This document shows positions 1 to 64,000 of a DNA stretch of 64,000 nt, one piece after another. The stretch lies in NCBI GenBank assembly GCA_031262295.1, contig JAISIA010000024.1, positions 10,659-74,658 on the forward strand, in the 5' to 3' direction. The position numbers and the translations under genes are program-made. Within the stretch, counting starts at the first letter, position 1, and every line of letters begins with the position of its first letter. Below the pieces are notes generated by a model, which saw only the letters and a program-made list of their open reading frames with translations, was not told the DNA's origin and made no database searches. This stretch comes from Bacteroidales bacterium (GTDB lineage: Bacteria; Bacteroidota; Bacteroidia; Bacteroidales; P3).

Positions 1-1776
1 ACGCAAAGCATTCCATATCTTATTGGAAAAGTTTCTTCCTTGTTGGCAATAAGCCTCATCAAATAACAAATCATTACCTGCGGGAGAGGACATAAGCATT
101 CCTACTCTTACTCCGTCAGCTCCGTATTGTTCAATTAGTTTTATTGGGTCTGGACTATTACCCAATTGCTTTGACATCTTCCTTCCTTGTTTGTCTCTTA
201 CAATTCCTGTTAGATAAACATTCCTAAAAGGAATATCATTTCTGTATATCTCTCCTGCAATTATCATTCTTGCAACCCAAAAGAAAAGAATCTCTGGGGC
301 AGTTATTAAATCATTAGTAGGGTAATAATAGTTTATCTCCTCATTATTTGGATAGCGTATGCCATCAAAAACAGATATAGGCCAAAGCCAAGAAGAGAAC
401 CAAGTATCTAAAACATCCTCATCCTGCTTTAAATCATTTATTGTATAATTTTCCTCTGGGAATTTCCTATTTGCAATTTCCAATGCTTCCTTTTCATTTC
501 TTGCAACTACGACCTCTTTATTGGGAAGATAATATGCAGGTATTCTCTGTCCCCACCAAAGTTGCCTACTGATACACCAATCTTTTATGTTTTCCATCCA
601 ATGACGATAGGTGTTTTTAAACTTAGGAGGGTGAAATTTTATAATATCTTTTTCAACTACATCCAAAGCCTTAGTGGAAATATCCTTCATATTTAAGAAC
701 CATTGCAAAGAAAGCTTAGGTTCAATTGCAACAAGGGTTCTTTCAGAAAAGCCTACCTTATTAATATAGTCCTCTGTTTTAACCATAAGACCTGCATTTT
801 CCAAATCCTTTGCAATAATTTTCCTACACACAAACCTATCTAATCCTTCGTATTGTAAGCCATTTTGATTTAAAGTGCCGTCATCATTGAATATATTTAT
901 ACTATCCAACTTATGTTTTAAGCCAATATTATAGTCGTTTATATCATGAGAAGGAGTAATCTTCAATGCCCCTGTTCCAAACTCCTTATCAACATATTCA
1001 TCAAAGATTATAGGTATTACTCTCCCTACAATGGGAACAATAACTCTTTTTTCCTTTAAATGAGTATATCTTTCATCAGTAGGATTTACGCATAAGGCAG
1101 TATCGCCCATTATTGTCTCTGGACGTGTTGTTGCAACACAAATGAATTGTTCTGAATTTTCAATCTTATATTTAAGGTAGTATAGTTTGGAGTTTTGTTC
1201 TTTGAATATAACCTCTTCATCGGATAGGGCGGTAAGAGCCTTAGGATCCCAATTAACCATTCTTACGCCACGATATATTAAGCCTTTGTTGTATAGATCT
1301 ACAAAAACATCAATGACGGATTCATATAATGCTTCCTCCATTGTAAAACGTGTCCTTTTCCAATCACAAGATGCTCCGAGTTTTTTTAATTGCTCTAATA
1401 TTATTCCTCCATGTTTTTCCTTCCATTGCCAAGCATGGGAAAGGAATTCCTCTCTTGTTAAATCCGACTTATTAATTCCTTCCTCTTTTAGTTTGGCTAC
1501 AACTTTGGCTTCTGTTGCAATTGAGGCGTGATCCGTTCCCGGAACCCAGCAAGCGTTCTTTCCCTCCATCCTTGCTCTTCGTATTAATACATCCTGTATT
1601 GTATTGTTGAGCATGTGTCCCATATGTAGTATTCCCGTTACATTAGGTGGAGGGATAACAATAGTGTATGGTTCTCTACTATCAGGCTCTGAATGGAAAA
1701 GATCATTATCCATCCAAATATCATACCATTTTTTCTCTATATCTTCTGCGTTAAACTTTTCTGAAATTGGGTTCAT
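1..1776 (-). CDS. valS: valine--tRNA ligase, N-terminal 592 codons (3' end lies beyond window start)
   Basis: Own minus-strand translation from ATG 1774-1776: [72 protein letters not shown] (ValRS HIGH region). The last in-frame codons at 60..1 read [20 protein letters not shown]. Plus-strand track ORFs 1187..1531 and 1604..1900 are antisense artefacts. Confidence 0.85.
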
Positions 1777-1847
1777 AGACTTATTTTCTTCTTATTTTCA
1801 ATTTGCAAAGATAGTTTATTTAAAAATATTAAAGAAAAAATGGTTTT

Positions 1848-3254
1848 TTAAAAATAAATATCCCTTTGTCCCTTGTGGATTGCCTCAACATTTTCTTTGA
1901 TTTTCTCTTGCAGAGCCTTTTGATTGGTTTCCTTTATTAATTTATCAATAAGTAAAAATCCTTTTTCCTTTGTTTTAGGTGATGCAAAATCTTCCAAATA
2001 TTCTTCAAATGTGAATATAGCATTAGGAAAACAATATTGTTTTATAAGTCCCGGTTTAGCCAAATCCATAAAGTCGTGTCCAACTCTTCCATTACGATAG
2101 CACCCTGTGCAGAATGAAGGAATATATCCTGCATCTATTAGCGAAGAAATAACTTCGTCCAAGCTACGTGTATCACCTGTTGAAAATTGTGCTCCACTTT
2201 CTTGGTCGCTATGAGAGTATGAACCCGGATTTGTTTTACTTGCAGCCGAGATTTGACTAACTCCATATTTTATTAGTTCATTTCTCATCATATCATTCTC
2301 TCTTGTGGAGAGTATTATCCCTGTATAAGGGAGGGCAATCCTTAAAATGGCAACAATTTTCTTAAAATCGTCATCACTAACAGGACAAGGTATGTTTTCA
2401 GATAGAGGAGCACCAACGGCATATTCCATTCTTGGAACAGAAACTGTGTGAGGTCCGCATCCGAAGGCTCTTTCTAAGTGATTGGCATGTTCAATCATTG
2501 CAAGGACTTCAAAGCGATAGTCAATCAAACCAAACAAAGCACCAATTCCAACATCATCTATTCCTCCTTCCATTGCTCTATCCATAACCGATAACCTATA
2601 TAAGTAATCCGCCTTTGGTGTTCCGCAAGGATGAAAGTCTTTATATTTTACCTCATCGTATGTTTCTTGGAAACAAACATAAGTTCCAATCTTCTCAGCT
2701 TTTAGTCTTGAAAAGTCATTTACTTCCATTGGAGCTAACTCAACGTTGATTCTCCTTATGTAATCCCTGCCATTGTTCTCTTTTACTTTATAAGTTGTCC
2801 TTATTGCTTCAACCATATAATCTGTTCCGTTGCGATTGTTCTCTCCACAAATTAAAAGAACCCTTTTATGACCTTGTTTTAATAGTGCAGAAGTTTCTTG
2901 TGCAATTTCATCCATTGAAAGAATTGTACGTTTAATTAGGTGATTGTCCTTCCTAAAAGAGCAATATAGGCAGTTATTGACGCAAACATTACCTGTATAA
3001 ATGGGAGCAAACAGCACAAGACGTTTTCCATAAATGCTTTCCTTTACATCCTTTGCTACAAGCATAATTTGTTTTATCAAAGAAGCATCTTCAACACGGA
3101 GTAATTGAGCTACATCTTCCAAAGATAATCCTTTTAATTTGGAAGCCTTATTTAATATGTTTTCAAATTCTGTTTTTGAGGGAGCTTTTCCTTCAATCAT
3201 ATTGTAGAGTTTATCTCTATCAATAAAATTCTTTCCTCTTTCTTCTTTATTCAT
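1848..3254 (-). CDS. hydG: [FeFe]-hydrogenase maturase HydG (radical SAM tyrosine lyase)
   Basis: 468 aa. Radical-SAM motif CVNNCLYCSF. C-terminal auxiliary-cluster motif FCTGCYRNGR...QYCFPNA is typical of HydG rather than the shorter ThiH. Confidence 0.75.
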   Translation of the reverse strand: MNKEERGKNFIDRDKLYNMIEGKAPSKTEFENILNKASKLKGLSLEDVAQLLRVEDASLIKQIMLVAKDVKESIYGKRLVLFAPIYTGNVCVNNCLYCSFRKDNHLIKRTILSMDEIAQETSALLKQGHKRVLLICGENNRNGTDYMVEAIRTTYKVKENNGRDYIRRINVELAPMEVNDFSRLKAEKIGTYVCFQETYDEVKYKDFHPCGTPKADYLYRLSVMDRAMEGGIDDVGIGALFGLIDYRFEVLAMIEHANHLERAFGCGPHTVSVPRMEYAVGAPLSENIPCPVSDDDFKKIVAILRIALPYTGIILSTRENDMMRNELIKYGVSQISAASKTNPGSYSHSDQESGAQFSTGDTRSLDEVISSLIDAGYIPSFCTGCYRNGRVGHDFMDLAKPGLIKQYCFPNAIFTFEEYLEDFASPKTKEKGFLLIDKLIKETNQKALQEKIKENVEAIHKGQRDIYF

Positions 3255-3300
3255 ATTATATATATTTTTCTTTAAAAGTTTTTATTCTTATAAAACAAAA

Positions 3301-3546
3301 CTATTGTTTTGCCAAAAAAGCCTTTGCATAAACGCCTTCTAATCTTCCTAATTTACCTGTTAGAGAATTAATCTTATCTGTTGAAGCCTCTATTATAAGA
3401 GTTATTATGCTCATATTTTTCTCTACAAGAGGAAGACCATAACGTGAAAGAATGTATTGGGAATTTAAGGATAGTAAATCATTTATAGCATTTACGCTAT
3501 CCTTATTATGAATCATAATAGAAATTACTGCAATTCTCTTTTCCAT
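3301..3546 (-). CDS. TM1266-family putative iron-only hydrogenase system regulator (small ACT-like protein)
   Basis: 81 aa, immediately upstream of hydG on the same strand. Size and sequence (RIAVISIMIHNKDS...LPLVEKNMSIITLIIEAS) fit the small regulator usually linked to hydEFG. Confidence 0.55.
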   Translation of the reverse strand: MEKRIAVISIMIHNKDSVNAINDLLSLNSQYILSRYGLPLVEKNMSIITLIIEASTDKINSLTGKLGRLEGVYAKAFLAKQ

Positions 3547-3889
3547 TAGCTTTCTTTTGGATTAGATTATTTTTAATTAGTTTTCTTTTCTTTATCCTTT
3601 ACTTTGAATAGAGATTAATTTTTCTATTCTTAGATAGGATTATCTATAACGCAAAATTACTATATTATTATCTATATAAAAGAAAAACTATAATTTATTT
3701 ATTTTTTATTTTGTTTTATAGCTATTTACAAACACATTAATTCTTATTAAATGGTTAAAAAAATAATTTTTTGCGTTATTTAATAATAATTTTAACAAAA
3801 TAACGTTTGTTTTTGTCGGCGTATAAATTGATAAAAATCACAATATACATAATAAAAAAATAAAGTAAGTTTCAATTAAAACAGGGATA

Positions 3890-5083
3890 ATGAATTTAAA
3901 AAACGTTTTTTCGTCAATATTTTTTCTAATAACTATAAGCCTTTTTTCTAATTCTATGTTTGCACAAGGTGGATTAGATAATGATAATCTTGGAGAGATA
4001 ATCCTTCGTCAGCAAATAGAAGATGGGGCAAGAATAATTAGTACAGGTGTTCCTGTTTTGCTTATTGCTCCTGATTCTCGTGCAGGATCAATGGGTGATA
4101 TTGGTGCTGCAACAACTCCTGATGTAAATTCCATACATTGGAATGCTGCAAAGTTGGCATTTATTGACAAAAAAGTTGGAATATCCCTAACCTACACTCC
4201 TTGGCTTAGAGATATTGTTGGTGATATTGACCTTTCTTATCTTTCAGCTTTCTATAAAGTAAATCAGCGTAGTGCAATAGGAGGCTCACTTACATATTTT
4301 TCTTTGGGAGGTATAGATTTTTATGATGTAAATGGAGAAAATAAAGGGAATTTTAAGCCTAATGAGTTTGCAATTGATTTAGCTTATTCAATGAAATTAA
4401 CAGATAATCTCTCTGCATCAGTGACAGGAAGGTATATTCGTTCAGATTTAACACAAGGACAAAATGTAGGAACTTCCACTTCTCACGCTGCAAACGCCTT
4501 TGGTGCAGATATAGGAATTTATTATCAAAAAGAATTATCCTCAGGTGAAAACGCTTCATCTTATGCCATAGGTTTGCAAATTGCAAATCTTGGTTCTAAA
4601 ATATCATATTCAGAATCTTTAGAGTCGGAATTTCAACCTGCCAACCTAAGAATTGGAGGAAGATATACTATGGACTTTAATCAATTCAACACTCTTTCCT
4701 TTATGGTTGATTTTAATAAGCTCTTAGTGCCAACACCTGCTGTTTATGATTCCGCAGGAAACATAGTTGCGGGAATGGATAATCATGTTAGTGTTATGCA
4801 AGGAGCAATACAATCCTTCTATGATGCTCCTAATGGATTTACAGAAGAGTTGCAAGAAATAAATATTTCTGCTGGTGCAGAATGGGTATATAATAAGTTC
4901 CTATTTCTAAGAGCAGGTTATTTCTATGAAAACAATAAAAAAGGAGGAAGAAGATATGTCACCTTTGGAGGAGGATTTAAATATAATGTATTGAATTTGG
5001 ACATTGCTTATTTAGTACCAACAGTAAATACAAACCACCCTTTAAAGAACACATTAAGAATATCTCTTAGCTTTGACATATAA
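3890..5083 (+). CDS. porV: type IX secretion outer-membrane protein PorV/LptO-like
   Basis: 397 aa with a signal peptide. The N-terminal motif STGVPVLLIAPDSRAGSMGDIGAATTPD and beta-barrel-like alternating sequence are characteristic of the PorV/PorQ family. Confidence 0.6.
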   Translation: MNLKNVFSSIFFLITISLFSNSMFAQGGLDNDNLGEIILRQQIEDGARIISTGVPVLLIAPDSRAGSMGDIGAATTPDVNSIHWNAAKLAFIDKKVGISLTYTPWLRDIVGDIDLSYLSAFYKVNQRSAIGGSLTYFSLGGIDFYDVNGENKGNFKPNEFAIDLAYSMKLTDNLSASVTGRYIRSDLTQGQNVGTSTSHAANAFGADIGIYYQKELSSGENASSYAIGLQIANLGSKISYSESLESEFQPANLRIGGRYTMDFNQFNTLSFMVDFNKLLVPTPAVYDSAGNIVAGMDNHVSVMQGAIQSFYDAPNGFTEELQEINISAGAEWVYNKFLFLRAGYFYENNKKGGRRYVTFGGGFKYNVLNLDIAYLVPTVNTNHPLKNTLRISLSFDI

Positions 5084-5085
5084 AA

Positions 5086-5565
5086 ATGAAAAATAAGGTA
5101 GGCATAGGTTATGATGTCCATAAATTAAAGGAAGGATTGCCCCTTTTTATTGGAGGAATACAAATTGAACATAACAAAGGAGCAGAGGGACATTCCGACA
5201 GTGATGTTCTCATTCATGCAATCATTGATGCTCTTTTGGGAGCTGCCTCTTTAAGAGATATAGGCTTTAATTACCCTGATAGTGATCAAAAGTATAAAGG
5301 AATAGATTCTAAAATACTTTTAAAAGATACCCTAAATAAAATAAAAGAAAAAGGCTTTTGTATAGAAAATATTGACTCTATTGTTGTTTTGCAAGAACCC
5401 AAAATAGGGATTTATATCCCTAAAATGCAAAGCACAATAGCCAATATTTTGAATATAGATGTTGATGATGTATCTATAAAGGCTACAACAACAGAACATC
5501 TTGGCTTTGTAGGGCAAAAAGAAGGCGTAGCCTCTTATGCTATTTGTATGCTTTCAAAGCCCTAA
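5086..5565 (+). CDS. ispF: 2-C-methyl-D-erythritol 2,4-cyclodiphosphate synthase
   Basis: 159 aa. Motifs GIGYDVHKL, GHSDSDVLIHAIIDALLGA and YKGIDSKILL. Lies 2 nt after porV. Confidence 0.9.
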   Translation: MKNKVGIGYDVHKLKEGLPLFIGGIQIEHNKGAEGHSDSDVLIHAIIDALLGAASLRDIGFNYPDSDQKYKGIDSKILLKDTLNKIKEKGFCIENIDSIVVLQEPKIGIYIPKMQSTIANILNIDVDDVSIKATTTEHLGFVGQKEGVASYAICMLSKP

Positions 5566-5603
5566 TTCTATAATTTCTATAAAATATTATAAAAATCCTG
5601 CAA

Positions 5604-6968
5604 CTATTGTTTTGCAAATTCCTTATAGAAATGAGGAATTGTTTCTATTCCTTTTAGGAATTGATTAACAGGATAGCTTTCATTTGGAGAATGTATCGCA
5701 TCTGCGGAAAGTCCAAAGCCCATAAGTATGGATTTTATTCCCAATATCCTTTCAAAACCTGCAACAATTGGAATTGAACCTCCACTTTTAGTTGGGATAG
5801 GACGTTTTCCATAAACTTTTTCGTATGCTTTCTCTGCTGCCTTATAAGCAGGCATATCAATAGGTGAAACATAAGGATAGCCACCATGCAAAGGTGTCAC
5901 CTTAACTCTTACACCTTTTGGAGCAAGACTAAGAAAATACTTTTCAAATCTTTCTGTTATTATATTGAAATCCTGATCTGGAACTAAGCGAAAGGAAATC
6001 TTTGCGTGTGCTGATGAAGGAATAATTGTTTTAGAACCCTCTCCCTGATAGCCTCCCCAAATTCCGCAAACATCCAATGAAGGTCTTATTCCTGTTCTTT
6101 CTATTGTTGAATATCCCTTTTCTCCAAATACATCATCAATATCAAGCTCTTTTTTGTAGTTTTCCTCATTGTATGGAGCCTGAGCCATTAGTTTTCTTTC
6201 CTCATCCGAAATAACTAAGACCTCCTTATAGAAATCAGGAACTGTAATATGATTATTTTCATCCATAAGTTTTGAAATCATACCACACAATACATTAATT
6301 GGATTAGCAACAGCACCTCCATAAATACCAGAATGAAGATCCCTATCTGCACCTATAACTTCTACTTCAACATAACCCAATCCTCTTAATCCAGTTGTTA
6401 TAGATGGTGTATCCTCTCCTATCATTGAAGTGTCGGAAACAAGTATTATATCTGCTTTTAAAAGGTCTTTGTTCTTTTGACAAAAAGCATATAAGTTTTC
6501 AGAGCCTATCTCCTCCTCTCCTTCTAACATAAACTTTACATTAGTTGGCAATTGGTTTGTCTTAACCATATATTCAAAAGCCTTAGCATGCATAAAGGAT
6601 TGTCCCTTGTCATCATCTGCACCACGAGCATAAATTTTTCCATCTTTTATAATAGCTTTGAACGGGTCAGAATGCCATTGCTCAATAGGATCAACAGGCA
6701 TTACATCATAATGTCCATAAACCAAGACTGTCTTTTTTGTTGGGTCAATAATCTTTTCTGCATATACAACACTATTACCCTTTGTTGGCATTATATTACA
6801 ATAATCTACTCCTGCATTTATAAGCAATTCCTTCCATTTTTGAGCACATCTTTCCATATCTTGCTTATGTTCGTGCATAGAAGATATAGAAGGAATACTT
6901 ATAAGAGAGAATAGCTCATCAAAAAATCTGTCCTTGTTTTGTTCAATGTATTGTTTTAATGTTTCCAT
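5604..6968 (-). CDS. M20-family dipeptidase
   Basis: 454 aa. Motifs YGHYDVMPVDP, ARGADDDKGQ and LEGEEEIGS, typical of M20/ArgE-DapE-type metallopeptidases. Confidence 0.8.
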   Translation of the reverse strand: METLKQYIEQNKDRFFDELFSLISIPSISSMHEHKQDMERCAQKWKELLINAGVDYCNIMPTKGNSVVYAEKIIDPTKKTVLVYGHYDVMPVDPIEQWHSDPFKAIIKDGKIYARGADDDKGQSFMHAKAFEYMVKTNQLPTNVKFMLEGEEEIGSENLYAFCQKNKDLLKADIILVSDTSMIGEDTPSITTGLRGLGYVEVEVIGADRDLHSGIYGGAVANPINVLCGMISKLMDENNHITVPDFYKEVLVISDEERKLMAQAPYNEENYKKELDIDDVFGEKGYSTIERTGIRPSLDVCGIWGGYQGEGSKTIIPSSAHAKISFRLVPDQDFNIITERFEKYFLSLAPKGVRVKVTPLHGGYPYVSPIDMPAYKAAEKAYEKVYGKRPIPTKSGGSIPIVAGFERILGIKSILMGFGLSADAIHSPNESYPVNQFLKGIETIPHFYKEFAKQ

Positions 6969-7048
6969 GTTTAAAATTTATTTCTTTTTATTATTAAATT
7001 ATCTTTTCTACAATAATATTATATTGCATAAAAAAATTTAAAAAACTA

Positions 7049-7471
7049 TTATCTATGTGGTAATTTATCCTCCTGTATTGGAGTAGGAAATACATAATCC
7101 TTAATAATTGTGACACCATTAAAGTTTCTCTTTAACTTAATATAAGTTCCATAAGCATCCAACTTAGTTTTGTAATCGCCACATTTAACTATAAAGTTTG
7201 GTTCTTCAAAAAGCACATAAACCTTTAAGGATGGTAATTCATTATTTATTTTTTCCCTAAGAGAAAACGCTTTTTGCTTTGCACCTTCTCCTGAAAAAAA
7301 TCCTACTCTTATGCGATAACCCGGTTGAGTTTGAGAAAGCTCATTAAATAGTATATGTTGTTCCAATATGGTTTGTAACTTTCCATCGGCTATAACCTCA
7401 ACTTGTGCATTTGTTAAGGAAAAGGAAGAAAGAAAAACGATAAATAGGAATAGTTGCTTATAAAATTTCAT
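7049..7471 (-). CDS. SPOR domain-containing secreted protein
   Basis: Start trimmed to MKFYKQLFLFIVFLSSF (signal peptide; ATG complement 7469-7471), which avoids overlap with the upstream gene. The C-terminal GYRIRVGFFSG...KCGDYKTKLDA resembles a SPOR fold. Confidence 0.6.
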   Translation of the reverse strand: MKFYKQLFLFIVFLSSFSLTNAQVEVIADGKLQTILEQHILFNELSQTQPGYRIRVGFFSGEGAKQKAFSLREKINNELPSLKVYVLFEEPNFIVKCGDYKTKLDAYGTYIKLKRNFNGVTIIKDYVFPTPIQEDKLPHR

Positions 7472-7487
7472 ATTAATTATCTTATTT

Positions 7488-8309
7488 TTATTTAGCCGCA
7501 CCATGCAATTGTTTAATTGGAACAACAAGTACAGGGAATGGAGATAGGTTTATCATCTGTTGAGCATAAGGTCCTAAGAAGAAAAGATTGTTTAATGTCT
7601 TTTCTTGTTCTGTTGTTATAACTATTAGGTCAGCATTTATCTCCTTTGCATATTCAATTGTTGAATCTGTAATGTTTCTTGAATTAACGTAATGTTCAGT
7701 ATGAGCAACATTATGCTGGGTTAAAAAATTATCAACGCTTAAAACATAACTTACAACATCGTGTCTTATATCTGGAATTGTTGAGGTTTGAACTCCCAAA
7801 ATATTAACTTGTGAATGTGGAAACATCTTTGCAAATTCAATTGTCCAAGGAACCTTTTGCCTTGTATCCTTTGTTGAGTCTATTGGAAGGACTATCTTTT
7901 CAAGGTTTTTATTAAAATTAAAGTTTTCCCTAACTATTAGGACAGGAATATTACTTTCGGTAACTACCTTAAAGGCATTTTGTCCTGCATACTTTTCATC
8001 ATAACCGCCCTTACCATGAGCACCTATTACAATCAAGTCTGGATTCTCCAACTTAGATAAATTGCTCATGGCTTGATAGACCTTACCTTGTGAAATTATG
8101 TATGAGATATTTTTCCCATTTAAATTTCCTTCATTTTCCTTTGCTAAAAGAATTAGCTTTTGTTCAGCCTCATCTTTATCCATTTCTTTTGTTTGCACCC
8201 AAAGCATTAATATGTCTGCTCCTGTACGATTGGCTATATCAATTGCAAGTCTTAGTGCAACCAAAGACGAATTTGAAAAATCTATTCCAACAATAATTTG
8301 TTTCATCAT
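7488..8309 (-). CDS. tandem-domain universal stress protein (UspA family)
   Basis: 273 aa. Two Usp-like halves (IIVGIDFSNSS...LIVIGAHGKGG and IVLPIDSTKD...DLIVITTEQ). Confidence 0.75.
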   Translation of the reverse strand: MMKQIIVGIDFSNSSLVALRLAIDIANRTGADILMLWVQTKEMDKDEAEQKLILLAKENEGNLNGKNISYIISQGKVYQAMSNLSKLENPDLIVIGAHGKGGYDEKYAGQNAFKVVTESNIPVLIVRENFNFNKNLEKIVLPIDSTKDTRQKVPWTIEFAKMFPHSQVNILGVQTSTIPDIRHDVVSYVLSVDNFLTQHNVAHTEHYVNSRNITDSTIEYAKEINADLIVITTEQEKTLNNLFFLGPYAQQMINLSPFPVLVVPIKQLHGAAK

Positions 8310-8378
8310 AACATTTCTTTTTTTTGATTTTTATAACTTAAAAAATTTACTTTTTAATTGGTTTTAATTTTTAATTAT

Positions 8379-8386
8379 TAACTTTG
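8379..8386 (+). promoter_or_regulatory. -7 box upstream of ruvB
   Basis: TAACTTTG, 87 nt before ATG 8474. Confidence 0.35.
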
Positions 8387-8473
8387 CAGAAAACAATTTT
8401 AACCATTTAAAATTTGGCACAAATATAAATCAAAATTATTAATACTGCAAATAATTTAAATAAATTATTTATA

Positions 8474-9511
8474 ATGAACGAAAATTTAGACCCCAAAAGT
8501 CAAAGATTAAACAATACAGAGAAAGACTTTGAAAGGGCTTTACGTCCTTTAAGTTTTGATAGTTTTACAGGACAAGAGCAGATAATTGAAAACCTTAAAA
8601 TATTCGTTCAAGCGGCAAAAGAAAGAAAAGAAAGCTTAGATCATGTCCTACTGCATGGTCCTCCCGGTCTTGGAAAAACAACCCTATCTCATATTATAGC
8701 AAACGAATTAGGCGTAAATCTAAAACTAACCTCTGGTCCAGTCTTAGATAAGCCCGGAGAATTGGCTGGAATACTTACTAACTTGGAAGAAAACGATGTC
8801 CTATTTATTGATGAAATACATCGGCTTTCACCAATTGTTGAAGAGTACTTGTATTCTGCTATGGAGGATTATAAAATTGATATTCTCATTGAAACAGGTC
8901 CTAATGCTCGTAGCGTACAAATTGCTTTAAGCCCCTTTACATTAATTGGAGCAACAACGCGTTCAGGACTACTAACTGCCCCTTTACGCTCCCGCTTTGG
9001 CATAACTTCACGTTTGCAATACTACGATCATAAAACACTAAACAGAATTATACTTCGCTCTGCATCCATACTCAATACCCCAATAAGCGATGAGGCTTCT
9101 ATGGAAATTGCCAGAAGAAGTAGAGGAACACCTCGTATAGCTAATCTACTTTTAAGGCGTTTGAGAGATTTTGCTCAAATAAAAGGAGACGGGAAAATAA
9201 ATTTGGAAATTGCAGTTATGGCATTAAAAGCATTGAATGTTGATAAACACGGCTTGGATGAAATGGATAATAGAATACTAAGTGCAATTATAGATAAGTT
9301 TAAAGGAGGTCCTGTGGGAATAACAACAATTGCAACAGCAGTAGGAGAAGATGCTGGAACAATAGAAGAGGTTTATGAACCCTTCCTAATACAAGAAGGA
9401 TTCCTTATGAGAACATCTCGCGGAAGAGAAGTGACACCTTTGGCTTATCAACACTTGGGAAAAAACTACATTTCCAAACAAAATACCGCATCATTGTTTG
9501 ATGGAGAATAA
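8474..9511 (+). CDS. ruvB: Holliday junction branch migration DNA helicase RuvB
   Basis: 345 aa. Motifs [13 protein letters not shown], Walker [18 protein letters not shown] and [13 protein letters not shown]. Confidence 0.95.
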
Positions 9512-9595
9512 TTAATCTTAATGTTTTCAAAAAAAATATTACCTTTGCCAAATAAATAATAATACTTAGTCTAACCCTTATTAAAATTAAAGATA

Positions 9596-10033
9596 ATGAA
9601 AAGAATTATTTTTTTTACCATATTAGCAATATCATTGTGTTTTTATAATAATATATTTTCTCAATCCATAGATGAGAGTTGTAAAATCATAGAAACTGAG
9701 GTAAAGGATGGAATTTACAATAATTTTTCTGTTAATTCCAATGGTTTTTTAACCTATAATTGGGTGGATAAAAAAAGTGATTCTCAAACCTTAATAACAA
9801 TTGATTTAACAAAGGTTAGAATAACAAAAGACGTTTCTCAAAGAGGATATAGGGTTTTTATAAATTGTATGGATGAAATAGATTGTATAAATGAAAAAGG
9901 CAGGCTTTCATCTAACGAAAACTACTATTCCGACTTCTCAAAAACATATATCCCAGCAAAAGATGAAAAAGGAATGATTGCAATATACAATCACCTACTA
10001 TTTCTTCTAAAATGGGGAAATACAAACAAGTAA
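9596..10033 (+). CDS. hypothetical secreted protein
   Basis: 145 aa with an N-terminal signal peptide; no family recognised. A TACCTTTG box lies at 9540-9547. Confidence 0.5.
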   Translation: MKRIIFFTILAISLCFYNNIFSQSIDESCKIIETEVKDGIYNNFSVNSNGFLTYNWVDKKSDSQTLITIDLTKVRITKDVSQRGYRVFINCMDEIDCINEKGRLSSNENYYSDFSKTYIPAKDEKGMIAIYNHLLFLLKWGNTNK

Positions 10034-10036
10034 TTA

Positions 10037-10275
10037 CCCGCAACGGGCATTTAATTGTCCTAACGGAAGTCTGCTTGTCGGCAACCGACTTTTAATTCGT
10101 CCTAACGGAAGTCTGGTTTTATATTTATAAGTTTATAATTCAACAAAAATATTTCTTCGTTTCAGCAAATTAAATCTTCGTTTTAAAAAATTATTTCTTC
10201 GTTTTAGTAAATTAAAACGCTGTTTTAGTAAATTATTTCTTCGTTTTAAAAAATTAAAACAGCGTTTTAGAAAAA
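10037..10275 (-). repeat. intergenic repeat locus A: 2 hairpin units + 6 phased 21-bp repeats
   Basis: Hairpin units lie at 10037-10074 and 10075-10116 (cccgcaacggg / gtcggcaaccgac, each followed by gtcctaacggaagtctg). Six exact 21-bp register units lie at 10150-10275 (tatttcttcgttttagtaaat / taaaacgctgttttagtaaat types). Orientation is opposite to loci C and G. Confidence 0.9.
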
Positions 10276-10310
10276 TAGGATTATGAAGAATAAATTTTAA
10301 AATTTTACAA

Positions 10311-11402
10311 TTAATTTATCTTTTTAATTTCTCCTGTTTGGCAATTAAAGAAAATATTCTTTTCTTTTATAATCATTGGAACGATTTCGCCGTATTGGTT
10401 AAGTGAAATATATTGAGAAAAGGTCTTTTTTGGCGTTTTAATCTCTACTTTTACCATTTGAGGCAGAGCATAATAAACTCCTTTTACTCCCTTATCCTTA
10501 TTTGTAGAATCTATATACTCGTTTTTTGTTAATTTTATTTGATCATTTGCCTTAAAACTCACCATAATTGGAATTGGACTACCTTGAAGTGGGATAACAA
10601 GAGCCTCTTTTTCTATTATAGGTTTTTGAGGCACTAAGGTAAATTGTCTTTTTTCTTTGCCTATTATGGTTTTTCCTGTAAATAAACTTACATATCCATC
10701 AATTATTTCGTCAATTTGTTTGTACATATAGTCTAATGTGGTGTTTATATATGTGCCTTCCAATTCTCCAGAAAGTATTTCCAACTGCTTTTCTCTTAAT
10801 TTTCCTATTTTTTCAACAACTTCCTCAGCAGATAAATTTAGTTTTTCCAATTGATTTTTTTCAATTAACACCTCTTCAAATATCTTTTTAGGGGTTAAAC
10901 TCTCTGTTTTTCCTTCTTGATTATTAATTTTTCCTCTGCATTTTCCTTTTTCACAGCTATGTTTTGAACAATTATCTCTTTCTTTTTGAAAACAAGGAGT
11001 TTTTTTACAATGTTTTTGATTATATATAATGCTTTTTATAATTCCATTATCGTCCTTATTGATAGAAAACTTATCATTATTGGCTATTATAACATATTGT
11101 TTTAGGGAGGTTTCTTCAATTTGGGTGTTAATCTTTATGTCCTCAACACTAAAAGTCTCTTCATTATTTGTTATAACATTTTTTAGTCCCAACAAATAAG
11201 CCTTATCGGCAAATATACCCTTTATCTTTTCTTCTTTTTTGTAAGTTACATCCAAAACAACTTCTGTGTTTTGAGGAAGGGAATAATGAATTATGGTTTT
11301 ATCTTTTACTTGTGGAATATCCTCTATTGGAAAGGATACAAAGGATGAGGAACATCCCAAAAAGAAAACCATAACAAACAAACTCAATACTAAATTTTTC
11401 AT
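10311..11402 (-). CDS. lipoprotein of unknown function with Cys/His-rich insert
   Basis: 363 aa. Lipobox FFLGCSSS. Cys/His cluster HCKKTPCFQKERDNCSKHSCEKGKC at residues 131-155. Confidence 0.55.
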   Translation of the reverse strand: MKNLVLSLFVMVFFLGCSSSFVSFPIEDIPQVKDKTIIHYSLPQNTEVVLDVTYKKEEKIKGIFADKAYLLGLKNVITNNEETFSVEDIKINTQIEETSLKQYVIIANNDKFSINKDDNGIIKSIIYNQKHCKKTPCFQKERDNCSKHSCEKGKCRGKINNQEGKTESLTPKKIFEEVLIEKNQLEKLNLSAEEVVEKIGKLREKQLEILSGELEGTYINTTLDYMYKQIDEIIDGYVSLFTGKTIIGKEKRQFTLVPQKPIIEKEALVIPLQGSPIPIMVSFKANDQIKLTKNEYIDSTNKDKGVKGVYYALPQMVKVEIKTPKKTFSQYISLNQYGEIVPMIIKEKNIFFNCQTGEIKKIN

Positions 11403-11406
11403 ATAA

Positions 11407-13149
11407 CTATTTATTAATAAATTTTATTTCTTTTATTGCTTTTAAGCCCAATATCCCATACTTATTATTCAGACTTATGATTTGGTAACTCTTACCATTT
11501 TTATATGCATTATAAAGTAGGTTAGATATATTCTCCAATTCAGCTTTTACAGCACCACTTTCTATAACGTTAAATATGGTATTAAATTTTTCATCCACTA
11601 TATTTAATTTTTTCCCCTCCACAACAAAGCCATAGCCTTTTACCATTGGAGTTATATAGTCAAAATGTTTATCATTTATTGGCTTAAAAGTTTTTCTACT
11701 TGCATAAAGCCAGCCTTTACTATCCTTTACAATAATAATTGAATCAAATGAAAGTGAAAATTCTTTATATGGAGTCTTTATTTCCCTACCCTTAGAAAAG
11801 GATATTCCAGAGGCGTTTATTGGATATTGTTTCAATTTACCTTTTTCAATAAAGACAATGGTTGAATCATAAATATCCACAATGGCGTTTAATCCATCGT
11901 AAATTTCCTTTCCCTTATCGTTAAACAAACTATAACGATTATTTCTTCTTGCAAGAAAAAGAGTATCTCTTTGAGAAATTACCTTTACCTCATCGTATTG
12001 AGGCTGCAAATACACAACTCCAATTCTTGAAATTATTCCTTTACCCCCATTTTGTGTTATATTGAAGTAGGGAGAAACATCCATTGGCTCCACATCATCG
12101 TAAGCTGCATGAATAATTACTCTTCCCCTCTTATCCAAAAGAGCAGTCCGACCTCCCCTAACGCCCTTTATATATTGTATTCCTTCAAAAATAAAGGTAG
12201 AAAAGCTCTCAAATTGTGGTCTAACTATGATTTTGCCTTGCTGATTTATTAATCCCCAATAGCCATTTAAATTAAAGGAATAGACATCATCTTGAATAAG
12301 TATATTTATATCCTTATATATAGGCTCTAAAATAATCATTCCGTTATAGTCCATAAGACCAACAAGGGAGTCTTTCTTAAATATTATTCTCTGCCAATCA
12401 AAATTTATTATATTGTTTTTATCAATTTGTGGCATTTTTCTTCCTTCTGGCTTTTCTCCCTTCCTATTTACTAATTCGGTTTTCTCACCTTCTCTAATGT
12501 AGAAGTTACCTCCTCCAATGTATTTTACTATATCGCAATCCAATTTTGCAATAAAGCGAAAAGGAAATAATGAAGCGTTATTTACCTCTACAAAAGATAT
12601 TATTGTGTCATTATCAAAATATTCAACAATATCGCTATTTGTATTAAACACCATATTCTTTTCCTTCATTGAAGCTACAAAAAAGGTGTCCTCATCTATC
12701 TTTACTTTTATTGTATCAAACTCTGGGTAAAGGTATCCAATGCCATTGAAGTTTATTATCCCGTATTTGTTGTCTTGTTTTGTAAGAATTAGATCTGAGG
12801 ATGTAACAAATAAGTCTTCATATACAGGTTGTATAAGAACTCTTCCTTCAATTGTAAGTAGTGCCATCCTACCATTGGGCATTATTGCCTTAATATAGGT
12901 TTCCCTATAAGTCTTATAGGAAAACACAGTATCAAAATAGGGTTCATAAATTATGGTATTCGTTCCGTCAATTAACCCTACCTTATCATCCTTTGTAGTA
13001 AAGGCATATATGGAAGTATAATTTAGTTTTTCTATTTTTTTAATTTCTCCATACTTATCCTTTAATGTATTTAATATTTCTTCTTGAGAAAACCCTTGAA
13101 GAGAAAGTATGGAGAAGAGGAATAATAATATTGAAACCTTAATTTTCAT
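11407..13149 (-). CDS. WG-repeat (KWG) containing secreted protein
   Basis: 580 aa with a signal peptide. Many repeats of the type YGIINFNG, VGLIDGTN, WGLINQQGKIIVRPQFE and VGLMDYNGMIILEPIY. Confidence 0.7.
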   Translation of the reverse strand: MKIKVSILLFLFSILSLQGFSQEEILNTLKDKYGEIKKIEKLNYTSIYAFTTKDDKVGLIDGTNTIIYEPYFDTVFSYKTYRETYIKAIMPNGRMALLTIEGRVLIQPVYEDLFVTSSDLILTKQDNKYGIINFNGIGYLYPEFDTIKVKIDEDTFFVASMKEKNMVFNTNSDIVEYFDNDTIISFVEVNNASLFPFRFIAKLDCDIVKYIGGGNFYIREGEKTELVNRKGEKPEGRKMPQIDKNNIINFDWQRIIFKKDSLVGLMDYNGMIILEPIYKDINILIQDDVYSFNLNGYWGLINQQGKIIVRPQFESFSTFIFEGIQYIKGVRGGRTALLDKRGRVIIHAAYDDVEPMDVSPYFNITQNGGKGIISRIGVVYLQPQYDEVKVISQRDTLFLARRNNRYSLFNDKGKEIYDGLNAIVDIYDSTIVFIEKGKLKQYPINASGISFSKGREIKTPYKEFSLSFDSIIIVKDSKGWLYASRKTFKPINDKHFDYITPMVKGYGFVVEGKKLNIVDEKFNTIFNVIESGAVKAELENISNLLYNAYKNGKSYQIISLNNKYGILGLKAIKEIKFINK

Positions 13150-13162
13150 AATCTATGTTTTT

Positions 13163-14197
13163 TTATACACTTGGCTCTTGCTGACTAAGGCAATGAAAGG
13201 AACCTAATCCCCAAATTATCTCAGTGGAATCAATTCCTATAACCTTTCTATCCTTAAAACATTCCTCCAAAGTGTAAATTGCCTTATTGTCTTTCTTGCA
13301 ATTGAAAACAGGAACAACTACAATATTATTTGCAATATAAAAATTGGCATAAGAGGCAGGAAGAATTTGGTCATCCCAAACGACATCATCCGGCATTGGA
13401 AGAGGAACTATATTTGCTTGTTTGCCGTTTTCCAACCTTGCCTTACTTAATATGTCCATATTATTCTTTAATGCCTTATAATTATTGTGCGTTTTATCCT
13501 CTTCAATTACTGAAACTATGGTATCTTCATTAACAAAACGTGTAATATCATCAACATGCCCATCAGTATCATCTCCCTCTATCCCTTCTTTTAGCCATAT
13601 TATGTTTTCAACTCCATAATAGCTTATTAGTTTTTCCTCTATTTCTTCTTTTTTTAGTTGAGGATTCCTATTCTTATTTAATAGACAATTCTCTGTTGTA
13701 ATTAAAGAACCCTTCCCATTAAAATCTACGCTTCCTCCTTCCATTACAATATTGGGAGAAAAGACAACTATATTTTCTTTTTCTGCAACAAATAGAGGAA
13801 TATTATTATCATTTGAACATGGATATTTGCCTCCCCAAGCATTGTATTGCCAATTTACAATAGCTTTTTCTTTTTTTGTTTGATTAATTATAAAAGAAGG
13901 ACCACAATCTCTCATCCATGCATCATCGGTTTTAAAGATATGGAAGTGTATATTTTTCATATTAGCTTCCAAAAGCATTAATTCCTTTTCTACTTTTTCT
14001 TTCATAGAGGAATTAGTCACAATTATATTTACCTCTTCCTCATTTGCAATAGCCTTAATAAAGCAATTATAATATGGAAATATAGTATTTATTTTCTCTG
14101 GCCAAGAATTTTCATTATGAGGATAAGAAAGCCAAGTAGCCTTATGCTTATACCATTCAGCAGGAAAAAAATATCCTAATTCTTTTGGTGTTTTCAT
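13163..14197 (-). CDS. aguA: agmatine deiminase
   Basis: 344 aa. Motifs MRDCGP, EGGSVDFNG and DGHVDD, plus C-terminal GSFHCLSQQEP with the catalytic Cys. Adjacent to N-carbamoylputrescine amidase. Confidence 0.85.
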   Translation of the reverse strand: MKTPKELGYFFPAEWYKHKATWLSYPHNENSWPEKINTIFPYYNCFIKAIANEEEVNIIVTNSSMKEKVEKELMLLEANMKNIHFHIFKTDDAWMRDCGPSFIINQTKKEKAIVNWQYNAWGGKYPCSNDNNIPLFVAEKENIVVFSPNIVMEGGSVDFNGKGSLITTENCLLNKNRNPQLKKEEIEEKLISYYGVENIIWLKEGIEGDDTDGHVDDITRFVNEDTIVSVIEEDKTHNNYKALKNNMDILSKARLENGKQANIVPLPMPDDVVWDDQILPASYANFYIANNIVVVPVFNCKKDNKAIYTLEECFKDRKVIGIDSTEIIWGLGSFHCLSQQEPSV

Positions 14198-14229
14198 TTT
14201 TCTATTTCTTTAAATAATAGAGTAAAAAC

Positions 14230-15102
14230 CTACTTATCGTCATTATCAATATATCTTTTCAATATTGGTTTATAGGAATCTATTCTTCTATCCCTTAAAA
14301 ATGGCCAATGTATCCTATAATGGTTAGTTAGAGATGTATCAATTTCTACAACCTCTACTGCTTCCTCATTGTGTGGTGCTTTATATAATATAGTGCCAAA
14401 AGGATTGGCTACAAAACTTCCTCCCCAAAATTGCATATCCCCTTCTCTTCCTGTGCGATTTACTGAAACTACATGTACGCCATTAGAAATTGCATGCGAA
14501 AGTTGCATAGTTTGCCAAGCTAAGTGCTGCTCCTGATTTGTCTTTTCATCTTGTGAAATATGCCAACCAATAGCCGTTGGATAGAAAAGAATATCCGCAC
14601 CCATTAAAGCAGTAATCCTACTTGCCTCACTGTACCATTGGTCCCAACAAATCAAAACTCCTATCCTTCCAAAGGCAGTATCAAAAACCTTATAGCCCAA
14701 ATCACCAGGAGTAAAGTAGAATTTCTCATAATATCCTGGGTCATCAGGAATATGCATCTTCCTATACTTACCCAAATACCTTCCATCAGAGTCTATAATT
14801 GCACAGGTATTAAAATATAATCCCTTTGCCTTTTTCTCAAATAATGAAGCAACAATCACTATATTTTCTTCCCTTGCAACAAGAGATAGTATTTCTGTTG
14901 TACTTCCAGGAATCTCTTCTGACAAAAGAAAGTTATCATAGTTTTCTTCATCACAAAAATAAAGACTACAAAACAATTCTTCCAAGCAAACAATATTTGC
15001 TCCCTTCTTTGCTGCATTTCTAATCTCTCTTACAGCTTTTTTTATATTTTCATCCTTATCTTCTACACAAGAAAGTTGAACTAAACCAATTTTTACCTTC
15101 AT
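14230..15102 (-). CDS. aguB: N-carbamoylputrescine amidase (carbon-nitrogen hydrolase)
   Basis: 290 aa. Nitrilase-superfamily E-K-C triad context (CLEELF, YRKMHIPDDPGYYEK, VLICWDQW). Paired with aguA. Confidence 0.85.
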   Translation of the reverse strand: MKVKIGLVQLSCVEDKDENIKKAVREIRNAAKKGANIVCLEELFCSLYFCDEENYDNFLLSEEIPGSTTEILSLVAREENIVIVASLFEKKAKGLYFNTCAIIDSDGRYLGKYRKMHIPDDPGYYEKFYFTPGDLGYKVFDTAFGRIGVLICWDQWYSEASRITALMGADILFYPTAIGWHISQDEKTNQEQHLAWQTMQLSHAISNGVHVVSVNRTGREGDMQFWGGSFVANPFGTILYKAPHNEEAVEVVEIDTSLTNHYRIHWPFLRDRRIDSYKPILKRYIDNDDK

Positions 15103-15106
15103 AAAA

Positions 15107-16003
15107 CTATATTATTTGCTTTTTTTTAAAATCTTTTTGACTTAAAAATACTCCAACTATAACAACTAACATCCCTATAACCTTATTTATTGTCATCTCT
15201 TCCTTACCCAAAACCCAAACAAGCAAAAGTGTCATTATTGGAATGGCATTAGTAAATATTGTAGTCTTTGCAACAGAGAGCTTCTTTGCTGAAAAAGAAT
15301 AGAAAATAAAAGCTATGGAAGAACAAAGTATTGCCAAAGCAAACAAAGGATAGAGAGTTGAAAAATTAAAAGGCAGACTTAGAAACGTTTTCCATTCAAA
15401 AATAAAGAATATAGGTAGATAATATATAGCTCCAATAATGTTTTGTGTTGTTGTAATTGTTATCGGTTCATATTTTTCTATAACCTTATATAGGGTAGCA
15501 CTATATCCAACAGATGCAATTACGGCAACAAACATCAAGGCTATACCCCTAAGATTAGCATTGAAGTTTTCTTTGCCCGAATAACTCATAACAAATAATC
15601 CAATAAAGGTTAGTACAACCCCAATTATTATCTGCCAACGCATCTTTTCTCCATGTATGAAATACAATCCAATAGGGACAAATATAGGAATAGTTGCAAT
15701 AATTATTGAACCCAAAGAGGCATCTACATATTTTAATCCCCAATTCTCCCCAAAAAAATATAGGAATGGCTCAAAAAAAGATAATAAAAGGAAAAGTGGA
15801 TAATCCTTCCTATCTATTCTATCTATCTTCTTAGTTGTATAGAATATTAAAAAAAGTAGAACAGCAGAGATAACGAGCCTTAGAGTTATTATTATAATAG
15901 GAGAAAAACCCACAGCTAAAAGCTCTTTGGTCCAAATAAAACTCATAGACCAAACAAACATAGATATTATTATAGCAATATATGCAGAGGTTTTATTTAA
16001 CAT
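15107..16003 (-). CDS. DMT-superfamily (EamA-like) transporter
   Basis: 298 aa, about 10 predicted TM helices in a two-EamA-repeat layout. A TACATTTG box lies on the minus strand at 16029-16036. Confidence 0.7.
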   Translation of the reverse strand: MLNKTSAYIAIIISMFVWSMSFIWTKELLAVGFSPIIIITLRLVISAVLLFLIFYTTKKIDRIDRKDYPLFLLLSFFEPFLYFFGENWGLKYVDASLGSIIIATIPIFVPIGLYFIHGEKMRWQIIIGVVLTFIGLFVMSYSGKENFNANLRGIALMFVAVIASVGYSATLYKVIEKYEPITITTTQNIIGAIYYLPIFFIFEWKTFLSLPFNFSTLYPLFALAILCSSIAFIFYSFSAKKLSVAKTTIFTNAIPIMTLLLVWVLGKEEMTINKVIGMLVVIVGVFLSQKDFKKKQII

Positions 16004-16057
16004 AGTCCTTTTTTAAGATTTCAAAAGGCAAATGTACGGCTTTTTCACAAAAGATTG

Positions 16058-16065
16058 TAAGTTTG
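16058..16065 (+). promoter_or_regulatory. -7 box upstream of the metallophosphoesterase gene
   Basis: TAAGTTTG, 33 nt before ATG 16099. Confidence 0.4.
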
Positions 16066-16098
16066 CAAATGGAATTTTAAAGAGAAAAACTGCATTAT

Positions 16099-16584
16099 AT
16101 GACAAATATTGGTCTTTTATCCGACACCCACAATAGCCTTCCTAAGCAGGTTTATACATTTTTTAAGGATTGTGATATAGTTCTTTGTGCAGGAGATATT
16201 GGTTCTACTGACGTCCTTGATGAATTAAGAAATTTTAAAGAAACTATTGCCGTCTATGGAAATATAGATGGATATGATATAACCTGCCAATTAAAACGTA
16301 TAGAAACATTTTTTATAGAAAAAACAAAGATTACCCTAACCCATATTGGAGGTTATCCAAATCATTATGAAAAAGGCATAAAGGAAATTCTTATAAAAGA
16401 AAAACCAAATATATTTATCTCTGGTCATAGCCACATATTAAAGGTGATTTACGATAAAGAATTAGACCTACTACATCTTAATCCTGGCGCCTGTGGCAAC
16501 TACGGATTTCACAAACAAAGAACCCTTATACGCTTTTCAATAGATGAAAAAACACCAAAAAACTTAGAAATCCTCGAATTTTAG
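16099..16584 (+). CDS. YfcE/MJ0936-type metallophosphoesterase
   Basis: 161 aa. Motifs GLLSDTH, CAGDIGS, GNIDG and SGHSH. Confidence 0.8.
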   Translation: MTNIGLLSDTHNSLPKQVYTFFKDCDIVLCAGDIGSTDVLDELRNFKETIAVYGNIDGYDITCQLKRIETFFIEKTKITLTHIGGYPNHYEKGIKEILIKEKPNIFISGHSHILKVIYDKELDLLHLNPGACGNYGFHKQRTLIRFSIDEKTPKNLEILEF

Positions 16585-17150
16585 CCACCAAGTGGCATTT
16601 AGTTTCCTGACGGAACTTATGGTTTTATTTTTATAGAGGGAGGTATGATTAAATTTTTTCTATGCTTTATTTTTTGGTAAAATAAACCTCTATTTTAACA
16701 TCATTTTTTAAAAAAAACGTCAAAATTTAACATTTTTTAACATTTCATTCAATTTTTGTCGGCAACCGACCTTTGTTTTTCCTAACGGAATTTAATATTT
16801 TCAAATTATTAATTATCAATATAATCCAAACAGATTTTAATATGTTTTCCCCGATTTTTAATTAAAAAACACAAAACCTTATTTTTTCAGAAAAAAACGA
16901 AGAAAAATTCAAATAAAACGCTGTTTTAATTTTCTAAAACGAAGAAATAATTTTCTAAAACGCTGTTTTATTTTACTAAAACGAAGTTTTATTCAGCAAT
17001 AACATACTAATAATAAAGTTATTACATCTTCAATAAAATAAAAATAAGATTTAGGAAAAATATTAGGCTTTTGCCCTAAGAAGAAACTTTGTTTAGGCAA
17101 AGGTATAAAAAAGATTTGATATATGCAAATGGGGGTTTTTGGTTTTGAAA
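16584..17150. repeat. intergenic repeat locus B: truncated long composite copy
   Basis: Hairpin gccaccaagtggc 16584-16596 overlaps the stop codon of the upstream gene. TTTAACAT boxes lie at about 16726-16747 and a hairpin unit at 16758-16790. Five 21-bp repeats have CG at 16898, 16919, 16940, 16961 and 16982. The internal promoter is at 17098-17129. Collinear with 34560-34995. Confidence 0.85.
17098..17129 (-). promoter_or_regulatory. Bacteroidetes sigma-A type promoter inside repeat copy B
   Basis: Minus strand: TTTG (complement 17126-17129), 20 nt, TACCTTTG (complement 17098-17105). It points toward the 21-bp array at 16889-16993. Confidence 0.6.
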
Positions 17151-17430
17151 TATGTATTATAGTATTTGATTTAGAAAATATTAAAGATTTTAATAAAAGA
17201 AAAATTTAACAATCTCAGAAAATAAGTCTATATATATTAATCATATTTCCAACAATATATAATTTTTGCAATCAGTTTAAAAGAATGCAAAAAACAATTT
17301 CATTTTACAAATTTCCATATATTTTTCCCGTATTGAATCTATTATACAAATAAACAAAGAAATACAAAAAAAATTTTATAATACTATTAAAATAAAATTT
17401 ATATTATTTGCTTAATATATTCCATAAAGG

Positions 17431-18375
17431 CTAAAAACTTAGAGGGATTGAAACACCTATTCTTTCTTTAAATTGAATTTTACTACTGAAATCGTAGTTA
17501 TATGCTACTTGAATATTTATAAAGGCAGATAAATATTTATTTACCTTCATCGTTAGGTTTGCTTCAAAATTTATATCCGTATTTGTAAGGAATGGAGTTT
17601 TATTATAGTCATTGAAAAACTCTAATTTGGCAAGTAGATGTCCATTAGTAAATACTTCTTTTTCAAAAAATAGTTTTATATAAGAACCAACGGCAAAAAA
17701 GGTTCTTTGTCCGTCTTCTTCCATTGAATAATTCCCTGCCTTAGCTAAAGATTCCTTATATATGAATGTTGTTCTCCCTGTAAGAGGAGAAATTAATATG
17801 GAAATAAAAGGCTTTGGTTTGTATTCAAAACCAATTGATGTTGTTAGATATGCAGGAGATAGTAATGCCGAAACTAAGATTGAATCATCTTTATATCCAT
17901 TATCAAACTGGCTCTTAAAATTAACCAATAGAGAATAGTTCCAACTACGAAATGCCCTATAACCTAATATGGAGTTAAACTCTATCTTGTCTTCATTTTT
18001 TCTAAACTTATTTCCCTTATCAAATACTCCCCTACCATTATTATCTTGTCTCATCTTACCATAGCCCAACTCTAAGGAATTATCCCATTTTAATTTTTGT
18101 CTATGATAATTAAAAAAACCATTATAAAATACACTAAATGCAAAGGATCCAACACCCCCTGCTTCCCAATTAGAAAAGGCGTTTTGTTCTGTATTAAAGG
18201 TTATATTATTTTTTATATACCATCTTTTAAGTTTTGTGGTATCTTCAACAATTGTTGCAGTTTTTTTTGTTGCATTATTAATTGCTTCAACAGCTGTTTT
18301 CTTTACATCGTCCTGAGAATATATCTTAGGAGAAAAAGCAATTATTAGAATTAAAAATAAAAGTATTTTTTTCAT
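17431..18375 (-). CDS. DUF3078-like outer-membrane beta-barrel protein
   Basis: 314 aa with a signal peptide. NTEQNAFSNWEAGG motif and beta-barrel-like sequence ending in F. Confidence 0.5.
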   Translation of the reverse strand: MKKILLFLILIIAFSPKIYSQDDVKKTAVEAINNATKKTATIVEDTTKLKRWYIKNNITFNTEQNAFSNWEAGGVGSFAFSVFYNGFFNYHRQKLKWDNSLELGYGKMRQDNNGRGVFDKGNKFRKNEDKIEFNSILGYRAFRSWNYSLLVNFKSQFDNGYKDDSILVSALLSPAYLTTSIGFEYKPKPFISILISPLTGRTTFIYKESLAKAGNYSMEEDGQRTFFAVGSYIKLFFEKEVFTNGHLLAKLEFFNDYNKTPFLTNTDINFEANLTMKVNKYLSAFINIQVAYNYDFSSKIQFKERIGVSIPLSF

Positions 18376-18429
18376 TTCTTTTTTTTATTTGTTATATATT
18401 ATTGTTTAATTATCTTTTTTAAATTTTTA

Positions 18430-19104
18430 TTATAGGTTAATTGCTTTATAAAAGAAAGCATTTATATCTTTTAGAGAATGGAATACTTCCAAAACATAGT
18501 CTTTAAAATTCTTTTCCATTGCCTTTTGAGCAGGAAAATATATGGAAGGAGTAAAATGTTTATTCTTTAAGTATTCAATATACTCCCAATTATTTGGATA
18601 CCCCTTAGGAGCTTTCTTTAATTTACCATCTGAATCAAAGCCTATGAAATATTTTTTAAAGTTTTTATCATTCATTATCTTGTTAAACTCATCTATATTA
18701 TAATAGATCTCATCCCTAATCTTTTTTATACTATCCTTATCTGCTCCATATACTCCACCGGCTATCATACAAAATGTTTCTTCTATGTGAAGATAATAAC
18801 ACGGAACGCCGTTTTGTTTCATTGGAGCACAACATATACAAGTAGAAAAATAAGTTTTCAAAAGAGATTTGTCAGGAGAAAAACGTATATCTCTAAATTG
18901 TCTATACATAGTTTTTTCTCCTTCAAATAGCCCAACAGTATTATCAAATTTTCTTATTTGAGGTATTAACTCATTTGCAAAGAGTGCTACCTCTTTTCTT
19001 GCATCATTTACTCTTGATTTATTTTCATGATACCACTGACTATTGTTATTTGCACTCATATCCTTTAAGGTTGCAAATAATTCCTTAGAAAAACAATCCT
19101 TCAT
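18430..19104 (-). CDS. DUF2461 (TIGR02453) family protein
   Basis: 224 aa. The motif MYRQFRDIRFSPDKSLLKTY matches the family hallmark R-D-x-RFS-x-DK. Confidence 0.55.
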   Translation of the reverse strand: MKDCFSKELFATLKDMSANNNSQWYHENKSRVNDARKEVALFANELIPQIRKFDNTVGLFEGEKTMYRQFRDIRFSPDKSLLKTYFSTCICCAPMKQNGVPCYYLHIEETFCMIAGGVYGADKDSIKKIRDEIYYNIDEFNKIMNDKNFKKYFIGFDSDGKLKKAPKGYPNNWEYIEYLKNKHFTPSIYFPAQKAMEKNFKDYVLEVFHSLKDINAFFYKAINL

Positions 19105-19108
19105 TGTA

Positions 19109-21151
19109 TTATCCCCTTTTTTTTATTAAAAAATATGTCTCCAAAGCCAAAGAAAAAGCGAGCAAAGATAGTAAAATTAATGATAAGATATTATTTCTGT
19201 CTGTTTTAGAAACAAATTGTTCAATTGTTTTTTCTTTTCCAGAGAATACATCATAGCCTTTTAATCCGTATTTTTTTATTTTCTCCTTAATTTGTGAAGG
19301 CTCATAGAAACTCAAATAAGATTCCTTCCTATCGTAGTTCAAAGATATTTTTCCAACAATAGAATCATTGCTTGTTATATTATAATTTCCTGCCTTATTA
19401 ATTTGATTATATAGAAGTATATAATCCATATTTTCTCCCTTTGTAAGGGAAGGAATAATAGAGAAGCTACTATCCAAAGAGGTTACTTTTAAAAGTTTTA
19501 TTCTATTTATATTTGGAATATGAGATACATCAATGGGGTTATTGGTATTTATATAGTAGTATAGCTCATTAGTACTTTGACTAAATAATGCCATATTCCA
19601 TATTGTGGGAACAAATAAAGCCTCCTTAACAAAGGATGTTCCCTCTTGGTTTAATGGAGAGGAAAACATATAGACCCTACTTTTATCCATAGTACTTACT
19701 ATAAGGAAAGCATCATTTGAAGGAAAAGATAGAATATCGTCCTTAATTGTATTTGTAAAAGATGAAATAGTATAATAGTAATTAACCTCTGGCTTTTCCA
19801 TATTATCCTTTTTTTGAAGAAAAACCCCATCATAAAGAGGGTTGTTTGAGAAAACCTTACTGACTTTATTCTTTTTCTTTACCAAAGATGTGTAAAGAGG
19901 AAGTTTCAATTGAGAAAGGGCACTATTATAAGAAGGAATATCAATATTGGAACAAGGAATAATAAGAATATCTCCTCCATTTTCCCTATATTTTAGTAGT
20001 TGAGAGGATAATCCTGAGGAGATTTCATCCAACTCATTTAAGATTATTAAGGAATAATTTGAAAATGCGGCATAGTCTATATTGTTTTTTGAACAATTAT
20101 CATATTTAATCTTTGTTTGATTTTTAAACAATCGGGATATATATTCATTTTCTTTGTCATTATTTATTGAAAGAACGCCTATATTTTCCTTTACATTTAT
20201 GGTAAAATATAACGCATCATCAAAAATTATTGGATAATCCTCAATAATAACTCTACAATTTATGGGTCCATACCTATCAATTGTGAAGTTTAAATCAACA
20301 TTCCCCACTCCATTTTCTTCTATATCGCAACTTGAAACAGCCTCTTGCTTATTATCAACAAAGAGTTTTACAGATAGAAGTTCAACCTTTTTATCTGTTT
20401 TATTGTTTATCCTTACTCTTATAGATATATTTTCTCCTTTTTCAATAAGTGGAGAAAGCAAAAAGAGGGTATCTATATATATATTATTGATATTATTTGC
20501 TATTAGTGGAATAAATCTTGTTTTCAAAAGAGTATCCTTAGGGAAGTTTTCAATATCAAATGCGCTTTTTTGATAGTCCGATATTATAAATAGGTATTTA
20601 TTTAATTCTTTCTTTTCTTTTAAAAAGTCATTTATAATATTTATGGGTTGAGATAAAAAAGGAGAAGCACTACTTAAATTTATATTATCAATATTTGAAA
20701 TAATATCTTTTTTACTTATAAATTGCTCATCCTTTCCTTTTATATCCATATCCATTAAAAGAAATTCGTCATCTTCATTATATAGACTTGCAATAAGTTT
20801 TGCTTTCTTTTTAGCCACAGAAAGTAATTGTCCTTCTTTGGAAGCATTTTCCATAGAAAAGCTATTATCTATTAGTATTGCAATAGCATTTTTTTTATTA
20901 TTGTTTTCATCATTTGAAATATATGGCTTAGCAAAAAGAAGAGATAGACAAACAATTATCAATATTCTTGATAGAAGAAGGAGGTAGTTTTTCAATTGAT
21001 TTTGTCTCTTATTGCTTACTATAATATTTTTTAACATCCTTACATTGGTAAAATACTCTCTTTTATACCTTCTAAAATTAAATAGGTGTATAATAATTGG
21101 TATTATTACCAAGAAAAGTCCATAAAGAAATAGAGGATTATAAAAATGCAC
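19109..21151 (-). CDS. BatA-like membrane protein (N-terminal double-TM aerotolerance domain)
   Basis: 680 aa. GTG start (complement 21149-21151). N-terminus MHFYNPLFLYGLFLVIIPIIIHLFNFRRYK and a C-terminal TM helix. A TAACTTTG box lies on the minus strand at 21184-21191. Confidence 0.6.
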   Translation of the reverse strand: MHFYNPLFLYGLFLVIIPIIIHLFNFRRYKREYFTNVRMLKNIIVSNKRQNQLKNYLLLLSRILIIVCLSLLFAKPYISNDENNNKKNAIAILIDNSFSMENASKEGQLLSVAKKKAKLIASLYNEDDEFLLMDMDIKGKDEQFISKKDIISNIDNINLSSASPFLSQPINIINDFLKEKKELNKYLFIISDYQKSAFDIENFPKDTLLKTRFIPLIANNINNIYIDTLFLLSPLIEKGENISIRVRINNKTDKKVELLSVKLFVDNKQEAVSSCDIEENGVGNVDLNFTIDRYGPINCRVIIEDYPIIFDDALYFTINVKENIGVLSINNDKENEYISRLFKNQTKIKYDNCSKNNIDYAAFSNYSLIILNELDEISSGLSSQLLKYRENGGDILIIPCSNIDIPSYNSALSQLKLPLYTSLVKKKNKVSKVFSNNPLYDGVFLQKKDNMEKPEVNYYYTISSFTNTIKDDILSFPSNDAFLIVSTMDKSRVYMFSSPLNQEGTSFVKEALFVPTIWNMALFSQSTNELYYYINTNNPIDVSHIPNINRIKLLKVTSLDSSFSIIPSLTKGENMDYILLYNQINKAGNYNITSNDSIVGKISLNYDRKESYLSFYEPSQIKEKIKKYGLKGYDVFSGKEKTIEQFVSKTDRNNILSLILLSLLAFSLALETYFLIKKRG

Positions 21152-21415
21152 AGCTACTATTTTAATATTTTTTAATACAAGTGCAAAGTTACAAACTTTT
21201 AATTTCTCATAGCCAACTTAGGCTAAAATGACTAATACTCAATTAGAGAAAGAAATTTGTATTTATTTTTTTGTTCTATTTTCATAAAAAAACATTGTAT
21301 TTTATAAAAATTATTGTTCCTTTGCAAGCAGATTAATGACAAAAAAGGTTTAACTAAAAAAACAGATGTATTATGAAAAGGAAATAAATAAAATTTTTAA
21401 TTAATACGTAAAGTC

Positions 21416-30639: not shown

Positions 30640-32484
30640 TTATTCTACTGTAACGCTTTTTGCTAAGTTTCTTGGTTGATCAACATCTCTTCCTTTTTCT
30701 ACTGCCACATAATAGGAGAATAATTGTAATGGAATAACTGACAAAATAGATGTTAGACATTCTTCTGTTTGTGGAATTTCAAAACACATATCTGCAATAT
30801 TCTTAATATCCTTATCCCCTTGTGTTACTATTGCTATTATTTTTCCCTTTCTACTTCTTATTTCCTCAATATTACTTAAAACCTTTTCGTATGTTTTTAA
30901 TAAAGGAGCAATAACAACACAAGGCATTTCATCATCTATAAGTGCAATTGGACCATGTTTCATCTCTGCTGCGGGGTATCCTTCGGCGTGAATGTATGAT
31001 ATTTCTTTTAATTTTAATGCTCCTTCTAATGCAACAGGGTAATTATATCCTCTTCCAAGATACATAAAGTTGCGAGCATAAGTAAATATCTTTGATATTT
31101 GTTCAATCTCTTTTGCTTTTTCTAATATGGATTCTACCTTTTCATTTATATTACAAAGCTCTTTTACTATGCTTTCGTATTTCTCATTTGTTATTGTTTT
31201 AAGTTCTTTTCCTATTGAAAGAGCCATCATAGTTAGAACAATAACCTGAGTTGTGAAAGCCTTAGTTGAGGCAACACCAATTTCTGGTCCAGCATGAGTA
31301 TATGTTCCGCTATCGGTTGCTCTTGCTATTGAAGAACCCACAACATTACATATTCCATATATAAAAGCACCTTTTTTTCTTGCAAGTTCAATAGCTGCCA
31401 AAGTATCGGCTGTTTCCCCCGATTGAGATATTGGTATTAGTATATCGCCTTGTTTAATTACTGGATTCCTATAACGAAACTCCGAAGCCACTTCAACAAC
31501 AACAGGAATACGGCAAAACTCTTCAAAAAGATATTTTCCTATTAGTCCAGCATGCCAAGATGTCCCACATGCGGTAATAATTATTTTGTTGCATTGTTTA
31601 AATTTGTCAATATGATCTATAATTCCGCTAAGTTTTATCTCTTTTTTCTCAACATTTAAACGTCCATTCATACAAAGATCAAAACTCTTTGGCTGTTCAA
31701 ATATTTCTTTTAGCATAAAATGAGGATAACCTTGCTTTTCAATATCGTTTAATTCCAACTCTATTTTTGAAATATCGTGCTCTATTTCCTCATTATTTAT
31801 GGTATTTATTAGCGGACGATTGCCTTTTTCTAAAAGAACAACTTCTTCATCATCCAAATATATTACATTATTTGTATATTCTACAATTGGTGTTGCATCA
31901 GAACCAATAAAGAAATCCCCTTCTCCAATGCCTACAATTAGGGGTGAGCCTTTGCGAGCTGCAACCAATGTGTCGTTTTTCCCTTTTTCTATTACACATA
32001 TTGCGTAGGCACCAATAACAAAATGAAGTGTGCGTTTTACAGCTTCAAACAAGGAACAATCATATTTTGTTTTTACAAACTCTATTGCTTGAACTAATAC
32101 CTCTGTATCTGTTTGGCTTTGGAATTTGTAACCATTCTTTGTTAGCATTTGTTTTATGGATAGATAGTTTTCTATAATTCCATTATGTATTAAGGCTAAA
32201 TTCTTACTTTGAGAATAGTGTGGATGAGCATTTGTGTCGTTTGGCTCTCCGTGAGTAGCCCATCGGGTATGTGCTATGCCAAGTGTTCCCGATACATCCT
32301 TATCTTTGCAATACTCTTCCAAAGAAGAGACCTTGCCCTTAGTTTTATAAACTTTCAATTCTAAGTTTTCATTCAACAAAGCACAACCTGCTGAATCATA
32401 ACCACGATATTCCAACCTTTTTAATCCTTTTATCAATATTGGGTATGCTTGTTTGTCTCCCAGATAACCAACTATTCCACACAT
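30640..32484 (-). CDS. glmS: glutamine--fructose-6-phosphate aminotransferase
   Basis: 614 aa. N-terminal MCGIVGY, SIS domains and C-terminal NLAKSVTVE. Confidence 0.95.
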   Translation of the reverse strand: MCGIVGYLGDKQAYPILIKGLKRLEYRGYDSAGCALLNENLELKVYKTKGKVSSLEEYCKDKDVSGTLGIAHTRWATHGEPNDTNAHPHYSQSKNLALIHNGIIENYLSIKQMLTKNGYKFQSQTDTEVLVQAIEFVKTKYDCSLFEAVKRTLHFVIGAYAICVIEKGKNDTLVAARKGSPLIVGIGEGDFFIGSDATPIVEYTNNVIYLDDEEVVLLEKGNRPLINTINNEEIEHDISKIELELNDIEKQGYPHFMLKEIFEQPKSFDLCMNGRLNVEKKEIKLSGIIDHIDKFKQCNKIIITACGTSWHAGLIGKYLFEEFCRIPVVVEVASEFRYRNPVIKQGDILIPISQSGETADTLAAIELARKKGAFIYGICNVVGSSIARATDSGTYTHAGPEIGVASTKAFTTQVIVLTMMALSIGKELKTITNEKYESIVKELCNINEKVESILEKAKEIEQISKIFTYARNFMYLGRGYNYPVALEGALKLKEISYIHAEGYPAAEMKHGPIALIDDEMPCVVIAPLLKTYEKVLSNIEEIRSRKGKIIAIVTQGDKDIKNIADMCFEIPQTEECLTSILSVIPLQLFSYYVAVEKGRDVDQPRNLAKSVTVE

Positions 32485-32540
32485 AAACTATTTTTTTTAT
32501 TTTTGTTATTTTAATGTTTTTAACTTCTAATTCCAATCCG

Positions 32541-32548
32541 CAAAGGTA
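32541..32548 (-). promoter_or_regulatory. -7 box upstream of glmS
   Basis: Complement reads TACCTTTG, 56 nt upstream of start 32484. Confidence 0.4.
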
Positions 32549-32645
32549 ATACAATTTATTATAAATATAGTAAAACACATATTAAACCACATTAGTTGTA
32601 GAATTAAACCAAAAATACAATTTCTTGAATTTTGGAATTTTGTTG

Positions 32646-32653
32646 TACCTTTG
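32646..32653 (+). promoter_or_regulatory. -7 box directly upstream of trpS
   Basis: TACCTTTG ends 4 nt before ATG 32658. TTTC lies 21 nt upstream. Confidence 0.45.
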
Positions 32654-32657
32654 CACA

Positions 32658-33653
32658 ATGGAAACAATTTTAAGTGGAATGCGTCCTACGGGTAATATAC
32701 ATTTAGGTAATTACTTTGGAGCATTAATAAATTTTATTAAATTACAGCAAACGCATCGTTGCTTTTTCTTTATTGCCGACTATCATTCCTTAACAACTCA
32801 TCCCAATCCAAAGGATTTACATCAAAGTGTTAAGACTATATTATCACAATATCTTGCCTGTGGCTTAGATCCTCAAAAAAGTACAATATACATTCAAAGT
32901 TCTTTGCCTGAGGTGACAGAATTATATATGTATCTTAATATGATTGCCTACTTAGGAGAGTTAGAAAGGGTGACATCTTTTAAGGATAAGGTTAGGCAAA
33001 ACCCCAATAATGTAAATGCAGGCTTACTAACCTACCCCACATTAATGGCATCAGACATCCTAATTCATAAGGCAAACTACGTCCCTGTTGGAAAAGACCA
33101 AGCACAACATTTAGAAATGACAAGAACTTTTGCACAAAGGTTCAACAAAATGTATAATGTGGAATATTTTCCCCTACCTCAGGCTTATAACTTCAAGAAT
33201 GAACTACTAAAAGTTCCGGGATTGGATGGCTCTGGTAAGATGGGCAAGAGCTTAGGTGAGGCTAATGCAATATTTCTTGTTGATTCAGATACTGCAATAG
33301 AGAAAAAAATATCAAGAGCAAAAACAGATAGTGGTCCAAAGGAAACAAATGAGAAAAAATCTGTTGAAATTGAGAATCTTTTTTCCTTAATGTCTTTGGT
33401 TTCTTCTAAGGAAACTATTGATTATTTTGAAGAAAAATATAATGATTGTTCAATTCGCTATGGAGATATGAAAAAACAATTGGCAAAGGATATGATAAGT
33501 TTCATCTCTCCAATAAGAGAAAAGATATTTGAAATACAAAATAACGACACCTATCTAAGCGATGCAATTAAGCAAGGCGAAGAAAAGGCAAGAGAAAGTG
33601 CAAGAAAAACCATTAGGGAAGTTAGAGAAATAATAGGATTTAAGTCATTTTAA
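32658..33653 (+). CDS. trpS: tryptophan--tRNA ligase
   Basis: Start trimmed to METILSGMRPTGNIHLGNY (HIGH-type motif). KMSKS equivalent KMGKS. Confidence 0.9.
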   Translation: METILSGMRPTGNIHLGNYFGALINFIKLQQTHRCFFFIADYHSLTTHPNPKDLHQSVKTILSQYLACGLDPQKSTIYIQSSLPEVTELYMYLNMIAYLGELERVTSFKDKVRQNPNNVNAGLLTYPTLMASDILIHKANYVPVGKDQAQHLEMTRTFAQRFNKMYNVEYFPLPQAYNFKNELLKVPGLDGSGKMGKSLGEANAIFLVDSDTAIEKKISRAKTDSGPKETNEKKSVEIENLFSLMSLVSSKETIDYFEEKYNDCSIRYGDMKKQLAKDMISFISPIREKIFEIQNNDTYLSDAIKQGEEKARESARKTIREVREIIGFKSF

Positions 33654-33654
33654 T

Positions 33655-34335
33655 ATGTCAAAACTTTATTTGGTTCCAACTCCAATAGGGAATTTGGAAG
33701 ATATTACTCTTCGTGCTATACGCATACTAAAAGAGGTTGATCTAATTCTTGCAGAGGATACACGCACTTCAAAGAAACTTCTAAACCATTACCAAATTAC
33801 AACCCCATTAGAGTCGTATCACCTATTCAATGAACACGAAAAAGTGGAAAGAATTGCAGAAAAAATAAGTGCAGGATATAAAGTTGCTCTTATAAGTGAT
33901 GCAGGAACGCCCGCTATTTCAGACCCCGGATACCTACTTGTTAGACAATGCGTAAAACATGATATAGTTGTGGAGACACTTCCCGGTGCAACAGCCCTTA
34001 TAGTTGCATTAGTTAATTCAGCAATACCTTGTAATAGTTTTTCTTTTGAAGGATTTCTTCCCACTAAAAAAGGGAGGAAAACCCTATTAGATAAACTAAA
34101 AACAGAAGAAAGAACTATGATATTCTACGAATCCCCTTTTAGATTAATAAAAACTCTAAAAGATTTTAGTGAATATTTTGGAAAAGATAGAAGGGCATCA
34201 GTAAGTAGGGAACTAACAAAACTATTTGAAGAAAACAAAAGAGGCACTTTGGAAGAATTAATAAACTATTTTGAAAATAAAACAATAAAAGGAGAAATAG
34301 TAATCATAGTTCAAGGGTCGGCAACCGACTTTTAA
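33655..34335 (+). CDS. rsmI: 16S rRNA (cytidine1402-2'-O)-methyltransferase
   Basis: 226 aa. Motifs LYLVPTPIGNLEDITLRA, EDTR and ISDAGTPAISDPG. The last 6 codons (SATDF*) are encoded by a hairpin repeat unit. Confidence 0.9.
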   Translation: MSKLYLVPTPIGNLEDITLRAIRILKEVDLILAEDTRTSKKLLNHYQITTPLESYHLFNEHEKVERIAEKISAGYKVALISDAGTPAISDPGYLLVRQCVKHDIVVETLPGATALIVALVNSAIPCNSFSFEGFLPTKKGRKTLLDKLKTEERTMIFYESPFRLIKTLKDFSEYFGKDRRASVSRELTKLFEENKRGTLEELINYFENKTIKGEIVIIVQGSATDF

Positions 34336-35333
34336 TTGTCCTTGCGGAAATATGGGTTTTTATAATTATATATTTATATACTTATATTTATAATTCAATA
34401 AAAAATTATTCTTGTTTAAAATTTCTAAAACAAGGATAATTTTCTATGTAAATACAATAATTACCTATCAATTCCACAAATTCAAGACCTAAAATGTTAT
34501 ATTTTCAAAAATATTTAACATTTCATACCCCATTTTTGACCCCATTTTTAACACTTTAGTAAATTTTTTCGCCAAAATTTAACATTTTTTAACATTTCAT
34601 TCAATTTTTGTCGGCAACCGACCTTTGTTTTTCCTAACGGAATTTCAGCTTTTCAAATTATTAATTATCAATATAATCCAAACAAATTTTAATATGTTTT
34701 CCCCGATTTTTAATTAAAAAACTCAAAACCTTATTTTTTCAGAAAAAAAACGAAGATTTCTCCAAATAAAACGCTGTTTTATTTTCCTAAAACGAAGAAA
34801 TAATTTTCTAAATCTTCGTTTTAATTTTCTAAAACGAAGATTTATTTAAAGATAACACACTAATAATAAGATTATTATAATGCAATCAAAAATAAAAATA
34901 AGTTGTGGGGAAATTTATATGTCTTTTGCCTTAAAAGAAACTTTGTTTGGCAAAGATACAAAAAAGATTTGATAAATGCAAACGGGAAATTTCAGTTTTG
35001 AAATTTGGAATTTAACATTTGAAGGAAAAAATGTTAAATATTTTTTGAAATTACATTTTTCATATATCAAAGCAATGGGATTCATCTCCTTGTAAAACTA
35101 ATATTATATACAAATAATGGTAATTTATATAAAGAAACAATACGGGAAAAGAGATAAACCCCCTTATTATTGGTTATTTTGTGTAATGCCCTTTGCGGAT
35201 TATCCCTACTGAATTATGACAAAATAAAGGTGGGTTTTGACTTCCGCAAGGACAATTAAATGCCTGTTGCAGGCTTGCCGACAACCAGACTTCCGTTAGG
35301 ACGACTAAATGCCACTTGGTGGCTTGCCGACAA
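34317..35333. repeat. intergenic repeat locus D: full-length long composite copy (about 1 kb, ORF-less)
   Basis: Components in order: hairpin unit 34317-34350, TTTAACATTT boxes 34514-34598, hairpin unit 34610-34645, 21-bp repeats 34741-34847, promoter 34951-34982 (minus), inverted repeat 35009-35039, and two terminal hairpin units 35239-35333. Collinear with the reverse complement of 46753-47600. Confidence 0.9.
34951..34982 (-). promoter_or_regulatory. Bacteroidetes sigma-A type promoter inside repeat copy D
   Basis: Minus strand: TTTG (complement 34979-34982), 20 nt, TATCTTTG (complement 34951-34958). It points toward the 21-bp array at 34741-34847. Confidence 0.6.
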
Positions 35334-35466
35334 ATAAATAATATTTCAATATAATGTCTCGTTGTTATAGTAAGAAAAATAAAACTTATGCCCTAAAAAT
35401 AACTTATATGGAGGCAAATTATGCAATATATAGAGCTATTTTTCAAAATATAAAATAATAAAATTT

Positions 35467-36675
35467 ATGAAGTTACTTTATAATTTAACATTAAACAAAA
35501 AGGTAAGGGCTTTTGCTATTATGGCATTAGCCTTGCCTTTTGGCTTATTTGCTCAAAGCAAAGTTATAGACTATGATACAACTATCTTTACAAAAGATAA
35601 AATTGATTGCATTTACAACAACATCATTTTAAGTTTTAATAATGATACTCTTTATTTTATAGACGAAAAGTTAGCACATAAAAATAAGTACAAAAAAGTC
35701 AAAATAAGTGGTCTTGACACAAAAACAAATAAAATGTTTTCCTTTTATTTTTCTGCTAAAAATTGTAATAACTTAAAAGATAAAAGAAATCATATTAGTC
35801 GTTTTTGGATAAAAGATAATAATCTTTATATAAATGTGTCTAATCATATTTATGTATTTAATAAAAATAAAGATAATGAATATGTTTTTCAAAAGGAAGT
35901 AAATAAACCTAAGGAAGGAGAAAATTATGATGCCTTTCCTTTAAAGGATAATAAGATTCTATTATATAAAAATTATCTCGGATTATTTGATACTTTTGAT
36001 GAAAGTACTTGTTGGTTATTATATGATTTAGAAAAAGAAGAAGTAATACAAAGAAAAGAGTATTTAAATTTCCCTTCTCCTATTTTAACTTACTTTGGAC
36101 CACGAGATATTATTAGCATAAGCAATGATAGGATATTTTATTCTCCTGCTAATGAATATAAAATACTGATTTATGATTTTAACCTTAACTTAGTTGATTC
36201 CATTGTGCATCAAAAAAAGAATTGGATAATGGTAGATGAGGAAAAAGAAAAGCAAGTACTTAATAAGTATGAAGAACCCATAGAAAGACTAAATGCTTTT
36301 TCAAATTATTTTTGGGATTCTACATCATCAATTATGAGACTTTTTACTTCTAATGATTATTTAATTGTAGTATATAAAGGGTTTAATGATAGTATAAAAT
36401 TGGAAATTGGCTTATATGATGTATGGCATAAAGAAAATAATGAATGGAAATTAATTGAAGAGGCTAATGAAGAAACTATTAATTATATTAAAAACAAATT
36501 TTATCCTTTTGGCGCAACCTTATTAAAAGACAATATTATTATTCAGATAAAAGAAAAGACCCCAATAAAGCGTGAAGATTATAAGAGCGAAGAAAAGTAT
36601 CAAAAAGCTAAGGAAAAGTATATTTTGAATGAAGATTGTTTATTAGTCATTGAAAAATTCCATATTAAGCAATGA
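35467..36675 (+). CDS. hypothetical secreted protein (possibly beta-propeller-like)
   Basis: 402 aa with a signal peptide, very AT-rich. No recognisable motif. The stop overlaps the next start (ATGA). Confidence 0.45.
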   Translation: MKLLYNLTLNKKVRAFAIMALALPFGLFAQSKVIDYDTTIFTKDKIDCIYNNIILSFNNDTLYFIDEKLAHKNKYKKVKISGLDTKTNKMFSFYFSAKNCNNLKDKRNHISRFWIKDNNLYINVSNHIYVFNKNKDNEYVFQKEVNKPKEGENYDAFPLKDNKILLYKNYLGLFDTFDESTCWLLYDLEKEEVIQRKEYLNFPSPILTYFGPRDIISISNDRIFYSPANEYKILIYDFNLNLVDSIVHQKKNWIMVDEEKEKQVLNKYEEPIERLNAFSNYFWDSTSSIMRLFTSNDYLIVVYKGFNDSIKLEIGLYDVWHKENNEWKLIEEANEETINYIKNKFYPFGATLLKDNIIIQIKEKTPIKREDYKSEEKYQKAKEKYILNEDCLLVIEKFHIKQ

Positions 36676-37151
36676 AAAAAATAGTTTTAATATCATTGCT
36701 TTGTTGTTTTATATTTATACCATCTTTTGGACAAAAACAAAAAGATGAATTTATAGATTTATATGGAGATAAAGCAACTTTACCAAAATTAGATACATTA
36801 TATATTGTCACCTTTTCAAGTCTTAGTTGCCATGGTTGTTATTTGGAGATTGCTTCTTTCTTTGAAAAAAAGAATGTATTTGATAATAAAAATATAGGTG
36901 TATTCTTTGTCGTTGGTGATTATGCTAAGAATTTGGAAAGTGCAATGAGGCGTAAGTATTTTTATAATAGTTTAGCTGAATATTTTCCTAATGTAAAGAA
37001 ATCACAAATATTATTTAATTCAAATATAAAAGATGATATTGTAACATTGTTTGGTAAGAATTACAATATTCATTCCATTCCAAAGATTTTCACAATAATT
37101 AATAATAAGAAAACAATTTACCCTTATGATGAATTTATAAAGAAAATGTGA
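36672..37151 (+). CDS. secreted thioredoxin-fold-like protein (CxxC)
   Basis: 159 aa with a signal peptide. CHGC motif in the context FSSLSCHGCYLE. Translationally coupled to the upstream ORF. Confidence 0.45.
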   Translation: MKKIVLISLLCCFIFIPSFGQKQKDEFIDLYGDKATLPKLDTLYIVTFSSLSCHGCYLEIASFFEKKNVFDNKNIGVFFVVGDYAKNLESAMRRKYFYNSLAEYFPNVKKSQILFNSNIKDDIVTLFGKNYNIHSIPKIFTIINNKKTIYPYDEFIKKM

Positions 37152-37182
37152 TTTCTATTTAATTTCTTATTAAATAACACTT

Positions 37183-37226
37183 ATAGAAGCTCATTAAAGA
37201 TTAAAATTTATTGAGCTTCTATTTTT
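37183..37226 (+). terminator. rho-independent terminator after the thioredoxin-like gene
   Basis: atagaagctca (37183-37193) pairs with tgagcttctat (37212-37222), followed by TTTTT. Confidence 0.6.
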
Positions 37227-37244
37227 GAAAAATCATAATAAGAC

Positions 37245-37328
37245 TACCCATATTCCGCAAGGACGAATAAAAGCCGCTTGGCGGTCCGTTAGGACAACTA
37301 AATGCTCGTTGCGGGTTCGGTTGCCGAC
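37245..37328 (+). repeat. intergenic repeat locus E: about 3 hairpin units
   Basis: Sequence tattccgcaaggacgaataaaagccgcttggcgg / tccgttaggacaactaaatgctcgttgcggg / ttcggttgccgac. It overlaps the 3' end of the minus-strand TIGR02757 gene. Confidence 0.85.
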
Positions 37329-38062
37329 TTATTTATTCCATAACCGAAGAGGGCAAAATCTCCTAAAAGGGGATCGGAAGGGAAAATGGTTTTTAGATTT
37401 TCGGTAATTTGTAAGGCTGTTTTTAAGGAAGGTTGTTTTATTGTGGTTAATTGTAAAAATAAAGCCTCCTTATGAACATGAGTATCTAATGGAATAATCA
37501 AATCCTTTGGCTCTAAGATATTCCATAAACCAAAATCTACAATACCATCGTTTCTTATCATCCATCTTAAAAACATACATAAACGTTTGCAAGCAGAAGT
37601 GATATTATTAGGAATACCTTTCACATCTTTAAACATCGTTATTATTATTTTTAGAATAACAATAGAATTATTTCCCTCTTTGTTTTCTTTTTGTTTTTCT
37701 TCAATTGCTTTTTCCAAAGAGGAATATTTTTCATATATATTATATAATGTAAGGCAAAGATTGTAATAGTCATTAAAGGTATAAAAACGATATAGACAAG
37801 AGGGATTATTCTTATATTTTACAAATCCTTTTTCTTTTATAAATTGGTAGGGAGAATTGTTATACAAGGCAAATTCCTTATGAATAATTTCTAAGGTTTT
37901 TATTATTTGTTTCCTATTTCCATAAGAGAGCCAAGAGGAGATAAAGGCAGAAATTTCAATATCTTTTTTTTCTTTATAAAGATGTGGAAATTGTATTGGG
38001 TCATTAAGAATGAAGTCTTTATTATTATATCTTTTGGAATATTCTATAATTAGGTCTTTCAT
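37298..38062 (-). CDS. TIGR02757 (DUF2400) family protein
   Basis: 254 aa. N-terminus with DPIQFPH...EISAFISSWLSYGNRKQI. The last roughly 10 codons (SATEPATSI*) are encoded by hairpin repeat units. Confidence 0.5.
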   Translation of the reverse strand: MKDLIIEYSKRYNNKDFILNDPIQFPHLYKEKKDIEISAFISSWLSYGNRKQIIKTLEIIHKEFALYNNSPYQFIKEKGFVKYKNNPSCLYRFYTFNDYYNLCLTLYNIYEKYSSLEKAIEEKQKENKEGNNSIVILKIIITMFKDVKGIPNNITSACKRLCMFLRWMIRNDGIVDFGLWNILEPKDLIIPLDTHVHKEALFLQLTTIKQPSLKTALQITENLKTIFPSDPLLGDFALFGYGINKSATEPATSI

Positions 38063-38097
38063 TAAAATATTTGTAATTTATCTTCTATTATTTAATT

Positions 38098-40944
38098 TTA
38101 TTTTTTTATTGCCTGATAAATTATATCGTGGATATTTGTTCTAATATTTTCCTTTGCAAGACGATTTTCCTTTGCCGAAGGATACACTCTATTGGATAGG
38201 AAAATTAAAGACACTTTTTCCTTTTCATCTATCCAGAAAAATGTTCCTGTAAAACCTGTGTGACCATAACTTTTTTGAGAAGAATATTGTGAAGAAGGAG
38301 AATTATTATTTTTAGGATTCATTACGGGTTTATCAAATCCCAAAACCCTACGATTATTCTTAAAATATCTTGTATTGAATGTGTTTATTGTACTTTGGCT
38401 TATATAACGTTTTCCATTATAAGCACCATTATTAATTAGCATCTTTAATATTATTGCCAAATCATCGCAAGAAGAAAACAAGCCTGCGTGTCCTGCAACT
38501 CCATCCATAATATATGCAGTAGGGTCATGAACTTTTCCTAATATTAATTCATTTCTAAAATAGTCATCTCTTTCTGTTGGAGCGATGTTTTCTATGTTTT
38601 CTTCATCATTATCCAAAGGATTAAAACAAGTATTTTTTAATCCCAAAGGCTTATAGAAGTTTTCTTCTACATATTCATTCAATGGCATAGAAGATAATCT
38701 TTCAATTAAGTCGCCCAAAAGAATAAATCCTAAATCGGAATAAACATAGTTTTTTGTTTTATTTAACTTACTCTTAGCAATAGCTTTTAATATATCTTTC
38801 TTGTCTTTTATCTTTTCGTCATTATAAAAAGGTAGTGATGCCTTTAATCCTGAATTATGAGCCAAAACTTCTCTTATTGTTATTTTTCTTTTGTTTGTGA
38901 ATCTTAAATAAGGAAGGTATTTTGAAAGTCTATCATCCAAGTTATATTTTTTTTCATCGTATAGCCTCATCATTGCAAGGTTGGTTGCAAGTGCTTTTGT
39001 TATTGAAGCCAAATCATATATTGTATTGTCATCAACTCTTTTTATTGAATCGTAAGTAAAAAAGCCATATTGTTGTTTATATACAATATTTGTATCATAG
39101 AGAACTATTATTTGACATCCTGGATAAGCCTTTTTTATTATTCCATAATTGGCAATAGAATCTATTTTTTTTATATTTTCAAGTGAAATCTTCCCTTTGG
39201 AATATTTAACCCAATGCATAATATGTTCATCGTATGATAGAGCATAGTTTAAAGGCATGGTATCTGAGGCTGTTATTGGCAACATTCCTTTTGGATTAAT
39301 TTGTCCAAATATACTTTTTGCTAATGCTATTTCAAGGAATTTATCCTTTTGGTATCCAATTAATATTGTCTTTATGTTTTTTAGTGAGTCAATAAATTTT
39401 AAACTATATGGATTTGCAAAAAGAGCAAGGGATGTATTATTATATCTTTCTTGTATATTATAAAGGTCTTTTAATGCTTTATTGCTTATTCCATAATTAT
39501 GTTTTTCTGTTCTTTTTATATTTCCTGCAAGTATTGTAATAATATGAGTAAAGTTATTTAATGTATCTAAAACCAAACTATCCTTATCTGATATATTATA
39601 TGTTGTAGTTGTTTTATTATACATTTTAACTATTGAATCAAAGTCAGAAGAAAGGGCATTATCTCCCAGATGTACAATAGCTATTGAACAATTTGTAGTA
39701 TCGTATATTGGAAAATTATTTTCTTTGTTTTTAACTAAGGTTATGATTTCTTTGGAAAAAAGTTCATTTATTTTATTAGCTTCATCTATTATTTCTTCAC
39801 TTGGTAATTGTAGTTCTATATTATTTAACGTATCAAATAAACCCAAATCATATTTTGCTTGTAGGACTTTTCTACACTTTTCATCTATTTCAATTGGGCT
39901 TATTCTTCCCTCTTCTATTGCTTTTATTATTGCCTCAACAGCCTTATATTCATTTTTAGGCATAAGAAGTATATCAACTCCTGCCATAAGAGCTTTTACT
40001 TCTGCTTCTCCATCTTTATAGGTATTTGTAACACCTTTCATATTTAAGGCATCAGTTACAACTAATCCTTCAAAACAAAGTTCATTTTTTAAATAATCAG
40101 TAATCGCTTCATCGCTTAAAGAGGCAGGAGTTAGGGAATCTTTTATTAGAGTAGGGATATTAATATGTCCAACCATAACCATCTTTACTCCTTTATCTAT
40201 TGCATAACGGAAGGGGTAGGAATCTATGCTATCAATAAATTCTTTGCTATGATTAATTATTGGTAAGGAATAATGAGAATCGGTTTGTGTGTCTCCGTGA
40301 CCGGGAAAATGCTTAACCGAAGGTAGGACTTTACCATCTTGTAATCCCTTTGCATAAGCCCAACCTAAATACGCAACCTTATCTTTGTCTTCTCCAAAGG
40401 AACGAGAACCAATTATTGGATTTTTATAATTTAGATTAATATCTACACTTGGAGCAAAGTTTATATTTAATCCTAAACTTCGCAATTGCTTAGCCAAGTT
40501 TAAGCCCATTTTATAGACTAAATTACTATCGGAAGAAGCTCCTAAGGAGAGTTGATGATAAAAAGAAAAACCATCCTCCATTCTCATTTCTAATCCCCAT
40601 TCAGCATCTATTCCGAAAAACAAAGGGACTTTTGCTAAGGAAGAATATTTTTCATTTAGTTTTATAAGTGTTTTTTCATTTCCCTTAAAAAAACAAACGC
40701 CTCCCACTTTTAGACTATCTATCATAGTAGAAATTTTATCTACATATAATGAATCATCCTTTGTGTCGGAGGCTATAATTATTAGTTGTCCTATCTTTTC
40801 TCTTAGAGAAAGACAAGATAATATGCTATAAACTATACTATCTCTTTTGTGAAAATTGTCTTTAAATTGTGTCTCTTGTGAAAATAAATTGCCAAAGATT
40901 AGAAATATGGCTGTAAGAAATAGTATATTTGATTTAATTTTCAT
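38098..40944 (-). CDS. fusion protein: GH3 beta-N-acetylhexosaminidase domain + serine beta-lactamase/PBP-like hydrolase domain
   Basis: Start trimmed to MKIKSNILF (complement 40942-40944). GH3 motif KHFPGHGDT. C-terminal half has SxxK (ASITKAL) and YSDLGF motifs. Confidence 0.8.
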   Translation of the reverse strand: MKIKSNILFLTAIFLIFGNLFSQETQFKDNFHKRDSIVYSILSCLSLREKIGQLIIIASDTKDDSLYVDKISTMIDSLKVGGVCFFKGNEKTLIKLNEKYSSLAKVPLFFGIDAEWGLEMRMEDGFSFYHQLSLGASSDSNLVYKMGLNLAKQLRSLGLNINFAPSVDINLNYKNPIIGSRSFGEDKDKVAYLGWAYAKGLQDGKVLPSVKHFPGHGDTQTDSHYSLPIINHSKEFIDSIDSYPFRYAIDKGVKMVMVGHINIPTLIKDSLTPASLSDEAITDYLKNELCFEGLVVTDALNMKGVTNTYKDGEAEVKALMAGVDILLMPKNEYKAVEAIIKAIEEGRISPIEIDEKCRKVLQAKYDLGLFDTLNNIELQLPSEEIIDEANKINELFSKEIITLVKNKENNFPIYDTTNCSIAIVHLGDNALSSDFDSIVKMYNKTTTTYNISDKDSLVLDTLNNFTHIITILAGNIKRTEKHNYGISNKALKDLYNIQERYNNTSLALFANPYSLKFIDSLKNIKTILIGYQKDKFLEIALAKSIFGQINPKGMLPITASDTMPLNYALSYDEHIMHWVKYSKGKISLENIKKIDSIANYGIIKKAYPGCQIIVLYDTNIVYKQQYGFFTYDSIKRVDDNTIYDLASITKALATNLAMMRLYDEKKYNLDDRLSKYLPYLRFTNKRKITIREVLAHNSGLKASLPFYNDEKIKDKKDILKAIAKSKLNKTKNYVYSDLGFILLGDLIERLSSMPLNEYVEENFYKPLGLKNTCFNPLDNDEENIENIAPTERDDYFRNELILGKVHDPTAYIMDGVAGHAGLFSSCDDLAIILKMLINNGAYNGKRYISQSTINTFNTRYFKNNRRVLGFDKPVMNPKNNNSPSSQYSSQKSYGHTGFTGTFFWIDEKEKVSLIFLSNRVYPSAKENRLAKENIRTNIHDIIYQAIKK

Positions 40945-41021
40945 AGCACAAAAATAAAAAAAAGTCGTCAAGTAAAACTTAACGACCTTTATTTTTTCTT
41001 AATAATAAGTTTCTTTTCTTA

Positions 41022-41474
41022 TTAATTTAAGCATTTTTTCACATTAAACAATGCATCTTTTACTCTCTTTTCGTAAGTAGGGTTATTCAAACATTGTTTT
41101 ACTGCATTTTGTTTAGCATCACTTTGATTTTTTAAATCAACATAATCTTTAAAGCCTTTTGCTCCATTACCTTTTTGAGCATAAGCATTACTTAATTTAT
41201 AAGCATAAGCTTCAAAGTCTGCAACTATTTTTTCGCAAGGATCAACTTCTTGTTTAGCCTTAGTTGTTTCTTGCTTTGCAGCAGGAGTTGTAGCCTTAGT
41301 TGTAGTTGTTGTTTTTGGAGCTTCAGCTTTTGGCTCTTCAACAGGAACTTCTTCCACTGCTACTACTTCTTCAATTTCTGTTGCAGTTGGAGTTTCAACA
41401 ACTGCTTCTTTTTTTGCACAAGCAGCAACAAATGCTACCATTGCAACTGCTAATAATAGGTTTCTTACCTTCAT
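41022..41474 (-). CDS. lipoprotein with low-complexity E/V/T/K linker
   Basis: 150 aa. Lipobox VAACAK. A TACCTTTG box lies on the minus strand at 41519-41526. Confidence 0.55.
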   Translation of the reverse strand: MKVRNLLLAVAMVAFVAACAKKEAVVETPTATEIEEVVAVEEVPVEEPKAEAPKTTTTTKATTPAAKQETTKAKQEVDPCEKIVADFEAYAYKLSNAYAQKGNGAKGFKDYVDLKNQSDAKQNAVKQCLNNPTYEKRVKDALFNVKKCLN

Positions 41475-41715
41475 AAATTTTTGTTTTTTTATTGTTATAT
41501 TAATCTACTTTAACGCTGCAAAGGTATAAATAAAATTACACCTAAAAGGTAATAAATATGTATTTTTATTTTATTTTTCACAATACAATATCTGTTTATC
41601 AAATAATTAAATAGATGAAAAACAAATACAATATAACTTTATATCTTTTTGCAGAAAGAAAAAACTTGCTTATAGAGGTTTTGAAATATAATTTATATTT
41701 TTTCGTTTTAATTTG

Positions 41716-41723
41716 TATCTTTG
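41716..41723 (+). promoter_or_regulatory. -7 box upstream of the M6 protease gene
   Basis: TATCTTTG, 85 nt before ATG 41809. Confidence 0.4.
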
Positions 41724-41808
41724 CCGACTTATTTTGCCTATTTAAGGTGAATACTTATGGTGAATTTAATTTATAAATAATTTTTTAAACATTAATAAAA
41801 TTGATAAT

Positions 41809-44736
41809 ATGACAAAAAAATTGTCCCTAATAGTAATGCTGCTTTTCTTTGCAGTTAATGTTTTTGCTGTACCTGCAAATCCAAAAGCTTTTACAATAAA
41901 ACAAAAAGATGGAAGAAGTTTAACAATAAAACTTAGAGGTGATGAAAAAGTAAATTGGGGAGAGACATTAGATAAATACACTATTATACACAATAATGAA
42001 GGAGTATGGGTTTATGCTATTTTAGATAAGGAAGGAGACTTAATCCCTTCAAGTTTTATTGCAGTAAATGAAAAAGAGAGAACAAAACAAGAAAAAGAAT
42101 TTCTTAGAACCCTACCATTTAATTTAAGATACTCTTCAAAGCAGATAAAAGAAAAAAGAGAGGCTTTTACAAAAAGTAGTTTTTCTCATAAGGCAACAAC
42201 AATAGGAACAGTTCATCAAGTTGTTATATTAGTTGCTTTTTCAAATAAGAGCTTTACTTTCCCTGCAAGTAATTTTGATAATATGTGCAATGAAATTGGT
42301 TATAGCTATAATGGAGCAACAGGAAGTGTTAAGGACTATTATAGGGATAACTCAAATGGACTAATGAATATGGAGATTGATGTTTTGGGACCTTACACCC
42401 TATCTAATACTTCTGCTTATTATGCAGACTATAGTCACATGTATCAATTTGTATCCGAAGCCTTAACTCTTGCAGATAATGATATTGACTTTACAGATTA
42501 TTTAAATGGTAATAATAATGTAGGTAATGTTCATTTTGTATTTGCAGGACAAGCACAATCAACAACAGGAGACCCAACGGAAATATGGCCTCACGAATCC
42601 TATGTTCCAAATTCAATAGTAAAAGACGGAGTTCATTTTTCAACATATTCTTGTTCTTCTGAAAAGAAAACAGCAACAACATTAGCAAGTATAGGTACTA
42701 TGTGTCATGAGATGGGACATTCATTAGGACTTATGGACCTTTATGACACCGACTATGAAGAAAATGGTCAAGCAAACGACCCTTCGGTTTGGGATGTTAT
42801 GGCAGGAGGAAACTATAATAATGATGGAAATACTCCTCCTTATTTGAATGGTTGGGAAAGAAGTATATTAAATTGGACAGACAATGTTGTTTTAAGTCAA
42901 GAGAGTTTAGTTTATGCTCCTGCTATGGGAGATTCTCTTGTTTCCTATCAAGTAGATTTGGACAATAATGAATACTATCTAATAGAAAATAGGACAAGAA
43001 AAGGATGGGATAGTTTCCTTCCGGGTGATGGATTATTAATCTTTCATGCAGATAAAAGACAATTGGAAGGAACAACCGACTTCTACTACAATCAAATTAA
43101 TGCTAACCCCAATAATATGGGTTTTTTCATAGAAGTATCAACAGGAGTACCTTCTCAAACAACAACAGCATACGCTCCATTTGTTGGAGCAAGTAATCAA
43201 GATTATTTTACAAGCAATTCAACCCCTTCAACACATAAAAAAGACGGGACAATAGTTAATAAACCTCTTACTCACATGCATTATACTAATGACTCTGTCA
43301 TCTCTTTTCGTTACCTTTCTTCACTTGCACAAGTAAAAACTATGGGCATCGTTGCAGGAACAATACGTGGAACAACAGCTGATGTAAATGGATTAATTGC
43401 ATACGAAGGTACAGGAAATATTATTGAAAAGGGAATGTATTGGGATTTGGATGCAAGCCTTGTTGGTGTTAATTCAAACAAAAACATATCTACTTCAAAT
43501 AACGATTCAATTAAAACAACCCTCACTAATCTTCCAACAAGTACAACCATACATTATAGAGCATACGCAATAACAGAAACCGACACATCTTTGGCAAGTC
43601 AAATTATGTCTTTTACAACAACCGATGGACTCCCTACTGTTTTAACTTCAAATGTTAATAGTATAGGAAATAATCAAGCAACATTTAATGGTTCATTAGT
43701 AAATTTAGGTGATGGTAATTTTATTGAAAAAGGATTTGTCTATTCCAATGATCCTTCTTCAATGCCAACAATAGAAGATAATAAATTAGTTGTTCCCTAT
43801 TCAACTCAAACAGGAGCTTTTTCTGCAACTGCAACATCCCTAAACGAACAAACCACTTATGCTGTTAGAGCTTTTGCAACAAATAACTTCGGAACAAAAT
43901 ACGGAACAAGAAAAATATTCACAACAACATTCCCAGAGATAGAAAACAATACCATATCTTCAAATCAAACATTTTGTCAAGGAGGAACACCTGAACAATT
44001 AGTGGGACAAGCACCAAGCGGAGCATACGGCAATTTTACTTATAAATGGGAACAAAAGGTTAGAAATAATGCTTGGGAAGAAGCAACCCAAACAAACAAC
44101 ACTAAGGACTATGAACCAGAATATCTAACAGATTCTACTTTCTATCGTAGAATAGTTTTTTCTCAAAACATAAAAGATACATCCAATGTAATACTAATAA
44201 ATATACAAAACTCTTGGGGAGGTTATGTTTCTATGCCAAAAGATACAATATTTACAGGTTCTTCAACAGGAACAATAAGACTTTTATCCTATGTTGGAAC
44301 AATAAAAAATTGGGAAAGGAAAAAAGATGAAGGAGAATGGGAAAACATTTCTCGCACAACAAGCTCCTTTTCCCAAACCTTAGAAGAAGAAGGTCTATAT
44401 TCTTATAGAGTAAAAATACAAGCGGGAACCTGTCCTGAGGCTTATTCACAAGAAGGAACAATATATGCAGCAGTTAATTCATTAGAAAAAGTAATAGATG
44501 ATGAAAATATAAAAATATATCCAATTCCAACAAAAGATGTTCTTAATATAAGTTCTTCTTATAAATACCCAACACAAATAAGTATAATAAATTCCTTAGG
44601 TATTATCATAAAGGAAGAAACAACAAGAATTGATAATAAGGCTTTGGATGTATCAAATTTAAAAAGCGGAGTATATACTCTTATAATAAATTTGAATGAT
44701 AAACCTTTCAAAAAAACATTTGTTATAAATAAATAA
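41809..44736 (+). CDS. M6-family (immune inhibitor A-like) metalloprotease with T9SS sorting domain
   Basis: 975 aa with a signal peptide. Zinc motif HEMGHSLGLMDLYD. C-terminal IKIYPIPTKDVLNISS...KKTFVINK is a T9SS sorting domain. Confidence 0.8.
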   Translation: MTKKLSLIVMLLFFAVNVFAVPANPKAFTIKQKDGRSLTIKLRGDEKVNWGETLDKYTIIHNNEGVWVYAILDKEGDLIPSSFIAVNEKERTKQEKEFLRTLPFNLRYSSKQIKEKREAFTKSSFSHKATTIGTVHQVVILVAFSNKSFTFPASNFDNMCNEIGYSYNGATGSVKDYYRDNSNGLMNMEIDVLGPYTLSNTSAYYADYSHMYQFVSEALTLADNDIDFTDYLNGNNNVGNVHFVFAGQAQSTTGDPTEIWPHESYVPNSIVKDGVHFSTYSCSSEKKTATTLASIGTMCHEMGHSLGLMDLYDTDYEENGQANDPSVWDVMAGGNYNNDGNTPPYLNGWERSILNWTDNVVLSQESLVYAPAMGDSLVSYQVDLDNNEYYLIENRTRKGWDSFLPGDGLLIFHADKRQLEGTTDFYYNQINANPNNMGFFIEVSTGVPSQTTTAYAPFVGASNQDYFTSNSTPSTHKKDGTIVNKPLTHMHYTNDSVISFRYLSSLAQVKTMGIVAGTIRGTTADVNGLIAYEGTGNIIEKGMYWDLDASLVGVNSNKNISTSNNDSIKTTLTNLPTSTTIHYRAYAITETDTSLASQIMSFTTTDGLPTVLTSNVNSIGNNQATFNGSLVNLGDGNFIEKGFVYSNDPSSMPTIEDNKLVVPYSTQTGAFSATATSLNEQTTYAVRAFATNNFGTKYGTRKIFTTTFPEIENNTISSNQTFCQGGTPEQLVGQAPSGAYGNFTYKWEQKVRNNAWEEATQTNNTKDYEPEYLTDSTFYRRIVFSQNIKDTSNVILINIQNSWGGYVSMPKDTIFTGSSTGTIRLLSYVGTIKNWERKKDEGEWENISRTTSSFSQTLEEEGLYSYRVKIQAGTCPEAYSQEGTIYAAVNSLEKVIDDENIKIYPIPTKDVLNISSSYKYPTQISIINSLGIIIKEETTRIDNKALDVSNLKSGVYTLIINLNDKPFKKTFVINK

Positions 44737-44757
44737 GAATAAAAAAAACTTTATAAT

Positions 44758-45141
44758 ATGAACAAGGTAATAAATACTGATAAGGCACCAAAAGCAATAG
44801 GACCTTATAGCCAAGCAATATTGGCAGAAAATGGAATGTTATTTATTTCAGGACAAATCCCTGTATGTCCTCAAACAGGAAAAGTTCCAGAAGGAATCAA
44901 AGAACAAACAACACAGGTTTTTGAAAACATAAAAGCAATATTAGAAGAGGCTGGTTATAGCTTTAAAGATGTTGTAAAAACAACTTGTTTATTAAATTCT
45001 ATGGACGACTTTGCAGCTATGAACGAAGTGTATGCAAAGTACTATAATGAATTTCTTCCTGCAAGAGCTGCTTATAGCGTTGAAAAACTTCCTATGGGAG
45101 TATTAGTTGAAATAGAAACTATTGCTTATAAGGCTAAATAA
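44758..45141 (+). CDS. ridA: RidA family reactive-intermediate deaminase
   Basis: 127 aa. Motifs [17 protein letters not shown] and [20 protein letters not shown]. Confidence 0.9.
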
Positions 45142-45156
45142 AAAAAATAGAATCTA

Positions 45157-45753
45157 TTGGAAAAGGTAGGACTATTTTTTGGCAGCTTTAATCCAATCCA
45201 TAAAGGACATACTTTTTTAGCAAAACAAATATTAGAGAAAGCAAACCTCAACAAGGTATGGTTTGTTGTTTCTCCACAAAATCCTTTAAAGGAAAACACT
45301 GAACTTTTGGACGAAAAGACAAGACTGCTATTAGTTCGTTTAGCAATAAAGAATGAAAAAAACTTTGTTGCCTCTGATGTGGAATTTCATTTAAATAAGC
45401 CCTCCTACACAATAAACACCTTAGACTTCCTAAAAGAAAAATATCCCAATAAATTATTCTCAATAATAATGGGAATGGATAATTTTGATAATTTTCATCT
45501 GTGGAAAAACTATCAAGAAATATTGAACAATTATACAATATATATATATCCAAGAAAAGAACAAGACAATGAAGAAAACAATAATAAAGAAAATTTAATT
45601 GGGAAAAATATAGTCTTTTTTTCTTTTCCATTACTAAACATTTCCTCTACCATTATAAGAGAGAAATTACGTAATAAAGAAAGTATAGAAAACTATGTTG
45701 AAAAGGAAGTAAAAGAGAAAATAGAAAAAAATAATCTTTATTGTAACTCTTAA
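45157..45753 (+). CDS. nadD: nicotinate-nucleotide adenylyltransferase
   Basis: 198 aa with a TTG start (45157-45159). Motifs GSFNPIHKGH and ISSTIIRE. Confidence 0.85.
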   Translation: MEKVGLFFGSFNPIHKGHTFLAKQILEKANLNKVWFVVSPQNPLKENTELLDEKTRLLLVRLAIKNEKNFVASDVEFHLNKPSYTINTLDFLKEKYPNKLFSIIMGMDNFDNFHLWKNYQEILNNYTIYIYPRKEQDNEENNNKENLIGKNIVFFSFPLLNISSTIIREKLRNKESIENYVEKEVKEKIEKNNLYCNS

Positions 45754-45812
45754 AAATATTTTGCGTAATAGTGTGCAGTTTTTTTAATAATTAAAAAAGG
45801 TTAATTATATAG

Positions 45813-46676
45813 ATGAGACAATTAAAAATTATCAAGCAGCTTACCAATAGAGAAATTACCTCTTTGGATAAATACCTTCAAGAGATAGGTCGTTTGGAAA
45901 TGATTTCTCCCGAAGAAGAAGTTATTTTAGCACAAAAAATAAAACAAGGAGACCAAGCAGCATTAGATCGTTTGGCAACAGCAAACCTAAGATTTGTTGT
46001 ATCTGTTGCAAAGCAATATCAAAATCAAGGTATGTCCCTTCCTGATTTAATCAATGAAGGTAACTTGGGATTAATAAAAGCAGCACAACGTTTTGATGAA
46101 ACAAGAGGATTTAAGTTCATCTCCTATGCAGTTTGGTGGATACGTCAATCAATTCTTCAGGCTTTAGCAGAACAAAGTCGTATAGTAAGACTACCCTTAA
46201 ATAAGATAGGCTCACTAAATAAGATAAATAAAACTTATGCTAAGTTGGAACAGAAGTTTGAAAGACAACCCAACCCTGAGGAAGTTGCTTTTGAATTGAA
46301 TCTTTCCGAAAGCGAAGTGAGAGAAGCTGTACGCCATAGCGGAAAACATCTTTCTATGGATGCTCCTTTGGCAACAGATGAAGATAATACCATGTATGAC
46401 TTTATGCGTAGTGAAGAAAACACAACACCTGAGGCTGAACTTATGTACGAAAGTCTAAGAATGGAGATAAATAGAGCCATTTCTACCTTAACACAAAAAG
46501 AAGCTGACATACTAAAAATGTTCTTCGGATTGGAAGGTTATCCTCCTATGACTTTGGATGAAATAGGAGAACAATTTGATTTAACCCGAGAAAGAGTACG
46601 TCAAATTAAAGAAAAAGCAATACGCAGATTAAAACACACATCAAGAAGTAATATACTCAAAACTTATTTGGGATAA
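45813..46676 (+). CDS. rpoD: primary RNA polymerase sigma factor (Bacteroidetes sigma-A type)
   Basis: 287 aa. Regions 2-4 present ([41 protein letters not shown]). Confidence 0.9.
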
Positions 46677-46712
46677 CTTATTTAAGATAAAGGTTAAATA
46701 TTAATAATTTTT

Positions 46713-46751
46713 AGCGACTAAGAACAAAAAAACGTTCTTAGTCGCTTTTTT
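46713..46751 (+). terminator. rho-independent terminator of rpoD
   Basis: 13-bp stem agcgactaagaac / gttcttagtcgct, 8-nt loop, then TTTTTT. The repeat copy F starts 2 nt later. Confidence 0.8.
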
Positions 46752-46752
46752 A

Positions 46753-47690
46753 GTCGGCAACCGACCTTTAATTTTCCTAACGGAAGTCTGGTTGTCAGCA
46801 ATTGACCTTTATTTTGTCTAATTCAATAGGGATAATCCGCAAAGAAAATTACATAAAATAACCAATAGCAAAGGGATTTATCCCCTTGTAAGCATTGTTT
46901 CTTTATATAAATTACCAATATTTGCGTATAATATTATTTTTACAATGGGATGAACCCCATTGTTTTGATATATGAAAAATGTAATTTCAAAAAATATTTA
47001 ACATTTTTCCCTTCAAATGTTAAATGCCGAAACTCCCAATTTGGAAAATGCCATTTGCATATATCAAATCTTTTTTGTACCTTTGCCAAAACAAAGTTTC
47101 TTTTAAGGGCAAGAAAGCTCTAATATTTCCAAATTTCATTTTCCTTTATATTTACAAAATAATCACTTTATTATTAGTGTGTTATCTTTAAATAAATCTT
47201 CGTTTTAGAAAATTAAAACGCTGTTTTAGAAAATTATTTCTTCGTTTTAGCAAATTAAAACAGCGTTTTATTTTGGAAAAATAAGGTTTTTGTTTTTTTA
47301 ATTAAAAATCTGAAAAATTATATTGAAATTTACTTATATTATATTGAGGATTACTTGATTACTAATTTTAGAAAATTTTAACAAATTTTGAAGCTCTAAA
47401 ATTGAGAAATTGAGTGAAATGTTAAAAATTCGTCAAATTTTGTGTTTTTTATGAGGAAGAAATGTTAAAATTTGGTGATTTTAGGGTTGGAAATGTTAAA
47501 ATCTTTTGAAAAAATAATATTTTAGATCTTTAATTTGTGGAGTTGATTGATAATTATTGTATTTACATAAAAATTATCCTTGTTTGTCGGCAACCGACCT
47601 TTATTCAGCTATTGGATTGAAAAAAATATAAGAAATTAAAACAAAGTTTTAGAAAAATAAAACAGCAACTTATTTTTTTATCTTGCTATT
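46753..47690. repeat. intergenic repeat locus F: full-length long composite copy, inverted relative to D
   Basis: Components in order: hairpin units 46753-46806, inverted repeat 46996-47025, promoter 47054-47085 (plus), four 21-bp repeats 47193-47276, GAAATGTTAAAA boxes at 47416, 47459 and 47489, hairpin 47586-47598, and degenerate 21-mers at about 47633-47680. Confidence 0.9.
47054..47085 (+). promoter_or_regulatory. Bacteroidetes sigma-A type promoter inside repeat copy F
   Basis: TTTG (47054-47057), 20-nt spacer, TACCTTTG (47078-47085). This matches the -33 TTTG / -7 TAnnTTTG consensus. It points toward the 21-bp array. Confidence 0.6.
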
Positions 47691-47842
47691 TTATTTTTTT
47701 TAAATGGGGTATTAACATAGAAAACAGCAACAAAACGTAAATCTAATCAAGATTTTGCGTAAAATATACATTTTTTTTAAGTTTTTTCAATAAAAAATAC
47801 ACTTTTCTTTGAATAAATTTATAAGTATCCAATTTTAATTAG

Positions 47843-47850
47843 TACCTTTG
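47843..47850 (+). promoter_or_regulatory. -7 box upstream of the EPS locus first gene
   Basis: TACCTTTG, 33 nt before ATG 47884. Confidence 0.45.
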
Positions 47851-47883
47851 CGGGTTGAATTTATTATGATAAACACTATTTAA

Positions 47884-49026
47884 ATGGGACTTAAAGCAGT
47901 TAGATTGTTAAGTGAAACAATAATTGTATTGGCAACTATAATAATGGCGGGCGTCAGCATTTATGCATCTCAGGCTCGCTTTTTTAATCCGCACCAGCAT
48001 GCATTTATTTCACTAATGGCTTTGTTTGCAATAGCAGTTGTTGCAATTAATGTATTCTTGGCTTTTTATTGGGCATCTAAGTTAAGAGCGTGGTTCTTTG
48101 TATCACTTGCAACCATTCTCCTATTCATTCCTTATCTATCCACAATGATTCAAATATCATTTAAAACGCCTCCTTCTTATGATGATAAGGATTTTAGCGT
48201 TGTTTCATACAATGTAAAGAGCTTTACATACAAGAATGATTACAAAACATCTTTGAATTACATAGCTTTTGGCATTTCTCAGAAACAACCCGATATTGTT
48301 TGTTTCCAAGAATTTTTCTTAGGAATAGATGCCAAGTTAGAAGAAATACCTAATCGTCAAAATATATTAGATAGTATTGCACACTTTTTAGGTATGCCTT
48401 ATTATGCATTAGGCAAAAATGGCTATGGAGTATCGGATTTGGCAATATTTAGTAAGTTTCCAATAACTAAGACTTCCTCTCATATATACGAAAATACTCA
48501 CAATGGGTCTATGTCTTGCGATATTAATGTTAGGGGAAAGATGATAAGGGTTATAAATTGTCACCTACAAACCACTAATATAAATCAACGAAGGGGTGAG
48601 ATTGCAAAACTAAAAGATATAACTCGTCCAAGAGTTTTTGCTCAGGCTTTACAAAACCTATATGAAACTATGAGTAAAAACTCCATACGTAGAGCAGCAC
48701 AGGCTGCATACGTAAATAACTTCACCAAAGATCCAGATATTCCAACAATTGTTTGCGGAGACTTAAATGAAACTCCTTCTTCCTTTGTTTATAAACAAGT
48801 AAAGGGTGATTTAGCAGATGGATTTAAAGAAGCTGGAAGAGGATTTGGAGCAACATACAAGAAGATGTTTGGCATAATAAGGACGGATTATATATTTAAT
48901 TCTTCCGATTTGCAATGTGTAAATTATGTAAAAGAAGATTTGGATTATTCAGACCATATTCCAATATTTGGTTTTTATAAGTTCAAAGAAGAAAATAAGG
49001 AATTAACTTCTTTAATAGGATATTAA
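47884..49026 (+). CDS. membrane-anchored endonuclease/exonuclease/phosphatase (EEP) family protein
   Basis: 380 aa with 3 N-terminal TM helices. Motifs VVSYNV, CFQEF, GDLNETP and SDHIP. A TACCTTTG box lies at 47843-47850. Confidence 0.75.
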   Translation: MGLKAVRLLSETIIVLATIIMAGVSIYASQARFFNPHQHAFISLMALFAIAVVAINVFLAFYWASKLRAWFFVSLATILLFIPYLSTMIQISFKTPPSYDDKDFSVVSYNVKSFTYKNDYKTSLNYIAFGISQKQPDIVCFQEFFLGIDAKLEEIPNRQNILDSIAHFLGMPYYALGKNGYGVSDLAIFSKFPITKTSSHIYENTHNGSMSCDINVRGKMIRVINCHLQTTNINQRRGEIAKLKDITRPRVFAQALQNLYETMSKNSIRRAAQAAYVNNFTKDPDIPTIVCGDLNETPSSFVYKQVKGDLADGFKEAGRGFGATYKKMFGIIRTDYIFNSSDLQCVNYVKEDLDYSDHIPIFGFYKFKEENKELTSLIGY

Positions 49027-49029
49027 AAT

Positions 49030-49404
49030 ATGAAAAAGATTCTTATTCTTGATGACAAAGAAAGTATAGCCAAGATATTATTTATGTATCTTGGTAAGGA
49101 AAACAACACTATTTGGTTTGATAATGCGAAAAAAGGTCTTGATTGGTTGAATGAAGGACATAGACCTGATTTAATAATAACAGATCTTTCTATGCCTTTT
49201 ATGAATGGTGTTGAATTTGTTGAAGCAATTAAAGCTAACGAGCACTATAAGGATATAAAGATTATTGTTCTTTCATCAAATGATTCCACAACTGAAAAAA
49301 TACATTTGTTGGAATTAGGGGTTGAGGACTACATTACAAAACCTTTTAATCCAATAGAACTAAGAACAAGAGTAAAAAACATTTTAGAGAAAATAAAAAA
49401 TTAA
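49030..49404 (+). CDS. stand-alone response regulator receiver protein
   Basis: 124 aa. Motif ILILDD...DLIITDLSMPFMNG...KPF. Confidence 0.85.
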   Translation: MKKILILDDKESIAKILFMYLGKENNTIWFDNAKKGLDWLNEGHRPDLIITDLSMPFMNGVEFVEAIKANEHYKDIKIIVLSSNDSTTEKIHLLELGVEDYITKPFNPIELRTRVKNILEKIKN

Positions 49405-49416
49405 ACCATACTTAAT

Positions 49417-50277
49417 ATGGGCAACGAAAACTATTTTAAATTATTTCATCTGCCTTTATGGAAAAGGATATTTGATATAGTGTTTTCTATTTTCGCTATA
49501 ATTATATTGAGTCCTATATTTATAGGGTTTGCTTTGGCTATTTATTTTGAAGATAGAGGAAATATATTTTATTCTCAAAAACGAGCAGGGAGTAATTTTA
49601 AGGTTTTTAATTTCTATAAATTCCGTTCAATGTATATGGATGCTGATAAACGATTGGAAGACTTCGCTGCATTAAATCAGTATCAGGTGACAGATATGGA
49701 GAAGCAGGATTTTGAATTGAAGAATATTTCTTTCTCAGATAATGGTATAATTATAGATAATAGTGCTCTTATTGACGATGACGTTATTATCAATGATAAG
49801 GATGTACTAATTGATGGGCAGATGATAAATGATGATGATTTGCTTTTTGGTGATGATTATTCTGTTGTAGCTGATGATTGGGGACTTTCTCAAAAGAGTA
49901 AAAAAGAGAATAGTTTTAAGAAAATTGAAGGAGACCCAAGAGTTACTAAGGTTGGAAGAATACTAAGAAAATATAGTATTGATGAGTTGCCTCAATTATT
50001 TAATATATTAAAAGGAGATATGTCGGTTGTTGGAAATCGTCCTATACCTTTATATGAAGCAGAACTACTAACAGATGATGAATCTGTTGATCGTTTCTTT
50101 GCTCCTGCTGGATTAACAGGATTATGGCAGGTAGAAAAAAGAGGTGATTCGGGAAAATTATCAGCAGAAGAAAGAAAAAAATTAGACATTGAGTATGCTC
50201 ATAATTTTAGCTTTTGGTTAGATTTAAAAATTATATTTAAAACATTTACTGCATTTATTCAAAAAGGGAATGTATAA
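49417..50277 (+). CDS. polyprenyl-phosphate sugar transferase (bacterial sugar transferase family) with acidic insertion
   Basis: 286 aa. Motifs KRIFDIVFS, FYKFRSM, GDPRVTKVGRILRKYSIDELPQLFNILKGDMSVVGNRP. About 75 extra D/I/N-rich residues lie between FRSM and DPR. Confidence 0.8.
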   Translation: MGNENYFKLFHLPLWKRIFDIVFSIFAIIILSPIFIGFALAIYFEDRGNIFYSQKRAGSNFKVFNFYKFRSMYMDADKRLEDFAALNQYQVTDMEKQDFELKNISFSDNGIIIDNSALIDDDVIINDKDVLIDGQMINDDDLLFGDDYSVVADDWGLSQKSKKENSFKKIEGDPRVTKVGRILRKYSIDELPQLFNILKGDMSVVGNRPIPLYEAELLTDDESVDRFFAPAGLTGLWQVEKRGDSGKLSAEERKKLDIEYAHNFSFWLDLKIIFKTFTAFIQKGNV

Positions 50278-50293
50278 ACAAAATGAAAAATTT

Positions 50294-51058
50294 ATGAAAC
50301 TGAAACATTTTATTTTTATTGCTTTTACCTTTCTTTCTTTTAGCTCATTATTTGCTCAAGAAGAACAAAGTAATAATTTCAATTATCAAATTACAGGAGG
50401 AGATTACTCCTCTTTAATCCTACCTCCTTTAGACACCTTGCTTGCACGTTTGGATAGTAATCCTCAAACCTTATATTATGATTATAGAATAGAAGAGGAA
50501 CGTAAAAATTTATCAATGGAAAATAAAACATGGTTAAGTTTTTTTAGAGTAAATGCTGCTTATCAGTATGGATATTTAGGAGGAGAATCTTTTATTAATA
50601 ATGATAATCTTATTCTTGGAGGTATATATCAAACACAAGAACAGGCTCAGAATTATTTTTATGTTGGAGCAAGTTTTTCTATGCCATTAGATATTCTTTT
50701 TTCTTTGGGAAATAGAAGTACAAAAGGAAAAGCAAGAGTGGCTCAGGCAACCTTTCAAAGAGATGCATCAATAGAAAATCAAAAAACAGTCGTAATAGAG
50801 TATTATGCCGTTGCCCAACGTTCATTAAATATGTTAAAAAGGCGTTTAGAAGCTAAGAAATTAGCTTTAATAGAACTCGGTATAGCAGAAGAGAATTTCA
50901 AAAATGGAAAAATATCTATGACAGAATTAAGTTCATTAAAGCATTCTGAAAGTGTCGCCGATGTTGAATATGAAACAACAATATCAGATTTAAATATAGC
51001 ATTAAAAAGACTTGAAGTTATTTGCAATTATAAATTTACAATAAAAAATAAAAGATAA
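50294..51058 (+). CDS. secreted protein, possibly half-size TolC/OEP-like outer-membrane component
   Basis: Start trimmed to MKLKHFIFIAFTFLSFSSLFAQ (ATG 50294). Coiled-coil-like C-terminal half. The family call is weak. Confidence 0.4.
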   Translation: MKLKHFIFIAFTFLSFSSLFAQEEQSNNFNYQITGGDYSSLILPPLDTLLARLDSNPQTLYYDYRIEEERKNLSMENKTWLSFFRVNAAYQYGYLGGESFINNDNLILGGIYQTQEQAQNYFYVGASFSMPLDILFSLGNRSTKGKARVAQATFQRDASIENQKTVVIEYYAVAQRSLNMLKRRLEAKKLALIELGIAEENFKNGKISMTELSSLKHSESVADVEYETTISDLNIALKRLEVICNYKFTIKNKR

Positions 51059-51064
51059 AACAAA

Positions 51065-53215
51065 ATGAGAATACTACAATACATAGCCAAAGTTGCATTT
51101 AAAAGAAAATGGTATTTAATTATCATACCTATTATTGCTGCCATAATTGCGGCATTATCTGTTCAAGAAAAAGAAAACCAATATGTGGTTACTTCAACTA
51201 TATTTACAGGATTTGGTTCAAGTTATTCTATAGAGTCTGATGGGACTGCTATGTACGACAAATCAGGTGTTGAAAATTCAATAGAAAACCTTATAAATAT
51301 AATAAAGGCTACTACAACATTAGAAAGGGTTTCTTTAAGATTATATGCCGAACACATGATGTATGGAGATTCTTTAAATGATAATAATTACATTCAAAAA
51401 AATCACTACACTCCTGTATTTAATATGACACCTAAAAATATTAGAACTTTAATTGATAAGAAATCTATTTCAAATACAGTAAGTAATCTACGAGCATATT
51501 CCAAACCTTCACCAAATAACTTTGTCTATGGTCTTTTCAATTGGAACCATCCCTATTATTCCTACAAAACATTAAGCAAAATACTTGTAACTCGTTTAGG
51601 AAATAGTGATATGATGGAAATATCTTTTACAAGTAATGACCCTGGTATTGCATATAATACTGTAAAGATTTTAAATGACGAATTTCAAAATGAATATTTT
51701 GAAATGAAGTTTGGAGAAACAGATAGTGTAATTGCATATTTTCGTTCTGAATTATTAAAAGCTGGGGAACGTTTAAAATTAGGTGAAGATGAATTAACTA
51801 AATATAATGTTGATAATAGAATTATAAACTATGAAGAACAAACAACTCAGGTAGCATACGAAGGAAGAGAAATAAATATTGCATATACTAATTTAAAGAT
51901 GGATTTTCAAAGTTCAAAGGCTTCTTTGGATGAAATAGAAAATAGAATGGATATAAATCTTAGATTGCTAAAAAGTAATGCTAAGTTCATACAATACTTT
52001 GATAATATAACACAGTTGAATTACGATATTACATCTTTGGAATCAATTCATGCAGATTCTTCAAACTACTCTGAAGAATTATACACATACAGAAATCAAT
52101 TAAGAGAAGAAGAAAATAAATTAAATGATTTGGTTCAAGAATATTCTGCTCAAAGTTATTCCAAAGAAGGGTTATCTGTTAATAATATAATAAATGAATG
52201 GTTTAACCAGTTACTTACTAATGTAAAAACAGAAGCTAAATTAAAAGTTATGGAAGATAGAATGGATGAATTAAATAGGGAATATGCAAGATATTCTCCT
52301 GTTGGTTCAACCATTAAAAGATATGAAAGAGAAATTGGTTTTCATGAAAGCACATACCTAAATTATTTACACAACTTAAATACTGCCTTAATGCGAAGAA
52401 AGAATTTGCAGATGACAGAATCAACTTTAAGAATTATCAATCCTCCTATATTTCCACTAAATGCTCTACCTTCAACAAAAAAACTTATAGTTTTAGGTGT
52501 TCTCTTTGGCACCTTACTATTTATTATGATATGGTTTACTATATTAGAACTTATAGATAGAACTCCAAAAAATCAATTGAAGGGAGAATTATTAACAGGT
52601 AAATCTATAAGTGGAGCTTTTCCTTTTAAGCTAACAGGAAAATATAGAAGGTATAGAAGAGATATTACAGACATTTCAAATAATTTTCTTTTTAATAATA
52701 TAGTAAATAAGTTTGATAATTCAAAGAAACTTAACATTGTAAATGTTCTAAGCACAGAATCCTCAGATGGAAAATCTTTCTTGGCTGAAAATATATATGA
52801 ATTGTTAAATGAAAAGGGTATTAAAACTAAATTTATATCACATAATACAGATTTTGATGCACAAGGTAGTCAATATTTATTGGCAAATACCCTATCTGAC
52901 TTTTGTGATATAGCAGATATGCAAGTAGTCATTGTAGAATACCCTCCATTAAAAGATGGTTCAATACCAACTAATCTTACAAAAGAAGCATCTGTTAATT
53001 TATTTATAGCAAATGCTAAGAAGGCTTGGAAATATTCAGATCAAATGTTTTTAGATAAATTATTGGCTCAATGTGAAGAAAAAACATTGATGATTTATTT
53101 GAATAATTGTTCTGTTGATGCAGTAGAAGAATTTGTAGGTTTATTACCTCCTTATAGTTTCTTAAGAAAATTATTCTTTAAGAAAATATTAGAAATGGAA
53201 ATAAGAACAAAATAA
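51065..53215 (+). CDS. polysaccharide chain-length determinant (Wzz/GumC-type) with degenerate BY-kinase-like domain
   Basis: 716 aa. N-terminal TM helix, long coiled-coil periplasmic region and a second TM helix. The C-terminal P-loop remnant is STESSDGKSF, and no C-terminal Tyr cluster is present. Confidence 0.65.
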   Translation: MRILQYIAKVAFKRKWYLIIIPIIAAIIAALSVQEKENQYVVTSTIFTGFGSSYSIESDGTAMYDKSGVENSIENLINIIKATTTLERVSLRLYAEHMMYGDSLNDNNYIQKNHYTPVFNMTPKNIRTLIDKKSISNTVSNLRAYSKPSPNNFVYGLFNWNHPYYSYKTLSKILVTRLGNSDMMEISFTSNDPGIAYNTVKILNDEFQNEYFEMKFGETDSVIAYFRSELLKAGERLKLGEDELTKYNVDNRIINYEEQTTQVAYEGREINIAYTNLKMDFQSSKASLDEIENRMDINLRLLKSNAKFIQYFDNITQLNYDITSLESIHADSSNYSEELYTYRNQLREEENKLNDLVQEYSAQSYSKEGLSVNNIINEWFNQLLTNVKTEAKLKVMEDRMDELNREYARYSPVGSTIKRYEREIGFHESTYLNYLHNLNTALMRRKNLQMTESTLRIINPPIFPLNALPSTKKLIVLGVLFGTLLFIMIWFTILELIDRTPKNQLKGELLTGKSISGAFPFKLTGKYRRYRRDITDISNNFLFNNIVNKFDNSKKLNIVNVLSTESSDGKSFLAENIYELLNEKGIKTKFISHNTDFDAQGSQYLLANTLSDFCDIADMQVVIVEYPPLKDGSIPTNLTKEASVNLFIANAKKAWKYSDQMFLDKLLAQCEEKTLMIYLNNCSVDAVEEFVGLLPPYSFLRKLFFKKILEMEIRTK

Positions 53216-53221
53216 TTAGTA

Positions 53222-54697
53222 ATGCAAAATATTAGCAGACCCTTTTCTCATATCCTGCAAGCAGCAATATTAGTAATAACTTCCTTAGTTATTATGTATG
53301 TTGCTATGAGAATGGATTGGGTATTTGGAATTGTTATCGGTGCTCTGCCATTAGCTATTTTAACCTTTTTATTTCTATTAACAAAAACCTATTGGTTATT
53401 TATTGCGATATTCATCATCAATTATTATATTATGGGAATATCAAGATATGTGGAAGGTTTGCAGGGAGGGATAATAATGGACCTTACAATTGGATGCACA
53501 TTTATTTCTTTACTTATATGCGGATTTCAAAAGGATCAAGTTGTTTCTTGGAAAAGAGCAGCAACTCCACTAACCTTATTAACCTTTGCTTGGTTAGTAT
53601 ATGTATTTGCTGCCTTTTTTAATCCTGAACAAAAAGCAGCACCTCTTGGCTCGCAAGCTTGGATGGTTGGAGCAAGAGGCTTTGCAATTTACTTTTTTGT
53701 AATATCTGTATTAGCTCAGGCTGTTATTACAAAATATAAACAGATGAAAATCCTAATTTTTATCTGGTCTATTTTAACAATAACTGCTGTTGTAAAAGCT
53801 CTATGGCAGGAATATGTTGGTTGGGATGCAGCTGAATCATATTGGTTATTTGCAAAAGGAGGAGCAACAACACATATAATTTTCTCAGGAACTCGATACT
53901 TTTCTTTTTTTACTGATGCTGCCAATTTTGGTTGTAGTATGGCTTTTTCTCTTGTTGTTTTTGCAATTGCAGGATTGGGAGAAAAGAATATACCTTTAAA
54001 AATATATTATTGGGCAATTGCAGGACTTGCAACTTATGGTATGCTTTCCTCAGGAACACGTGTTGCTATTGCAATTCCTTTTGTTGGCGTCTTTTGCTTA
54101 ATTGTATTTAGCAAACAATTTAGTAAGATTTTAATCTTTTCAATACTCTTTGCATTTGTATTTGCATTTTTTAAATATACAACAATAGGAGAAGGATATG
54201 CTTTTATTCGTAGAACACGTACAGCCTTCAATGCAACAGAGGATGCTTCATTTAAAACTCGTTTAAGAAATCAAGCAAAGATGAAAACCTATTTAGCTAC
54301 ACGTCCTTTTGGAGTTGGTATTGGTCTTGGAGGAGGAAAAGCCTTAGAGTATAATCCCAAAGGATACATGTCTCAAATTCCAACAGATTCTTGGCTTGTT
54401 TTAATTTGGGTTGAAGCAGGTATAGTTGGATTATCTCTTTACATATTACTACTTCTTCTAATATTGGCTTTTGGAGCTTATACGATTATGTTTAGATTAA
54501 AAAACAAAGAACTCCGATTTTATATGATAGGACTCTTTGGAGCAATAGCAGGAATGGCTGTTGCCTCTTATGCCAATGAAATATTTGGACAATTTCCAAA
54601 TGGATTCATTGTCTATATTGGATTAGCTATGATATATGTTTCTCCTTATTTTGATAAGGAATTAGCAGAAAGAGAAAAAACAATTGAAAAAAAATAA
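53222..54697 (+). CDS. O-antigen ligase/polymerase-like (Wzy-type) membrane protein
   Basis: 491 aa, polytopic with at least 10 TM helices. Lies in a polysaccharide locus. Confidence 0.6.
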   Translation: MQNISRPFSHILQAAILVITSLVIMYVAMRMDWVFGIVIGALPLAILTFLFLLTKTYWLFIAIFIINYYIMGISRYVEGLQGGIIMDLTIGCTFISLLICGFQKDQVVSWKRAATPLTLLTFAWLVYVFAAFFNPEQKAAPLGSQAWMVGARGFAIYFFVISVLAQAVITKYKQMKILIFIWSILTITAVVKALWQEYVGWDAAESYWLFAKGGATTHIIFSGTRYFSFFTDAANFGCSMAFSLVVFAIAGLGEKNIPLKIYYWAIAGLATYGMLSSGTRVAIAIPFVGVFCLIVFSKQFSKILIFSILFAFVFAFFKYTTIGEGYAFIRRTRTAFNATEDASFKTRLRNQAKMKTYLATRPFGVGIGLGGGKALEYNPKGYMSQIPTDSWLVLIWVEAGIVGLSLYILLLLLILAFGAYTIMFRLKNKELRFYMIGLFGAIAGMAVASYANEIFGQFPNGFIVYIGLAMIYVSPYFDKELAEREKTIEKK

Positions 54698-54734
54698 AAT
54701 AAAAGTTTTAGAAAAAAAAATTAATTAAAAAGAC

Positions 54735-55634
54735 ATGGAAACACCTTTAATTTCTTTCATAACAGTTAATTTTAATGGGCTTGGAGACACCATTGAATTA
54801 ATTTTAAGTTTGAAAAAAAATATTAAGTCTTTTACTTATGAAATTATAGTTGTGGATAACGCTTCACGAATGGATGAAACAGCTGCCTTATCCCATTTAT
54901 GGGATGATGTTATATGTATTAGAAGCGATCATAATTTAGGTTTTGCAGGAGGTAATAATCTCGGTATAGATGTGGCAAGAGGTCAATACTTATTTTTTAT
55001 AAATAATGACACATATATATTAGAAGATAATCTAAAATACCTTATATATCGTCTAACAAGCGACCCTAATATAGGAGGAGTTAGTCCAAAACTTCTTTTT
55101 CATGAACCTTTCAACACAATACAATTTGCAGGATTTACTGAATTTACTCACTACACAGTTAGAAATGAAATTATAGGTTTCTGCCAACCAGATAACGGAC
55201 AATTTCAAAAAGCACATCCAACTCCTTATTTACATGGAGCAGCTATGGTTTTTAAAAGAGAAGTGATAGAAAAAGTAGGTAAGATGCCTGAGATCTTTTT
55301 CCTATATTATGAAGAAATGGATTGGTGTTCCAAAATTAAAAGAGCAGGTTATGAATTATGGTATGAACCTTTAAGTGTAATATACCATAAAGAAAGCCGT
55401 TCTACTGGAAAAGATAGTGCAATGAAAATATATTATCATACTCGTAATAGATTATTATTTGCATATAGAAATATAGACAGCAAAAAAGTAAGAATACTTT
55501 CTATGTGGTATCAACTATTATTAGCAAATACTTCTCATATTCTTAAATACTTTTTTAGAGGAAATTTCTCTGGAGCAAAAGCAATAATCTCTGGAGAATT
55601 AGATTTTTTATTTATTAGAAGAAAAACATTTTAA
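54735..55634 (+). CDS. glycosyltransferase family 2
   Basis: 299 aa. Motifs ISFITVNFNG, VVDNAS, GFAGGNN and NNDT. Confidence 0.8.
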   Translation: METPLISFITVNFNGLGDTIELILSLKKNIKSFTYEIIVVDNASRMDETAALSHLWDDVICIRSDHNLGFAGGNNLGIDVARGQYLFFINNDTYILEDNLKYLIYRLTSDPNIGGVSPKLLFHEPFNTIQFAGFTEFTHYTVRNEIIGFCQPDNGQFQKAHPTPYLHGAAMVFKREVIEKVGKMPEIFFLYYEEMDWCSKIKRAGYELWYEPLSVIYHKESRSTGKDSAMKIYYHTRNRLLFAYRNIDSKKVRILSMWYQLLLANTSHILKYFFRGNFSGAKAIISGELDFLFIRRKTF

Positions 55635-55636
55635 TT

Positions 55637-56815
55637 ATGACTATTCCATACGTTATTAATAATACTATACATATTATAGAGTCCATTATGTTTGTTATAA
55701 CAGCAATATCTGTTATATATCTTTTCTTTTTTGCTCTTTTTTCAATGAAGGAAAACCTTCCAAAAAATAGGGCAGCTAAGAAGAAAAACAAATTTTTAGT
55801 ATTATTTCCCTCCTATAATGAAGATAGGGTAATTATAGATTCTATAAGGGAATTTATGAAACAAGATTATCCAAGGGAATTGTATGATGTTTTAACAATA
55901 TCAGACCACATGACTGAAAAGACCGATGAGGCTATAAAACTCTTAGGTTCAGAATTGGTTGTTGCAACATACGAAAATAGCACAAAGGCTAAGGCTTTGA
56001 ATCTTGCAATAGAATATGTGGGAGATAGAGAATATGATGTTGTTGTTATTTTAGATGCAGACAATTGGGTTGATACTAATTTCTTGGATGAATTAAATAA
56101 TGCCTATTATTCAGGTTCAAAAGCCATACAAGCACATCGTATTGCTAAAAATCGTGATACAGGAATGGCACTTTTGGATGCAGTAAGTGAAGAAATAAAT
56201 AATTCAATTTTCAGAAGAGGACACGTAAGAGTTGGTATGTCTTCTGCATTGATTGGCTCAGGAATGGCTTTCGATTATAAGTGGTTTAAACAAAATGTAA
56301 AGTATGTAAAAACTGCAGCAGAGGATAAAGAAATTGAAGTTCTACTTCTAAAAGAAGGTATTTACATTGATTTTCTTAATGACGTATTTGTTTATGACGA
56401 AAAGGTTAAAAACGAAGCTGTATTTGCAAAACAAAGAAGACGTTGGATGGCTGCACAAGTTGATACCTTAATAACATCTATGAGAGATTTTCCAAAAGCA
56501 GTTGCACAGGGAAATTGGGATTATGCAGATAAACTTTTCCAATGGATGATGCTTCCAAGAGTTATGGTTATGGGATTCTCTCTTTTATTTGCAATTGGAA
56601 TGCTTTTTATTGATTGGGTTTGGTCAATAAAATGGTGGATAATATTCATCGTTTTGGTCTATTCATTCGCTATGGCAATACCCGACTTCTTAGTTGATGA
56701 AAAACTAAAAAGAACAGTTAGAAAACTACCTTTGGTATTCCTAATTATGTTTGTAAATATTTTTAGGATAAGAAATGCAAATAAGAAATATCTTCACACA
56801 GAAAAAGGAGTATAG
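55637..56815 (+). CDS. membrane-integrated processive GT2 synthase-like glycosyltransferase
   Basis: 392 aa. Motifs PSYNED and ILDADN, QxxRW motif (KQRRRW), with TM helices at both ends. Confidence 0.7.
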   Translation: MTIPYVINNTIHIIESIMFVITAISVIYLFFFALFSMKENLPKNRAAKKKNKFLVLFPSYNEDRVIIDSIREFMKQDYPRELYDVLTISDHMTEKTDEAIKLLGSELVVATYENSTKAKALNLAIEYVGDREYDVVVILDADNWVDTNFLDELNNAYYSGSKAIQAHRIAKNRDTGMALLDAVSEEINNSIFRRGHVRVGMSSALIGSGMAFDYKWFKQNVKYVKTAAEDKEIEVLLLKEGIYIDFLNDVFVYDEKVKNEAVFAKQRRRWMAAQVDTLITSMRDFPKAVAQGNWDYADKLFQWMMLPRVMVMGFSLLFAIGMLFIDWVWSIKWWIIFIVLVYSFAMAIPDFLVDEKLKRTVRKLPLVFLIMFVNIFRIRNANKKYLHTEKGV

Positions 56816-57946
56816 ATGAAAATAGCAATTGAGGCTCAAAGGATATTTAGGACAAATAAGCACGGAATGGATTTCGTGGCTTTGGAAACTATACGCCAAA
56901 TCCAGAAATTGGATACAGAAAATGAATATCACATAATTGTTGCAAAAGGAGACGATGTTTGCTTAGAGGAAAGTAAGAATATGAAAATAATTGTTCTTTC
57001 TTCCTTTGGAGGTTATTTCGGTTGGGAACAATTAGTTCTTGCTAAAAAATTAAAAAAAATTAAGCCCGATATTCTTCATTGCACAAGCAATACTGCTCCC
57101 TATTTTATAAATACTAAATTAATTCTAACCCTTCACGATATTATTTTCTTGGAAAAAAGAGATAAGAAAAATCGTTCCATATATCAAAATCTTGGAAGGA
57201 TATATCGTAGGTTTATAGTGCCGAAAATCATCCCTAAGACTCAAAAAATAATAACTGTTTCTTTATACGAAAAAAACGTAATAAAGAATTTTTTAAACCT
57301 TAACGAAGAAAAAATTGTTGCAATATATAATGGATTTAGCAATCATTTTAATGTTAAGAAAAATCCTCAAACAATTTATAGGAAATACATAGATAATGAC
57401 AACTACATATTCTTCTTAGGTAATACCGATCCAAAGAAAAATACTCAAAGAACAATATCTGCTTACGCTCAATATTTGGAAAAAACTCCAAAACAAGAGG
57501 CTGCACATTTGCTTATTGCCGATTTGAAAGAAGAAATAATTGATCAAATACTAAGAGAAAGTAAGATTGAATGGATAAAACCTTTTATTCATGCCTCAGG
57601 ATATATTTCCAACAATGACCTTCCTTACATATACTCTGGTGCAAAAGCATTTTTATATACTTCTTTGAGGGAAAGTTTCGGCATACCTATATTAGAGTCT
57701 ATGGCATGTGGAACTCCTATAATCACATCCAACACTTCTGCTATTCCAGAAATAGCAGGAGAGGGTGCAATATTGGTAGATCCATTCATAATTGAGGATA
57801 TATCTTCTCAACTAATAAAAGTTATGGAAGATAAGGAGTATAGAGACAAACAAATCAAGTATGGATTTGAGAGAATAAAACTATTTTCTTGGGAAAATAC
57901 AGCAAAAGATTTGATGAAATTATATAATGAAGTTGGAAAAAGTTAA
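56816..57946 (+). CDS. glycosyltransferase family 4 (GT1-fold)
   Basis: 376 aa. C-terminal motif SLRESFGIPILESMACGTPIITSN. The ATG directly follows the upstream stop. Confidence 0.8.
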   Translation: MKIAIEAQRIFRTNKHGMDFVALETIRQIQKLDTENEYHIIVAKGDDVCLEESKNMKIIVLSSFGGYFGWEQLVLAKKLKKIKPDILHCTSNTAPYFINTKLILTLHDIIFLEKRDKKNRSIYQNLGRIYRRFIVPKIIPKTQKIITVSLYEKNVIKNFLNLNEEKIVAIYNGFSNHFNVKKNPQTIYRKYIDNDNYIFFLGNTDPKKNTQRTISAYAQYLEKTPKQEAAHLLIADLKEEIIDQILRESKIEWIKPFIHASGYISNNDLPYIYSGAKAFLYTSLRESFGIPILESMACGTPIITSNTSAIPEIAGEGAILVDPFIIEDISSQLIKVMEDKEYRDKQIKYGFERIKLFSWENTAKDLMKLYNEVGKS

Positions 57947-57985
57947 AAAACAATTAAAATTTTTCATCATTTCCAACAAAATTTG

Positions 57986-57993
57986 TACTTTTG
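57986..57993 (+). promoter_or_regulatory. -7 box upstream of the hybrid kinase gene
   Basis: TACTTTTG, 65 nt before ATG 58059. Confidence 0.4.
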
Positions 57994-58058
57994 TCTGTTC
58001 TTTTTAGTGGAAAAATCTCTACAAAAAGTATTTGTGAAAGTAAATATTAAACAGAATT

Positions 58059-59228
58059 ATGGAAGTAAATAGTTCAGATTACACAATCTTAATAACAGAT
58101 GACGTTAAAGCTAATGTCATTTTATTAAAAGCTATAATCAAAAAATGTGGATACAAGGTTTTGGAAGCGAGTAACGGAAAAGAATGCCTTGAGGTTTTCC
58201 ACCAACAAAAACCTGATTTAATCCTATTAGATATAATGATGCCTATCATGAATGGGTATGAAGTTATGGAGGCAATACGTGGAGGAGATTTCTACAACGA
58301 TGTTACTATTATATTCATAACTGCATTAGATAATAAAAGCGATGTTATAAAGGGATTAAAGGCAGGAGCAAATGACTATATATCTAAACCTTTTAATGGA
58401 GAAGAATTAGAAGTTAGAGTAAAACATCAAATTTCCCTTGTAGCAGCAAAAAGAAAAATAGAAGAGCAAACACAATCTTTGATAAATACTATAAAGAATA
58501 GAGATAAATTATATTCAGTTATTGCTCATGATTTGCGTTCTCCATTAAGTAGCATAAAGATGATAATAAATCTTTTGGTGGATGAATTGGGCGAAGGCAA
58601 GATTGATGAAGAACTATACAACCTCTTAAATGAGGCTAACACAACAACAGAAAACCTATTCATACTTTTAGATAACCTTCTTAAATGGACAAAGACCCAA
58701 TTGGGCAAATTTAATATATCGGTTCAAAAGATAGATATAAATGCTCTAATGGAAGGACTATTAAATCTCTATTCCCTACTTGCAAGTAATAAAAACATAA
58801 AGATAATTGTAGATAATCAGGCTAAGCAATTAGAGATTAATTCCGACCCAGACATAGTAAAAACAATTACACGTAACCTTTTATCAAATGCAATAAAGTT
58901 TTCATACGAAGGAGGTGAAATTACCCTTACAATAAAAGAAGATGGAGACAATCTACAAGTTAGTGTTAAGGATAATGGAATAGGTATTGCAGATAAGGAT
59001 AAAAACTTTGTCCTTTCAGATAAAGAAACAGGCTATTCTTCTTTTGGAACTGCCAATGAAGAAGGAAGTGGATTGGGATTAAGTCTTTGTCAAGACTTCG
59101 TACATAAGCTAAAAGGAAAAATATGGTTTGAATCTGAATTTGAAAAAGGTTCAACTTTCTACTTTTCAATCCCTAAAAATCTTGTTTTAGACGAAGATTC
59201 CCAAGAGCAAAATGTAGTTATTGAATAG
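58059..59228 (+). CDS. cytoplasmic hybrid receiver-histidine kinase
   Basis: 389 aa. N-terminal receiver (ILITDD...DLILLDIMMPIMNG...KPF), H-box IAHDLRSPL and an HATPase_c G-box (GSGLGLSL). No TM segment. Confidence 0.85.
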   Translation: MEVNSSDYTILITDDVKANVILLKAIIKKCGYKVLEASNGKECLEVFHQQKPDLILLDIMMPIMNGYEVMEAIRGGDFYNDVTIIFITALDNKSDVIKGLKAGANDYISKPFNGEELEVRVKHQISLVAAKRKIEEQTQSLINTIKNRDKLYSVIAHDLRSPLSSIKMIINLLVDELGEGKIDEELYNLLNEANTTTENLFILLDNLLKWTKTQLGKFNISVQKIDINALMEGLLNLYSLLASNKNIKIIVDNQAKQLEINSDPDIVKTITRNLLSNAIKFSYEGGEITLTIKEDGDNLQVSVKDNGIGIADKDKNFVLSDKETGYSSFGTANEEGSGLGLSLCQDFVHKLKGKIWFESEFEKGSTFYFSIPKNLVLDEDSQEQNVVIE

Positions 59229-59308
59229 TCGTTTCAAAGAAAAACTAAAAACTTTTTAAAGAAAATAATATTTTTTTCATAATTATTGCCCTTAAAAAGG
59301 CAATAAAA

Positions 59309-59349
59309 AAACAGGAGATAAATAATTTTATTTCCTGTTTTCTATTTTT
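59309..59349. terminator. bidirectional terminator between the kinase gene and the tRNA pair
   Basis: aaacagga (59309-59316) pairs with tcctgttt (59333-59340). An A-run lies upstream and a T-rich tract downstream. Confidence 0.55.
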
Positions 59350-59353
59350 CTTG

Positions 59354-59438
59354 TACCCCGAGCGGGACTTGAACCCGCACGAACTCAACGTTCACAGGAT
59401 TTTAAGTCCTGCGTGTCTACCAATTCCACCATCAGGGC
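59354..59438 (-). tRNA. tRNA-Leu (anticodon TAA)
   Basis: Reverse complement GCCCTGATGGTGGAATTGGTAGACACGCAGGACTTAAAATCCTGTGAACGTTGAGTTCGTGCGGGTTCAAGTCCCGCTCGGGGTA. It folds by hand into a cloverleaf with a long variable arm, anticodon loop CTTAAAA and discriminator A. The acceptor stem has two G-U pairs. Confidence 0.8.
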
Positions 59439-59459
59439 GAGAATTTATTTCTTGTGGTG

Positions 59460-59532
59460 AGCGGAAAACGGGACTCGAACCCGCGACCCCAACCTTGGCA
59501 AGGTTGTGCTCTACCAACTGAGCTACTTCCGC
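59460..59532 (-). tRNA. tRNA-Gly (anticodon GCC)
   Basis: Reverse complement GCGGAAGTAGCTCAGTTGGTAGAGCACAACCTTGCCAAGGTTGGGGTCGCGGGTTCGAGTCCCGTTTTCCGCT. It forms a 73-nt cloverleaf with anticodon loop TTGCCAA and discriminator U. Track ORF 59454..59639 is an artefact over it. Confidence 0.9.
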
Positions 59533-59583
59533 TTAATTTCAGGGTGCAAAAATACATCTTTTTTCTCTCTCTCCAAATTTTTT

Positions 59584-62175
59584 CTACACTTTTTCTATTA
59601 ATTTCTTTATCTCATTTAATTTTACAAGAGCTTCCATAGGAGTTAAGTTGTTAATATCAGTGTTTAATATATCTTCTTTTATCTCTATTAGTATAGGATC
59701 GTCTAATTGTACAAAGCTTAATTGAAAACCCTCTGTAAGGTTTTTTTCTTTATTCTTTGCAATCAACTTCCCCTTATTATTAGTTTGCTTTTTTTCCAAA
59801 TTTTCTAAAATTTCCTCTGCCAAAGACAAAACATCCTTAGGCATACCTGCAAGTTTTGCAACATGTATTCCAAAACTTTGAGAGCTGCCTCCCAAAGAAA
59901 TTTTCCTTAAAAAGATAACATCCTTACCCACCTCCTTAACACTTACATGGAAATTCTTTATTCTTTGATAGCATTGCTCCATTTCAATTAGTTCATGATA
60001 GTGAGTTGCAAACAAAACCTTAGCTTTTGACTTTTCATCATGCAAATATGCAGCAATAGCCCAAGCAATAGAAACCCCATCATAAGTACTCGTTCCCCTC
60101 CCTATCTCATCCAAAAGGACCAAAGAGCGGGAAGAAAGATTATTTAATATGCTTGCAGTCTCATTCATCTCTACCATAAAAGTACTTTCTCCCGAAGATA
60201 TATTGTCAGATGCACCAACGCGAGTAAAAATCCTATCAACTATACCTATATCACAACTTTTTGCAGAGACCATACTTCCAATCTGTGCCATTAAAACAAT
60301 TAGAGCATTCTGACGAAGATAGGCACTCTTTCCCGACATATTAGGTCCTGTGATTATTTCTATTTGTTGTGTTTCATTATCCAAATAAAGATCATTTGCA
60401 ATGTAGGTTTCGCCCGCTTTTAACATTCGTTCTATAACAGGATGTCTTCCTCCCACTATGTTTAAAGCAAAACCTTCATTCATATTTGGGCAAACATAGT
60501 TATTCTCTATGGCAGAAAAAGAAAAACCAAGCAAGCAATCCAACTCAGAGATTATTGAAGCATTGGTTTGCAAAGTAGAAATATATGGAATAATCTTAGA
60601 CAAAAGTTCTGCATATATCTTATTTTCTATCTCCTCTATCCTACTTTGCGAGGAAAGAATCCTCGTTTCAAAGTCCTTTAATTCCTCTGTTATGTATCTT
60701 TCACTATTTGTTAGGGTCTGTTTTCTATGCCAAGAAGAAGGCACCTTGTCCTTATGAGTATTTGTCACTTCCAAATAGTAGCCAAAAACGTTATTATAGG
60801 ATATTTTAAGTGAAGGTATATTGGTGTTTTCTGCCTCTTTTTGTTGTAGTTTTAAAAGATATTGCTTTGCATTTATAGAGATTTCTCTTATGGAATCCAA
60901 CTCTTGGTCATAACCTTTTTTTACAAAATCACCCTTACTTACATTATTGGGAGAATCTTCTTTAAGAGTTAGATCAATTATATCCATTAAAGAAGAACAA
61001 CTATCTAACATTTTCACCCTTTCCAAAGCAGGGAAATCACTACAATTATGCTTAATTTGTTCAATTTCTTTTAGGATATTTTTCAATTGAACAACCTCAT
61101 TGGGTTGTATTCTTCCGTATGCAGCCTTAGCTATCATCCTCTCCAAATCCCCTATCCTTCTTATATTACCTGCCAAATGGTAGGATAGGTCTTCTTTTTC
61201 AATAAAGGTTCTTACAATTGAATGTCTTTTTTCTATCTCTTGCTTATTTATAAGAGGCAAAACTATCCATCTTTGAAGCAATCTTGCCCCCATATTGGAT
61301 TGTGTTTTATTTAGAATATTAAATAGTGTTGCTTTTTGATTGTTTGGTGAAGAAATAAGTTCCAAATTGGCTATTGTAAATCTATCCAACCATAGATAAT
61401 TACTATTATTTACAGGAGATATTTTTTGAATATGAGAAACCAGAGTATGTTTTGTTTCATTTAGATAGTGGAATATAGCACCAGAGGCAATAATACCCAA
61501 AGGCATATTTTCAACACCAAAACCTTTTAGAGAATTTACTCCAAAATGTTTTTGTAGAACCTCGTATGCAAAATCCAAATTAAAGACCCAATCTTCAAAA
61601 CAATTGGTATAGTATTGCTCAGAGAAGGTTTCTTCAAACAATCTAAGCCTTTGCTTTTGCACAAGGACCTCTTTGGGTGAAAAAGACTCTATTAGTTTTT
61701 CCATATCTTGCTTTTTACCCTCAGAAATGACAAATTCGCCCGTCCCAATATCCAAAAAGGATACGCCTAAATTATCTTTATCGTAGTGAATTGCTGCAAG
61801 GAAATTATTCTCTCTTTCTTCTGTTGTCTTTTCATTATATGATAATGCTGGCGTTACAACCTCTGTCACCCCTCTTTTTACTATTCCCTTAACCAATTTG
61901 GGGTCTTCCAATTGCTCACATATAGCACAGCGTTTGCCAGCTTTTACCAACTTGGGTAAATATGTATCAATTGAATGATAGGGAAAGCCAGCTAAGGGGG
62001 AATTTGCCCGTTTTGTTAGGGTTATATTTAATATTTTTGAACTCTCTATCGCATCCTCATTGAATGTTTCATAGAAATCTCCTACCCTAAACAATAATAT
62101 AGCATCGGGATATTTTGCCTTTATAAGATTGTATTGCCTCATCAAAGGAGTTAAACCTTCATCACTTTTTATCAC
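59584..62175 (-). CDS. mutS: DNA mismatch repair protein MutS
   Basis: 863 aa. Motifs TPLMRQY, FYETF, Walker A GPNMSGKS, DEIGRGTST and THYHEL. Confidence 0.95.
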   Translation of the reverse strand: MIKSDEGLTPLMRQYNLIKAKYPDAILLFRVGDFYETFNEDAIESSKILNITLTKRANSPLAGFPYHSIDTYLPKLVKAGKRCAICEQLEDPKLVKGIVKRGVTEVVTPALSYNEKTTEERENNFLAAIHYDKDNLGVSFLDIGTGEFVISEGKKQDMEKLIESFSPKEVLVQKQRLRLFEETFSEQYYTNCFEDWVFNLDFAYEVLQKHFGVNSLKGFGVENMPLGIIASGAIFHYLNETKHTLVSHIQKISPVNNSNYLWLDRFTIANLELISSPNNQKATLFNILNKTQSNMGARLLQRWIVLPLINKQEIEKRHSIVRTFIEKEDLSYHLAGNIRRIGDLERMIAKAAYGRIQPNEVVQLKNILKEIEQIKHNCSDFPALERVKMLDSCSSLMDIIDLTLKEDSPNNVSKGDFVKKGYDQELDSIREISINAKQYLLKLQQKEAENTNIPSLKISYNNVFGYYLEVTNTHKDKVPSSWHRKQTLTNSERYITEELKDFETRILSSQSRIEEIENKIYAELLSKIIPYISTLQTNASIISELDCLLGFSFSAIENNYVCPNMNEGFALNIVGGRHPVIERMLKAGETYIANDLYLDNETQQIEIITGPNMSGKSAYLRQNALIVLMAQIGSMVSAKSCDIGIVDRIFTRVGASDNISSGESTFMVEMNETASILNNLSSRSLVLLDEIGRGTSTYDGVSIAWAIAAYLHDEKSKAKVLFATHYHELIEMEQCYQRIKNFHVSVKEVGKDVIFLRKISLGGSSQSFGIHVAKLAGMPKDVLSLAEEILENLEKKQTNNKGKLIAKNKEKNLTEGFQLSFVQLDDPILIEIKEDILNTDINNLTPMEALVKLNEIKKLIEKV

Positions 62176-62220
62176 TTAAAATATTTATTTCAGTATAATT
62201 AACCTTTACTCTTAAAAAAG

Positions 62221-62228
62221 CAAAGATA
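62221..62228 (-). promoter_or_regulatory. -7 box upstream of mutS
   Basis: Complement reads TATCTTTG, 45 nt upstream of start 62175. Confidence 0.4.
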
Positions 62229-62328
62229 CAAAAAAAATTAAACAATAATTAATAAGTTTTTATCGTTAGATATTTGGTGTAATGAAAGAGTTTTTGAGAA
62301 AGGAAAAGAAAAAAATTGTAAAAAAAAT

Positions 62329-62360
62329 TTGTTAATACCATATAAATGTATTAATTTAGC
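62329..62360 (+). promoter_or_regulatory. candidate tonB promoter
   Basis: TTTG (62329-62332), 20 nt, TAATTTAG (62353-62360; one mismatch), 30 nt upstream of ATG 62390. Confidence 0.45.
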
Positions 62361-62389
62361 CCCCTGAAAACCTATAAAATTAAAATATT

Positions 62390-63085
62390 ATGGAAACAAA
62401 AAAGACACCAAAAGCAAATTTAGAATTAAGAAAAGGCTTATTCTTAAAGATAGGTCTTGTTTTCGCATTATTAATTGTAATAGCTGCCTTTGAATGGCGA
62501 AGTTATGATAGTAGCGATGATTTAAAATTTGAACGCCAAGCCGTATCTGAAGTTGAAGAGGTAGTAATTACTATTCAGGAAGAGACACCTCCACCTCCAC
62601 CAGAGGAGGCTCCACAATTGGAAACTACAGAATATGTAGTCGTGGATGATGATAAGAAAATTGAAGGTCCAGAAGTAGATCCAACAATATTTTCAAGAAC
62701 AGATAATATAACTATTAATCCTTCCATAAAAATAGAACCTGAACCAGAAACAGTGCAAGAAGAACCTAAGTTTTTCGTAGTTGTGGAACAGGATGCAGAG
62801 TTTCCTGGAGGTTATGGCAAAGCTTTAGAATATTTAAAAAAGACTATTAAATATCCTCAGCAAGCAAGAGAAACTGGAACAAAAGGAAGAGTAATCCTTC
62901 AGTTTATTGTAGAGTTGGATGGTAGTTTAACAGATATTAAAATTCTTAGAGATATTGGTGGCGGTTGCGGAGCTGAGGCTATAAGAGCAGTAAAACTTAT
63001 GCCAAAATGGAATCCTGCAAAACAAAGAGGGAAGACTGTTCGTCAGCAATTTCAATTACCAGTAGATTTTAATTTGGAAGGATAA
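62390..63085 (+). CDS. energy transducer TonB-family protein
   Basis: 231 aa. N-terminal TM anchor, Pro/Glu-rich spacer (EETPPPPPEEAP) and a C-terminal TonB domain (AEFPGG...GRVILQFIVELDGSLTDIKILR). Confidence 0.85.
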   Translation: METKKTPKANLELRKGLFLKIGLVFALLIVIAAFEWRSYDSSDDLKFERQAVSEVEEVVITIQEETPPPPPEEAPQLETTEYVVVDDDKKIEGPEVDPTIFSRTDNITINPSIKIEPEPETVQEEPKFFVVVEQDAEFPGGYGKALEYLKKTIKYPQQARETGTKGRVILQFIVELDGSLTDIKILRDIGGGCGAEAIRAVKLMPKWNPAKQRGKTVRQQFQLPVDFNLEG

Positions 63086-63110
63086 TTTATTTTATAATTT
63101 CATAAGCGAA

Positions 63111-63148
63111 AAAACTTCAAATGTTGAAAAGCATTTGAAGTTTTTTTT
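63111..63148 (+). terminator. rho-independent terminator of the tonB-like gene
   Basis: aaaacttcaaatg / catttgaagtttt stem with an 8-nt loop, followed by a T8 run. Confidence 0.8.
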
Positions 63149-63170
63149 ATTTAAAACCATATTATTTCTC

Positions 63171-63529
63171 CAATTAAACGAAGAAAAAAAGAAATAAAAC
63201 GAAGAAATAATTTTTTTAAACGAAGAAATAATTTACTAAAACGAAGAAATATTTTTCTAAAACGAAGATTTAATTTTATTGAAAAATAAACACATAAAAA
63301 TACTACCAGACTTCCGCAAGGACGAACAAAAGTCGGTTGCCGACAAACGAAGATTTAATTTTATTGAATTATAAACACATAAAAATACTACCAGACTTCC
63401 GCAAGGACAAATAAAGGTCGGTTGCCGACTACCAGACTTCCGTAAGGACGAATTAAAAGTCGGTTGCCGACAAAATCAGACTTTTGGTTAGGAAAAATTA
63501 AATGTCTATTGCCGACAATGTTAAAAATT
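63171..63529 (+). repeat. intergenic repeat locus G: 5 phased 21-bp repeats + 4 hairpin units (with an 85-bp tandem duplication)
   Basis: The 21-bp units span 63171-63277 (CG at 63179, 63200, 63221, 63242, 63263). Hairpin units lie at 63306-63344, 63391-63429, 63430-63471 and 63472-63516 (degenerate). An aatgttaaaaa box lies at 63517-63529. Confidence 0.9.
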
Positions 63530-63581
63530 ATGTATTATTTTATAGATATTGGCTATAAAATAGAGAAAAATTTAGTAAAAT

Positions 63582-63613
63582 TTTGCTAATACTATATAAA
63601 TATATTAATTTAG
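63582..63613 (+). promoter_or_regulatory. orphan copy of the tonB promoter
   Basis: TTTG (63582-63585), 20 nt, TAATTTAG (63606-63613). By hand count, 47 of 52 aligned positions are identical to 62329-62380. Confidence 0.45.
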
Positions 63614-63663
63614 CACCCTGAAAACTTATAAAAAAATAAAATCCGTTGAAATTTCATATAAGA

Positions 63664-63699
63664 AAAACTTCAAATGTTGAAAGGCATTTGAAGTTTTTT
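63664..63699 (+). terminator. second copy of the tonB terminator, upstream of the ABC-F gene
   Basis: aaaacttcaaatgttgaaaggcatttgaagtttttt differs at one loop position from 63111-63146. It lies 50 nt after the orphan promoter copy and 65 nt before ATG 63764. Confidence 0.7.
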
Positions 63700-63763
63700 G
63701 ATGTTAAATGGAATTATTATTTTTGCACAATAAGACAATGCAAATAAGACAAGTAGAATACAA

Positions 63764-64000
63764 ATGATTACTATTAATAATCTATCGGTTTCTTTCTCTG
63801 GTGTGGAGCTTTTTGATAATGTTTCCTTTGTTGTTTCTGATAAGGATAAAATTGGTTTAGTTGGAAAAAATGGAGCAGGGAAAAGTACCATTATGAAAAT
63901 TATTGCAAAAAAAGAACCCTTACAAAAAGGCACAATAATTATACCTAAATATCAAAGCATAGGTTATCTTCCCCAAGAGATGATACCTTTGCAAACTATG
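63764..64000 (+). CDS. ABC-F family ATPase, N-terminal 79 codons (continues beyond window)
   Basis: Own translation: MITINNLSVSFSGVELFDNVSFVVSDKDKIGLVGKNGAGKSTIMKIIAKKEPLQKG. Walker A GKNGAGKS. Minus-strand track ORF 63670..63933 is an antisense artefact. Confidence 0.8.
   Translation, partial: MITINNLSVSFSGVELFDNVSFVVSDKDKIGLVGKNGAGKSTIMKIIAKKEPLQKGTIIIPKYQSIGYLPQEMIPLQTM

Follow-up and report, generated by a model that had tools for sequence, protein, structure and literature searches.

What are the tandem arrays of 21-bp units that recur between the genes of this 64-kb window (that is, the whole stretch of DNA that was analysed), and what might recognize them? An earlier note had described six to seven such loci in exact 21-bp register and likened them to iteron or partition-site arrays. 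TRF calls period-21 (and 42) repeats at exactly six loci (10145-10276, 16894-16991, 27813-27915, 34767-34844, 47193-47270 and 63172-63277), and when these six intergenic arrays (A–F), each of 4–6 units, are laid out on an exact 21-bp lattice, all of them keep phase; the repeats and their register are as described, the count being six. Each unit consists of a 15-bp pseudo-dyad, TAAAAC-N3-G(W3)TA, and a constant 6-bp A/T spacer, and the units are contiguous. The generalized site is a 15-bp pseudo-palindrome, TAWWWC-N3-GWWWTA, in which positions +3 to +5 are exclusively A or T among the window units, and site centres lie exactly 21 bp (two helical turns) apart; measured between window units, the spacing is 21 bp in 19 cases, 22 bp in one and 20 bp in none.

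The arrays differ in composition and setting. Array A (10145..10276, minus strand) holds six in-phase units, degenerate at the outer ends (TGAAACGAAGAAATA), has convergent genes on either side and is followed in its own orientation by two REP-like units; its units at 10150-10275 had been called perfect 21-mers and are indeed in phase, but with 73% matches at period 21 and 81% at period 42 they are not perfect copies. Array B (16891..16995, plus strand) has five units in which a GAAG type alternates with a palindromic GCT type, and sits between convergent genes within a truncated copy of a larger element; array C (27812..27916, plus strand), also of five units and with convergent flanking genes, is followed by one REP-like unit 55 bp further on. 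Array D (34744..34848, plus strand) has five units including a reverse-oriented one (34809-34823), which together with 34830-34844 forms a perfect dyad with 15-nt arms (100% complementary, 6 nt between them) where a 13-bp palindrome around eight nucleotides had been reported. The register is kept across this unit as claimed, but the spacer orientation is unchanged, which speaks against a physically flipped unit; being orthologous to palindromic units of other copies of the element, it is better described as a palindrome with its other half degraded. Array E (47188..47272, minus strand) comprises four units within an inverted copy of the large element, and array F (63172..63276, plus strand) five units, all GAAG-type, with an 85-bp tandem repeat (63260-63429) in which the last unit, a linker and a REP unit are duplicated. 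The alternation of two core types is a feature of A, B and E only and does not extend to F, and the CG dinucleotides listed for B, C and F are where they were said to be, except that 27882 is CC. An isolated palindromic site (TAAAACAAAGTTTTA, 47637..47672) has a degenerate neighbour 21 bp away, and a two-unit mini-array resembling it lies at the edge of the large element copy that contains array D (34405-34440).

Chance does not account for these sites. Against 0.56 expected, the window contains 37 strand-matches to TAAAACNNNGWWWTA (26 distinct sites); for the two-unit pattern the count is 16 against 0 expected. A PWM scan of the window returns 28 matches of at least 12 bits, 26 of them within arrays, against 2.25 in shuffled sequence; matches outside arrays equal the chance expectation, and the sites thus occur essentially only as arrays, without single-site operators. 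Counting degenerate in-phase units gives approximately 30 sites per 64 kb, in agreement with the earlier estimate. Several known classes were rejected by eye, namely LytTR 9-mer repeats, parS and DnaA boxes, ECF or sigma-54 promoters, Tn7- or Mu-type transposon ends, and coding heptad repeats (the 21-bp units contain stop codons in several frames); a CRISPR array does not fit either, as the units are contiguous with a constant 6-bp A/T spacer instead of unique spacers and the window has no cas genes. A literature search returned no paper that contains the 15-mers or describes such arrays.

The same arrays are present in many uncultured low-GC gut Bacteroidales MAGs, where they span many genera, are dispersed through the chromosomes, are always intergenic and comprise 3–14 units. 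Among 151 units from other species or MAGs, anchored on TAAAAC only (that is, with neither G at +2 nor TA at +6/+7 required), the mirror positions read G at +2 in 92%, T at +6 in 75% and A at +7 in 90%, and the inner positions +3 to +5 are A or T in 86–97% per position. The 21-bp phase also holds beyond the window, with 132 spacings of 21 bp against one each of 20 and 22 bp in other species, and the lattice is kept whether neighbouring asymmetric units share an orientation (80 pairs) or oppose each other (19 pairs). This build is not a by-product of the anchor: of 80 metagenome loci chosen on three phased TAAAAC alone, 75 lack the dyad (that scan returned mostly telomere-like heptamers and coding repeats and served as a negative control only). 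Orthologous intergenic arrays persist between species with flanks that are 72–92% identical (L001/L017, L028/L040, L052/L060, L011/L027 and L009/L018), while intact units turn over and copy number differs. The unit subtype is genome-specific across independent arrays, being GAA/GCT here, AAA in RGIG7394 and Onthomorpha, and GCC/GGC in RGIG9295. Conservation has its limits, as TAAAAC arrays are absent from syntenic regions of relatives (12–21 kb examined), which implies that they are dispensable at least at those loci, found through a protein database and, at approximately 45% protein identity, too distant for an orthologous-locus comparison. A metagenome protein scan for orthologous loci of the window found no relatives, and a look-up of strain polymorphism through the M23 peptidase returned nothing. 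Apart from the present assembly the organism is represented only by Logan SRR14710920, which is interrupted next to the large element that contains array E and again within array F.

The window arrays are parts of mosaic repeats made up of a leader, the array, a tail and REP-like hairpins, an embedding that the earlier note overlooked and that makes a selfish-repeat reading a serious rival. The leader (AAAACCTTATTTTTYCA) and the tails are common to the window arrays, and REP-like units follow them. These units (42–49 bp) are seen in tandem downstream of array F (63300..63520, plus strand; approximately 42 bp, CCAGACTTCCG-YWA-GGAC-RA-WWWAAA plus a 5-bp stem with a TTG loop) and again at 10040-10117 (−), 16584-16620, 16753-16790 (−), 27970-28010 (+), 34317-34349 (−), 34607-34642 (−), 35239-35334 (+), 46749-46818 (−) and 47577-47598; like REP/BIME palindromes they form hairpins, 12 in all, with four stem variants that preserve pairing, a property that the 21-bp arrays themselves do not share. 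Arrays B, D and E lie inside a non-coding element of approximately 800 bp with a consensus Bacteroidetes promoter. The copy around D (34428..35231, plus strand) contains leader, array, tail, promoter and TTTAACATTT motifs, with REP-like units at its bounds, and is 77.5% identical to the copy around E (46805..47585, minus strand, inverted relative to D), 86% to that around B (16692..17191, plus strand, truncated on its promoter-distal side) and 84% to a copy in another MAG (L033). The full-consensus promoter (TTTG-N20-TAtcTTTG; 34951..34982, minus strand) reads into array D, with counterparts in the copies around B (17098-17129, −) and E (47054-47085, +); the L033 copy retains the two boxes but has a changed spacer.

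Considering these observations together, we suggest that the arrays are best read as phased platforms for a putative dyad-symmetric, cooperatively binding protein, a reading that we favour tentatively and place a little short of an even chance. Each array would be a helically phased platform of 3–14 operator-like sites for a sequence-specific dimeric protein, the dimers of which would occupy one face of the helix and touch each other, so that the array and not the single site would be the working unit. We infer that such a protein would bind, that its binding would be cooperative and that it would affect transcription. Dyad-symmetric conserved positions at fixed helical spacing are a feature that the arrays share with operator arrays of dimeric transcription factors or nucleoid-associated proteins (a functional class, not a sequence family), the conserved mirror positions in units anchored on TAAAAC are a probable signature of dimer recognition, the A/T preference at +3 to +5 suggests minor-groove or shape readout, and the lattice is strict although the sequence is homopolymer-rich. 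The earlier proposal that dyad cores on one helical face are cooperative dimer sites remains compatible with all measurements, whereas membership of an iteron or partition-site family does not.

This geometry has parallels among multi-operator systems such as the ARG boxes of ArgR (18 + 3 bp), the OxyR/LysR 15-bp dyads approximately 22 bp apart and the I1–I2 sites of AraC (21 bp), in which (near-)dyad sites two turns apart place subunits on one face, and omega-repressor heptad arrays tolerate direct and inverted units in register. Those systems, however, use 2–4 sites at a few promoters within a single regulon, whereas here 3–14 sites, without single-site operators, adjoin unrelated genes, with many arrays away from promoters. 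Pfam searches of 32 genes with 5′ ends facing arrays and of 108 small ORFs within 600 bp of arrays revealed neither enrichment nor a recurrent DNA-binding gene, which rejects a linked regulator or regulon; neither the window arrays nor those at 63 other loci have a linked DNA-binding gene, and the small proteins adjoining array A are not related to those adjoining array C. As the genes downstream of arrays are unrelated housekeeping genes, any factor would be global, acting genome-wide in the manner of a nucleoid-associated protein or global regulator instead of on one regulon. Measured from the last site centre, a TAnnTTTG box is 6 bp away in 5 cases and 27–34 bp away in 10; given that arrays often abut or overlap −33/−7 promoter elements in this way, a protein on the array would modulate the promoters next to it or insulate them. 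Within the lineage to which this window belongs, mosaic repeats would additionally have carried arrays to new places in the chromosome. Several observations count against such a platform: no DNA-binding gene is linked to an array, three of the six window arrays (A, B and C) lie between convergent genes, with no promoter to regulate, the syntenic regions of relatives do without TAAAAC arrays, and the shared leader and tail, together with travel alongside REP-like units, are dispersed-repeat behaviour. The genome-specific unit subtype would be the expected product of co-evolution with one trans factor, but, because the central triplets need not be read by a protein, concerted evolution of a repeat family explains it equally well.

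The main rival, which we consider rather unlikely but by no means negligible, treats the arrays as the minisatellite core of a mosaic repeat that is non-autonomous, either selfish or neutral, and without host function; the repeat would spread by transposition, recombination or gene conversion, be recognized at most by a transposase or recombinase, and owe its uniformity to common descent and concerted evolution. Much of what has been described is consistent with this: the common leader and tails followed by hairpins, three arrays in 77–86% identical copies of one element, the tandem duplication of the 85-bp segment in array F, subtypes that are genome-specific even at the central triplet, copy-number differences between orthologues, sites that exist only as arrays and short-read assemblies that break inside the arrays. 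So is their location, with nine of the 12 gene ends that face window arrays being 3′ ends and three arrays between convergent genes, where REP and MITE elements classically find a safe harbour. Against this, the ends of the large element (in the copies around D and E and in L033) are REP-like or TAAAAC units, with neither IS-matching terminal inverted repeats nor target-site duplications found in these three copies, and neither a transposase nor a RAYT (Y1/HUH) gene was found in the 64-kb window. In most other species the arrays lack REP-like hairpins, and outside the termite-gut lineage they are without REP units or shared flanks, yet motif and lattice are kept; they persist at orthologous positions down to 72% flank identity, and they also occur in divergent promoter regions and exactly fill some intercistronic gaps. 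Recent copying would give uniform conservation, and the position-specific pattern (C/G at ±2 and TA at ±6/7 fixed, the rest free) thus counts against a selfish repeat, as does the near absence of ±1-bp indels from the A/T runs.

Comparison with known dispersed repeats bears on the same rival. The BIMEs and REP elements of enterobacteria are mosaics of REP hairpins and other motifs, some bound by IHF or gyrase, and resemble the present repeats in being high-copy, strictly intergenic, often at gene 3′ ends or between convergent genes, and species-specific in consensus, and in combining hairpin units that have compensatory stem variants with a second motif class. Here, however, that second motif is a tandem phased array of dyad sites and not a single IHF site, the arrays of other species mostly lack hairpins, no RAYT was seen and there is no sequence similarity. 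MIRU of mycobacteria (units of 40–100 bp with small ORFs) and BOX of pneumococcus (modules of 45–59 bp that fold as RNA) likewise consist of tandem units that vary in number and occupy the gaps between genes or between the cistrons of housekeeping operons, but the present units are 21 bp long, with stop codons and without a shared fold. A precedent within the Bacteroidales is the BrickBuilt MITE of Porphyromonas gingivalis, which consists of a leader, a 23-nt minisatellite (unit AGAYCATARTATCCTCTCRTRTG) and a tail with IS-type terminal inverted repeats (GAGACCTTTGCA), is always intergenic, has internal promoter activity and is present in about 20 copies per genome of one species only (PMC4596501). 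The likeness is substantial, as both are intergenic, spacer-less tandem repeats of approximately two turns with a shared leader and tail and a promoter in the element. Homology is nevertheless absent, the BrickBuilt unit and terminal repeat being unrelated to TCTAAAACGAAGAAATAATTT, and the present arrays differ in lacking terminal inverted repeats and target-site duplications, in spanning many genera, in their dyad-symmetric units and in the strict 21-bp lattice. Should the arrays prove selfish, they would still constitute a new interspersed repeat family common to several genera, explain why assemblies break and contigs are mis-binned in metagenomes of termite gut and rumen, and provide VNTR-type strain markers.

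We regard as improbable a second alternative, in which the arrays act in cis by DNA shape or promoter architecture (that is, curvature, UP-element-like contacts or a spacer-donated −33 TTTG) without a dedicated protein. It draws on the A/T tracts approximately 10.5 bp apart in each unit, on the roughly 15 arrays that abut −33/−7 boxes, including one (L057) in which the spacer TTTTG supplies the −33 TTTG element, and on the natural orientation independence of curvature. In a wedge model (our own implementation, with Bolshoy-Trifonov parameters), the maxima of all six arrays fall in the 91st–97th percentile of the window; predicted curvature is nevertheless moderate, no array interior is among the top peaks, and strong intrinsic curvature was rejected on these values. 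Shape would also leave unexplained why C at −2, G at +2 and the outer TA hardly vary, and half of the window arrays have no adjoining promoter that would need them.

Less probable still is that the arrays act as RNA, whether as motifs of a non-coding transcript, as A-rich leaders or intercistronic translation enhancers, or as hairpin terminators. Full-consensus promoters do read into B, D and E, with boxes kept in another species while the spacer changed, convergent unit pairs would give 15-bp hairpins followed by T runs, and in other MAGs co-directional gene gaps are filled in the A-rich sense orientation in approximately 11 cases against 4 antisense, a bias that is not significant (approximately P = 0.06, one-sided). 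However, Rfam gave no match at gathering or E-value thresholds, RNAalifold on six element copies yielded a positive covariation term with one of 52 pairs compensatory, units and arrays (the latter relative to genes) occur in both orientations, which changes the RNA sequence, and the mirror positions of GAAG-type units form no stable RNA helix. From array to array, the z-scores of single-strand folding vary between −3.9 and +2.0, so that structure is not a property common to them, which rules out a hairpin, cruciform or terminator as their shared feature; together with the lack of RNA covariation, this inconsistency is why structure-based alternatives fail.

Weakest, and close to refuted, is the idea that these are true plasmid- or phage-type iterons or partition centromeres, integrated or titrating a Rep or Par protein: the units do have the length, the direct tandem order and the two-turn phasing of iteron and parC-type arrays, and TTATCC-like DnaA-box fragments lie at both ends of the 800-bp element, but the 64-kb window contains no rep, par, transposase, integrase, recombinase or other mobile-element genes, par genes adjoin neither the six window arrays nor approximately 45 arrays at other loci, and no family member occurs in viral contigs, plasmid or phage records (in the 2.9 million viral contigs of IMG/VR, the two-unit pattern has 0 matches and a relaxed pattern 12, none a family member; blastn against PLSDB and INPHARED, with the 800-bp element and array C as queries, returned nothing relevant). 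Plasmid iterons and type Ib/II partition centromeres (the 20-bp repeats of pSK41 parC, R1 parC and F sopC) are tandem, helically phased 17–22-bp repeats bound cooperatively by dimers; the present arrays share the repeat arrangement, and cooperative dimer binding is the mechanism that we propose for them. Those repeats adjoin a rep or par gene at one or few loci per replicon, whereas here six arrays per 64 kb, and dozens of chromosomal loci overall, are dispersed in many chromosomes beside housekeeping genes; the arrays are not members of the iteron or centromere families, and the iteron analogy of the earlier note fails as a statement of membership.

A dimeric protein that assembled on these lattices would be an organizer or regulator of DNA that is global in action and specific to a lineage of the gut Bacteroidales, where, to our knowledge, nucleoid-associated proteins and global regulators are poorly known and the array-bearing species are uncultured. 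Sister lineages have arrays of the same build with other palindromes, TATGTTGSCAACATA three times (L066) and TCCAAYRGCRTTGGA four times (L021), both at 22 bp, the latter array lying 127 bp from a divergent MazE/AbrB-type DNA-binding gene. A bolder form of the proposal, which we think unlikely but worth stating, is that this uncultured low-GC clade has an undescribed chromatin-like system in which a dimeric protein would polymerize on two-turn lattices of 3–14 sites and insulate or tune promoters; in view of the different 15–16-bp palindromes of the sister lineages, protein and arrays would then form a rapidly co-evolving family. Such a protein would be a candidate xenogeneic silencer or H-NS-like organizer for the Bacteroidota, for which we know of neither. 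The 15-bp site could serve as bait for protein capture, with the genome-specific subtypes as a co-evolution signal for picking the protein.

One further feature concerns the 800-bp element and not the arrays in general. In the copy around array D and in L033, where the pair is conserved, an inverted repeat of 23–24 nt (in D 23 nt, ATTTTCAAAAATATTTAACATTT; left arm 34501..34523, partner 35029-35051) encloses a segment of approximately 505 bp that carries the array and the promoter, an arrangement like that of an inverton. Unlike what an inverton would lead one to expect, all six sequenced copies of the element are collinear and no invertase or recombinase was found in the window. The inverted repeat is itself composed of copies of the recurrent motif TTTAACATTT and may represent a binding site instead of an inverton end.

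Arrays of period 21 (and 42) occupy six places in the window and no others (Tandem Repeats Finder), namely A (10145–10276) and E (47193–47270) on the minus strand and B (16894–16991), C (27813–27915), D (34767–34844) and F (63172–63277) on the plus strand, and all six, laid out in a common orientation and 21-bp register, keep phase across 4–6 units. The unit comprises a 15-bp site (consensus TAAAAC-N3-G(W3)TA, of which TAAAACGAAGAAATA and TAAAACGAAGATTTA are variants and TAAAACGCTGTTTTA and TAAAACAGCGTTTTA true palindromes) and a 6-bp A/T spacer, most commonly ATTTTC. The site pattern gives 37 strand-matches in the window against 0.56 expected from shuffles, and the two-unit pattern 16 against 0. 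Given that 26 of the 28 matches (≥12 bits) to a position weight matrix trained on the sites lie within arrays, and that the remaining 2 are at chance level (2.25 expected), the site is present in the window only as arrays. The earlier note had placed the arrays correctly, except for a CG at 27882 that is actually CC, and the perfect dyad in D is real (15 bp; 34809–34823/34830–34844); the units that it took for perfect copies are in phase yet not identical, its alternation of two core types holds in A, B and E but not in C, D and F, and the supposedly inverted unit in D has an unchanged spacer orientation and is orthologous to palindromic units of other copies of the large element (described below). 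Pairs of adjacent asymmetric units are co-oriented in 80 cases and opposed in 19, all in register, and every unit is best read as the same palindrome, either half of which is free to relax to TAWWWC.

A two-unit pattern scan of one genome per species recovered at least 63 loci; the majority of the matches listed belong to gut Bacteroidales that are uncultured and low in G+C (Ca. Onthomorpha, Ca. Scybalousia, many rumen/hindgut ‘RGIG’ MAGs, MAG69 and UBA3388). Sample Hm464 supplied a few short contigs that are binned as a termite-gut methanogen (Ca. Methanoflexus mossambicus; L003, L014 and L033) or as Endomicrobium sp. (L012); because they carry the window’s 800-bp element (at 84–88% identity) along with Bacteroidales-type arrays, they are probably mis-binned, repeat-bounded Bacteroidales DNA. 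The 21-bp phase claimed for the window is kept in other species, the spacing of centres defined by half-sites being 21 bp 132 times, 20 bp once and 22 bp once among the matches listed. In 151 units from these matches that were anchored on TAAAAC only (~60 of them forced by the search pattern), the mirror positions are G+2 in 92%, T+6 in 75% and A+7 in 90%, and A or T predominates from +3 to +5 (86–97% per position, and without exception in the window’s own units). By comparison, 75 of 80 control metagenome loci picked by three phased TAAAAC alone (mostly heptamer satellites and coding repeats) have no dyad, which indicates that the dyad belongs to the array family and not to the anchor. The only other assembly of the window organism (Logan SRR14710920) is 100% identical; one of its contigs (L064; window 37257–46777) ends beside element copy E and another (L188) at about 63224, inside array F, and the array and element repeats break short-read assemblies.

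Orthologous arrays in the same intergenic gap (flank identity of 72% for L001/L017, 82% for L052/L060, 88% for L011/L027, 92% for L028/L040 and 95% for L009/L018) differ in unit count (5 versus ~14, 5 versus 4, 3 versus 4) and in the set of intact units. Among the matches listed, unit subtypes follow the genome, even between independent arrays: the window genome and the termite contigs have GAA/GCT centres, Scybalousia has GAA-GAGTTA/GCC, both RGIG7394 and Onthomorpha have AAA-GAAATA, and RGIG9295 and MAG69 have GCC/GGC palindromes. Where the orthologous loci L026 and L004 hold a TAAAAC array, L051 has a different 22-bp repeat (about 6300–6480). The syntenic DUF4831-locus regions of relatives at ~45% protein identity contain no TAAAAC arrays in 12–21 kb, yet have other arrays that are built alike: the palindrome TATGTTGSCAACATA plus 7 bp in three copies (L066, 15869–15931) and a 22-mer in about five copies (L065, 10382–10498). 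The arrays of L066, L065 and L051, all from related Bacteroidales, are intergenic, with a 22-bp period, a palindrome or near-palindrome plus a 6–7-bp spacer and 3–5 copies. In L021, a Tandem Repeats Finder survey found a 16-bp palindrome, TCCAAYRGCRTTGGA(A), plus 6 bp in four copies at 22-bp spacing (5596–5680), directly adjoining a TAAAAC-type unit; 127 bp away lies a divergent 69-aa MazE/AbrB-type DNA-binding gene (5260–5469, minus strand; Pfam E = 6e-10), and protein and array are a possible cognate pair of a sister array family.

We lean tentatively, with a little less than even confidence, towards reading the TAAAAC arrays as sites of a cooperatively binding, dyad-symmetric, global dimer, and we infer binding, cooperativity and effect alike. 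Taken as a whole, the arrays show what would be expected of such a dimer: outer TA and inner C/G are fixed, the inner positions are mostly A or T, orientation is indifferent, the two-turn lattice is free of indels although the DNA is rich in homopolymers, and arrays persist at orthologous sites while their individual units turn over. At the fixed positions the dimer would make major-groove contacts; in between it would read the narrow minor groove, and it would bind cooperatively on one helical face. As sites occur only in arrays and the adjoining genes are unrelated, the putative factor would have a global role like that of nucleoid-associated proteins or AbrB, not that of a classical regulon repressor. 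The genes with their 5′ end towards an array are housekeeping genes of unrelated function (pgk, asd, nqrA, purE, htpG and others), and no recurrent DNA-binding protein was found among them or among 108 small ORFs at ≤600 bp from arrays. ArgR boxes, OxyR/LysR dyads, AraC I1–I2 and the omega-repressor heptads are multi-operator systems with two-turn spacing, to which the present arrays may be likened. No description of such arrays was found in the literature; there is a real chance, though well below even, that they are the mark of a DNA-organising system in gut Bacteroidales that has yet to be described.

The main rival, a serious one that we nonetheless hold to be somewhat unlikely, is a selfish or neutral mosaic repeat similar to BIMEs or BrickBuilt. 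Arrays do have modules in common: a leader, AAAACCTTATTTTTYCA, in B, D and E (weaker in F), a tail in A and F, and, in array orientation after A, C and F, a 30–55-bp linker with 1–4 tandem REP-like units. These hairpin units (42–49 bp) read CCAGACTTCCG-YWA-GGAC-RA-WWWAAA, with the constant box GACTTCCG-YWA-GGAC, and close with a 5-bp stem and a TTG loop, pairing being preserved across four stem variants (GTCGG/CCGAC, GCCAC/GTGGC, GCCTG/CAGGC and GCCCG/CGGGT). They lie at 10040–10117, 16584–16620, 16753–16790, 27970–28010, 34317–34349, 34607–34642, 35239–35334, 46749–46818, 47577–47598 and 63300–63520 and mostly adjoin gene 3′ ends, one of them supplying the stop codon (34317–34335). An 85-bp tandem duplication (63260–63429; 94% identity) spans the last unit of array F, the linker and one REP-like unit, and directly shows array edges and REP-like units being copied together. 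The location of arrays at convergent-gene sites in the window genome (A, B and C; co-directional genes flank D, E and F, and all six are intergenic) and the genome-specificity of subtypes even at the central triplet also favour a mosaic repeat, whereas terminal inverted repeats, target-site duplications and a transposase are absent, conservation is position-specific, and arrays persist across genera without the mosaic. Among the matches listed, REP-like units and the motif TTTAACATTT are confined to the window genome and termite-gut contigs; the old, shared part is the array, and the mosaic is a lineage-specific elaboration. With BIMEs, BrickBuilt (PMC4596501), MIRU and BOX the arrays have in common that they are interspersed repeats of intergenic DNA, but they differ in unit symmetry, strict phasing and cross-genus conservation; we regard them as kin of both such elements and phased operator arrays. 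Given that REPs are both, the dimer-platform and mosaic readings are not exclusive.

The large element, a non-coding repeat of ~800 bp, contains arrays B, D and E in three copies (16692–17191, 34428–35231 and, inverted, 46805–47585) that are 77–86% identical, and recurs in L033 (712–1556), L003 and L012. It has no ORF, Rfam match or RNA covariation. Copies D and E, mutually inverted, flank 12 kb including rpoD and could give rise to an inversion of the chromosome. Within the element, ~110 bp from the array and directed into it, lies a full-consensus Bacteroidetes promoter (TTTG-N20-TAnnTTTG); both boxes are kept in the L033 copy, with a changed spacer. TTTAACATTT is abundant in the element (13 copies in the window versus 1.95 expected), with all copies in or beside array-bearing regions (16726–16745, 27684, 34514–34597, 35011–35038, 46997–47024 and 47417–47500), sometimes as a 10-bp tandem or as the local palindrome TTTAACATTT-N9-AAATGTTAAA, and may be the site for a second DNA-binding factor. 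An inverted repeat of 23–24 nt based on TTTAACATTT bounds a ~505-bp array and promoter segment in D (34501–34523/35029–35051) and L033 (928–951/1453–1476). This layout is similar to that of an inverton; however, all six available copies are collinear, and no invertase gene lies near the inverted repeat.

The distance from the last site centre to a TAnnTTTG box is 6 bp in 5 cases and 27–34 bp in 10 (among the matches listed), and the −33 element in L057 is supplied by the spacer TTTTG itself. Arrays lie between two divergent promoters in L057, L039 and L026, are flanked by a terminator hairpin on one side and a promoter on the other in L028/L040, and run exactly from stop codon to next ATG in L060, L052 and L013. 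Among the matches listed, ~35 arrays with both neighbours called comprise 9 convergent, 6 divergent and ~20 co-directional cases, roughly what intergenic regions offer. That the arrays act through DNA shape or promoter architecture with no protein involved is improbable; their curvature maxima (our own implementation of the Bolshoy–Trifonov wedge model) fall at the 91st–97th percentile, raised but unexceptional. An RNA-level role is more improbable still: the RNAalifold covariation term is positive, with 1 of 52 pairs compensatory, Rfam has no match for the arrays, and single-strand folding z-scores spread from −3.9 (D, E) through −2.3 (B), −1.0 (A) and +0.4 (C) to +2.0 (F), so that single-strand structure is not common to them. 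True iterons or centromeres are scarcely credible: the analogy drawn in the earlier note with iteron or partition (parC) arrays may hold for the proposed working mode but fails on the defining context features; IMG/VR, PLSDB and INPHARED contain no member of the family, and the 64-kb window no transposase, integrase, rep or par gene.

The window (G+C of 30%) carries an ordinary Bacteroidales chromosomal gene set, including a HydG-like radical-SAM protein, PorV (3890–5083), RuvB, GlmS, TrpRS, RpoD, MutS, exopolysaccharide glycosyltransferases and T9SS cargo. A 1419-aa protein (21416–25675) combines several fn3 domains and internal DNA repeats with a T9SS C-terminal sorting domain. Immediately upstream of array C, an AbiLi-like ATPase gene (25846–27195; PADLOC E = 1e-89; Pfam AAA_21) overlaps a 152-aa gene without a family match (27155–27613), and the two probably form an AbiL-type defence pair.

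Follow-up and report, generated by a model that had tools for sequence, protein, structure and literature searches.

Gene-less 1-kb repeat copies in a Bacteroidales genome are mosaics of small non-coding modules

Results

We analyzed a 64-kb stretch of DNA (64,000 nt of contig JAISIA010000024.1; hereafter, the window) and found that three gene-less copies of about 1 kb, here called A, B and C, are mosaics of small modules and no single discrete transposon. The anatomy and repetition of these modules, the covariation in their hairpin stem, the placement and orientation of the hairpins at stop codons, a match to the Bacteroidota promoter and a restriction to one lineage were all directly observed. 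On balance, we lean towards the view that they form, in an uncultured low-GC Bacteroidales bacterium, a lineage-specific repeat family that is modular, non-coding and non-autonomous and resembles REP/BIME or BrickBuilt. The first-pass annotation had described one discrete element of ~1 kb and of an undescribed kind. Modularity and repetition held, but discreteness did not, since modules recur alone and in other combinations, the ends differ between copies, A is truncated and target-site duplications are absent; nor is the kind of architecture undescribed.

Formal alignment (MAFFT, blastn) upheld the collinearity, originally seen by eye, of B with the reverse complement of C (34428-35231 vs. 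47585-46805; 77.5% identity over 823 nt, E=0) and of B with A (34570-35044 vs. 16718-17191; 86% over 478 nt, E=1e-155). A repeat finder returned inverted arms at 35004-35216/46819-47031 (213 nt, 87%) and 34743-34915/47122-47294 (173 nt, 82%), together with a direct repeat shared by A and B (16718-16897/34570-34749; 180 nt, 97%). Conservation between B and C was uneven, with two perfect runs (53 and 45 nt) inside the overall identity of 77.5%. Copy B spans 34317-35333. Copy A, formerly placed at 16680-17150, in fact matches from 16584/16718 to 17191 and lacks the right third of the long element. As had been reported, the three copies occur in both orientations and are ORF-less: the longest ORFs were of 56-57 aa in B and C and of <40 aa in A, and none reaches 60 aa. 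The candidates for a hidden small protein in B and C (31, 39/49 and 56/57 aa) are broken by an indel or cross the promoter, and the small ORFs of both copies had no counterpart in a collection of 15 billion proteins.

Every block listed previously could be located, that is, boxes, arrays, promoter, inverted repeats and double-hairpin units, and the four shorter loci proved real, giving seven loci in 64 kb (Table 1). A short linker is the third building block, beside hairpin units and 21-mers. The long copies correspond to a short composite plus ~600 extra bp, which hold a promoter, an 11-nt inverted repeat, TTTAACATTT boxes of predicted curvature and a conserved segment of 200 nt. Their ends differ: B lies between inverted hairpin units, C between direct 17-nt repeats, and A has no right end. 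Hairpin units, which had been taken as terminal, are also found inside A (16758) and B (34610). No target-site duplication was seen at any copy when the flanks of A, B and C were read directly.

Table 1. Coordinates of the modules at the seven repeat loci of the window
Feature	Position	Strand	Remark
B, left hairpin unit, forward (terminator-like)	34317..34360	+	60.1 bits; rsmI ORF enters and stops in its linker (…GSATDF, stop)
B, AT-rich linker (reverse complement TTGAATTATAAAT) and two degenerate 21-mers	34361..34440	-	inverted copy of short composite
B, conserved left segment	34441..34530	+	86% identity to C 47484-47573
B, TTTAACATTT boxes at 34514, 34578, 34588	34494..34600	+	strongly curved DNA by prediction
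B, internal hairpin unit	34610..34653	+	57.8 bits; also in A, missing from C
B, spacer of ~90-110 bp (ttcaaattattaattatcaatataatcc … gatttttaattaaaaaa)	34654..34744	+	alignment
B, array of five phased 21-mers: CTAAAACGAAGAAATAATTTT alternating with CTAAAAC-NNN-GTTTTAATTTT	34745..34850	+	TRF
B, 53-nt stretch identical in C: last 21-mer and TTTAAAGATAACACACTAATAATAA	34817..34869	+	longest perfect run; comparison B/C
B, inverted repeat TTTTGCC-N18-GGCAAAG over -7 box and expected start site; candidate operator	34924..34955	.	sequence, alignment
B, consensus Bacteroidota promoter TTTG-N20-TAtcTTTG, leftwards into 21-mer array	34951..34982	-	motif match
B, 11-nt inverted repeat ATTTAACATTT-N8-AAATGTTAAAT, centre ~80 nt upstream of expected start site	35010..35039	.	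arms 35010-35020 / 35029-35039
B, conserved ~200-nt segment	35040..35205	.	87% to C; 45-nt perfect run 35027-35071; folds below shuffles
B, linker homologue (CTGAATTATGACAAAATAAAGG) before terminal units	35206..35238	+	read from sequence
B, two tandem hairpin units, reverse orientation	35239..35333	-	stem variants GCCTG/CAGGC and GCCAC/GTGGC
C, full-length inverted copy	46753..47605	-	bounded by direct 17-nt AAGGTCGGTTGCCGAC
C, units	46753..46813
C, conserved segment	46819..47031
C, inverted repeat	46996..47025
C, promoter	47054..47085	+
C, array	47190..47294
C, boxes	47417, 47460, 47491
C, hairpin	47586..47598
A, copy without right third	16584..17191	+	unit 16584-16628 abuts stop of 16099-16584
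A, boxes	16726..16745
A, unit	16758..16801
A, array	16879..17004
A, promoter	17098..17129	-
Short composite d10	10036..10290	-	two hairpin units (forward on +, 2 nt past stop of 9596-10033), linker TTGAATTATAAAC, six 21-mers
Short composite d27	27684..28010	+	one TTTAACATTT box, five 21-mers 27813-27917, unit flush with M23 peptidase stop
d37	37239..37320	-	one hairpin unit and a second, degenerate unit, in which the DUF2400 ORF (37298-38062, minus) enters and stops
Short composite d63	63172..63520	+	five 21-mers, linker, three to four reverse hairpin units; includes 85-bp tandem duplication

The hairpin unit is a double hairpin of 41-49 nt, of which the window holds 15 full examples as well as degenerate ones. 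Its stem 1, of 5 bp with an invariant CAA loop, is followed by a T-rich tract, and its second hairpin, TCC-NNNN-GGA, is invariant. Pairing was kept in 93% of cells for helix 1 and in 95.8% over both helices (n=15). Compensatory double changes were present at three of the five pairs of helix 1 (UA/CG 8:7; GC/AU/CG/UA; GC/CG), with no one-sided change, and the covariation score of the stem was reached by none of 500 shuffles. A covariance model of the units gave 14 matches of 47-68 bits in the 64 kb, only one chance match, inside a gene, in 1.49 Mb of other Bacteroidota, and no unit in 64 kb of the closest relatives.

All units lie outside ORFs or at their very ends. At five gene ends, the unit starts 2 nt past the stop codon (10036), abuts it (16584 and 28010) or contains it in the same frame (rsmI and DUF2400); a sixth cluster is situated 76 nt after rpoD. 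At all six sites, the order relative to the gene is hairpin, then T-run. Several units conform to a simple terminator rule. With 5 bp and about -8 to -11 kcal/mol per unit, the hairpins are weak, and both strands fold about equally well (-200 kcal/mol in total forward vs. -186 reverse), so that a terminator function stays a candidate role. An asymmetry between RNA strands through G·U pairs was also considered and set aside, as the energy difference between forward and reverse was not decisive.

The 21-mers are strictly phased, in arrays of 5-6 units without spacers; CTAAAAC and TAATTT are invariant, and the CTAAAAC core occurs in either orientation (TRF). By prediction, the arrays are moderately curved (2nd to 24th percentile). 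They do not represent a CRISPR array, given the 21-bp period without spacers, and domain searches of the ORFs in the window detected no cas domains. Derivation of the 21-mers from hairpin units lacking stem 1 was discarded, local alignment being no better than with shuffles in four of five tests. Homologous arrays (e.g. CTGAATCTTCGTTTTAATTTA, E down to 3e-11) were found in two contigs of a sister lineage (L100 and L101), whose RpoD shares 90% identity with that of the source genome. There, one array lies between the L-PSP and cytidylyltransferase genes, which in the source genome are separated by a 15-bp spacer, and another between two convergent stops; the arrays are homologous, at non-orthologous sites.

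An exact TTTG-N20-TAnnTTTG promoter is present in all three long copies. Its direction had been misread: it lies on the strand opposite to the element as written (minus for A and B, plus for C) and is therefore directed towards the 21-mers, with the 200-bp segment behind it. The hairpin ttgcc-N18-ggcaa, listed before as a block of its own, overlaps the expected start site as well as the -7 box. The 35-nt core of the promoter also fronts an ordinary ATPase gene in contigs L082 and L083. A scan of JGI metagenomes with the promoter-core pattern yielded two contigs, which share only this generic Bacteroidota promoter before an ATPase gene and were rejected as relatives. The TTTAACATTT box was counted 13 times vs. 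1.95 expected, and 12 of these occurrences fall within A, B or C. The 11-nt inverted repeat of B and C is degenerate in A.

In line with the first-pass annotation, no transposase, integrase or recombinase was detected in the 64-kb window with Pfam and NCBIfam on essentially all ORFs and in the annotations of L001 and L084; a Y1 (RAYT) transposase was likewise absent from the window. A, B and C do not qualify as insertion sequences, as no transposase ORF lies between their ends. Two genes to the right of B (402 and 159 aa) were considered as mobility enzymes and dismissed, since they encode signal-peptide proteins without family match. Rfam matched no family in the repeats, and at gathering score found only two tRNAs in the whole window. 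Distant blastn revealed no similarity to phages or plasmids, and a 31-base element pattern had 0 matches in 185k species genomes. Pattern scans of IMG/VR produced one hit, rejected as a chance match inside a giant-virus gene. The IS5-type terminal repeat GAGACCTTTGCA/TGCAAAGGTCTC had 3 matches at <=2 mismatches vs. 3.84 expected, none of them in the repeat loci. With the exception of the 21-mer module, the repeats are absent from the relatives.

In the relatives, the blocks DUF4831…Metallophos_2, M23…rsmI and M6…rpoD are collinear with the source, with spacers of 24-160 bp at their far ends. In the source genome, a repeat locus stands at five of the six block edges, where synteny with the relatives breaks, and at none of the 12 internal junctions. 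The exception is the break to the left of the M6 peptidase gene (41475-41808), which has no repeat. An independent short-read assembly of the same sample breaks exactly inside the repeats, so that some of the synteny breakpoints could be MAG mis-joins. Copy B is located upstream of a lipoprotein pair and C upstream of a polysaccharide-synthesis operon.

Discussion

From the features described above, we infer possible roles of the repeats in termination, transcription, protein binding and mobility, and so their function. A hairpin unit at a gene end may serve as RNA 3'-end or terminator element of the upstream gene or, possibly, as a hairpin in single-stranded DNA. The most likely role of the arrays, whose period equals two helical turns, is that of a module for DNA structure or for protein binding to one face. 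In the long copies, the promoter would drive a transcript into the array, either non-coding or read out of the element; an operator-like inverted repeat lies over the -7 box and the 11-nt palindrome ~80 nt upstream. Spread may have occurred by duplication module by module, either when hairpin units recombine with each other or when an enzyme encoded at another locus mobilises the modules in trans, and the copies would then be recombination substrates that mark rearrangement junctions. A stronger version, in which the units are the ends recognized by a single-strand-DNA enzyme (HUH/Y1-type or other) encoded elsewhere and the ~1 kb copies are trans-mobilised ORF-less cargo equipped with its own promoter, an array of 21-mers that binds protein and a conserved RNA/DNA segment, appears doubtful to us. 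If true, it would amount to a REPIN- or PATE-like Bacteroidales system moving a regulatory or RNA cassette and reshaping gene order, and the apparent orientation flip of the units at the skew minimum would reflect lagging-strand targeting.

Other readings have to be weighed against that of a modular repeat family. A, B and C could be three paralogous non-coding RNA genes, producing a small or long RNA from the promoter or a structured RNA of ~200 nt, with boxes and palindromes as regulatory sites and hairpin units and 21-mers merely as neighbours. The strong consensus promoter in all three copies with no ORF downstream, the conservation of the first ~25 nt expected to be transcribed and of the 53-nt perfect run further downstream, and the palindrome at about -80, a typical activator position, argue for it. 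So does the 200-nt segment, which folds below shuffles (z = -4.7 for the minus strand of B; -3.8 and -4.05 for C, one value per strand) and in which a long-range stem of 15 bp holds the only compensatory pair (U-A to C-G). However, both strands of C fold equally, the promoter is directed away from this best-folding segment, A lacks it, and no clear terminator follows the promoter. Further, Rfam scans of A, B and C at permissive E-values returned nothing but matches far below gathering, the alifold covariation term was unfavourable for a conserved fold of the promoter-proximal transcript, and the three-copy alignments gave no covariation support for a structured transcript; we therefore hold RNA genes to be unlikely. 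Arrays and boxes might instead be chromosomal sites for a DNA-organising or replication protein (iteron-like, centromere-like or nucleoid), possibly near the origin, and be maintained for that role. This would agree with the strict 21-bp phasing and the invariant core in either orientation, with the order of curved boxes, iterons and palindrome over the promoter, and with the box regions, which in all three long copies are among the most curved 126-bp windows in a prediction from wedge parameters. It would also agree with the cumulative GC skew minimum and gene-strand switch at about 22-42 kb and with the unit orientation, which flips at ~35 kb (six of seven on the plus strand to the left, seven of eight on the minus strand to the right). 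Nevertheless, the skew mostly tracks the coding strand (codon position 3 shifts weakly) and no DnaA-box cluster is present, on which grounds an oriC was rejected. Rep genes are also lacking, a single origin is implausible given three copies, the arrays are only moderately curved, and the promoter points into the iterons; such a role is, in our judgement, decidedly improbable.

A phase-variable promoter core is very improbable as well. Here, inverted ATTTAACATTT(TTT) would flank a ~430-bp promoter segment flipped by a recombinase encoded elsewhere. Promoters between inverted repeats define invertons (PMC11602134), and this arrangement is seen in B, with 14-nt arms ATTTAACATTTTTT at 34577-34590 (+) and 35026-35039 (-) and boxes at 34588 (+) and 35029 (-), and in C, with boxes at 46997 (+) and 47417, 47460 and 47491 (-); the polysaccharide operon and the lipoprotein pair are, moreover, typical targets of phase variation in Bacteroidales. 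Yet a promoter with inverted repeats on either side is in many cases not invertible (PMC11602134), boxes are also found in direct tandem, the window holds no invertase, and the internal state does not differ between A, B and C. In C, the first gene of the operon is 800 bp away, and a terminator-like hairpin (47586-47598) as well as a TAccTTTG promoter belonging to the operon lie in between. Finally, decayed insertion sequences, prophage remnants or metagenome-assembly artefacts at repeats are highly implausible sources of the copies. The ends of same-sample short-read contigs inside the repeats are in their favour, and the 180 nt shared by A and B at 97% could permit mis-joins. Against them, the copies differ by 14-23% with indels and are hence distinct loci, not collapsed reads; no remaining similarity to a transposase or phage was detected, the small ORFs have no counterparts in the protein collection, and the covarying stem and the uneven conservation speak for constraint.

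If the interpretation as a lineage-specific modular repeat family is right, ~5% of a housekeeping region consists of home-grown non-coding modules that sit on stop codons, provide two genes with their final codons and stop, introduce a ready-made promoter and lie at almost all points where gene order differs from that of the relatives. It would then be a natural case of REP- or MITE-like repeats that arise and spread without a visible transposase, rewire termination and transcription and drive rearrangement in Bacteroidales. From a practical point of view, such repeats break short-read assemblies and may yield chimeric MAG contigs.

Among described systems, the iteron-type plasmid origins pSC101, R6K and P1 resemble the long copies in their four to six direct repeats phased at ~21-22 bp, the AT-rich or curved DNA and the adjoining palindrome over a promoter; in contrast, there is here no rep gene and no DnaA box, the copies are multiple and chromosomal, and the promoter faces the repeats. 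BOX elements of Streptococcus pneumoniae and Correia elements of Neisseria are ORF-less, act on neighbouring genes by promoter or terminator activity, and are modular, of the form A-B(n)-C with a variable number of middle units, their mobilising enzyme being unknown or provided in trans. The present repeats share the modular build, the variable middle units and the lack of ORFs, whereas BOX and Correia elements are far shorter (100-300 bp) and unrelated in sequence; Correia elements have, in addition, 26-bp terminal inverted repeats and a TA duplication, unlike the repeats described here.

The hairpin units are multi-copy extragenic imperfect palindromes with conserved structure, as are the RAYT-associated REP/BIME sequences of Proteobacteria, including CGTC-type REPs (PMC3733652). 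Both are short GC-rich stem-loops in an AT-rich background, lie mostly just 3' of ORFs or between convergent genes, with few reaching ORF ends, form mosaics with other motifs and preserve the stem by compensatory change. A further mark of a REP is the tag GTAG (or CGTC), conserved and unpaired, at one end of its stem (PMC3733652), whereas the bases preceding stem 1 of the units vary (TT, TA, GG, AA), with GTAG only in the d63 copies. Clusters are head-to-tail here (10036/10077, 35239/35286 and 63383/63424/63472) but alternate in REPs, and the units differ by their 5-bp stem with invariant CAA loop, their second TCC-NNNN-GGA hairpin and the absence of a RAYT from the 64-kb window.

The likeness to BrickBuilt (23-nt) and PgRS/MITE464 (41-nt), MITEs of Porphyromonas gingivalis (PMC4596501), which likewise belongs to the Bacteroidales, is one of architecture. 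A, B and C are small and without a transposase ORF, as MITEs are. Like BrickBuilt/PgRS, they are ORF-less and strictly intergenic, measure up to ~1 kb, and present in the same order a non-repetitive leader, a spacer-less tandem array of ~21-23-nt repeats and a tail (PMC4596501). Partial versions are many in both, with the array alone or leader or tail missing; both bear promoters, are confined to a species or genus, and are accompanied by a second repeat class of ~41 nt, here the 41-49-nt units. By contrast, the repeats of the window have no IS5-type terminal inverted repeat and no target-site duplications, their ends are covarying double hairpins, and their arrays are short (5-6 units). The sequence family appears to be new, while its kind of architecture has precedents in BrickBuilt/PgRS, REP/BIME and BOX, and intergenic minisatellites of 21-23 nt and 41 nt seem to recur in Bacteroidales.

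Seven repeat loci in the window

Formal alignment bore out the collinearity that the first-pass annotation had drawn by hand between the long copies A, B and C: over 823 nt, B and the reverse complement of C were 77.5% identical, and over 478 nt B and A were 86% identical, with one stretch of 180 nt at 97%. All the blocks listed there (boxes, 21-bp arrays, promoter, palindrome, conserved segment and double hairpins) were recovered, together with four shorter loci (d10, d27, d37 and d63). The TTTAACATTT box occurred 13 times in the window vs. 1.95 expected, 12 of them inside A, B and C; every long copy had a match to the TTTG-N20-TAnnTTTG promoter, whereas the 11-nt palindrome was found in B and C, which also share the conserved segment (213 nt, 87% identity). 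In line with the reported lack of ORFs of 60 aa or more, the longest reached 56-57 aa, and no transposase, integrase or recombinase domain, likewise claimed absent, was found in the window. The seven loci amount to ~3.5 kb (~5% of the window), and the repetition is real and well above chance.

Coordinates of the repeat loci and of other features (window positions unless a contig is named)
Feature	Contig	Positions	Remark
Long copy A		16584-17191	promoter match on - strand
Long copy B		34317-35333	promoter match on - strand
Long copy C		46753-47605	inverted; promoter match on + strand
Short locus d10		10036-10290	
Short locus d27		27684-28010	
Short locus d37		37239-37320	
Short locus d63		63172-63520	
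rsmI end in unit		34313-34335	
DUF2400 end in unit		37298-37320	
Block edge lacking a repeat locus		41475-41808	
T9SS cargo gene		21416-25675	1419 aa, fibronectin-III-rich
Internal repeats of cargo gene		22208-22318, 24479-24589	plus others
AAA_21 ATPase gene and partner		25846-27613	adjoins d27
TonB_C 5' leader and second copy		62312-62388, 63566-63642	82% identity
TonB_C terminator hairpin and second copy		63110-63155, 63663-63708	89% identity
Short-read contigs	L001, L084	27853-34344, 37257-46777 (window)	
35-nt core identical to copy C promoter	L082	3698-3732	before ATPase gene
35-nt core identical to copy C promoter	L083	1622-1656	before ATPase gene
Homologous 21-mer arrays	L100	9108-9231, 1566-1692	
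21-22-bp tandem array, different core	L099	10944-10995	directly after rpoD
Tandem array, different core	L051	19326-19565	11 copies of hairpin-containing 21-mer

The host region, with a G+C content of ~30%, carries ordinary chromosomal genes, including those for PorV, IspF, RuvB, agmatine deiminase, GlmS, TrpS, RsmI (an exact match to MDR0971132.1), RpoD and MutS, as well as a polysaccharide operon and a T9SS cargo protein whose gene contains internal DNA repeats. Identity to the closest sampled relatives was 90-92% for RpoD, 76% for RsmI and 70% for agmatine deiminase. For a TonB_C gene, the leader and the terminator hairpin have second copies 1.25 kb further downstream that enclose no gene; this second pair may represent a duplicate lacking the gene or a locus for a small RNA. 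As to a possible origin of replication, a cumulative GC-skew minimum and a change of the predominant gene strand both lie between 22000 and 42000, but codon-position-3 skew changes only weakly and no DnaA-box cluster was found in the window.

Double-hairpin units at gene ends

The 41-49-nt units consist of a 5-bp stem-loop with an invariant CAA loop, a T-rich linker, (A/C/T)TTTA(A/G)TT, an invariant second hairpin (TCC-NNNN-GGA) and a GTCTGGT tail. Across 15 aligned full units, three of the five pairs in stem 1 showed compensatory double changes and none a single-sided change; the covariation score was matched by none of 500 shuffles and collapsed in slid controls. A covariance model gave 14 matches in the window (47-68 bits), none in the closest relatives (64 kb scanned), and one in 1.49 Mb of other Bacteroidota, which lay inside a gene and is attributed to chance.

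At five gene ends, the stop codon is either part of a unit or separated from one by 0-2 nt; at the sixth, behind rpoD, the units come after the gene's own terminator. At all six, hairpin precedes T-run relative to the adjoining gene, and several units conform to a simple terminator rule. The unrelated genes rsmI and DUF2400 each read in the same frame into a unit, with TAA or TAG in its linker as stop codon: the conserved part of RsmI ends in ...IVIIVQG and its SATDF* tail is unit-encoded, as are the last residues of the DUF2400 protein (...EPATSI*). Unit orientation switches near 35 kb (6/7 '+' to the left, 7/8 '-' to the right).

Arrays, promoters and the build of the long copies

In the arrays, the 21-mer consensus CTAAAACGAAGAAATAATTTT alternates with CTAAAAC-NNN-GTTTTAATTTT, giving a 42-bp super-period; CTAAAAC and TAATTT do not vary. 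In the short composites, array, linker TTGAATTATAAAC and reverse units follow one another in this set order. Homologous arrays (E down to 3e-11) were found at two sites in relatives with 90% RpoD identity (L100, L101); one site corresponds to a junction of just 15 bp in the source genome, and at the other the array exactly spans the gap between two convergent stops. The 21-mer module predates the remaining modules. Intergenic 21-22-bp tandem arrays with other cores also recur in related Bacteroidales loci.

The long copies correspond to a short composite whose array and linker are split by an insert of ~370 bp (GATAACACACTAATAATAA, a TTTGCC/GGCAAA repeat, promoter, palindrome and 200-nt segment) plus a left part with a conserved 90-nt segment and boxes, to which A and B add an internal unit. 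B has a short composite in inverted orientation at its left end; its outer borders are inverted units and those of C direct 17-nt repeats, while A lacks the right third. Since the ends are inconsistent, A is incomplete and no target-site duplications were seen at A, B or C, the "1 kb element" is a mosaic and not a transposon with fixed termini.

Given its strand, transcription from the promoter would enter the 21-mer array and proceed toward the boxes, with the 200-nt segment behind it. The promoter of C faces the polysaccharide operon at 800 bp; between the two lie a hairpin resembling a terminator and a TAccTTTG box that belongs to the operon. A metagenome scan with the 35-nt promoter core retrieved two unrelated Bacteroidota contigs of higher GC that share nothing else with the element, with the identical core directly before an ATPase gene. 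The core is a generic strong Bacteroidota promoter rather than an element signature, an instance of how stereotyped strong promoters are in this phylum. The inverted repeat overlaps the -7 box with its GGCAAA arm, which would suit an operator better than an RNA hairpin.

The 200-nt segment folded below shuffles (z = -4.7 for the minus strand of B; -3.8 and -4.05 for the two strands of C), and its two-sequence consensus held one compensatory pair, in a long-range stem; no covariation support was found for the promoter-proximal transcript. B and C were conserved very unevenly: two runs, of 53 and 45 nt, were perfect against 77.5% identity overall, which argues for constraint or gene conversion on these pieces. 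Curvature was predicted with a wedge model (parameters of Bolshoy et al. 1991) in 126-bp windows across the 64 kb. The box regions of all three long copies ranked with the most curved stretches, and the 21-mer arrays came out as only moderately curved.

Repeats and gene order

Three blocks are collinear in relatives: DUF4831-WG-PAD-CN_hydrolase-EamA-Metallophos_2, M23-DUF4301-GlmS-TrpS-RsmI and M6-L-PSP-cytidylyltransferase-RpoD. There, their far-end spacers measure 24-160 bp and the outside neighbours differ (CdaA and DUF6089, Transgly and RuvC, PfkB). Of the six block edges in the source genome, five coincide with a repeat locus (d10, A, d27, B and C), against none of the 12 internal junctions. 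Assembly offers another explanation for some breakpoints: both of the independent Logan short-read contigs tested from the same sample (SRR14710920) break off exactly within repeat modules and otherwise match the window at 100% identity, so that MAG mis-joins could mimic them. The repeats break up assemblies and may give rise to chimeric joins in the MAG.

Next to d27, an AAA_21 (AbiEii/OLD-type) ATPase gene with a 152-aa partner occupies the place where the M23 peptidase gene and a transglycosylase gene of relatives directly adjoin each other; the pair resembles a small insert of the defence type.

Comparison with known systems

The repeats lack at least one defining feature of CRISPR, iteron origins and IS each. 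Of the inverton features, they show inverted repeats flanking the promoter, and no recombinase was found in the window. The units resemble REPs in location, clustering and stem covariation, but have no GTAG or CGTC tag and no alternating arrangement (PMC3733652). The nearest described analogues are the BrickBuilt and PgRS MITEs of P. gingivalis, which have no ORFs, lie between genes and reach 991 nt, run from leader through 23-nt (or 41-nt) tandem repeats to tail, and have bidirectional promoters, numerous partial copies and a narrow host range (PMC4596501). However, their IS5-type terminal repeats were not found here, making the window family an analogue rather than a member. Of the new, discrete and unclassifiable element first proposed, the novelty of the sequence family therefore stands, while its general kind is known and it is mosaic instead of discrete. 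It is a new family of modular, non-autonomous intergenic repeats, whose function and mobility we infer, and its unusual features are the covarying double hairpins seated on stop codons, the portable consensus promoter predicted to read into a phased array, and a near-perfect association with gene-order changes.

Follow-up and report, generated by a model that had tools for sequence, protein, structure and literature searches.

Mosaic repeats interspersed through the genome have been well characterised in Proteobacteria and in Firmicutes, but we know of few descriptions of them in Bacteroidota. BIME, BOX and Correia elements are the closest analogues of the element reported here. With the REP units and BIMEs of enterobacteria it shares high-copy intergenic hairpin units with compensatory stem changes, which are found singly or in clusters of up to four, in either orientation. 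As in BIMEs, these units are combined with other short motifs into a mosaic, lie after stop codons or between convergent genes, and resemble terminator or stabiliser hairpins. Unlike BIMEs, the partner motif is a phased 21-bp tandem array and the long variant has its own promoter. There is no sequence similarity, and no RAYT (IS200-like) transposase was seen among the 20 proteins scanned from the window (the whole 64-kb stretch of DNA that was analysed).

Pneumococcal BOX elements (boxA-boxBn-boxC) are viewed as parasitic repeats that affect the genes co-transcribed with them (Croucher et al., 2011; PMC3049150). Our element resembles them in being modular, intergenic and lineage-restricted, in having a tandem internal subunit of variable number (3.7–5.8 units here) and in that some copies are likely transcribed. 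It differs in unit length (21 nt, against about 45 nt for boxB), has no sequence homology to BOX, and gave no evidence of terminal pairing of the boxA/boxC type; its short copies A and C fold no better than shuffled sequences (z-scores −1.8 and −0.4). Correia elements of Neisseria are short, non-autonomous intergenic repeats that bring a functional host-type promoter and protein-binding sites to many loci; they measure 100–155 bp, end in inverted repeats of 26 bp and have TA target duplications. The present element is likewise an intergenic repeat distributing a host-type promoter, with read-out transcripts that would vary in consequence. Unlike Correia elements, the long copies span from about 430 nt (truncated copy B) to 910 nt (copy D), show no target duplication, and have a promoter that points into the element.

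The source is an uncultured Bacteroidales MAG with a G+C content of about 30%. We give roughly an even chance to the reading that the element is a lineage-specific, modular interspersed repeat of this MAG, carrying a promoter cassette in its long variant. It is built from REP-like terminator hairpins and a 21-bp array, to which the long copies add the promoter cassette with AAATGTTAAA motifs. The short form opens with one to four REP-like hairpin units; an AT-rich spacer comes next, and then a strictly phased array of CGTTTTA-containing units. In the long variant (copies F and D and the truncated copy B), about 370 bp separate the REP-like units from the array, and another 150–300 bp with AAATGTTAAA motifs lie 3' of it. 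The family is a compact example of how terminator hairpins, themselves portable, can be combined with a phased 21-bp array and a near-consensus promoter and spread across housekeeping intergenic regions. Within 64 kb there are 14 intergenic REP-like units and six arrays. The copies other than F are:

10036–10277 (+): short copy A; two REP-like units, a spacer of about 30 nt and a six-unit array, no promoter
16718–17143 (−): copy B, truncated long form; promoter 17098–17129, four-unit array 16914–16991
27813–28010 (−): short copy C; one REP-like unit and a five-unit array, no upstream promoter
34434–35345 (−): copy D, long form; promoter 34951–34982, four-unit array 34767–34844
63172–63470 (−): short copy E; four REP-like units and a five-unit array, no promoter module

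The REP-like units have a constant CAA loop and stems that vary compensatorily (GTCGG/CCGAC, GCCAC/GTGGC, GCCTG/CAGGC, CCCG/CGGG and CCGC/GCGG), and they double as small intrinsic terminators at gene ends. Two of them lie at 35228–35345 in copy D, the array of which includes a perfect 15-bp hairpin (34809–34844); those of copy E include an 85-bp tandem duplication. Modules are combined differently in the short copies, in F and D, and in B, where neither the upstream module nor the inverted repeat nor the 3' module is present. Identity also differs by module, so the copies are mosaics. A MITE with target-site duplications was considered and rejected, because D and F have flanks in common and so are not independent insertions. 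No sign of mobility (transposase, target-site duplication or insertion polymorphism) was found. With only three long copies, parasitic and functional repeats are statistically inseparable.

Copy F, the most complex region, is arranged as follows:

46753–46818 (+): two REP-like units with hairpin GTCGG-CAA-CCGAC and tail TTTAATTTTCCTAACGGAAGTCTGG
46819–47031 (+): upstream module common only to F and D; 87% identical to 35004–35216
47054–47057 and 47078–47085 (+): sigma-A type promoter; −33 TTTG, 20-nt spacer and −7 box TACCTTTG, predicted start about 47090
47054–47100 (+): conserved 47-nt block; both boxes, the spacer and the first 11 or so transcribed bases
47082–47112 (+): hairpin TTGCC...GGCAA of the sequence-only reading; stem of 5–6 bp, loop of about 20 nt
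47113–47160 (+): unconstrained leader segment; 62% of columns variable
47161–47192 (+): conserved pre-array block, CTTTATTATTAGTGTGTTATC...
47193–47270 (+): 21-bp array; four units alternating between TTTCTTCGTTTTAG and AAAACnnnGTTTTAG types
47271–47414 (+): post-array module common to F, B and D; B and D 97% identical, F about 70%
47417–47500 (+): three direct AAATGTTAAA motifs
47484–47579 (+): 3' module common only to F and D (34434–34530)
47586–47680 (+): REP-like hairpin in terminator orientation (47586–47598), then a degenerate array of one to two units

The first REP-like units lie directly 3' of the rpoD terminator; the second of them is degenerate, and there is a terminator-like hairpin at 46753–46765. 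Two related hairpins occupy the upstream module (46869–46888 and 46942–46963, the latter with a T-run), together with a palindrome, TTTAACATTT-N8-AAATGTTAAA, at 46997–47024. The stretch at 47586–47680 is a 'short-type' element that abuts copy F. All 13 window sites of AAATGTTAAA (1.8 expected) lie in or beside repeat elements: 12 are inside long copies and one is beside an orphan promoter near array C. An orphan TACCTTTGC is found at 27694–27702 (−), 111 nt downstream of short copy C.

The last AAATGTTAAA motif of F (47491–47513) forms a 21–23-nt inverted repeat with 46984–47006, and copy D has such a pair at 35029–35051 and 34501–34523. Invertible promoters are reportedly common in Bacteroidales, and a sigma-A promoter within inverted repeats of this length about 500 bp apart recalls them. 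D and F would then be promoter switches, with the repeats as crossover sites for a trans-acting recombinase; F would be ON for the polysaccharide-type operon starting at 47884, and D would be OFF for 35467–37151. The repeat of D is 91% identical over 23 nt, that of F is equivalent with one indel, and each pair encloses some 485–505 bp including the promoter. F also lies upstream of and faces its operon, which encodes a Bac_transf sugar transferase and an outer-membrane (OEP) protein, and an inverted D would face the gene at 35467. We nevertheless find this reading very improbable. Copy B has neither the inverted repeat nor a gene to serve, and with respect to the flanking modules that they share, D and F are oriented alike internally, with no inversion seen. 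A scan of 20 window proteins turned up no recombinase, although a trans-acting one is possible. The promoter adjoins one repeat arm yet points inward across the entire segment, and between it and the gene at 47884 in F lie a REP hairpin and that gene's own promoter (47843). Finally, the repeat core is a motif also present as several direct copies, and it differs from the ARACGTWCGT motif of the Mpi system of B. fragilis.

The sequence-only reading had described a near-perfect promoter with an identical 20-nt spacer in three copies, aimed at the array about 105 nt downstream and, in B and D, convergent with neighbouring genes; each of these points was borne out. TTTG-N20-TAnnTTTG is present at 47054–47085 (+), 34951–34982 (−) and 17098–17129 (−), and the stringent form TTTG-N20-TAYCTTTGC at 47054–47086 (+), 34950–34982 (−) and 17097–17129 (−). 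All three long copies therefore have the −33 TTTG and 20-nt spacer of sigma-ABfr promoters, and a −7 box in the form TACCTTTG or TATCTTTG. From the end of this box to the array is 106–107 nt in every case. The promoters of B and D aim at the 3' ends of the convergent genes 16099–16584 (+) and 33655–34335 (+). That of F is co-directional with the gene 47884–49026, and we rejected it as the driver of the downstream operon because this gene has its own TACCTTTG box at 47843–47850, 34 nt upstream. The −7 box of Bacteroidota occupies −12 to −5 (PMC9723704), which puts the predicted start in copy F at about 47090.

The same motif marks real promoters in this genome. TAYCTTTGC occurs at 16 window sites (1.5 expected); by our reading of site-to-gene distances about 12 lie just 5' of gene starts, and the remaining four are the three element copies and an orphan site near array C. 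Scanning the window with TTTG-N19-21-TAYCTTTGC gave four matches against 0.04 expected, namely the three long copies and the real promoter of the M23 peptidase gene at 29037–29069. The looser TAnnTTTG is also found 5' of tRNA-Gly (59547–59577, minus strand). Agreement with the sigma-A (sigma-ABfr) consensus is at least as good in the three copies as in the window's real gene and tRNA promoters. Since TAYCTTTGC is a good predictor of promoters within the window, the long-copy promoter is probably active, and we consider it likely that it fires.

A non-coding transcript from the long copies is thus plausible. It would be AU-rich, with 5' ends at about 47090, 34946 and 17093, and would cross the array before ending differently in each copy. 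In F it would extend for about 510 nt up to the REP hairpin; in B and D it would read through antisense into the convergent genes. If the repeat reading that we prefer is correct, this RNA would be a by-product of a repeat-borne promoter, comparable to the promoters of Correia elements or insertion sequences, or would at most act locally; it would not come from a dedicated gene for a structured ncRNA. Firing promoters would mean antisense or read-out transcription at many loci of an uncultured lineage, and such promoters are worth allowing for in annotation pipelines and sRNA predictions for MAGs of this kind.

The 47-nt block at 47054–47100 has 4 of 47 columns variable across the three copies, against 60 of 107 in its flanks (47007–47053 and 47101–47160; Fisher p = 1e-8). 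About 92% of the block is kept, and both flanks have decayed to 55–65% in all three copy pairs. That the promoter is conserved while its flanks drift, as had been claimed, is thus true of the block; the boxes themselves are no better kept than the rest of it (0 of 10 versus 4 of 37 variable columns, p = 0.56 with three copies). The array (12% variable) and pre-array blocks are conserved to about the same degree. B and D are 97% identical over the 180 nt 3' of the array but only 55–60% in the leader.

Conservation of the whole block, spacer included, with boxes indistinguishable from it, would also be expected if the promoter were an inert relic. The long copies would then derive by segmental duplication from the promoter and 5' part of a former gene, alike through recent duplication or gene conversion and not through function. 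The mosaic identity patterns do indicate recombination between copies, and the real promoter of the M23 peptidase gene (29022–29069) matches the block at 77% identity. Yet both flanks are near saturation in all three pairs, so the block is old and has nonetheless been preserved. A conversion tract of exactly 47 nt in three of three copies is unlikely, and every specified base of both boxes is intact in every copy. We regard a relic as distinctly improbable. To the disadvantage of the repeat reading that we prefer, the block is hard to obtain without constraint; something here is under selection, and it could be transcription of the array.

Selection for array transcription is what a genuine multi-copy ncRNA gene would entail, in which a sigma-A promoter, perhaps controlled via the upstream AAATGTTAAA palindrome, makes an RNA in which tandem CUUCGUUUUA/UAAAAC hairpin units are the working part. 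We judge this unlikely, though several observations speak for it. The promoter is strong, its distance from the array is fixed, there are exactly four units in three of three copies, and conservation is block-wise in the promoter and in the pre-array and array. In B. thetaiotaomicron, transcription from a sigma-ABfr promoter accounts for 76% of the intergenic sRNA candidates (PMC7366714). Copies F and D also form better folds than shuffled sequences do (z-scores −3.4 and −2.8). Against our preferred repeat reading, D and F look self-contained, with a T-run hairpin (in F), palindrome, promoter, 107-nt leader and four units.

The predicted RNA itself fits such a gene less well. The conserved 5' hairpin proposed for it conflicts with the start site given in the same reading: its left arm (TTGCC, 47082–47086) is the end of the −7 box plus one base, and would not be transcribed because the predicted start at about 47090 lies downstream. 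Minimum-energy folds differ among F, D and B, and B folds no better than shuffles (z-score −0.7), as is the case for the short copies A and C. The RNAalifold covariation term was +2.33 (positive values penalise), with compensatory change in 2 of 41 pairs, though three sequences give low power. The 3' end is not common to the copies. B and D have no co-oriented terminator-like site, every such hairpin downstream facing the opposite way, and the sole downstream candidate in F is the 5-bp REP hairpin at 47586–47598, about 510 nt away. No ORF conserved across the long copies was found; a small-protein reading was rejected, as indels in D and B (1-nt indel) disrupt the reading frame of every ORF of at least 20 aa that F contains. 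A search of the whole window against Rfam at the gathering score returned only tRNAs, and in E-value mode 46680–47890 gave only chance-level matches.

Such an RNA might sequester an RNA-binding protein, as decoys of the CsrB/RsmZ type do, in which case the promoter-less 3' UTR arrays would be the same sites on mRNAs. The resemblance to those decoys lies in being multi-copy, promoter-driven and non-coding, with short hairpin motifs in tandem and, in D and F, a palindrome whose centre is about 70 nt upstream of the start. It is architectural only: there are no GGA motifs, no terminator and no conserved fold here. To our knowledge, Bacteroidota lack Hfq and CsrA, and we know of no partner protein of the CsrB/RsmZ type in this phylum. 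It seems quite unlikely that the long copies are paralogous decoy-RNA genes of a new kind, with a regulator at the AAATGTTAAA palindrome, units that titrate an RNA-binding protein, and that protein's natural mRNA targets in the promoter-less 3' UTR arrays here and in other Bacteroidales.

Searches outside the window did not recover the long form. A promoter-free pattern combining hairpin loop and pre-array, which recovers three of three window copies, had no match in 185,579 species genomes, and 1.5 Mb of related Bacteroidota loci contained no match to nhmmer profiles of four modules. Array and promoter patterns had no match in IMG/VR, a blastn search of the copy F element against plasmids and phages gave nothing relevant, and a full-text literature search for the unit and REP sequences returned only primers. 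The searches of these collections thus yielded neither an Rfam family nor a long-form homologue. Nor do the collections contain a close relative of the source MAG: its proteins (MDR09711xx, LBM25_) form singleton clusters, the closest RpoD is 78% identical, and the closest homologue of a lineage-specific protein is 47% identical. Two contigs of relatives (L094 and L096) have none of the modules. Independent contigs of this organism in Logan break off within a REP unit, the array or the 3' module (L097 covers window 37257–46777, L098 covers 27853–34344, and L001 begins at 47556), which fits a multi-copy sequence.

Related short arrays built from the same unit do occur at eight distinct Bacteroidales metagenome loci, where the REP, promoter, hairpin-loop (AAACAAAGTTTCT), pre-array and AAATGTTAAA patterns are all absent. 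In some of these loci the array separates a stop codon from an intrinsic terminator or is placed between convergent genes. At four loci (L082, L089, L092 and L093) the array is just 5' of an intrinsic terminator and so would be transcribed, in keeping with an ncRNA gene; at four others (L084, L086, L088 and L090) the unit is antisense in the 5' region of a gene, which speaks against one. In the window, three of the six arrays (A, C and E) have no promoter and directly follow REP units, so the array is not tied to the promoter. Together with the lack of a common terminator, fold or covariation and the absence of the long form outside the window, this tells against the proposal of a selected transcription unit for a repeat-containing ncRNA. 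A selected RNA gene, as opposed to a promoter riding on mosaic repeat DNA, is not established. Current understanding stays as it is unless a discrete RNA or a binding protein turns up.

The arrays keep a strict register: rows of 21-bp period contain 0% indels, and seven positions (T6, A7, C11, G15, T17, T18 and A20) are invariant among 28 units. A CRISPR array was rejected, the 21-nt units being head-to-tail without spacers and the window proteins scanned having no cas-like domains. Plasmid iterons or a replication origin were also rejected, with six loci in housekeeping context and no match in plasmid or phage collections, and the unit fits the LytTR-type direct-repeat consensus poorly.

The array and the AAATGTTAAA motifs may instead act as DNA, as phased protein-binding sites at which the promoter is regulated or roadblocked and array transcription is incidental. 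We think this improbable, but several features point that way. A 21-bp period is two helical turns, the copy F array includes a 20-bp palindrome (CGTTTTA-GAAAAT-TAAAACG, that is CGTTTTA-N6-TAAAACG), the 10-mer is found in both orientations within arrays, and AAATGTTAAA is confined to the elements and their borders. Opposing these, no candidate binding protein emerged, and there is no DNA-binding protein gene among the element-adjacent genes scanned. Most window arrays are at gene 3' ends or between convergent genes, with nothing for operators to control, and tandem slippage alone maintains a 21-bp register.

Arrays elsewhere also speak for binding sites. The related MAG LBR17 and other array-bearing contigs contain many other 21–23-bp arrays built on perfect palindromes (for example GAAACCTAGGTTTC x8 and AAAGATGCGCATCTTT), located in promoter regions and leaders, their density exceeding that in 1.36 Mb of other Bacteroidota loci more than 10-fold. 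Intergenic arrays of this period, with different and often palindromic units, are thus unusually numerous in the source lineage and in some other Bacteroidales. Judged from sequence, their abundance suggests either a class of phased protein-binding sites that has so far escaped notice or a lineage-specific process that generates repeats.

The source MAG is an uncultured 'Bacteroidales bacterium' with no close relative in the collections searched. Its RpoD is 78% identical to the closest match among 185,579 species genomes, and a lineage-specific protein has its closest homologue at 47% identity. The window lies within a 76.6-kb contig (NCBI proteins MDR0971121-42, locus tags LBM25_) and has a G+C content of ~30%. 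The intergenic element, in six copies (A-F), neighbors housekeeping genes (rpoD, rsmI, M23 peptidase, PorV, IspF) and a polysaccharide-type operon. We give about an even chance to its being an interspersed repeat, modular and lineage-specific, of the REP/BIME, BOX or Correia type, with a probably active sigma-A promoter in its long variant. Non-coding RNA through the array would then be a by-product or local effect of the repeat-borne promoter rather than the output of a dedicated structured RNA gene. By sequence the family is new; in kind it is known.

Repeat features and long-copy promoters (TTTG-N20-TAnnTTTG) in the window
10036-10117, REP-like
10147-10277, +, array A
16584-16625, REP-like
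16758-16801, REP-like
16914-16991, -, array B
17098-17129, -, promoter, copy B
27813-27915, -, array C
27965-28010, REP-like
34313-34360, REP-like
34404-34432, degenerate array remnant (one to two units)
34610-34653, REP-like
34767-34844, -, array D
34951-34982, -, promoter, copy D
35228-35345, REP-like
37239-37284, REP-like
46753-46818, REP-like
47054-47085, +, promoter, copy F
47193-47270, +, array F
47586-47625, REP-like
47630-47677, degenerate array remnant (one to two units)
63172-63277, -, array E
63298-63500, REP-like

In each of the 14 intergenic REP-like units, a hairpin whose loop is always CAA precedes a T-rich tail, TTTAATTGTCC(TAAC/TTGC)GGAAGTCTGG. Stems vary by compensatory changes (GTCGG/CCGAC, GCCAC/GTGGC, GCCTG/CAGGC, CCCG/CGGG, CCGC/GCGG). 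Because the units begin 0-14 nt past the stop codons of five genes with no other terminator, they look like portable intrinsic terminators. At rsmI (33655-34335) the hairpin (34313-34335) starts within the last codons, and the insertion appears to supply C-terminal residues or the stop, plus a terminator. Logan contigs of the same organism from an independent assembly (SRR14710920) end within a REP unit, the array or the long-copy 3' module, which fits genome-wide multi-copy status of all three. A recent 85-bp tandem duplication at 63260-63429 (94% identity), covering the last array unit, a spacer and one REP-like unit, shows that element modules are still expanding by unequal exchange.

All 28 units of the six arrays keep a strict 21-nt register, with T6, A7, C11, G15, T17, T18 and A20 invariant. 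Units are of two types (...TTTCTTCGTTTTAG and ...AAAACAGCGTTTTAG); adjacent ones form the palindrome CGTTTTA-N6-TAAAACG, and copy D contains a perfect 15-bp hairpin. The REP tail TTTAATTTTCCTAACGGAAG (46767-46786) is 75-80% complementary to the array unit CTTCGTTTTAGAAAATTAAA (47198-47217, 47240-47259), and inversion and tandem multiplication of REP tails may have given rise to the array.

Short copies (A, C, E) lack the promoter cassette, and one to four REP-like units run directly into the array. The long copies (F, D and the truncated B) look like this short element with two additions: ~370 bp between REP units and array (upstream module, AAATGTTAAA palindrome, promoter, leader), and a tail of 150-300 bp carrying more AAATGTTAAA motifs. 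The window has 13 copies of AAATGTTAAA (1.8 expected), every one of them within or next to an element. A 21-23-nt inverted repeat built on AAATGTTAAA (34501-34523 / 35029-35051 in D; 46984-47006 / 47491-47513 in F) flanks ~485-505 bp containing promoter and array. This geometry is inverton-like, and the repeat in D is 23 nt at 91%, with an equivalent in F; however, D and F show only one orientation, no recombinase was found among the 20 window proteins scanned and copy B has no such inverted repeat, and we regard an inverton as very unlikely.

The promoter call for the long copies is sound. The sequence-only reading had located the promoters correctly, aimed at the array (106-107 nt from the -7 box end to the four-unit array in all three copies) and, in B and D, convergent with neighboring genes (16099-16584 and 33655-34335). 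In F the promoter is co-directional with 47884-49026, a gene with a TACCTTTG box of its own 34 nt upstream. The loose TTTG-N20-TAnnTTTG pattern is not rare in the window (8 matches, 5.0 expected), but the form actually carried, TTTG-N19-21-TAYCTTTGC, matches 4 times against 0.04 expected, the fourth being the genuine M23 peptidase gene promoter. TAYCTTTGC by itself occurs at 16 sites (1.5 expected), ~12 of them just 5' of a gene start by our reading of site-to-gene distances, and the looser TAnnTTTG is also found 5' of tRNA-Gly. The motif is thus predictive of real promoters in this genome, with the element copies among its best matches.

Two further boxes were seen. A TACCTTTG box at 32646-32653 (site 32646-32658) is only ~4 nt ahead of the start codon called for a tRNA-synthetase gene (Logan contig L098), pointing to an mRNA with little or no leader. 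An orphan consensus -7 box, TACCTTTGC (27684-27702, -), lies on the same strand as array C, 111 nt downstream of it; directly after it come AAATGTTAAA and, ~55 nt further on, an inverted partner. It faces the 3' end of gene 27155-27613, which runs convergently, and there is no gene for it to drive.

We aligned the long copies (F 46753-47600(+), D ~35345-34434(-), B ~17143-16718(-)) and counted variable columns in F coordinates.

Variable columns among the three long copies
47007-47053, upstream flank, 26/47
47054-47100, promoter block, 4/47
47007-47053 + 47101-47160, both flanks, 60/107

Since block and flanks differ (p=1e-8), the core observation that the promoter is kept while flanks drift is right for the three long copies. 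It holds for the entire 47-nt block of boxes, spacer and first transcribed bases; specified box positions (0/10 variable) are indistinguishable from the block's other columns (4/37; p=0.56). The array (12% variable) and pre-array block (25%) are conserved to about the same degree as the promoter block. B and D are 97% identical over 180 nt after the array, yet only 55-60% in the leader. The long copies are mosaics, and recombination between them complicates any selection argument. Block-wise constraint and the gene-like layout of D and F (upstream hairpin, palindrome at ~-70, promoter, fixed leader, four units) argue for more than a by-product; an inert relic is quite unlikely.

We consider a true multi-copy ncRNA, such as a decoy RNA, improbable. 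The proposed conserved 5' hairpin (47082-47112) has as its left arm TTGCC (47082-47086), the last four -7 box bases and the next base. Since the Bacteroidota TAnnTTTG box occupies -12 to -5 (PMC9723704), the predicted start is ~47090, near the 47091-47094 proposed earlier, and the arm falls outside the RNA. Run on the three copies, RNAalifold recovers this stem along with two hairpins in the array, with no covariation support (positive term, +2.33; compensatory change in only 2/41 pairs). Folded singly, the three predicted transcripts take different structures (z-scores -3.4, -2.8, -0.7). Terminator-like hairpins 3' of the promoter in B and D are all on the opposite strand, being REP-like units serving the convergent genes; no co-oriented one was found there. 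In F the first co-oriented candidate is a 5-bp REP hairpin (47586-47598), ~510 nt from the predicted start. No ORF is conserved across the long copies, and if the promoters fire, the products would be non-coding and without a shared 3' end. The earlier sequence observation was largely correct, while a selected ncRNA transcription unit is a possibility only, weakened by several checks.

Outside the window, no Rfam family was found for the element, and plasmid, phage and IMG/VR collections gave no match. A promoter-free long-form pattern had 0 matches in 185,579 species genomes, and four module profiles run with nhmmer on other Bacteroidota loci (1.5 Mb) had no hit. The array unit is present in 12 stretches from fermentation and other metagenomes (8 distinct loci), as one to three units lying between stop codon and intrinsic terminator, between convergent genes or, in one locus family, antisense in a gene's 5' region. 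None of the 12 stretches has the REP, promoter, hairpin-loop, pre-array or AAATGTTAAA patterns. The array therefore predates the promoter cassette, is more widely distributed and is independent of it.

Phased binding sites working at the DNA level would suit the strict two-turn period, and we rate them as improbable as the decoy RNA. In favor of such sites, relatives and array-bearing metagenome contigs (L094, L085, L091, L092, L096) hold many further intergenic arrays with a 21-23-bp period, whose unrelated units are often perfect palindromes (GAAACCTAGGTTTC x8, AAAGATGCGCATCTTT, TATAATCAA...). They number ~5 per 21 kb in L094 (related MAG LBR17) and 6 per 64 kb in the window, compared with 12 across 1.36 Mb from other Bacteroidota loci.

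Other 21-23-bp-period arrays in L094
2404-2514
11746-11815
14671-14860
19182-19363

In L094, a TTTG-N20-TATCTTTG promoter is followed 115 nt later by one of these arrays, and an S4-domain gene lies 140 nt beyond the array; the arrangement of promoter and array matches that of the long copies. The antisense locus family is one locus in four metagenome assemblies (L084, L086, L088, L090). There, a two-unit CTTCGTTTTA array, three direct GTATATACC repeats spaced 22-24 bp apart and a TAccTTTG box on the minus strand all lie 5' of a small gene starting MPIKYRIYKKKF..., whose product may be HU-like; the locus is another phased-repeat promoter region.

Follow-up and report, generated by a model that had tools for sequence, protein, structure and literature searches.

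The 40–41-nt repeated units found in the 64,000-nt stretch of DNA analyzed here (referred to below as the window) constitute a real and well-defined repeat family, and the second of the two hairpins in each unit (hairpin 2) is a maintained stem-loop, the pairing of which is truly kept. The units were observed to be one module of a larger mosaic, which is built from tandem bricks of 21 bp, an AT-rich leader and 1–4 units arranged head-to-tail. Our preferred explanation, to which we would assign an even chance, is that the units belong to a lineage-specific intergenic repeat mosaic, in which the hairpin most likely serves the element's own spread or upkeep. The proposal that the units act as a strand-specific RNA is not supported. 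The finding is descriptive and is based upon a single 64-kb genome fragment, which is ordinary chromosome containing the genes for ValS, RuvB, GlmS, a class-I tRNA synthetase, an rpoD-like sigma factor, MutS and type IX secretion cargo proteins. One secreted protein of 1,419 aa that is encoded in the window (21416-25675, + strand) contains fn3 domains, a type IX secretion sorting tail and four internal repeats of ~750 bp.

Identification and Make-up of the Repeat Units

Each unit is comprised of the sequence CCAGAC-TTCC-GYWA-GGAC, which contains hairpin 1, an A-rich linker and then the 5-bp stem with a TTG loop that forms hairpin 2. A covariance model derived from an alignment of 15 copies, and run without filters over the 64-kb window, identified 14 full copies with scores of 46–61 bits, four partial or degenerate copies with scores of 20–25 bits (37286, 47586, 63475, and 46794) and a fragment at 37317, with the top noise match in the window scoring 9.6 bits. 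These numbers account for the approximately 19 copies that had been counted in the first-pass annotation of this DNA. In the same 64 kb, the sequence CCAGACTTCCG has seven exact matches and 11 matches with two or fewer mismatches, whereas shuffled sequences have 3.9 on average and no more than 8. The 18–19 copies occupy 724 of the 7,544 intergenic bases of the window, and all of them lie between genes, apart from overlaps with an ORF that cover no more than its last 31 nt. By simple extrapolation, the whole genome would contain hundreds of copies. The units occur both singly and in tandem runs of 2–4, as had been annotated, and Tandem Repeats Finder detected tandem periods of 41, 49, and 85. 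Adjacent units are all arranged head-to-tail, and the sole inverted pair, which is present at locus D, is 892 nt apart.

Most of the copies are intact and their 5′ prefix is variable. The loop of hairpin 1 is GCAA, GTAA, GTTA, or GTCA in the 15-copy alignment, the same four sequences that were reported earlier, and half of these loops are of the GNRA type (GCAA, GTAA) and the other half GTTA or GTCA. The variant hairpin 2 stems noted previously (GCCAC at 16584, 27999, and 35311, GCCTG at 35262, CCCG at 10037, GCCGC at 37273, and GCTCG at 37304) were each found where they had been placed. Hairpin 2 is flanked by AAAN on its 5′ side and by either WA-CCAGAC or unique DNA on its 3′ side. The loop types of hairpin 1 and the stem types of hairpin 2 are reassorted among the 15 aligned copies; the GCCAC stem subfamily, for example, has four members (16584, 27999, 35311, and one at the end of the ValS gene past the window edge), which carry three different hairpin 1 loops. 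Behind the variant-stem units, an additional unpaired TTGCCGAC or TCGGTTGCCGAC is often present, corresponding to the 3′ part of the canonical hairpin (35275-35282, 35324-35331, 37317-37328 and, in Logan contig L119, 10914-10921). These tails suggest either a conserved terminal motif, TTGCCGAC, or recombination of the units at their TTG loops.

Conservation of Pairing in Hairpin 2

As the first list of copies that we compiled had demanded pairing, the copies were re-ascertained by hairpin 1 alone, independently of hairpin 2. The sequence TCCGNNAGGA alone occurs 16 times in the 64-kb window, where 0.45 occurrences are expected, and 15 of these 16 matches lead into an A-rich linker and a TTG hairpin in which all five pairs are formed, the remaining one being a chance match within a gene. 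Over these 15 copies, the pairs of hairpin 2 include 70 Watson-Crick pairs, five G-T pairs and no mismatches, and six different stems are present (GTCGG, GCCAC, GCCTG, GCCCG, GCCGC, and GCTCG), which require at least five independent double substitutions. Changes on both sides were observed at three of the five pairs, in 17 cells, and the observed covariation score was reached by none of 500 shuffles. The TTG loop and the AAA immediately upstream of the stem are invariant in all 15 copies. Thus, the earlier statement that the loop is kept while the stem changes in a compensatory manner also holds when the copies are chosen by hairpin 1 only. The 3-bp stem of hairpin 1 (TCC/GGA), in contrast, shows no variation among the copies, and hence it provides no covariation evidence for or against structure in that part of the unit.

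The folding energy of hairpin 2 alone is approximately -5 kcal/mol on either strand. In minimum-free-energy folds of units and dimers on both strands, the double hairpin was not consistently recovered, and the z-scores ranged from 0.0 to -2.9. An alternative pairing between CCAGACUU and AAGUCGG was also considered, but it was dropped as it is lost in the copies with variant stems.

Association of the Units with Bricks and Leaders

In the brick arrays, the sequence TAAAACGAAGAAATAATTTNN alternates with the dyad TAAAAC-GCT/AGC-GTTTTA, with a period of 21 bp and a super-period of 42 bp. Such arrays are present in the window at positions 10146-10300, 16894-16991, 27813-27915, 34767-34844, 47193-47270, and 63172-63277. 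A conserved AT-rich leader (TTTTATTGAAWWATAAAC..ATAAAAAT) joins the array to the first unit, and this architecture of brick, leader and unit is repeated at four loci, given as A, D1a, and H (twice). Additionally, a composite repeat of approximately 400–480 bp is present in three copies, which are up to 97% identical (16718-17191, - strand; 34570-35044, - strand; and ~46975-47340, + strand). In the composite repeat, a brick array lies past a good Bacteroidetes-type promoter (TTTG, 20 nt, TAYCTTTG; TTTGCATATATCAAATCTTTTTTGTAYCTTTGCC), and a unit is also present in two of the three copies. In both cases this is a full unit that lacks the CCAGAC prefix (16758..16797 and 34610..34649, both on the - strand). 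In two of the copies of the composite repeat, the promoter has no gene downstream and points at the end of a convergent gene. The reverse complement of a unit together with its leader was separately considered as a Bacteroidetes promoter (TTTG, 21 nt, TAGTATTT) and rejected, due to an imperfect -7 box and the presence of TTTG in only a few copies.

The two dyads of a unit are approximately 21.5 nt apart and the tandem periods of the units are 41–43 bp, which is the same geometry as that of the brick arrays, and we infer from this that the units and the bricks are related. The end of the unit that bears hairpin 2 faces outward from the mosaic in every cluster, either toward unique DNA or toward the end of a gene.

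Location of the Units Relative to Genes

Seven gene ends are met by units in antisense, and in most of these cases the stop codon is touched or overlapped. In cluster A, a full unit with the stem GCCCG/CGGGT and the loop GTTA (10036..10075, - strand; 57.2 bits) begins 2 nt past the stop of the ORF 9596..10033(+), to which it is antisense. It is in tandem with a full canonical unit, GTCGG-TTG-CCGAC (10077..10117, - strand; 59.6 bits), which is followed by the AT-rich leader (TTGTTGAATTATAAAC..ATAAAA) and a 21-bp brick array (TAAAACGAAGAAATAATTTNN / TAAAACGCTGTTTTAATTTNN) at 10118..10300 (- strand), so that units, leader and bricks together occupy nearly the whole gap between two convergent genes. 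The unit of cluster B1 (16584..16622, - strand; 46.3 bits), with the stem GCCAC/GTGGC and the loop GTCA, overlaps the ORF 16099..16584(+) by 1 nt, its last base being the G of the TAG stop. Similarly, the full unit of cluster C (27972..28011, + strand), with the stem GCCAC/GTGGT, shares 1 nt with the TAA stop of the ORF 28011..29048(-), which encodes an M23/LysM protein. The full canonical unit of cluster D1a (34317..34356, - strand) is read antisense as the final 19 nt of the ORF 33655..34335(+), ending in ..GSATDF*, and the compressed cluster E (37246..37328, + strand), which is made up of a full unit (GCCGC/GCGGT), a truncated unit (GCTCG/CGGGT) and the fragment TCGGTTGCCGAC, is read antisense as the final 31 nt of the ORF 37298..38062(-), ending in ..KSATEPATSI*. 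The units therefore supply the last codons and stop codons of at least two genes. A further unit overlaps the stop codon of the ValS gene, and it lies at the end of a Logan contig of the same organism that extends beyond the window on the left by 877 nt. In cluster F (46753..46828, - strand), a full canonical unit and a partial unit (GTCAA-TTG-CTGAC) are located 76 nt past the rpoD-like ORF 45813..46676(+), directly behind a canonical terminator at 46713-46746.

Other clusters are located differently. Cluster D2 (35235..35331, + strand; period 49) consists of two tandem units, with the stems GCCTG/CAGGC and GCCAC/GTGGC, each of which is followed by an extra TTGCCGAC tail, and it lies 135 nt before the ORF 35467..36675(+). 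Cluster G, which is only the 3′ half of a unit, viz. the linker and GTCGG-TTG-CCGAC (47586..47605, - strand; 22.7 bits), is likewise upstream of a gene. Cluster H (63306-63516) is present between two co-directional genes, 219 nt past the first of these and after a strong terminator hairpin. Upstream of it is a 21-bp brick array with approximately five copies of TAAAACGAAGAAATAATTTNN (63172..63277, + strand), which leads into an 85-bp tandem duplication (63260..63429, + strand; 94% identical), where each half contains the last brick, the leader (TTTTATTGAAWWATAAACACATAAAAATACTA) and a canonical unit (63305-63344 and 63390-63429, + strand). The second of these units is in tandem with a full canonical unit having the loop GTAA (63431..63471, + strand; 59.5 bits), followed by a degenerate unit (CAGACTTTTGGTTAGGAAAAATTAAATGTCTATTGCCGAC) in which the stem is broken (63475..63516, + strand; 20.8 bits). 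The sequence of this region reads as the first-pass annotation had described it, and we count three good units and a degenerate one in it. The generalization in that annotation, which placed the units of all seven loci at gene 3′ ends, is only partly correct: clusters D2 and G are upstream of genes, cluster H is between two genes, and the units that touch a gene end are antisense to that gene.

Some other features were observed near cluster H. A long terminator-like hairpin (CTTCAAATG-TTGAAARGC-CATTTGAAG, with A/T runs) flanks this cluster on both sides (63107-63150 and 63655-63700). The promoter region of a TonB-like gene is duplicated, with 82% identity, upstream of an ABC-F gene (62312-62388 and 63566-63642), and the second of the long hairpins (63655-63700) is located between this promoter copy and the ABC-F start codon.

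Distribution in Related Organisms and Search for Mobile Element Features

The window derives from an uncultured Bacteroidales lineage, for which the unit family appears to be specific. The best non-self match of its MutS protein shows 70% identity and is labelled as a Bacteroidales MAG. Four loci from three relatives having this level (70%) of MutS identity were devoid of units. In an incomplete scan of the JGI metagenomes, a pattern with 19 specified bases gave only five matches, all due to chance, and three incomplete scans of viral contigs, with both halves of the unit and with the brick, gave none. The sequence CAGACTTCCGNNAGGA, a pattern that is too short to establish the distribution in cultured genomes, had 117 chance matches and no full unit in the genome collection. 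The region of cluster H had no blastn match among plasmids or phages, and the concatenated six-frame translations of the units matched no protein, including ORFs called on other copies.

The relatives do carry several intergenic arrays of 21- or 22-bp dyads, which are of unrelated sequence, and in some of these the arms covary (AGAC-GCC-GTCT vs. AGAT-NNN-ATCT). These arrays are located in the genome fragments L125 (7759-8102 and 9714-9912), L126 (9670-9756, 12986-13083, and 18393-18490), and L128 (380-555, 2327-2396, and 8217-8289). The dyads differ from one array to another (e.g., TAAAAC-GCT-GTTTTA, AGAC-GCC-GTCT, and GAATC-AA-GATTC), with a period of 21 or 22 bp and a super-period of 42 bp. 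As dyad arrays are present in the genome from which the window derives and in all three relatives, they are apparently clade-wide, resembling the BrickBuilt minisatellite of P. gingivalis. In short-read Logan contigs of the same organism (SRR14710920), contig L118 ends exactly in a brick array and both ends of contig L119 are in units; hence, these repeats fragment the short-read assemblies of this organism.

The 64-kb window was found to contain neither a transposase of any type nor an IS, and tblastn searches of it for Y1_Tnp were also negative. Within the window, the mosaics are not bounded by terminal inverted repeats and their flanks show no clear or consistent target-site duplication; in the unit alignment there is no GTAG or CGTC tag next to hairpin 2. 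The chromosomal orientation of the units is mixed, and this is therefore a poor fit to a strictly lagging-strand mechanism of the IS200/IS605 type. One sequence, CAGACTTCCGCA, which agrees with the terminal repeat of BrickBuilt in 9 of 12 positions, was considered as an IS5-type end, but it is internal to the mosaic and wrongly oriented and was judged to be a chance match. In one relative, L125 contains an IS200-like Y1_Tnp gene (5979-6434; 151 aa, with an HVHFLV motif) that is flanked at 5940-5975 and 6445-6475 by G+C hairpins with a CTTG loop (CGCCG-CTTG-CGGCG), loosely similar to GCCGC-TTG-GCGGT at 37273. No units were detected in this genome fragment.

Alternative Explanations for the Units

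The first-pass annotation had viewed the units as a structured RNA element in the CCAGAC sense, situated in 3′ UTRs and with both of its hairpins under selection. All five of the non-Watson-Crick cells in the 15 full copies are indeed G-U in this sense, giving 100% pairing, half of the hairpin 1 loops are GNRA-type, and a co-oriented gene end is found 94–358 nt upstream in clusters A, C, and E. However, when covariation was assessed for each strand, the reverse complement shared all 17 of the double-change cells and was 95.8% paired. The two strands thus differ in only 5 of 120 pair cells, and the entire strand argument rests on these five. Two of them are at unit junctions (..GCGG followed by TCCGTTAGGA, 37285; and ..CGGG followed by T and then TCGGTTGCCGAC, 37316), where the T's may belong to the next unit because a truncated next unit starts exactly there. 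At 28011, the T is complementary to the final base of a TAA stop, and since a C in this position would merely turn the stop into TAG, either base can stand there. The reverse asymmetry is seen in the degenerate copies at 46794 and 63475, in which the pair is A-C (a G-U on the antisense strand), and with such copies included the tally of G-U vs. A-C is approximately 5:2, which is not significant. G-T wobble pairs are also tolerated in single-stranded DNA, so that the G-T cells could not prove an RNA in any case. The invariance of hairpin 1, which has only 3 bp and in half of the copies a GTTA or GTCA loop, and the inconsistent recovery of the double hairpin in the folds likewise count against this view. 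Rfam contains no match to the unit: a scan with Rfam 15 at the gathering thresholds found only two tRNAs, and a permissive scan of 63100-63720 gave only noise (E above 1). Additionally, all seven of the gene ends that are touched or approached by units meet them in antisense, which is the opposite of what is expected for a sense 3′-UTR element, and the units of clusters F and H, as well as those of loci B and D, are separated from any co-oriented gene upstream by a canonical terminator or a promoter. We therefore consider a sense RNA quite improbable, and of the three readings that include it, the repeat mosaic and an antisense terminator or 3′-end effect, it is the least supported.

A second alternative is that the reverse complement, GTCGG-CAA-CCGAC followed by NUUURWUU, is the strand that functions, as a modular intrinsic terminator or 3′-end hairpin for the incoming gene, with tandem copies acting additively. 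This strand (GTCGG-CAA-CCGAC, then NTTTRWTT) agrees with simple terminator criteria, a simple scan for which flagged reverse-complement units at 10077, 16584, 16758, 34313, 34610, 35274, 46753, and 47586, and the TTT right past the stem is invariant in 15 of 15 copies. Reverse-complement units are present past seven gene ends, six of them at -31 to +2 nt and the seventh at +76 nt, and five of the seven have no other hairpin behind them. On the other hand, the stem has just 5 bp and approximately -5 kcal/mol, as compared to -15 to -20 kcal/mol for the canonical terminators of the window, A-C is present at the stem base of this strand in four copies, one copy (37304) fails to fold at all, there is no gene for clusters D2, G, and H to face on this strand, a strong terminator already precedes the unit of rpoD, and the invariant loop and the conserved hairpin 1 are left unexplained. 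A weak terminator or 3′-end effect on the antisense strand is thus plausible but unproven, and as the main explanation of the units it seems to us unlikely, though a credible candidate. The units and bricks could also work as duplex DNA, with short dyads phased two helical turns apart and bound by a nucleoid or regulatory protein. In favor of such a role are the dyad spacing and tandem periods of the units, which agree with the period (21 bp) and super-period (42 bp) of the bricks, and the many 21/22-bp dyad arrays in relatives, but a dimeric binder needs a conserved half-site, whereas the arms here take six sequences and only their complementarity is kept, and no candidate binding protein is known; this reading is very improbable. 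A broader and rather doubtful idea is that the units and the 21/22-bp dyad arrays are two forms of one system, in which phased mini-hairpins of fixed loop and free stem would be read single-stranded by a dedicated protein of the clade, thereby shaping most of its intergenic regions. The protein of such a system might be a new repeat-propagating nuclease or transposase, or else an RNA 3′-end or anti-termination factor.

Proposed Explanation and Its Significance

We return to the explanation that we prefer, viz. a lineage-specific mosaic whose hairpin serves its own spread or upkeep. As a free stem is found beside a fixed loop and flank, hairpin 2 is probably read by a protein as a folded single strand, of either DNA or RNA. 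By analogy with the REP hairpins and their Y1/HUH (RAYT) transposases, and with the repeat-bearing MITEs of Porphyromonas, this reading most likely serves the spread or upkeep of the element, which would give rise to new copies, subfamilies and tandem duplications. That the element multiplies or turns over is suggested by its spread subfamilies, its tandem duplications, its confinement to one lineage and the intergenic gaps that it fills. The copies would then persist where they are least harmful, viz. behind gene ends and between convergent genes, and a gene that abuts a unit, which reads a short G+C hairpin and then a U-rich run, may thereby gain a weak stop or 3′-end hairpin as a side effect rather than as the main function. 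The lack, in the 64 kb, of a transposase, terminal inverted repeats, clear target-site duplications, a tag and inverted dimers, the mixed orientation, and the low stability of hairpin 2 (approximately -5 kcal/mol) count against this explanation, and the intact copies with their variable 5′ prefix could equally reflect in-place selection for a host function.

If this explanation is correct, it would add a case from the Bacteroidales to the small set of bacterial lineages in which the intergenic DNA is colonized by hairpin repeats. The organization of these repeats would also be unusual, with head-to-tail arrays, two hairpins per unit and a tie to 21-bp minisatellites, and the contrast of a fixed loop with a compensated stem would offer a clear starting point in the search for the protein by which the hairpin is read.

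Comparison with Known Repeat Elements

The closest known counterparts of the units appear to be the REP/BIME mosaics and, in Porphyromonas gingivalis, the MITEs that bear internal repeats; the features by which these are defined (end tags, inverted dimers and terminal inverted repeats) are lacking here. A more limited resemblance is seen to the mycobacterial MIRU and pneumococcal BOX elements, which are interspersed loci with a variable number of head-to-tail repeats of approximately 40–50 nt. BOX elements are modular (boxA, boxB in n copies, and boxC), but their modules are longer and they are confined to streptococci, and MIRUs are located within operons, contain stop and start codons that overlap and are not hairpin based. 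The trait in common with the units is the variable number of head-to-tail repeats per locus, and the sequences are unrelated.

The analogy with REP/BIME that was drawn in the first-pass annotation is a reasonable one in the sense of how the elements work, and there is no sequence similarity. Like the REP/BIME of E. coli, Pseudomonas and Stenotrophomonas, the units contain short G+C-rich hairpins that are dense and extragenic in an otherwise different genome background, prefer gene ends and convergent gene pairs, sometimes overlap the last codons, include subfamilies that differ in their stems and form mosaics with other short motifs. As in REPs, a short palindrome is present in high copy outside genes, in this case a 13-nt hairpin in a 40-nt unit with 18–19 copies per 64 kb, and stems of as few as 5 bp are known in the GTAG superfamily of REPs (PMC3733652). 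However, REPs fall into GTAG- and CGTC-tagged superfamilies, in which inverted dimers dominate and head-to-tail dimers are negligible (PMC3733652), whereas the units have no unpaired GTAG or CGTC tag and are found head-to-tail only, with neither inverted dimers nor alternating orientation. The units also differ from REPs in having two different hairpins each and in their occurrence in Bacteroidales.

In P. gingivalis, the BrickBuilt elements consist of 23-nt bricks with a leader and a tail, are intergenic and have promoter activity (PMC4596501), and the tandem Repeat C of MITEPgRS, with a reported length of 41 nt, is present in up to 14 copies (PMC2575886, PMC4596501); the likeness of Repeat C to our unit is one of description and not of sequence alignment. 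Terminal inverted repeats of the IS5 type, GAGACCTTTGCA, are present at the ends of the P. gingivalis elements (PMC2575886, PMC4596501), whereas the mosaics described here have no consistent target-site duplication and no terminal inverted repeats matching a resident IS. In other respects the likeness is extensive: the mosaic, with its internal tandem repeats and its leader and tail in intergenic DNA, shares with MITEPgRS/MITE464 and BrickBuilt its occurrence in Bacteroidales, a limited host range, a strictly intergenic location, internal tandem direct repeats with dyad symmetry, leader and tail segments that are distinct, internal promoter-like sequences and 10–20 or more copies per genome.
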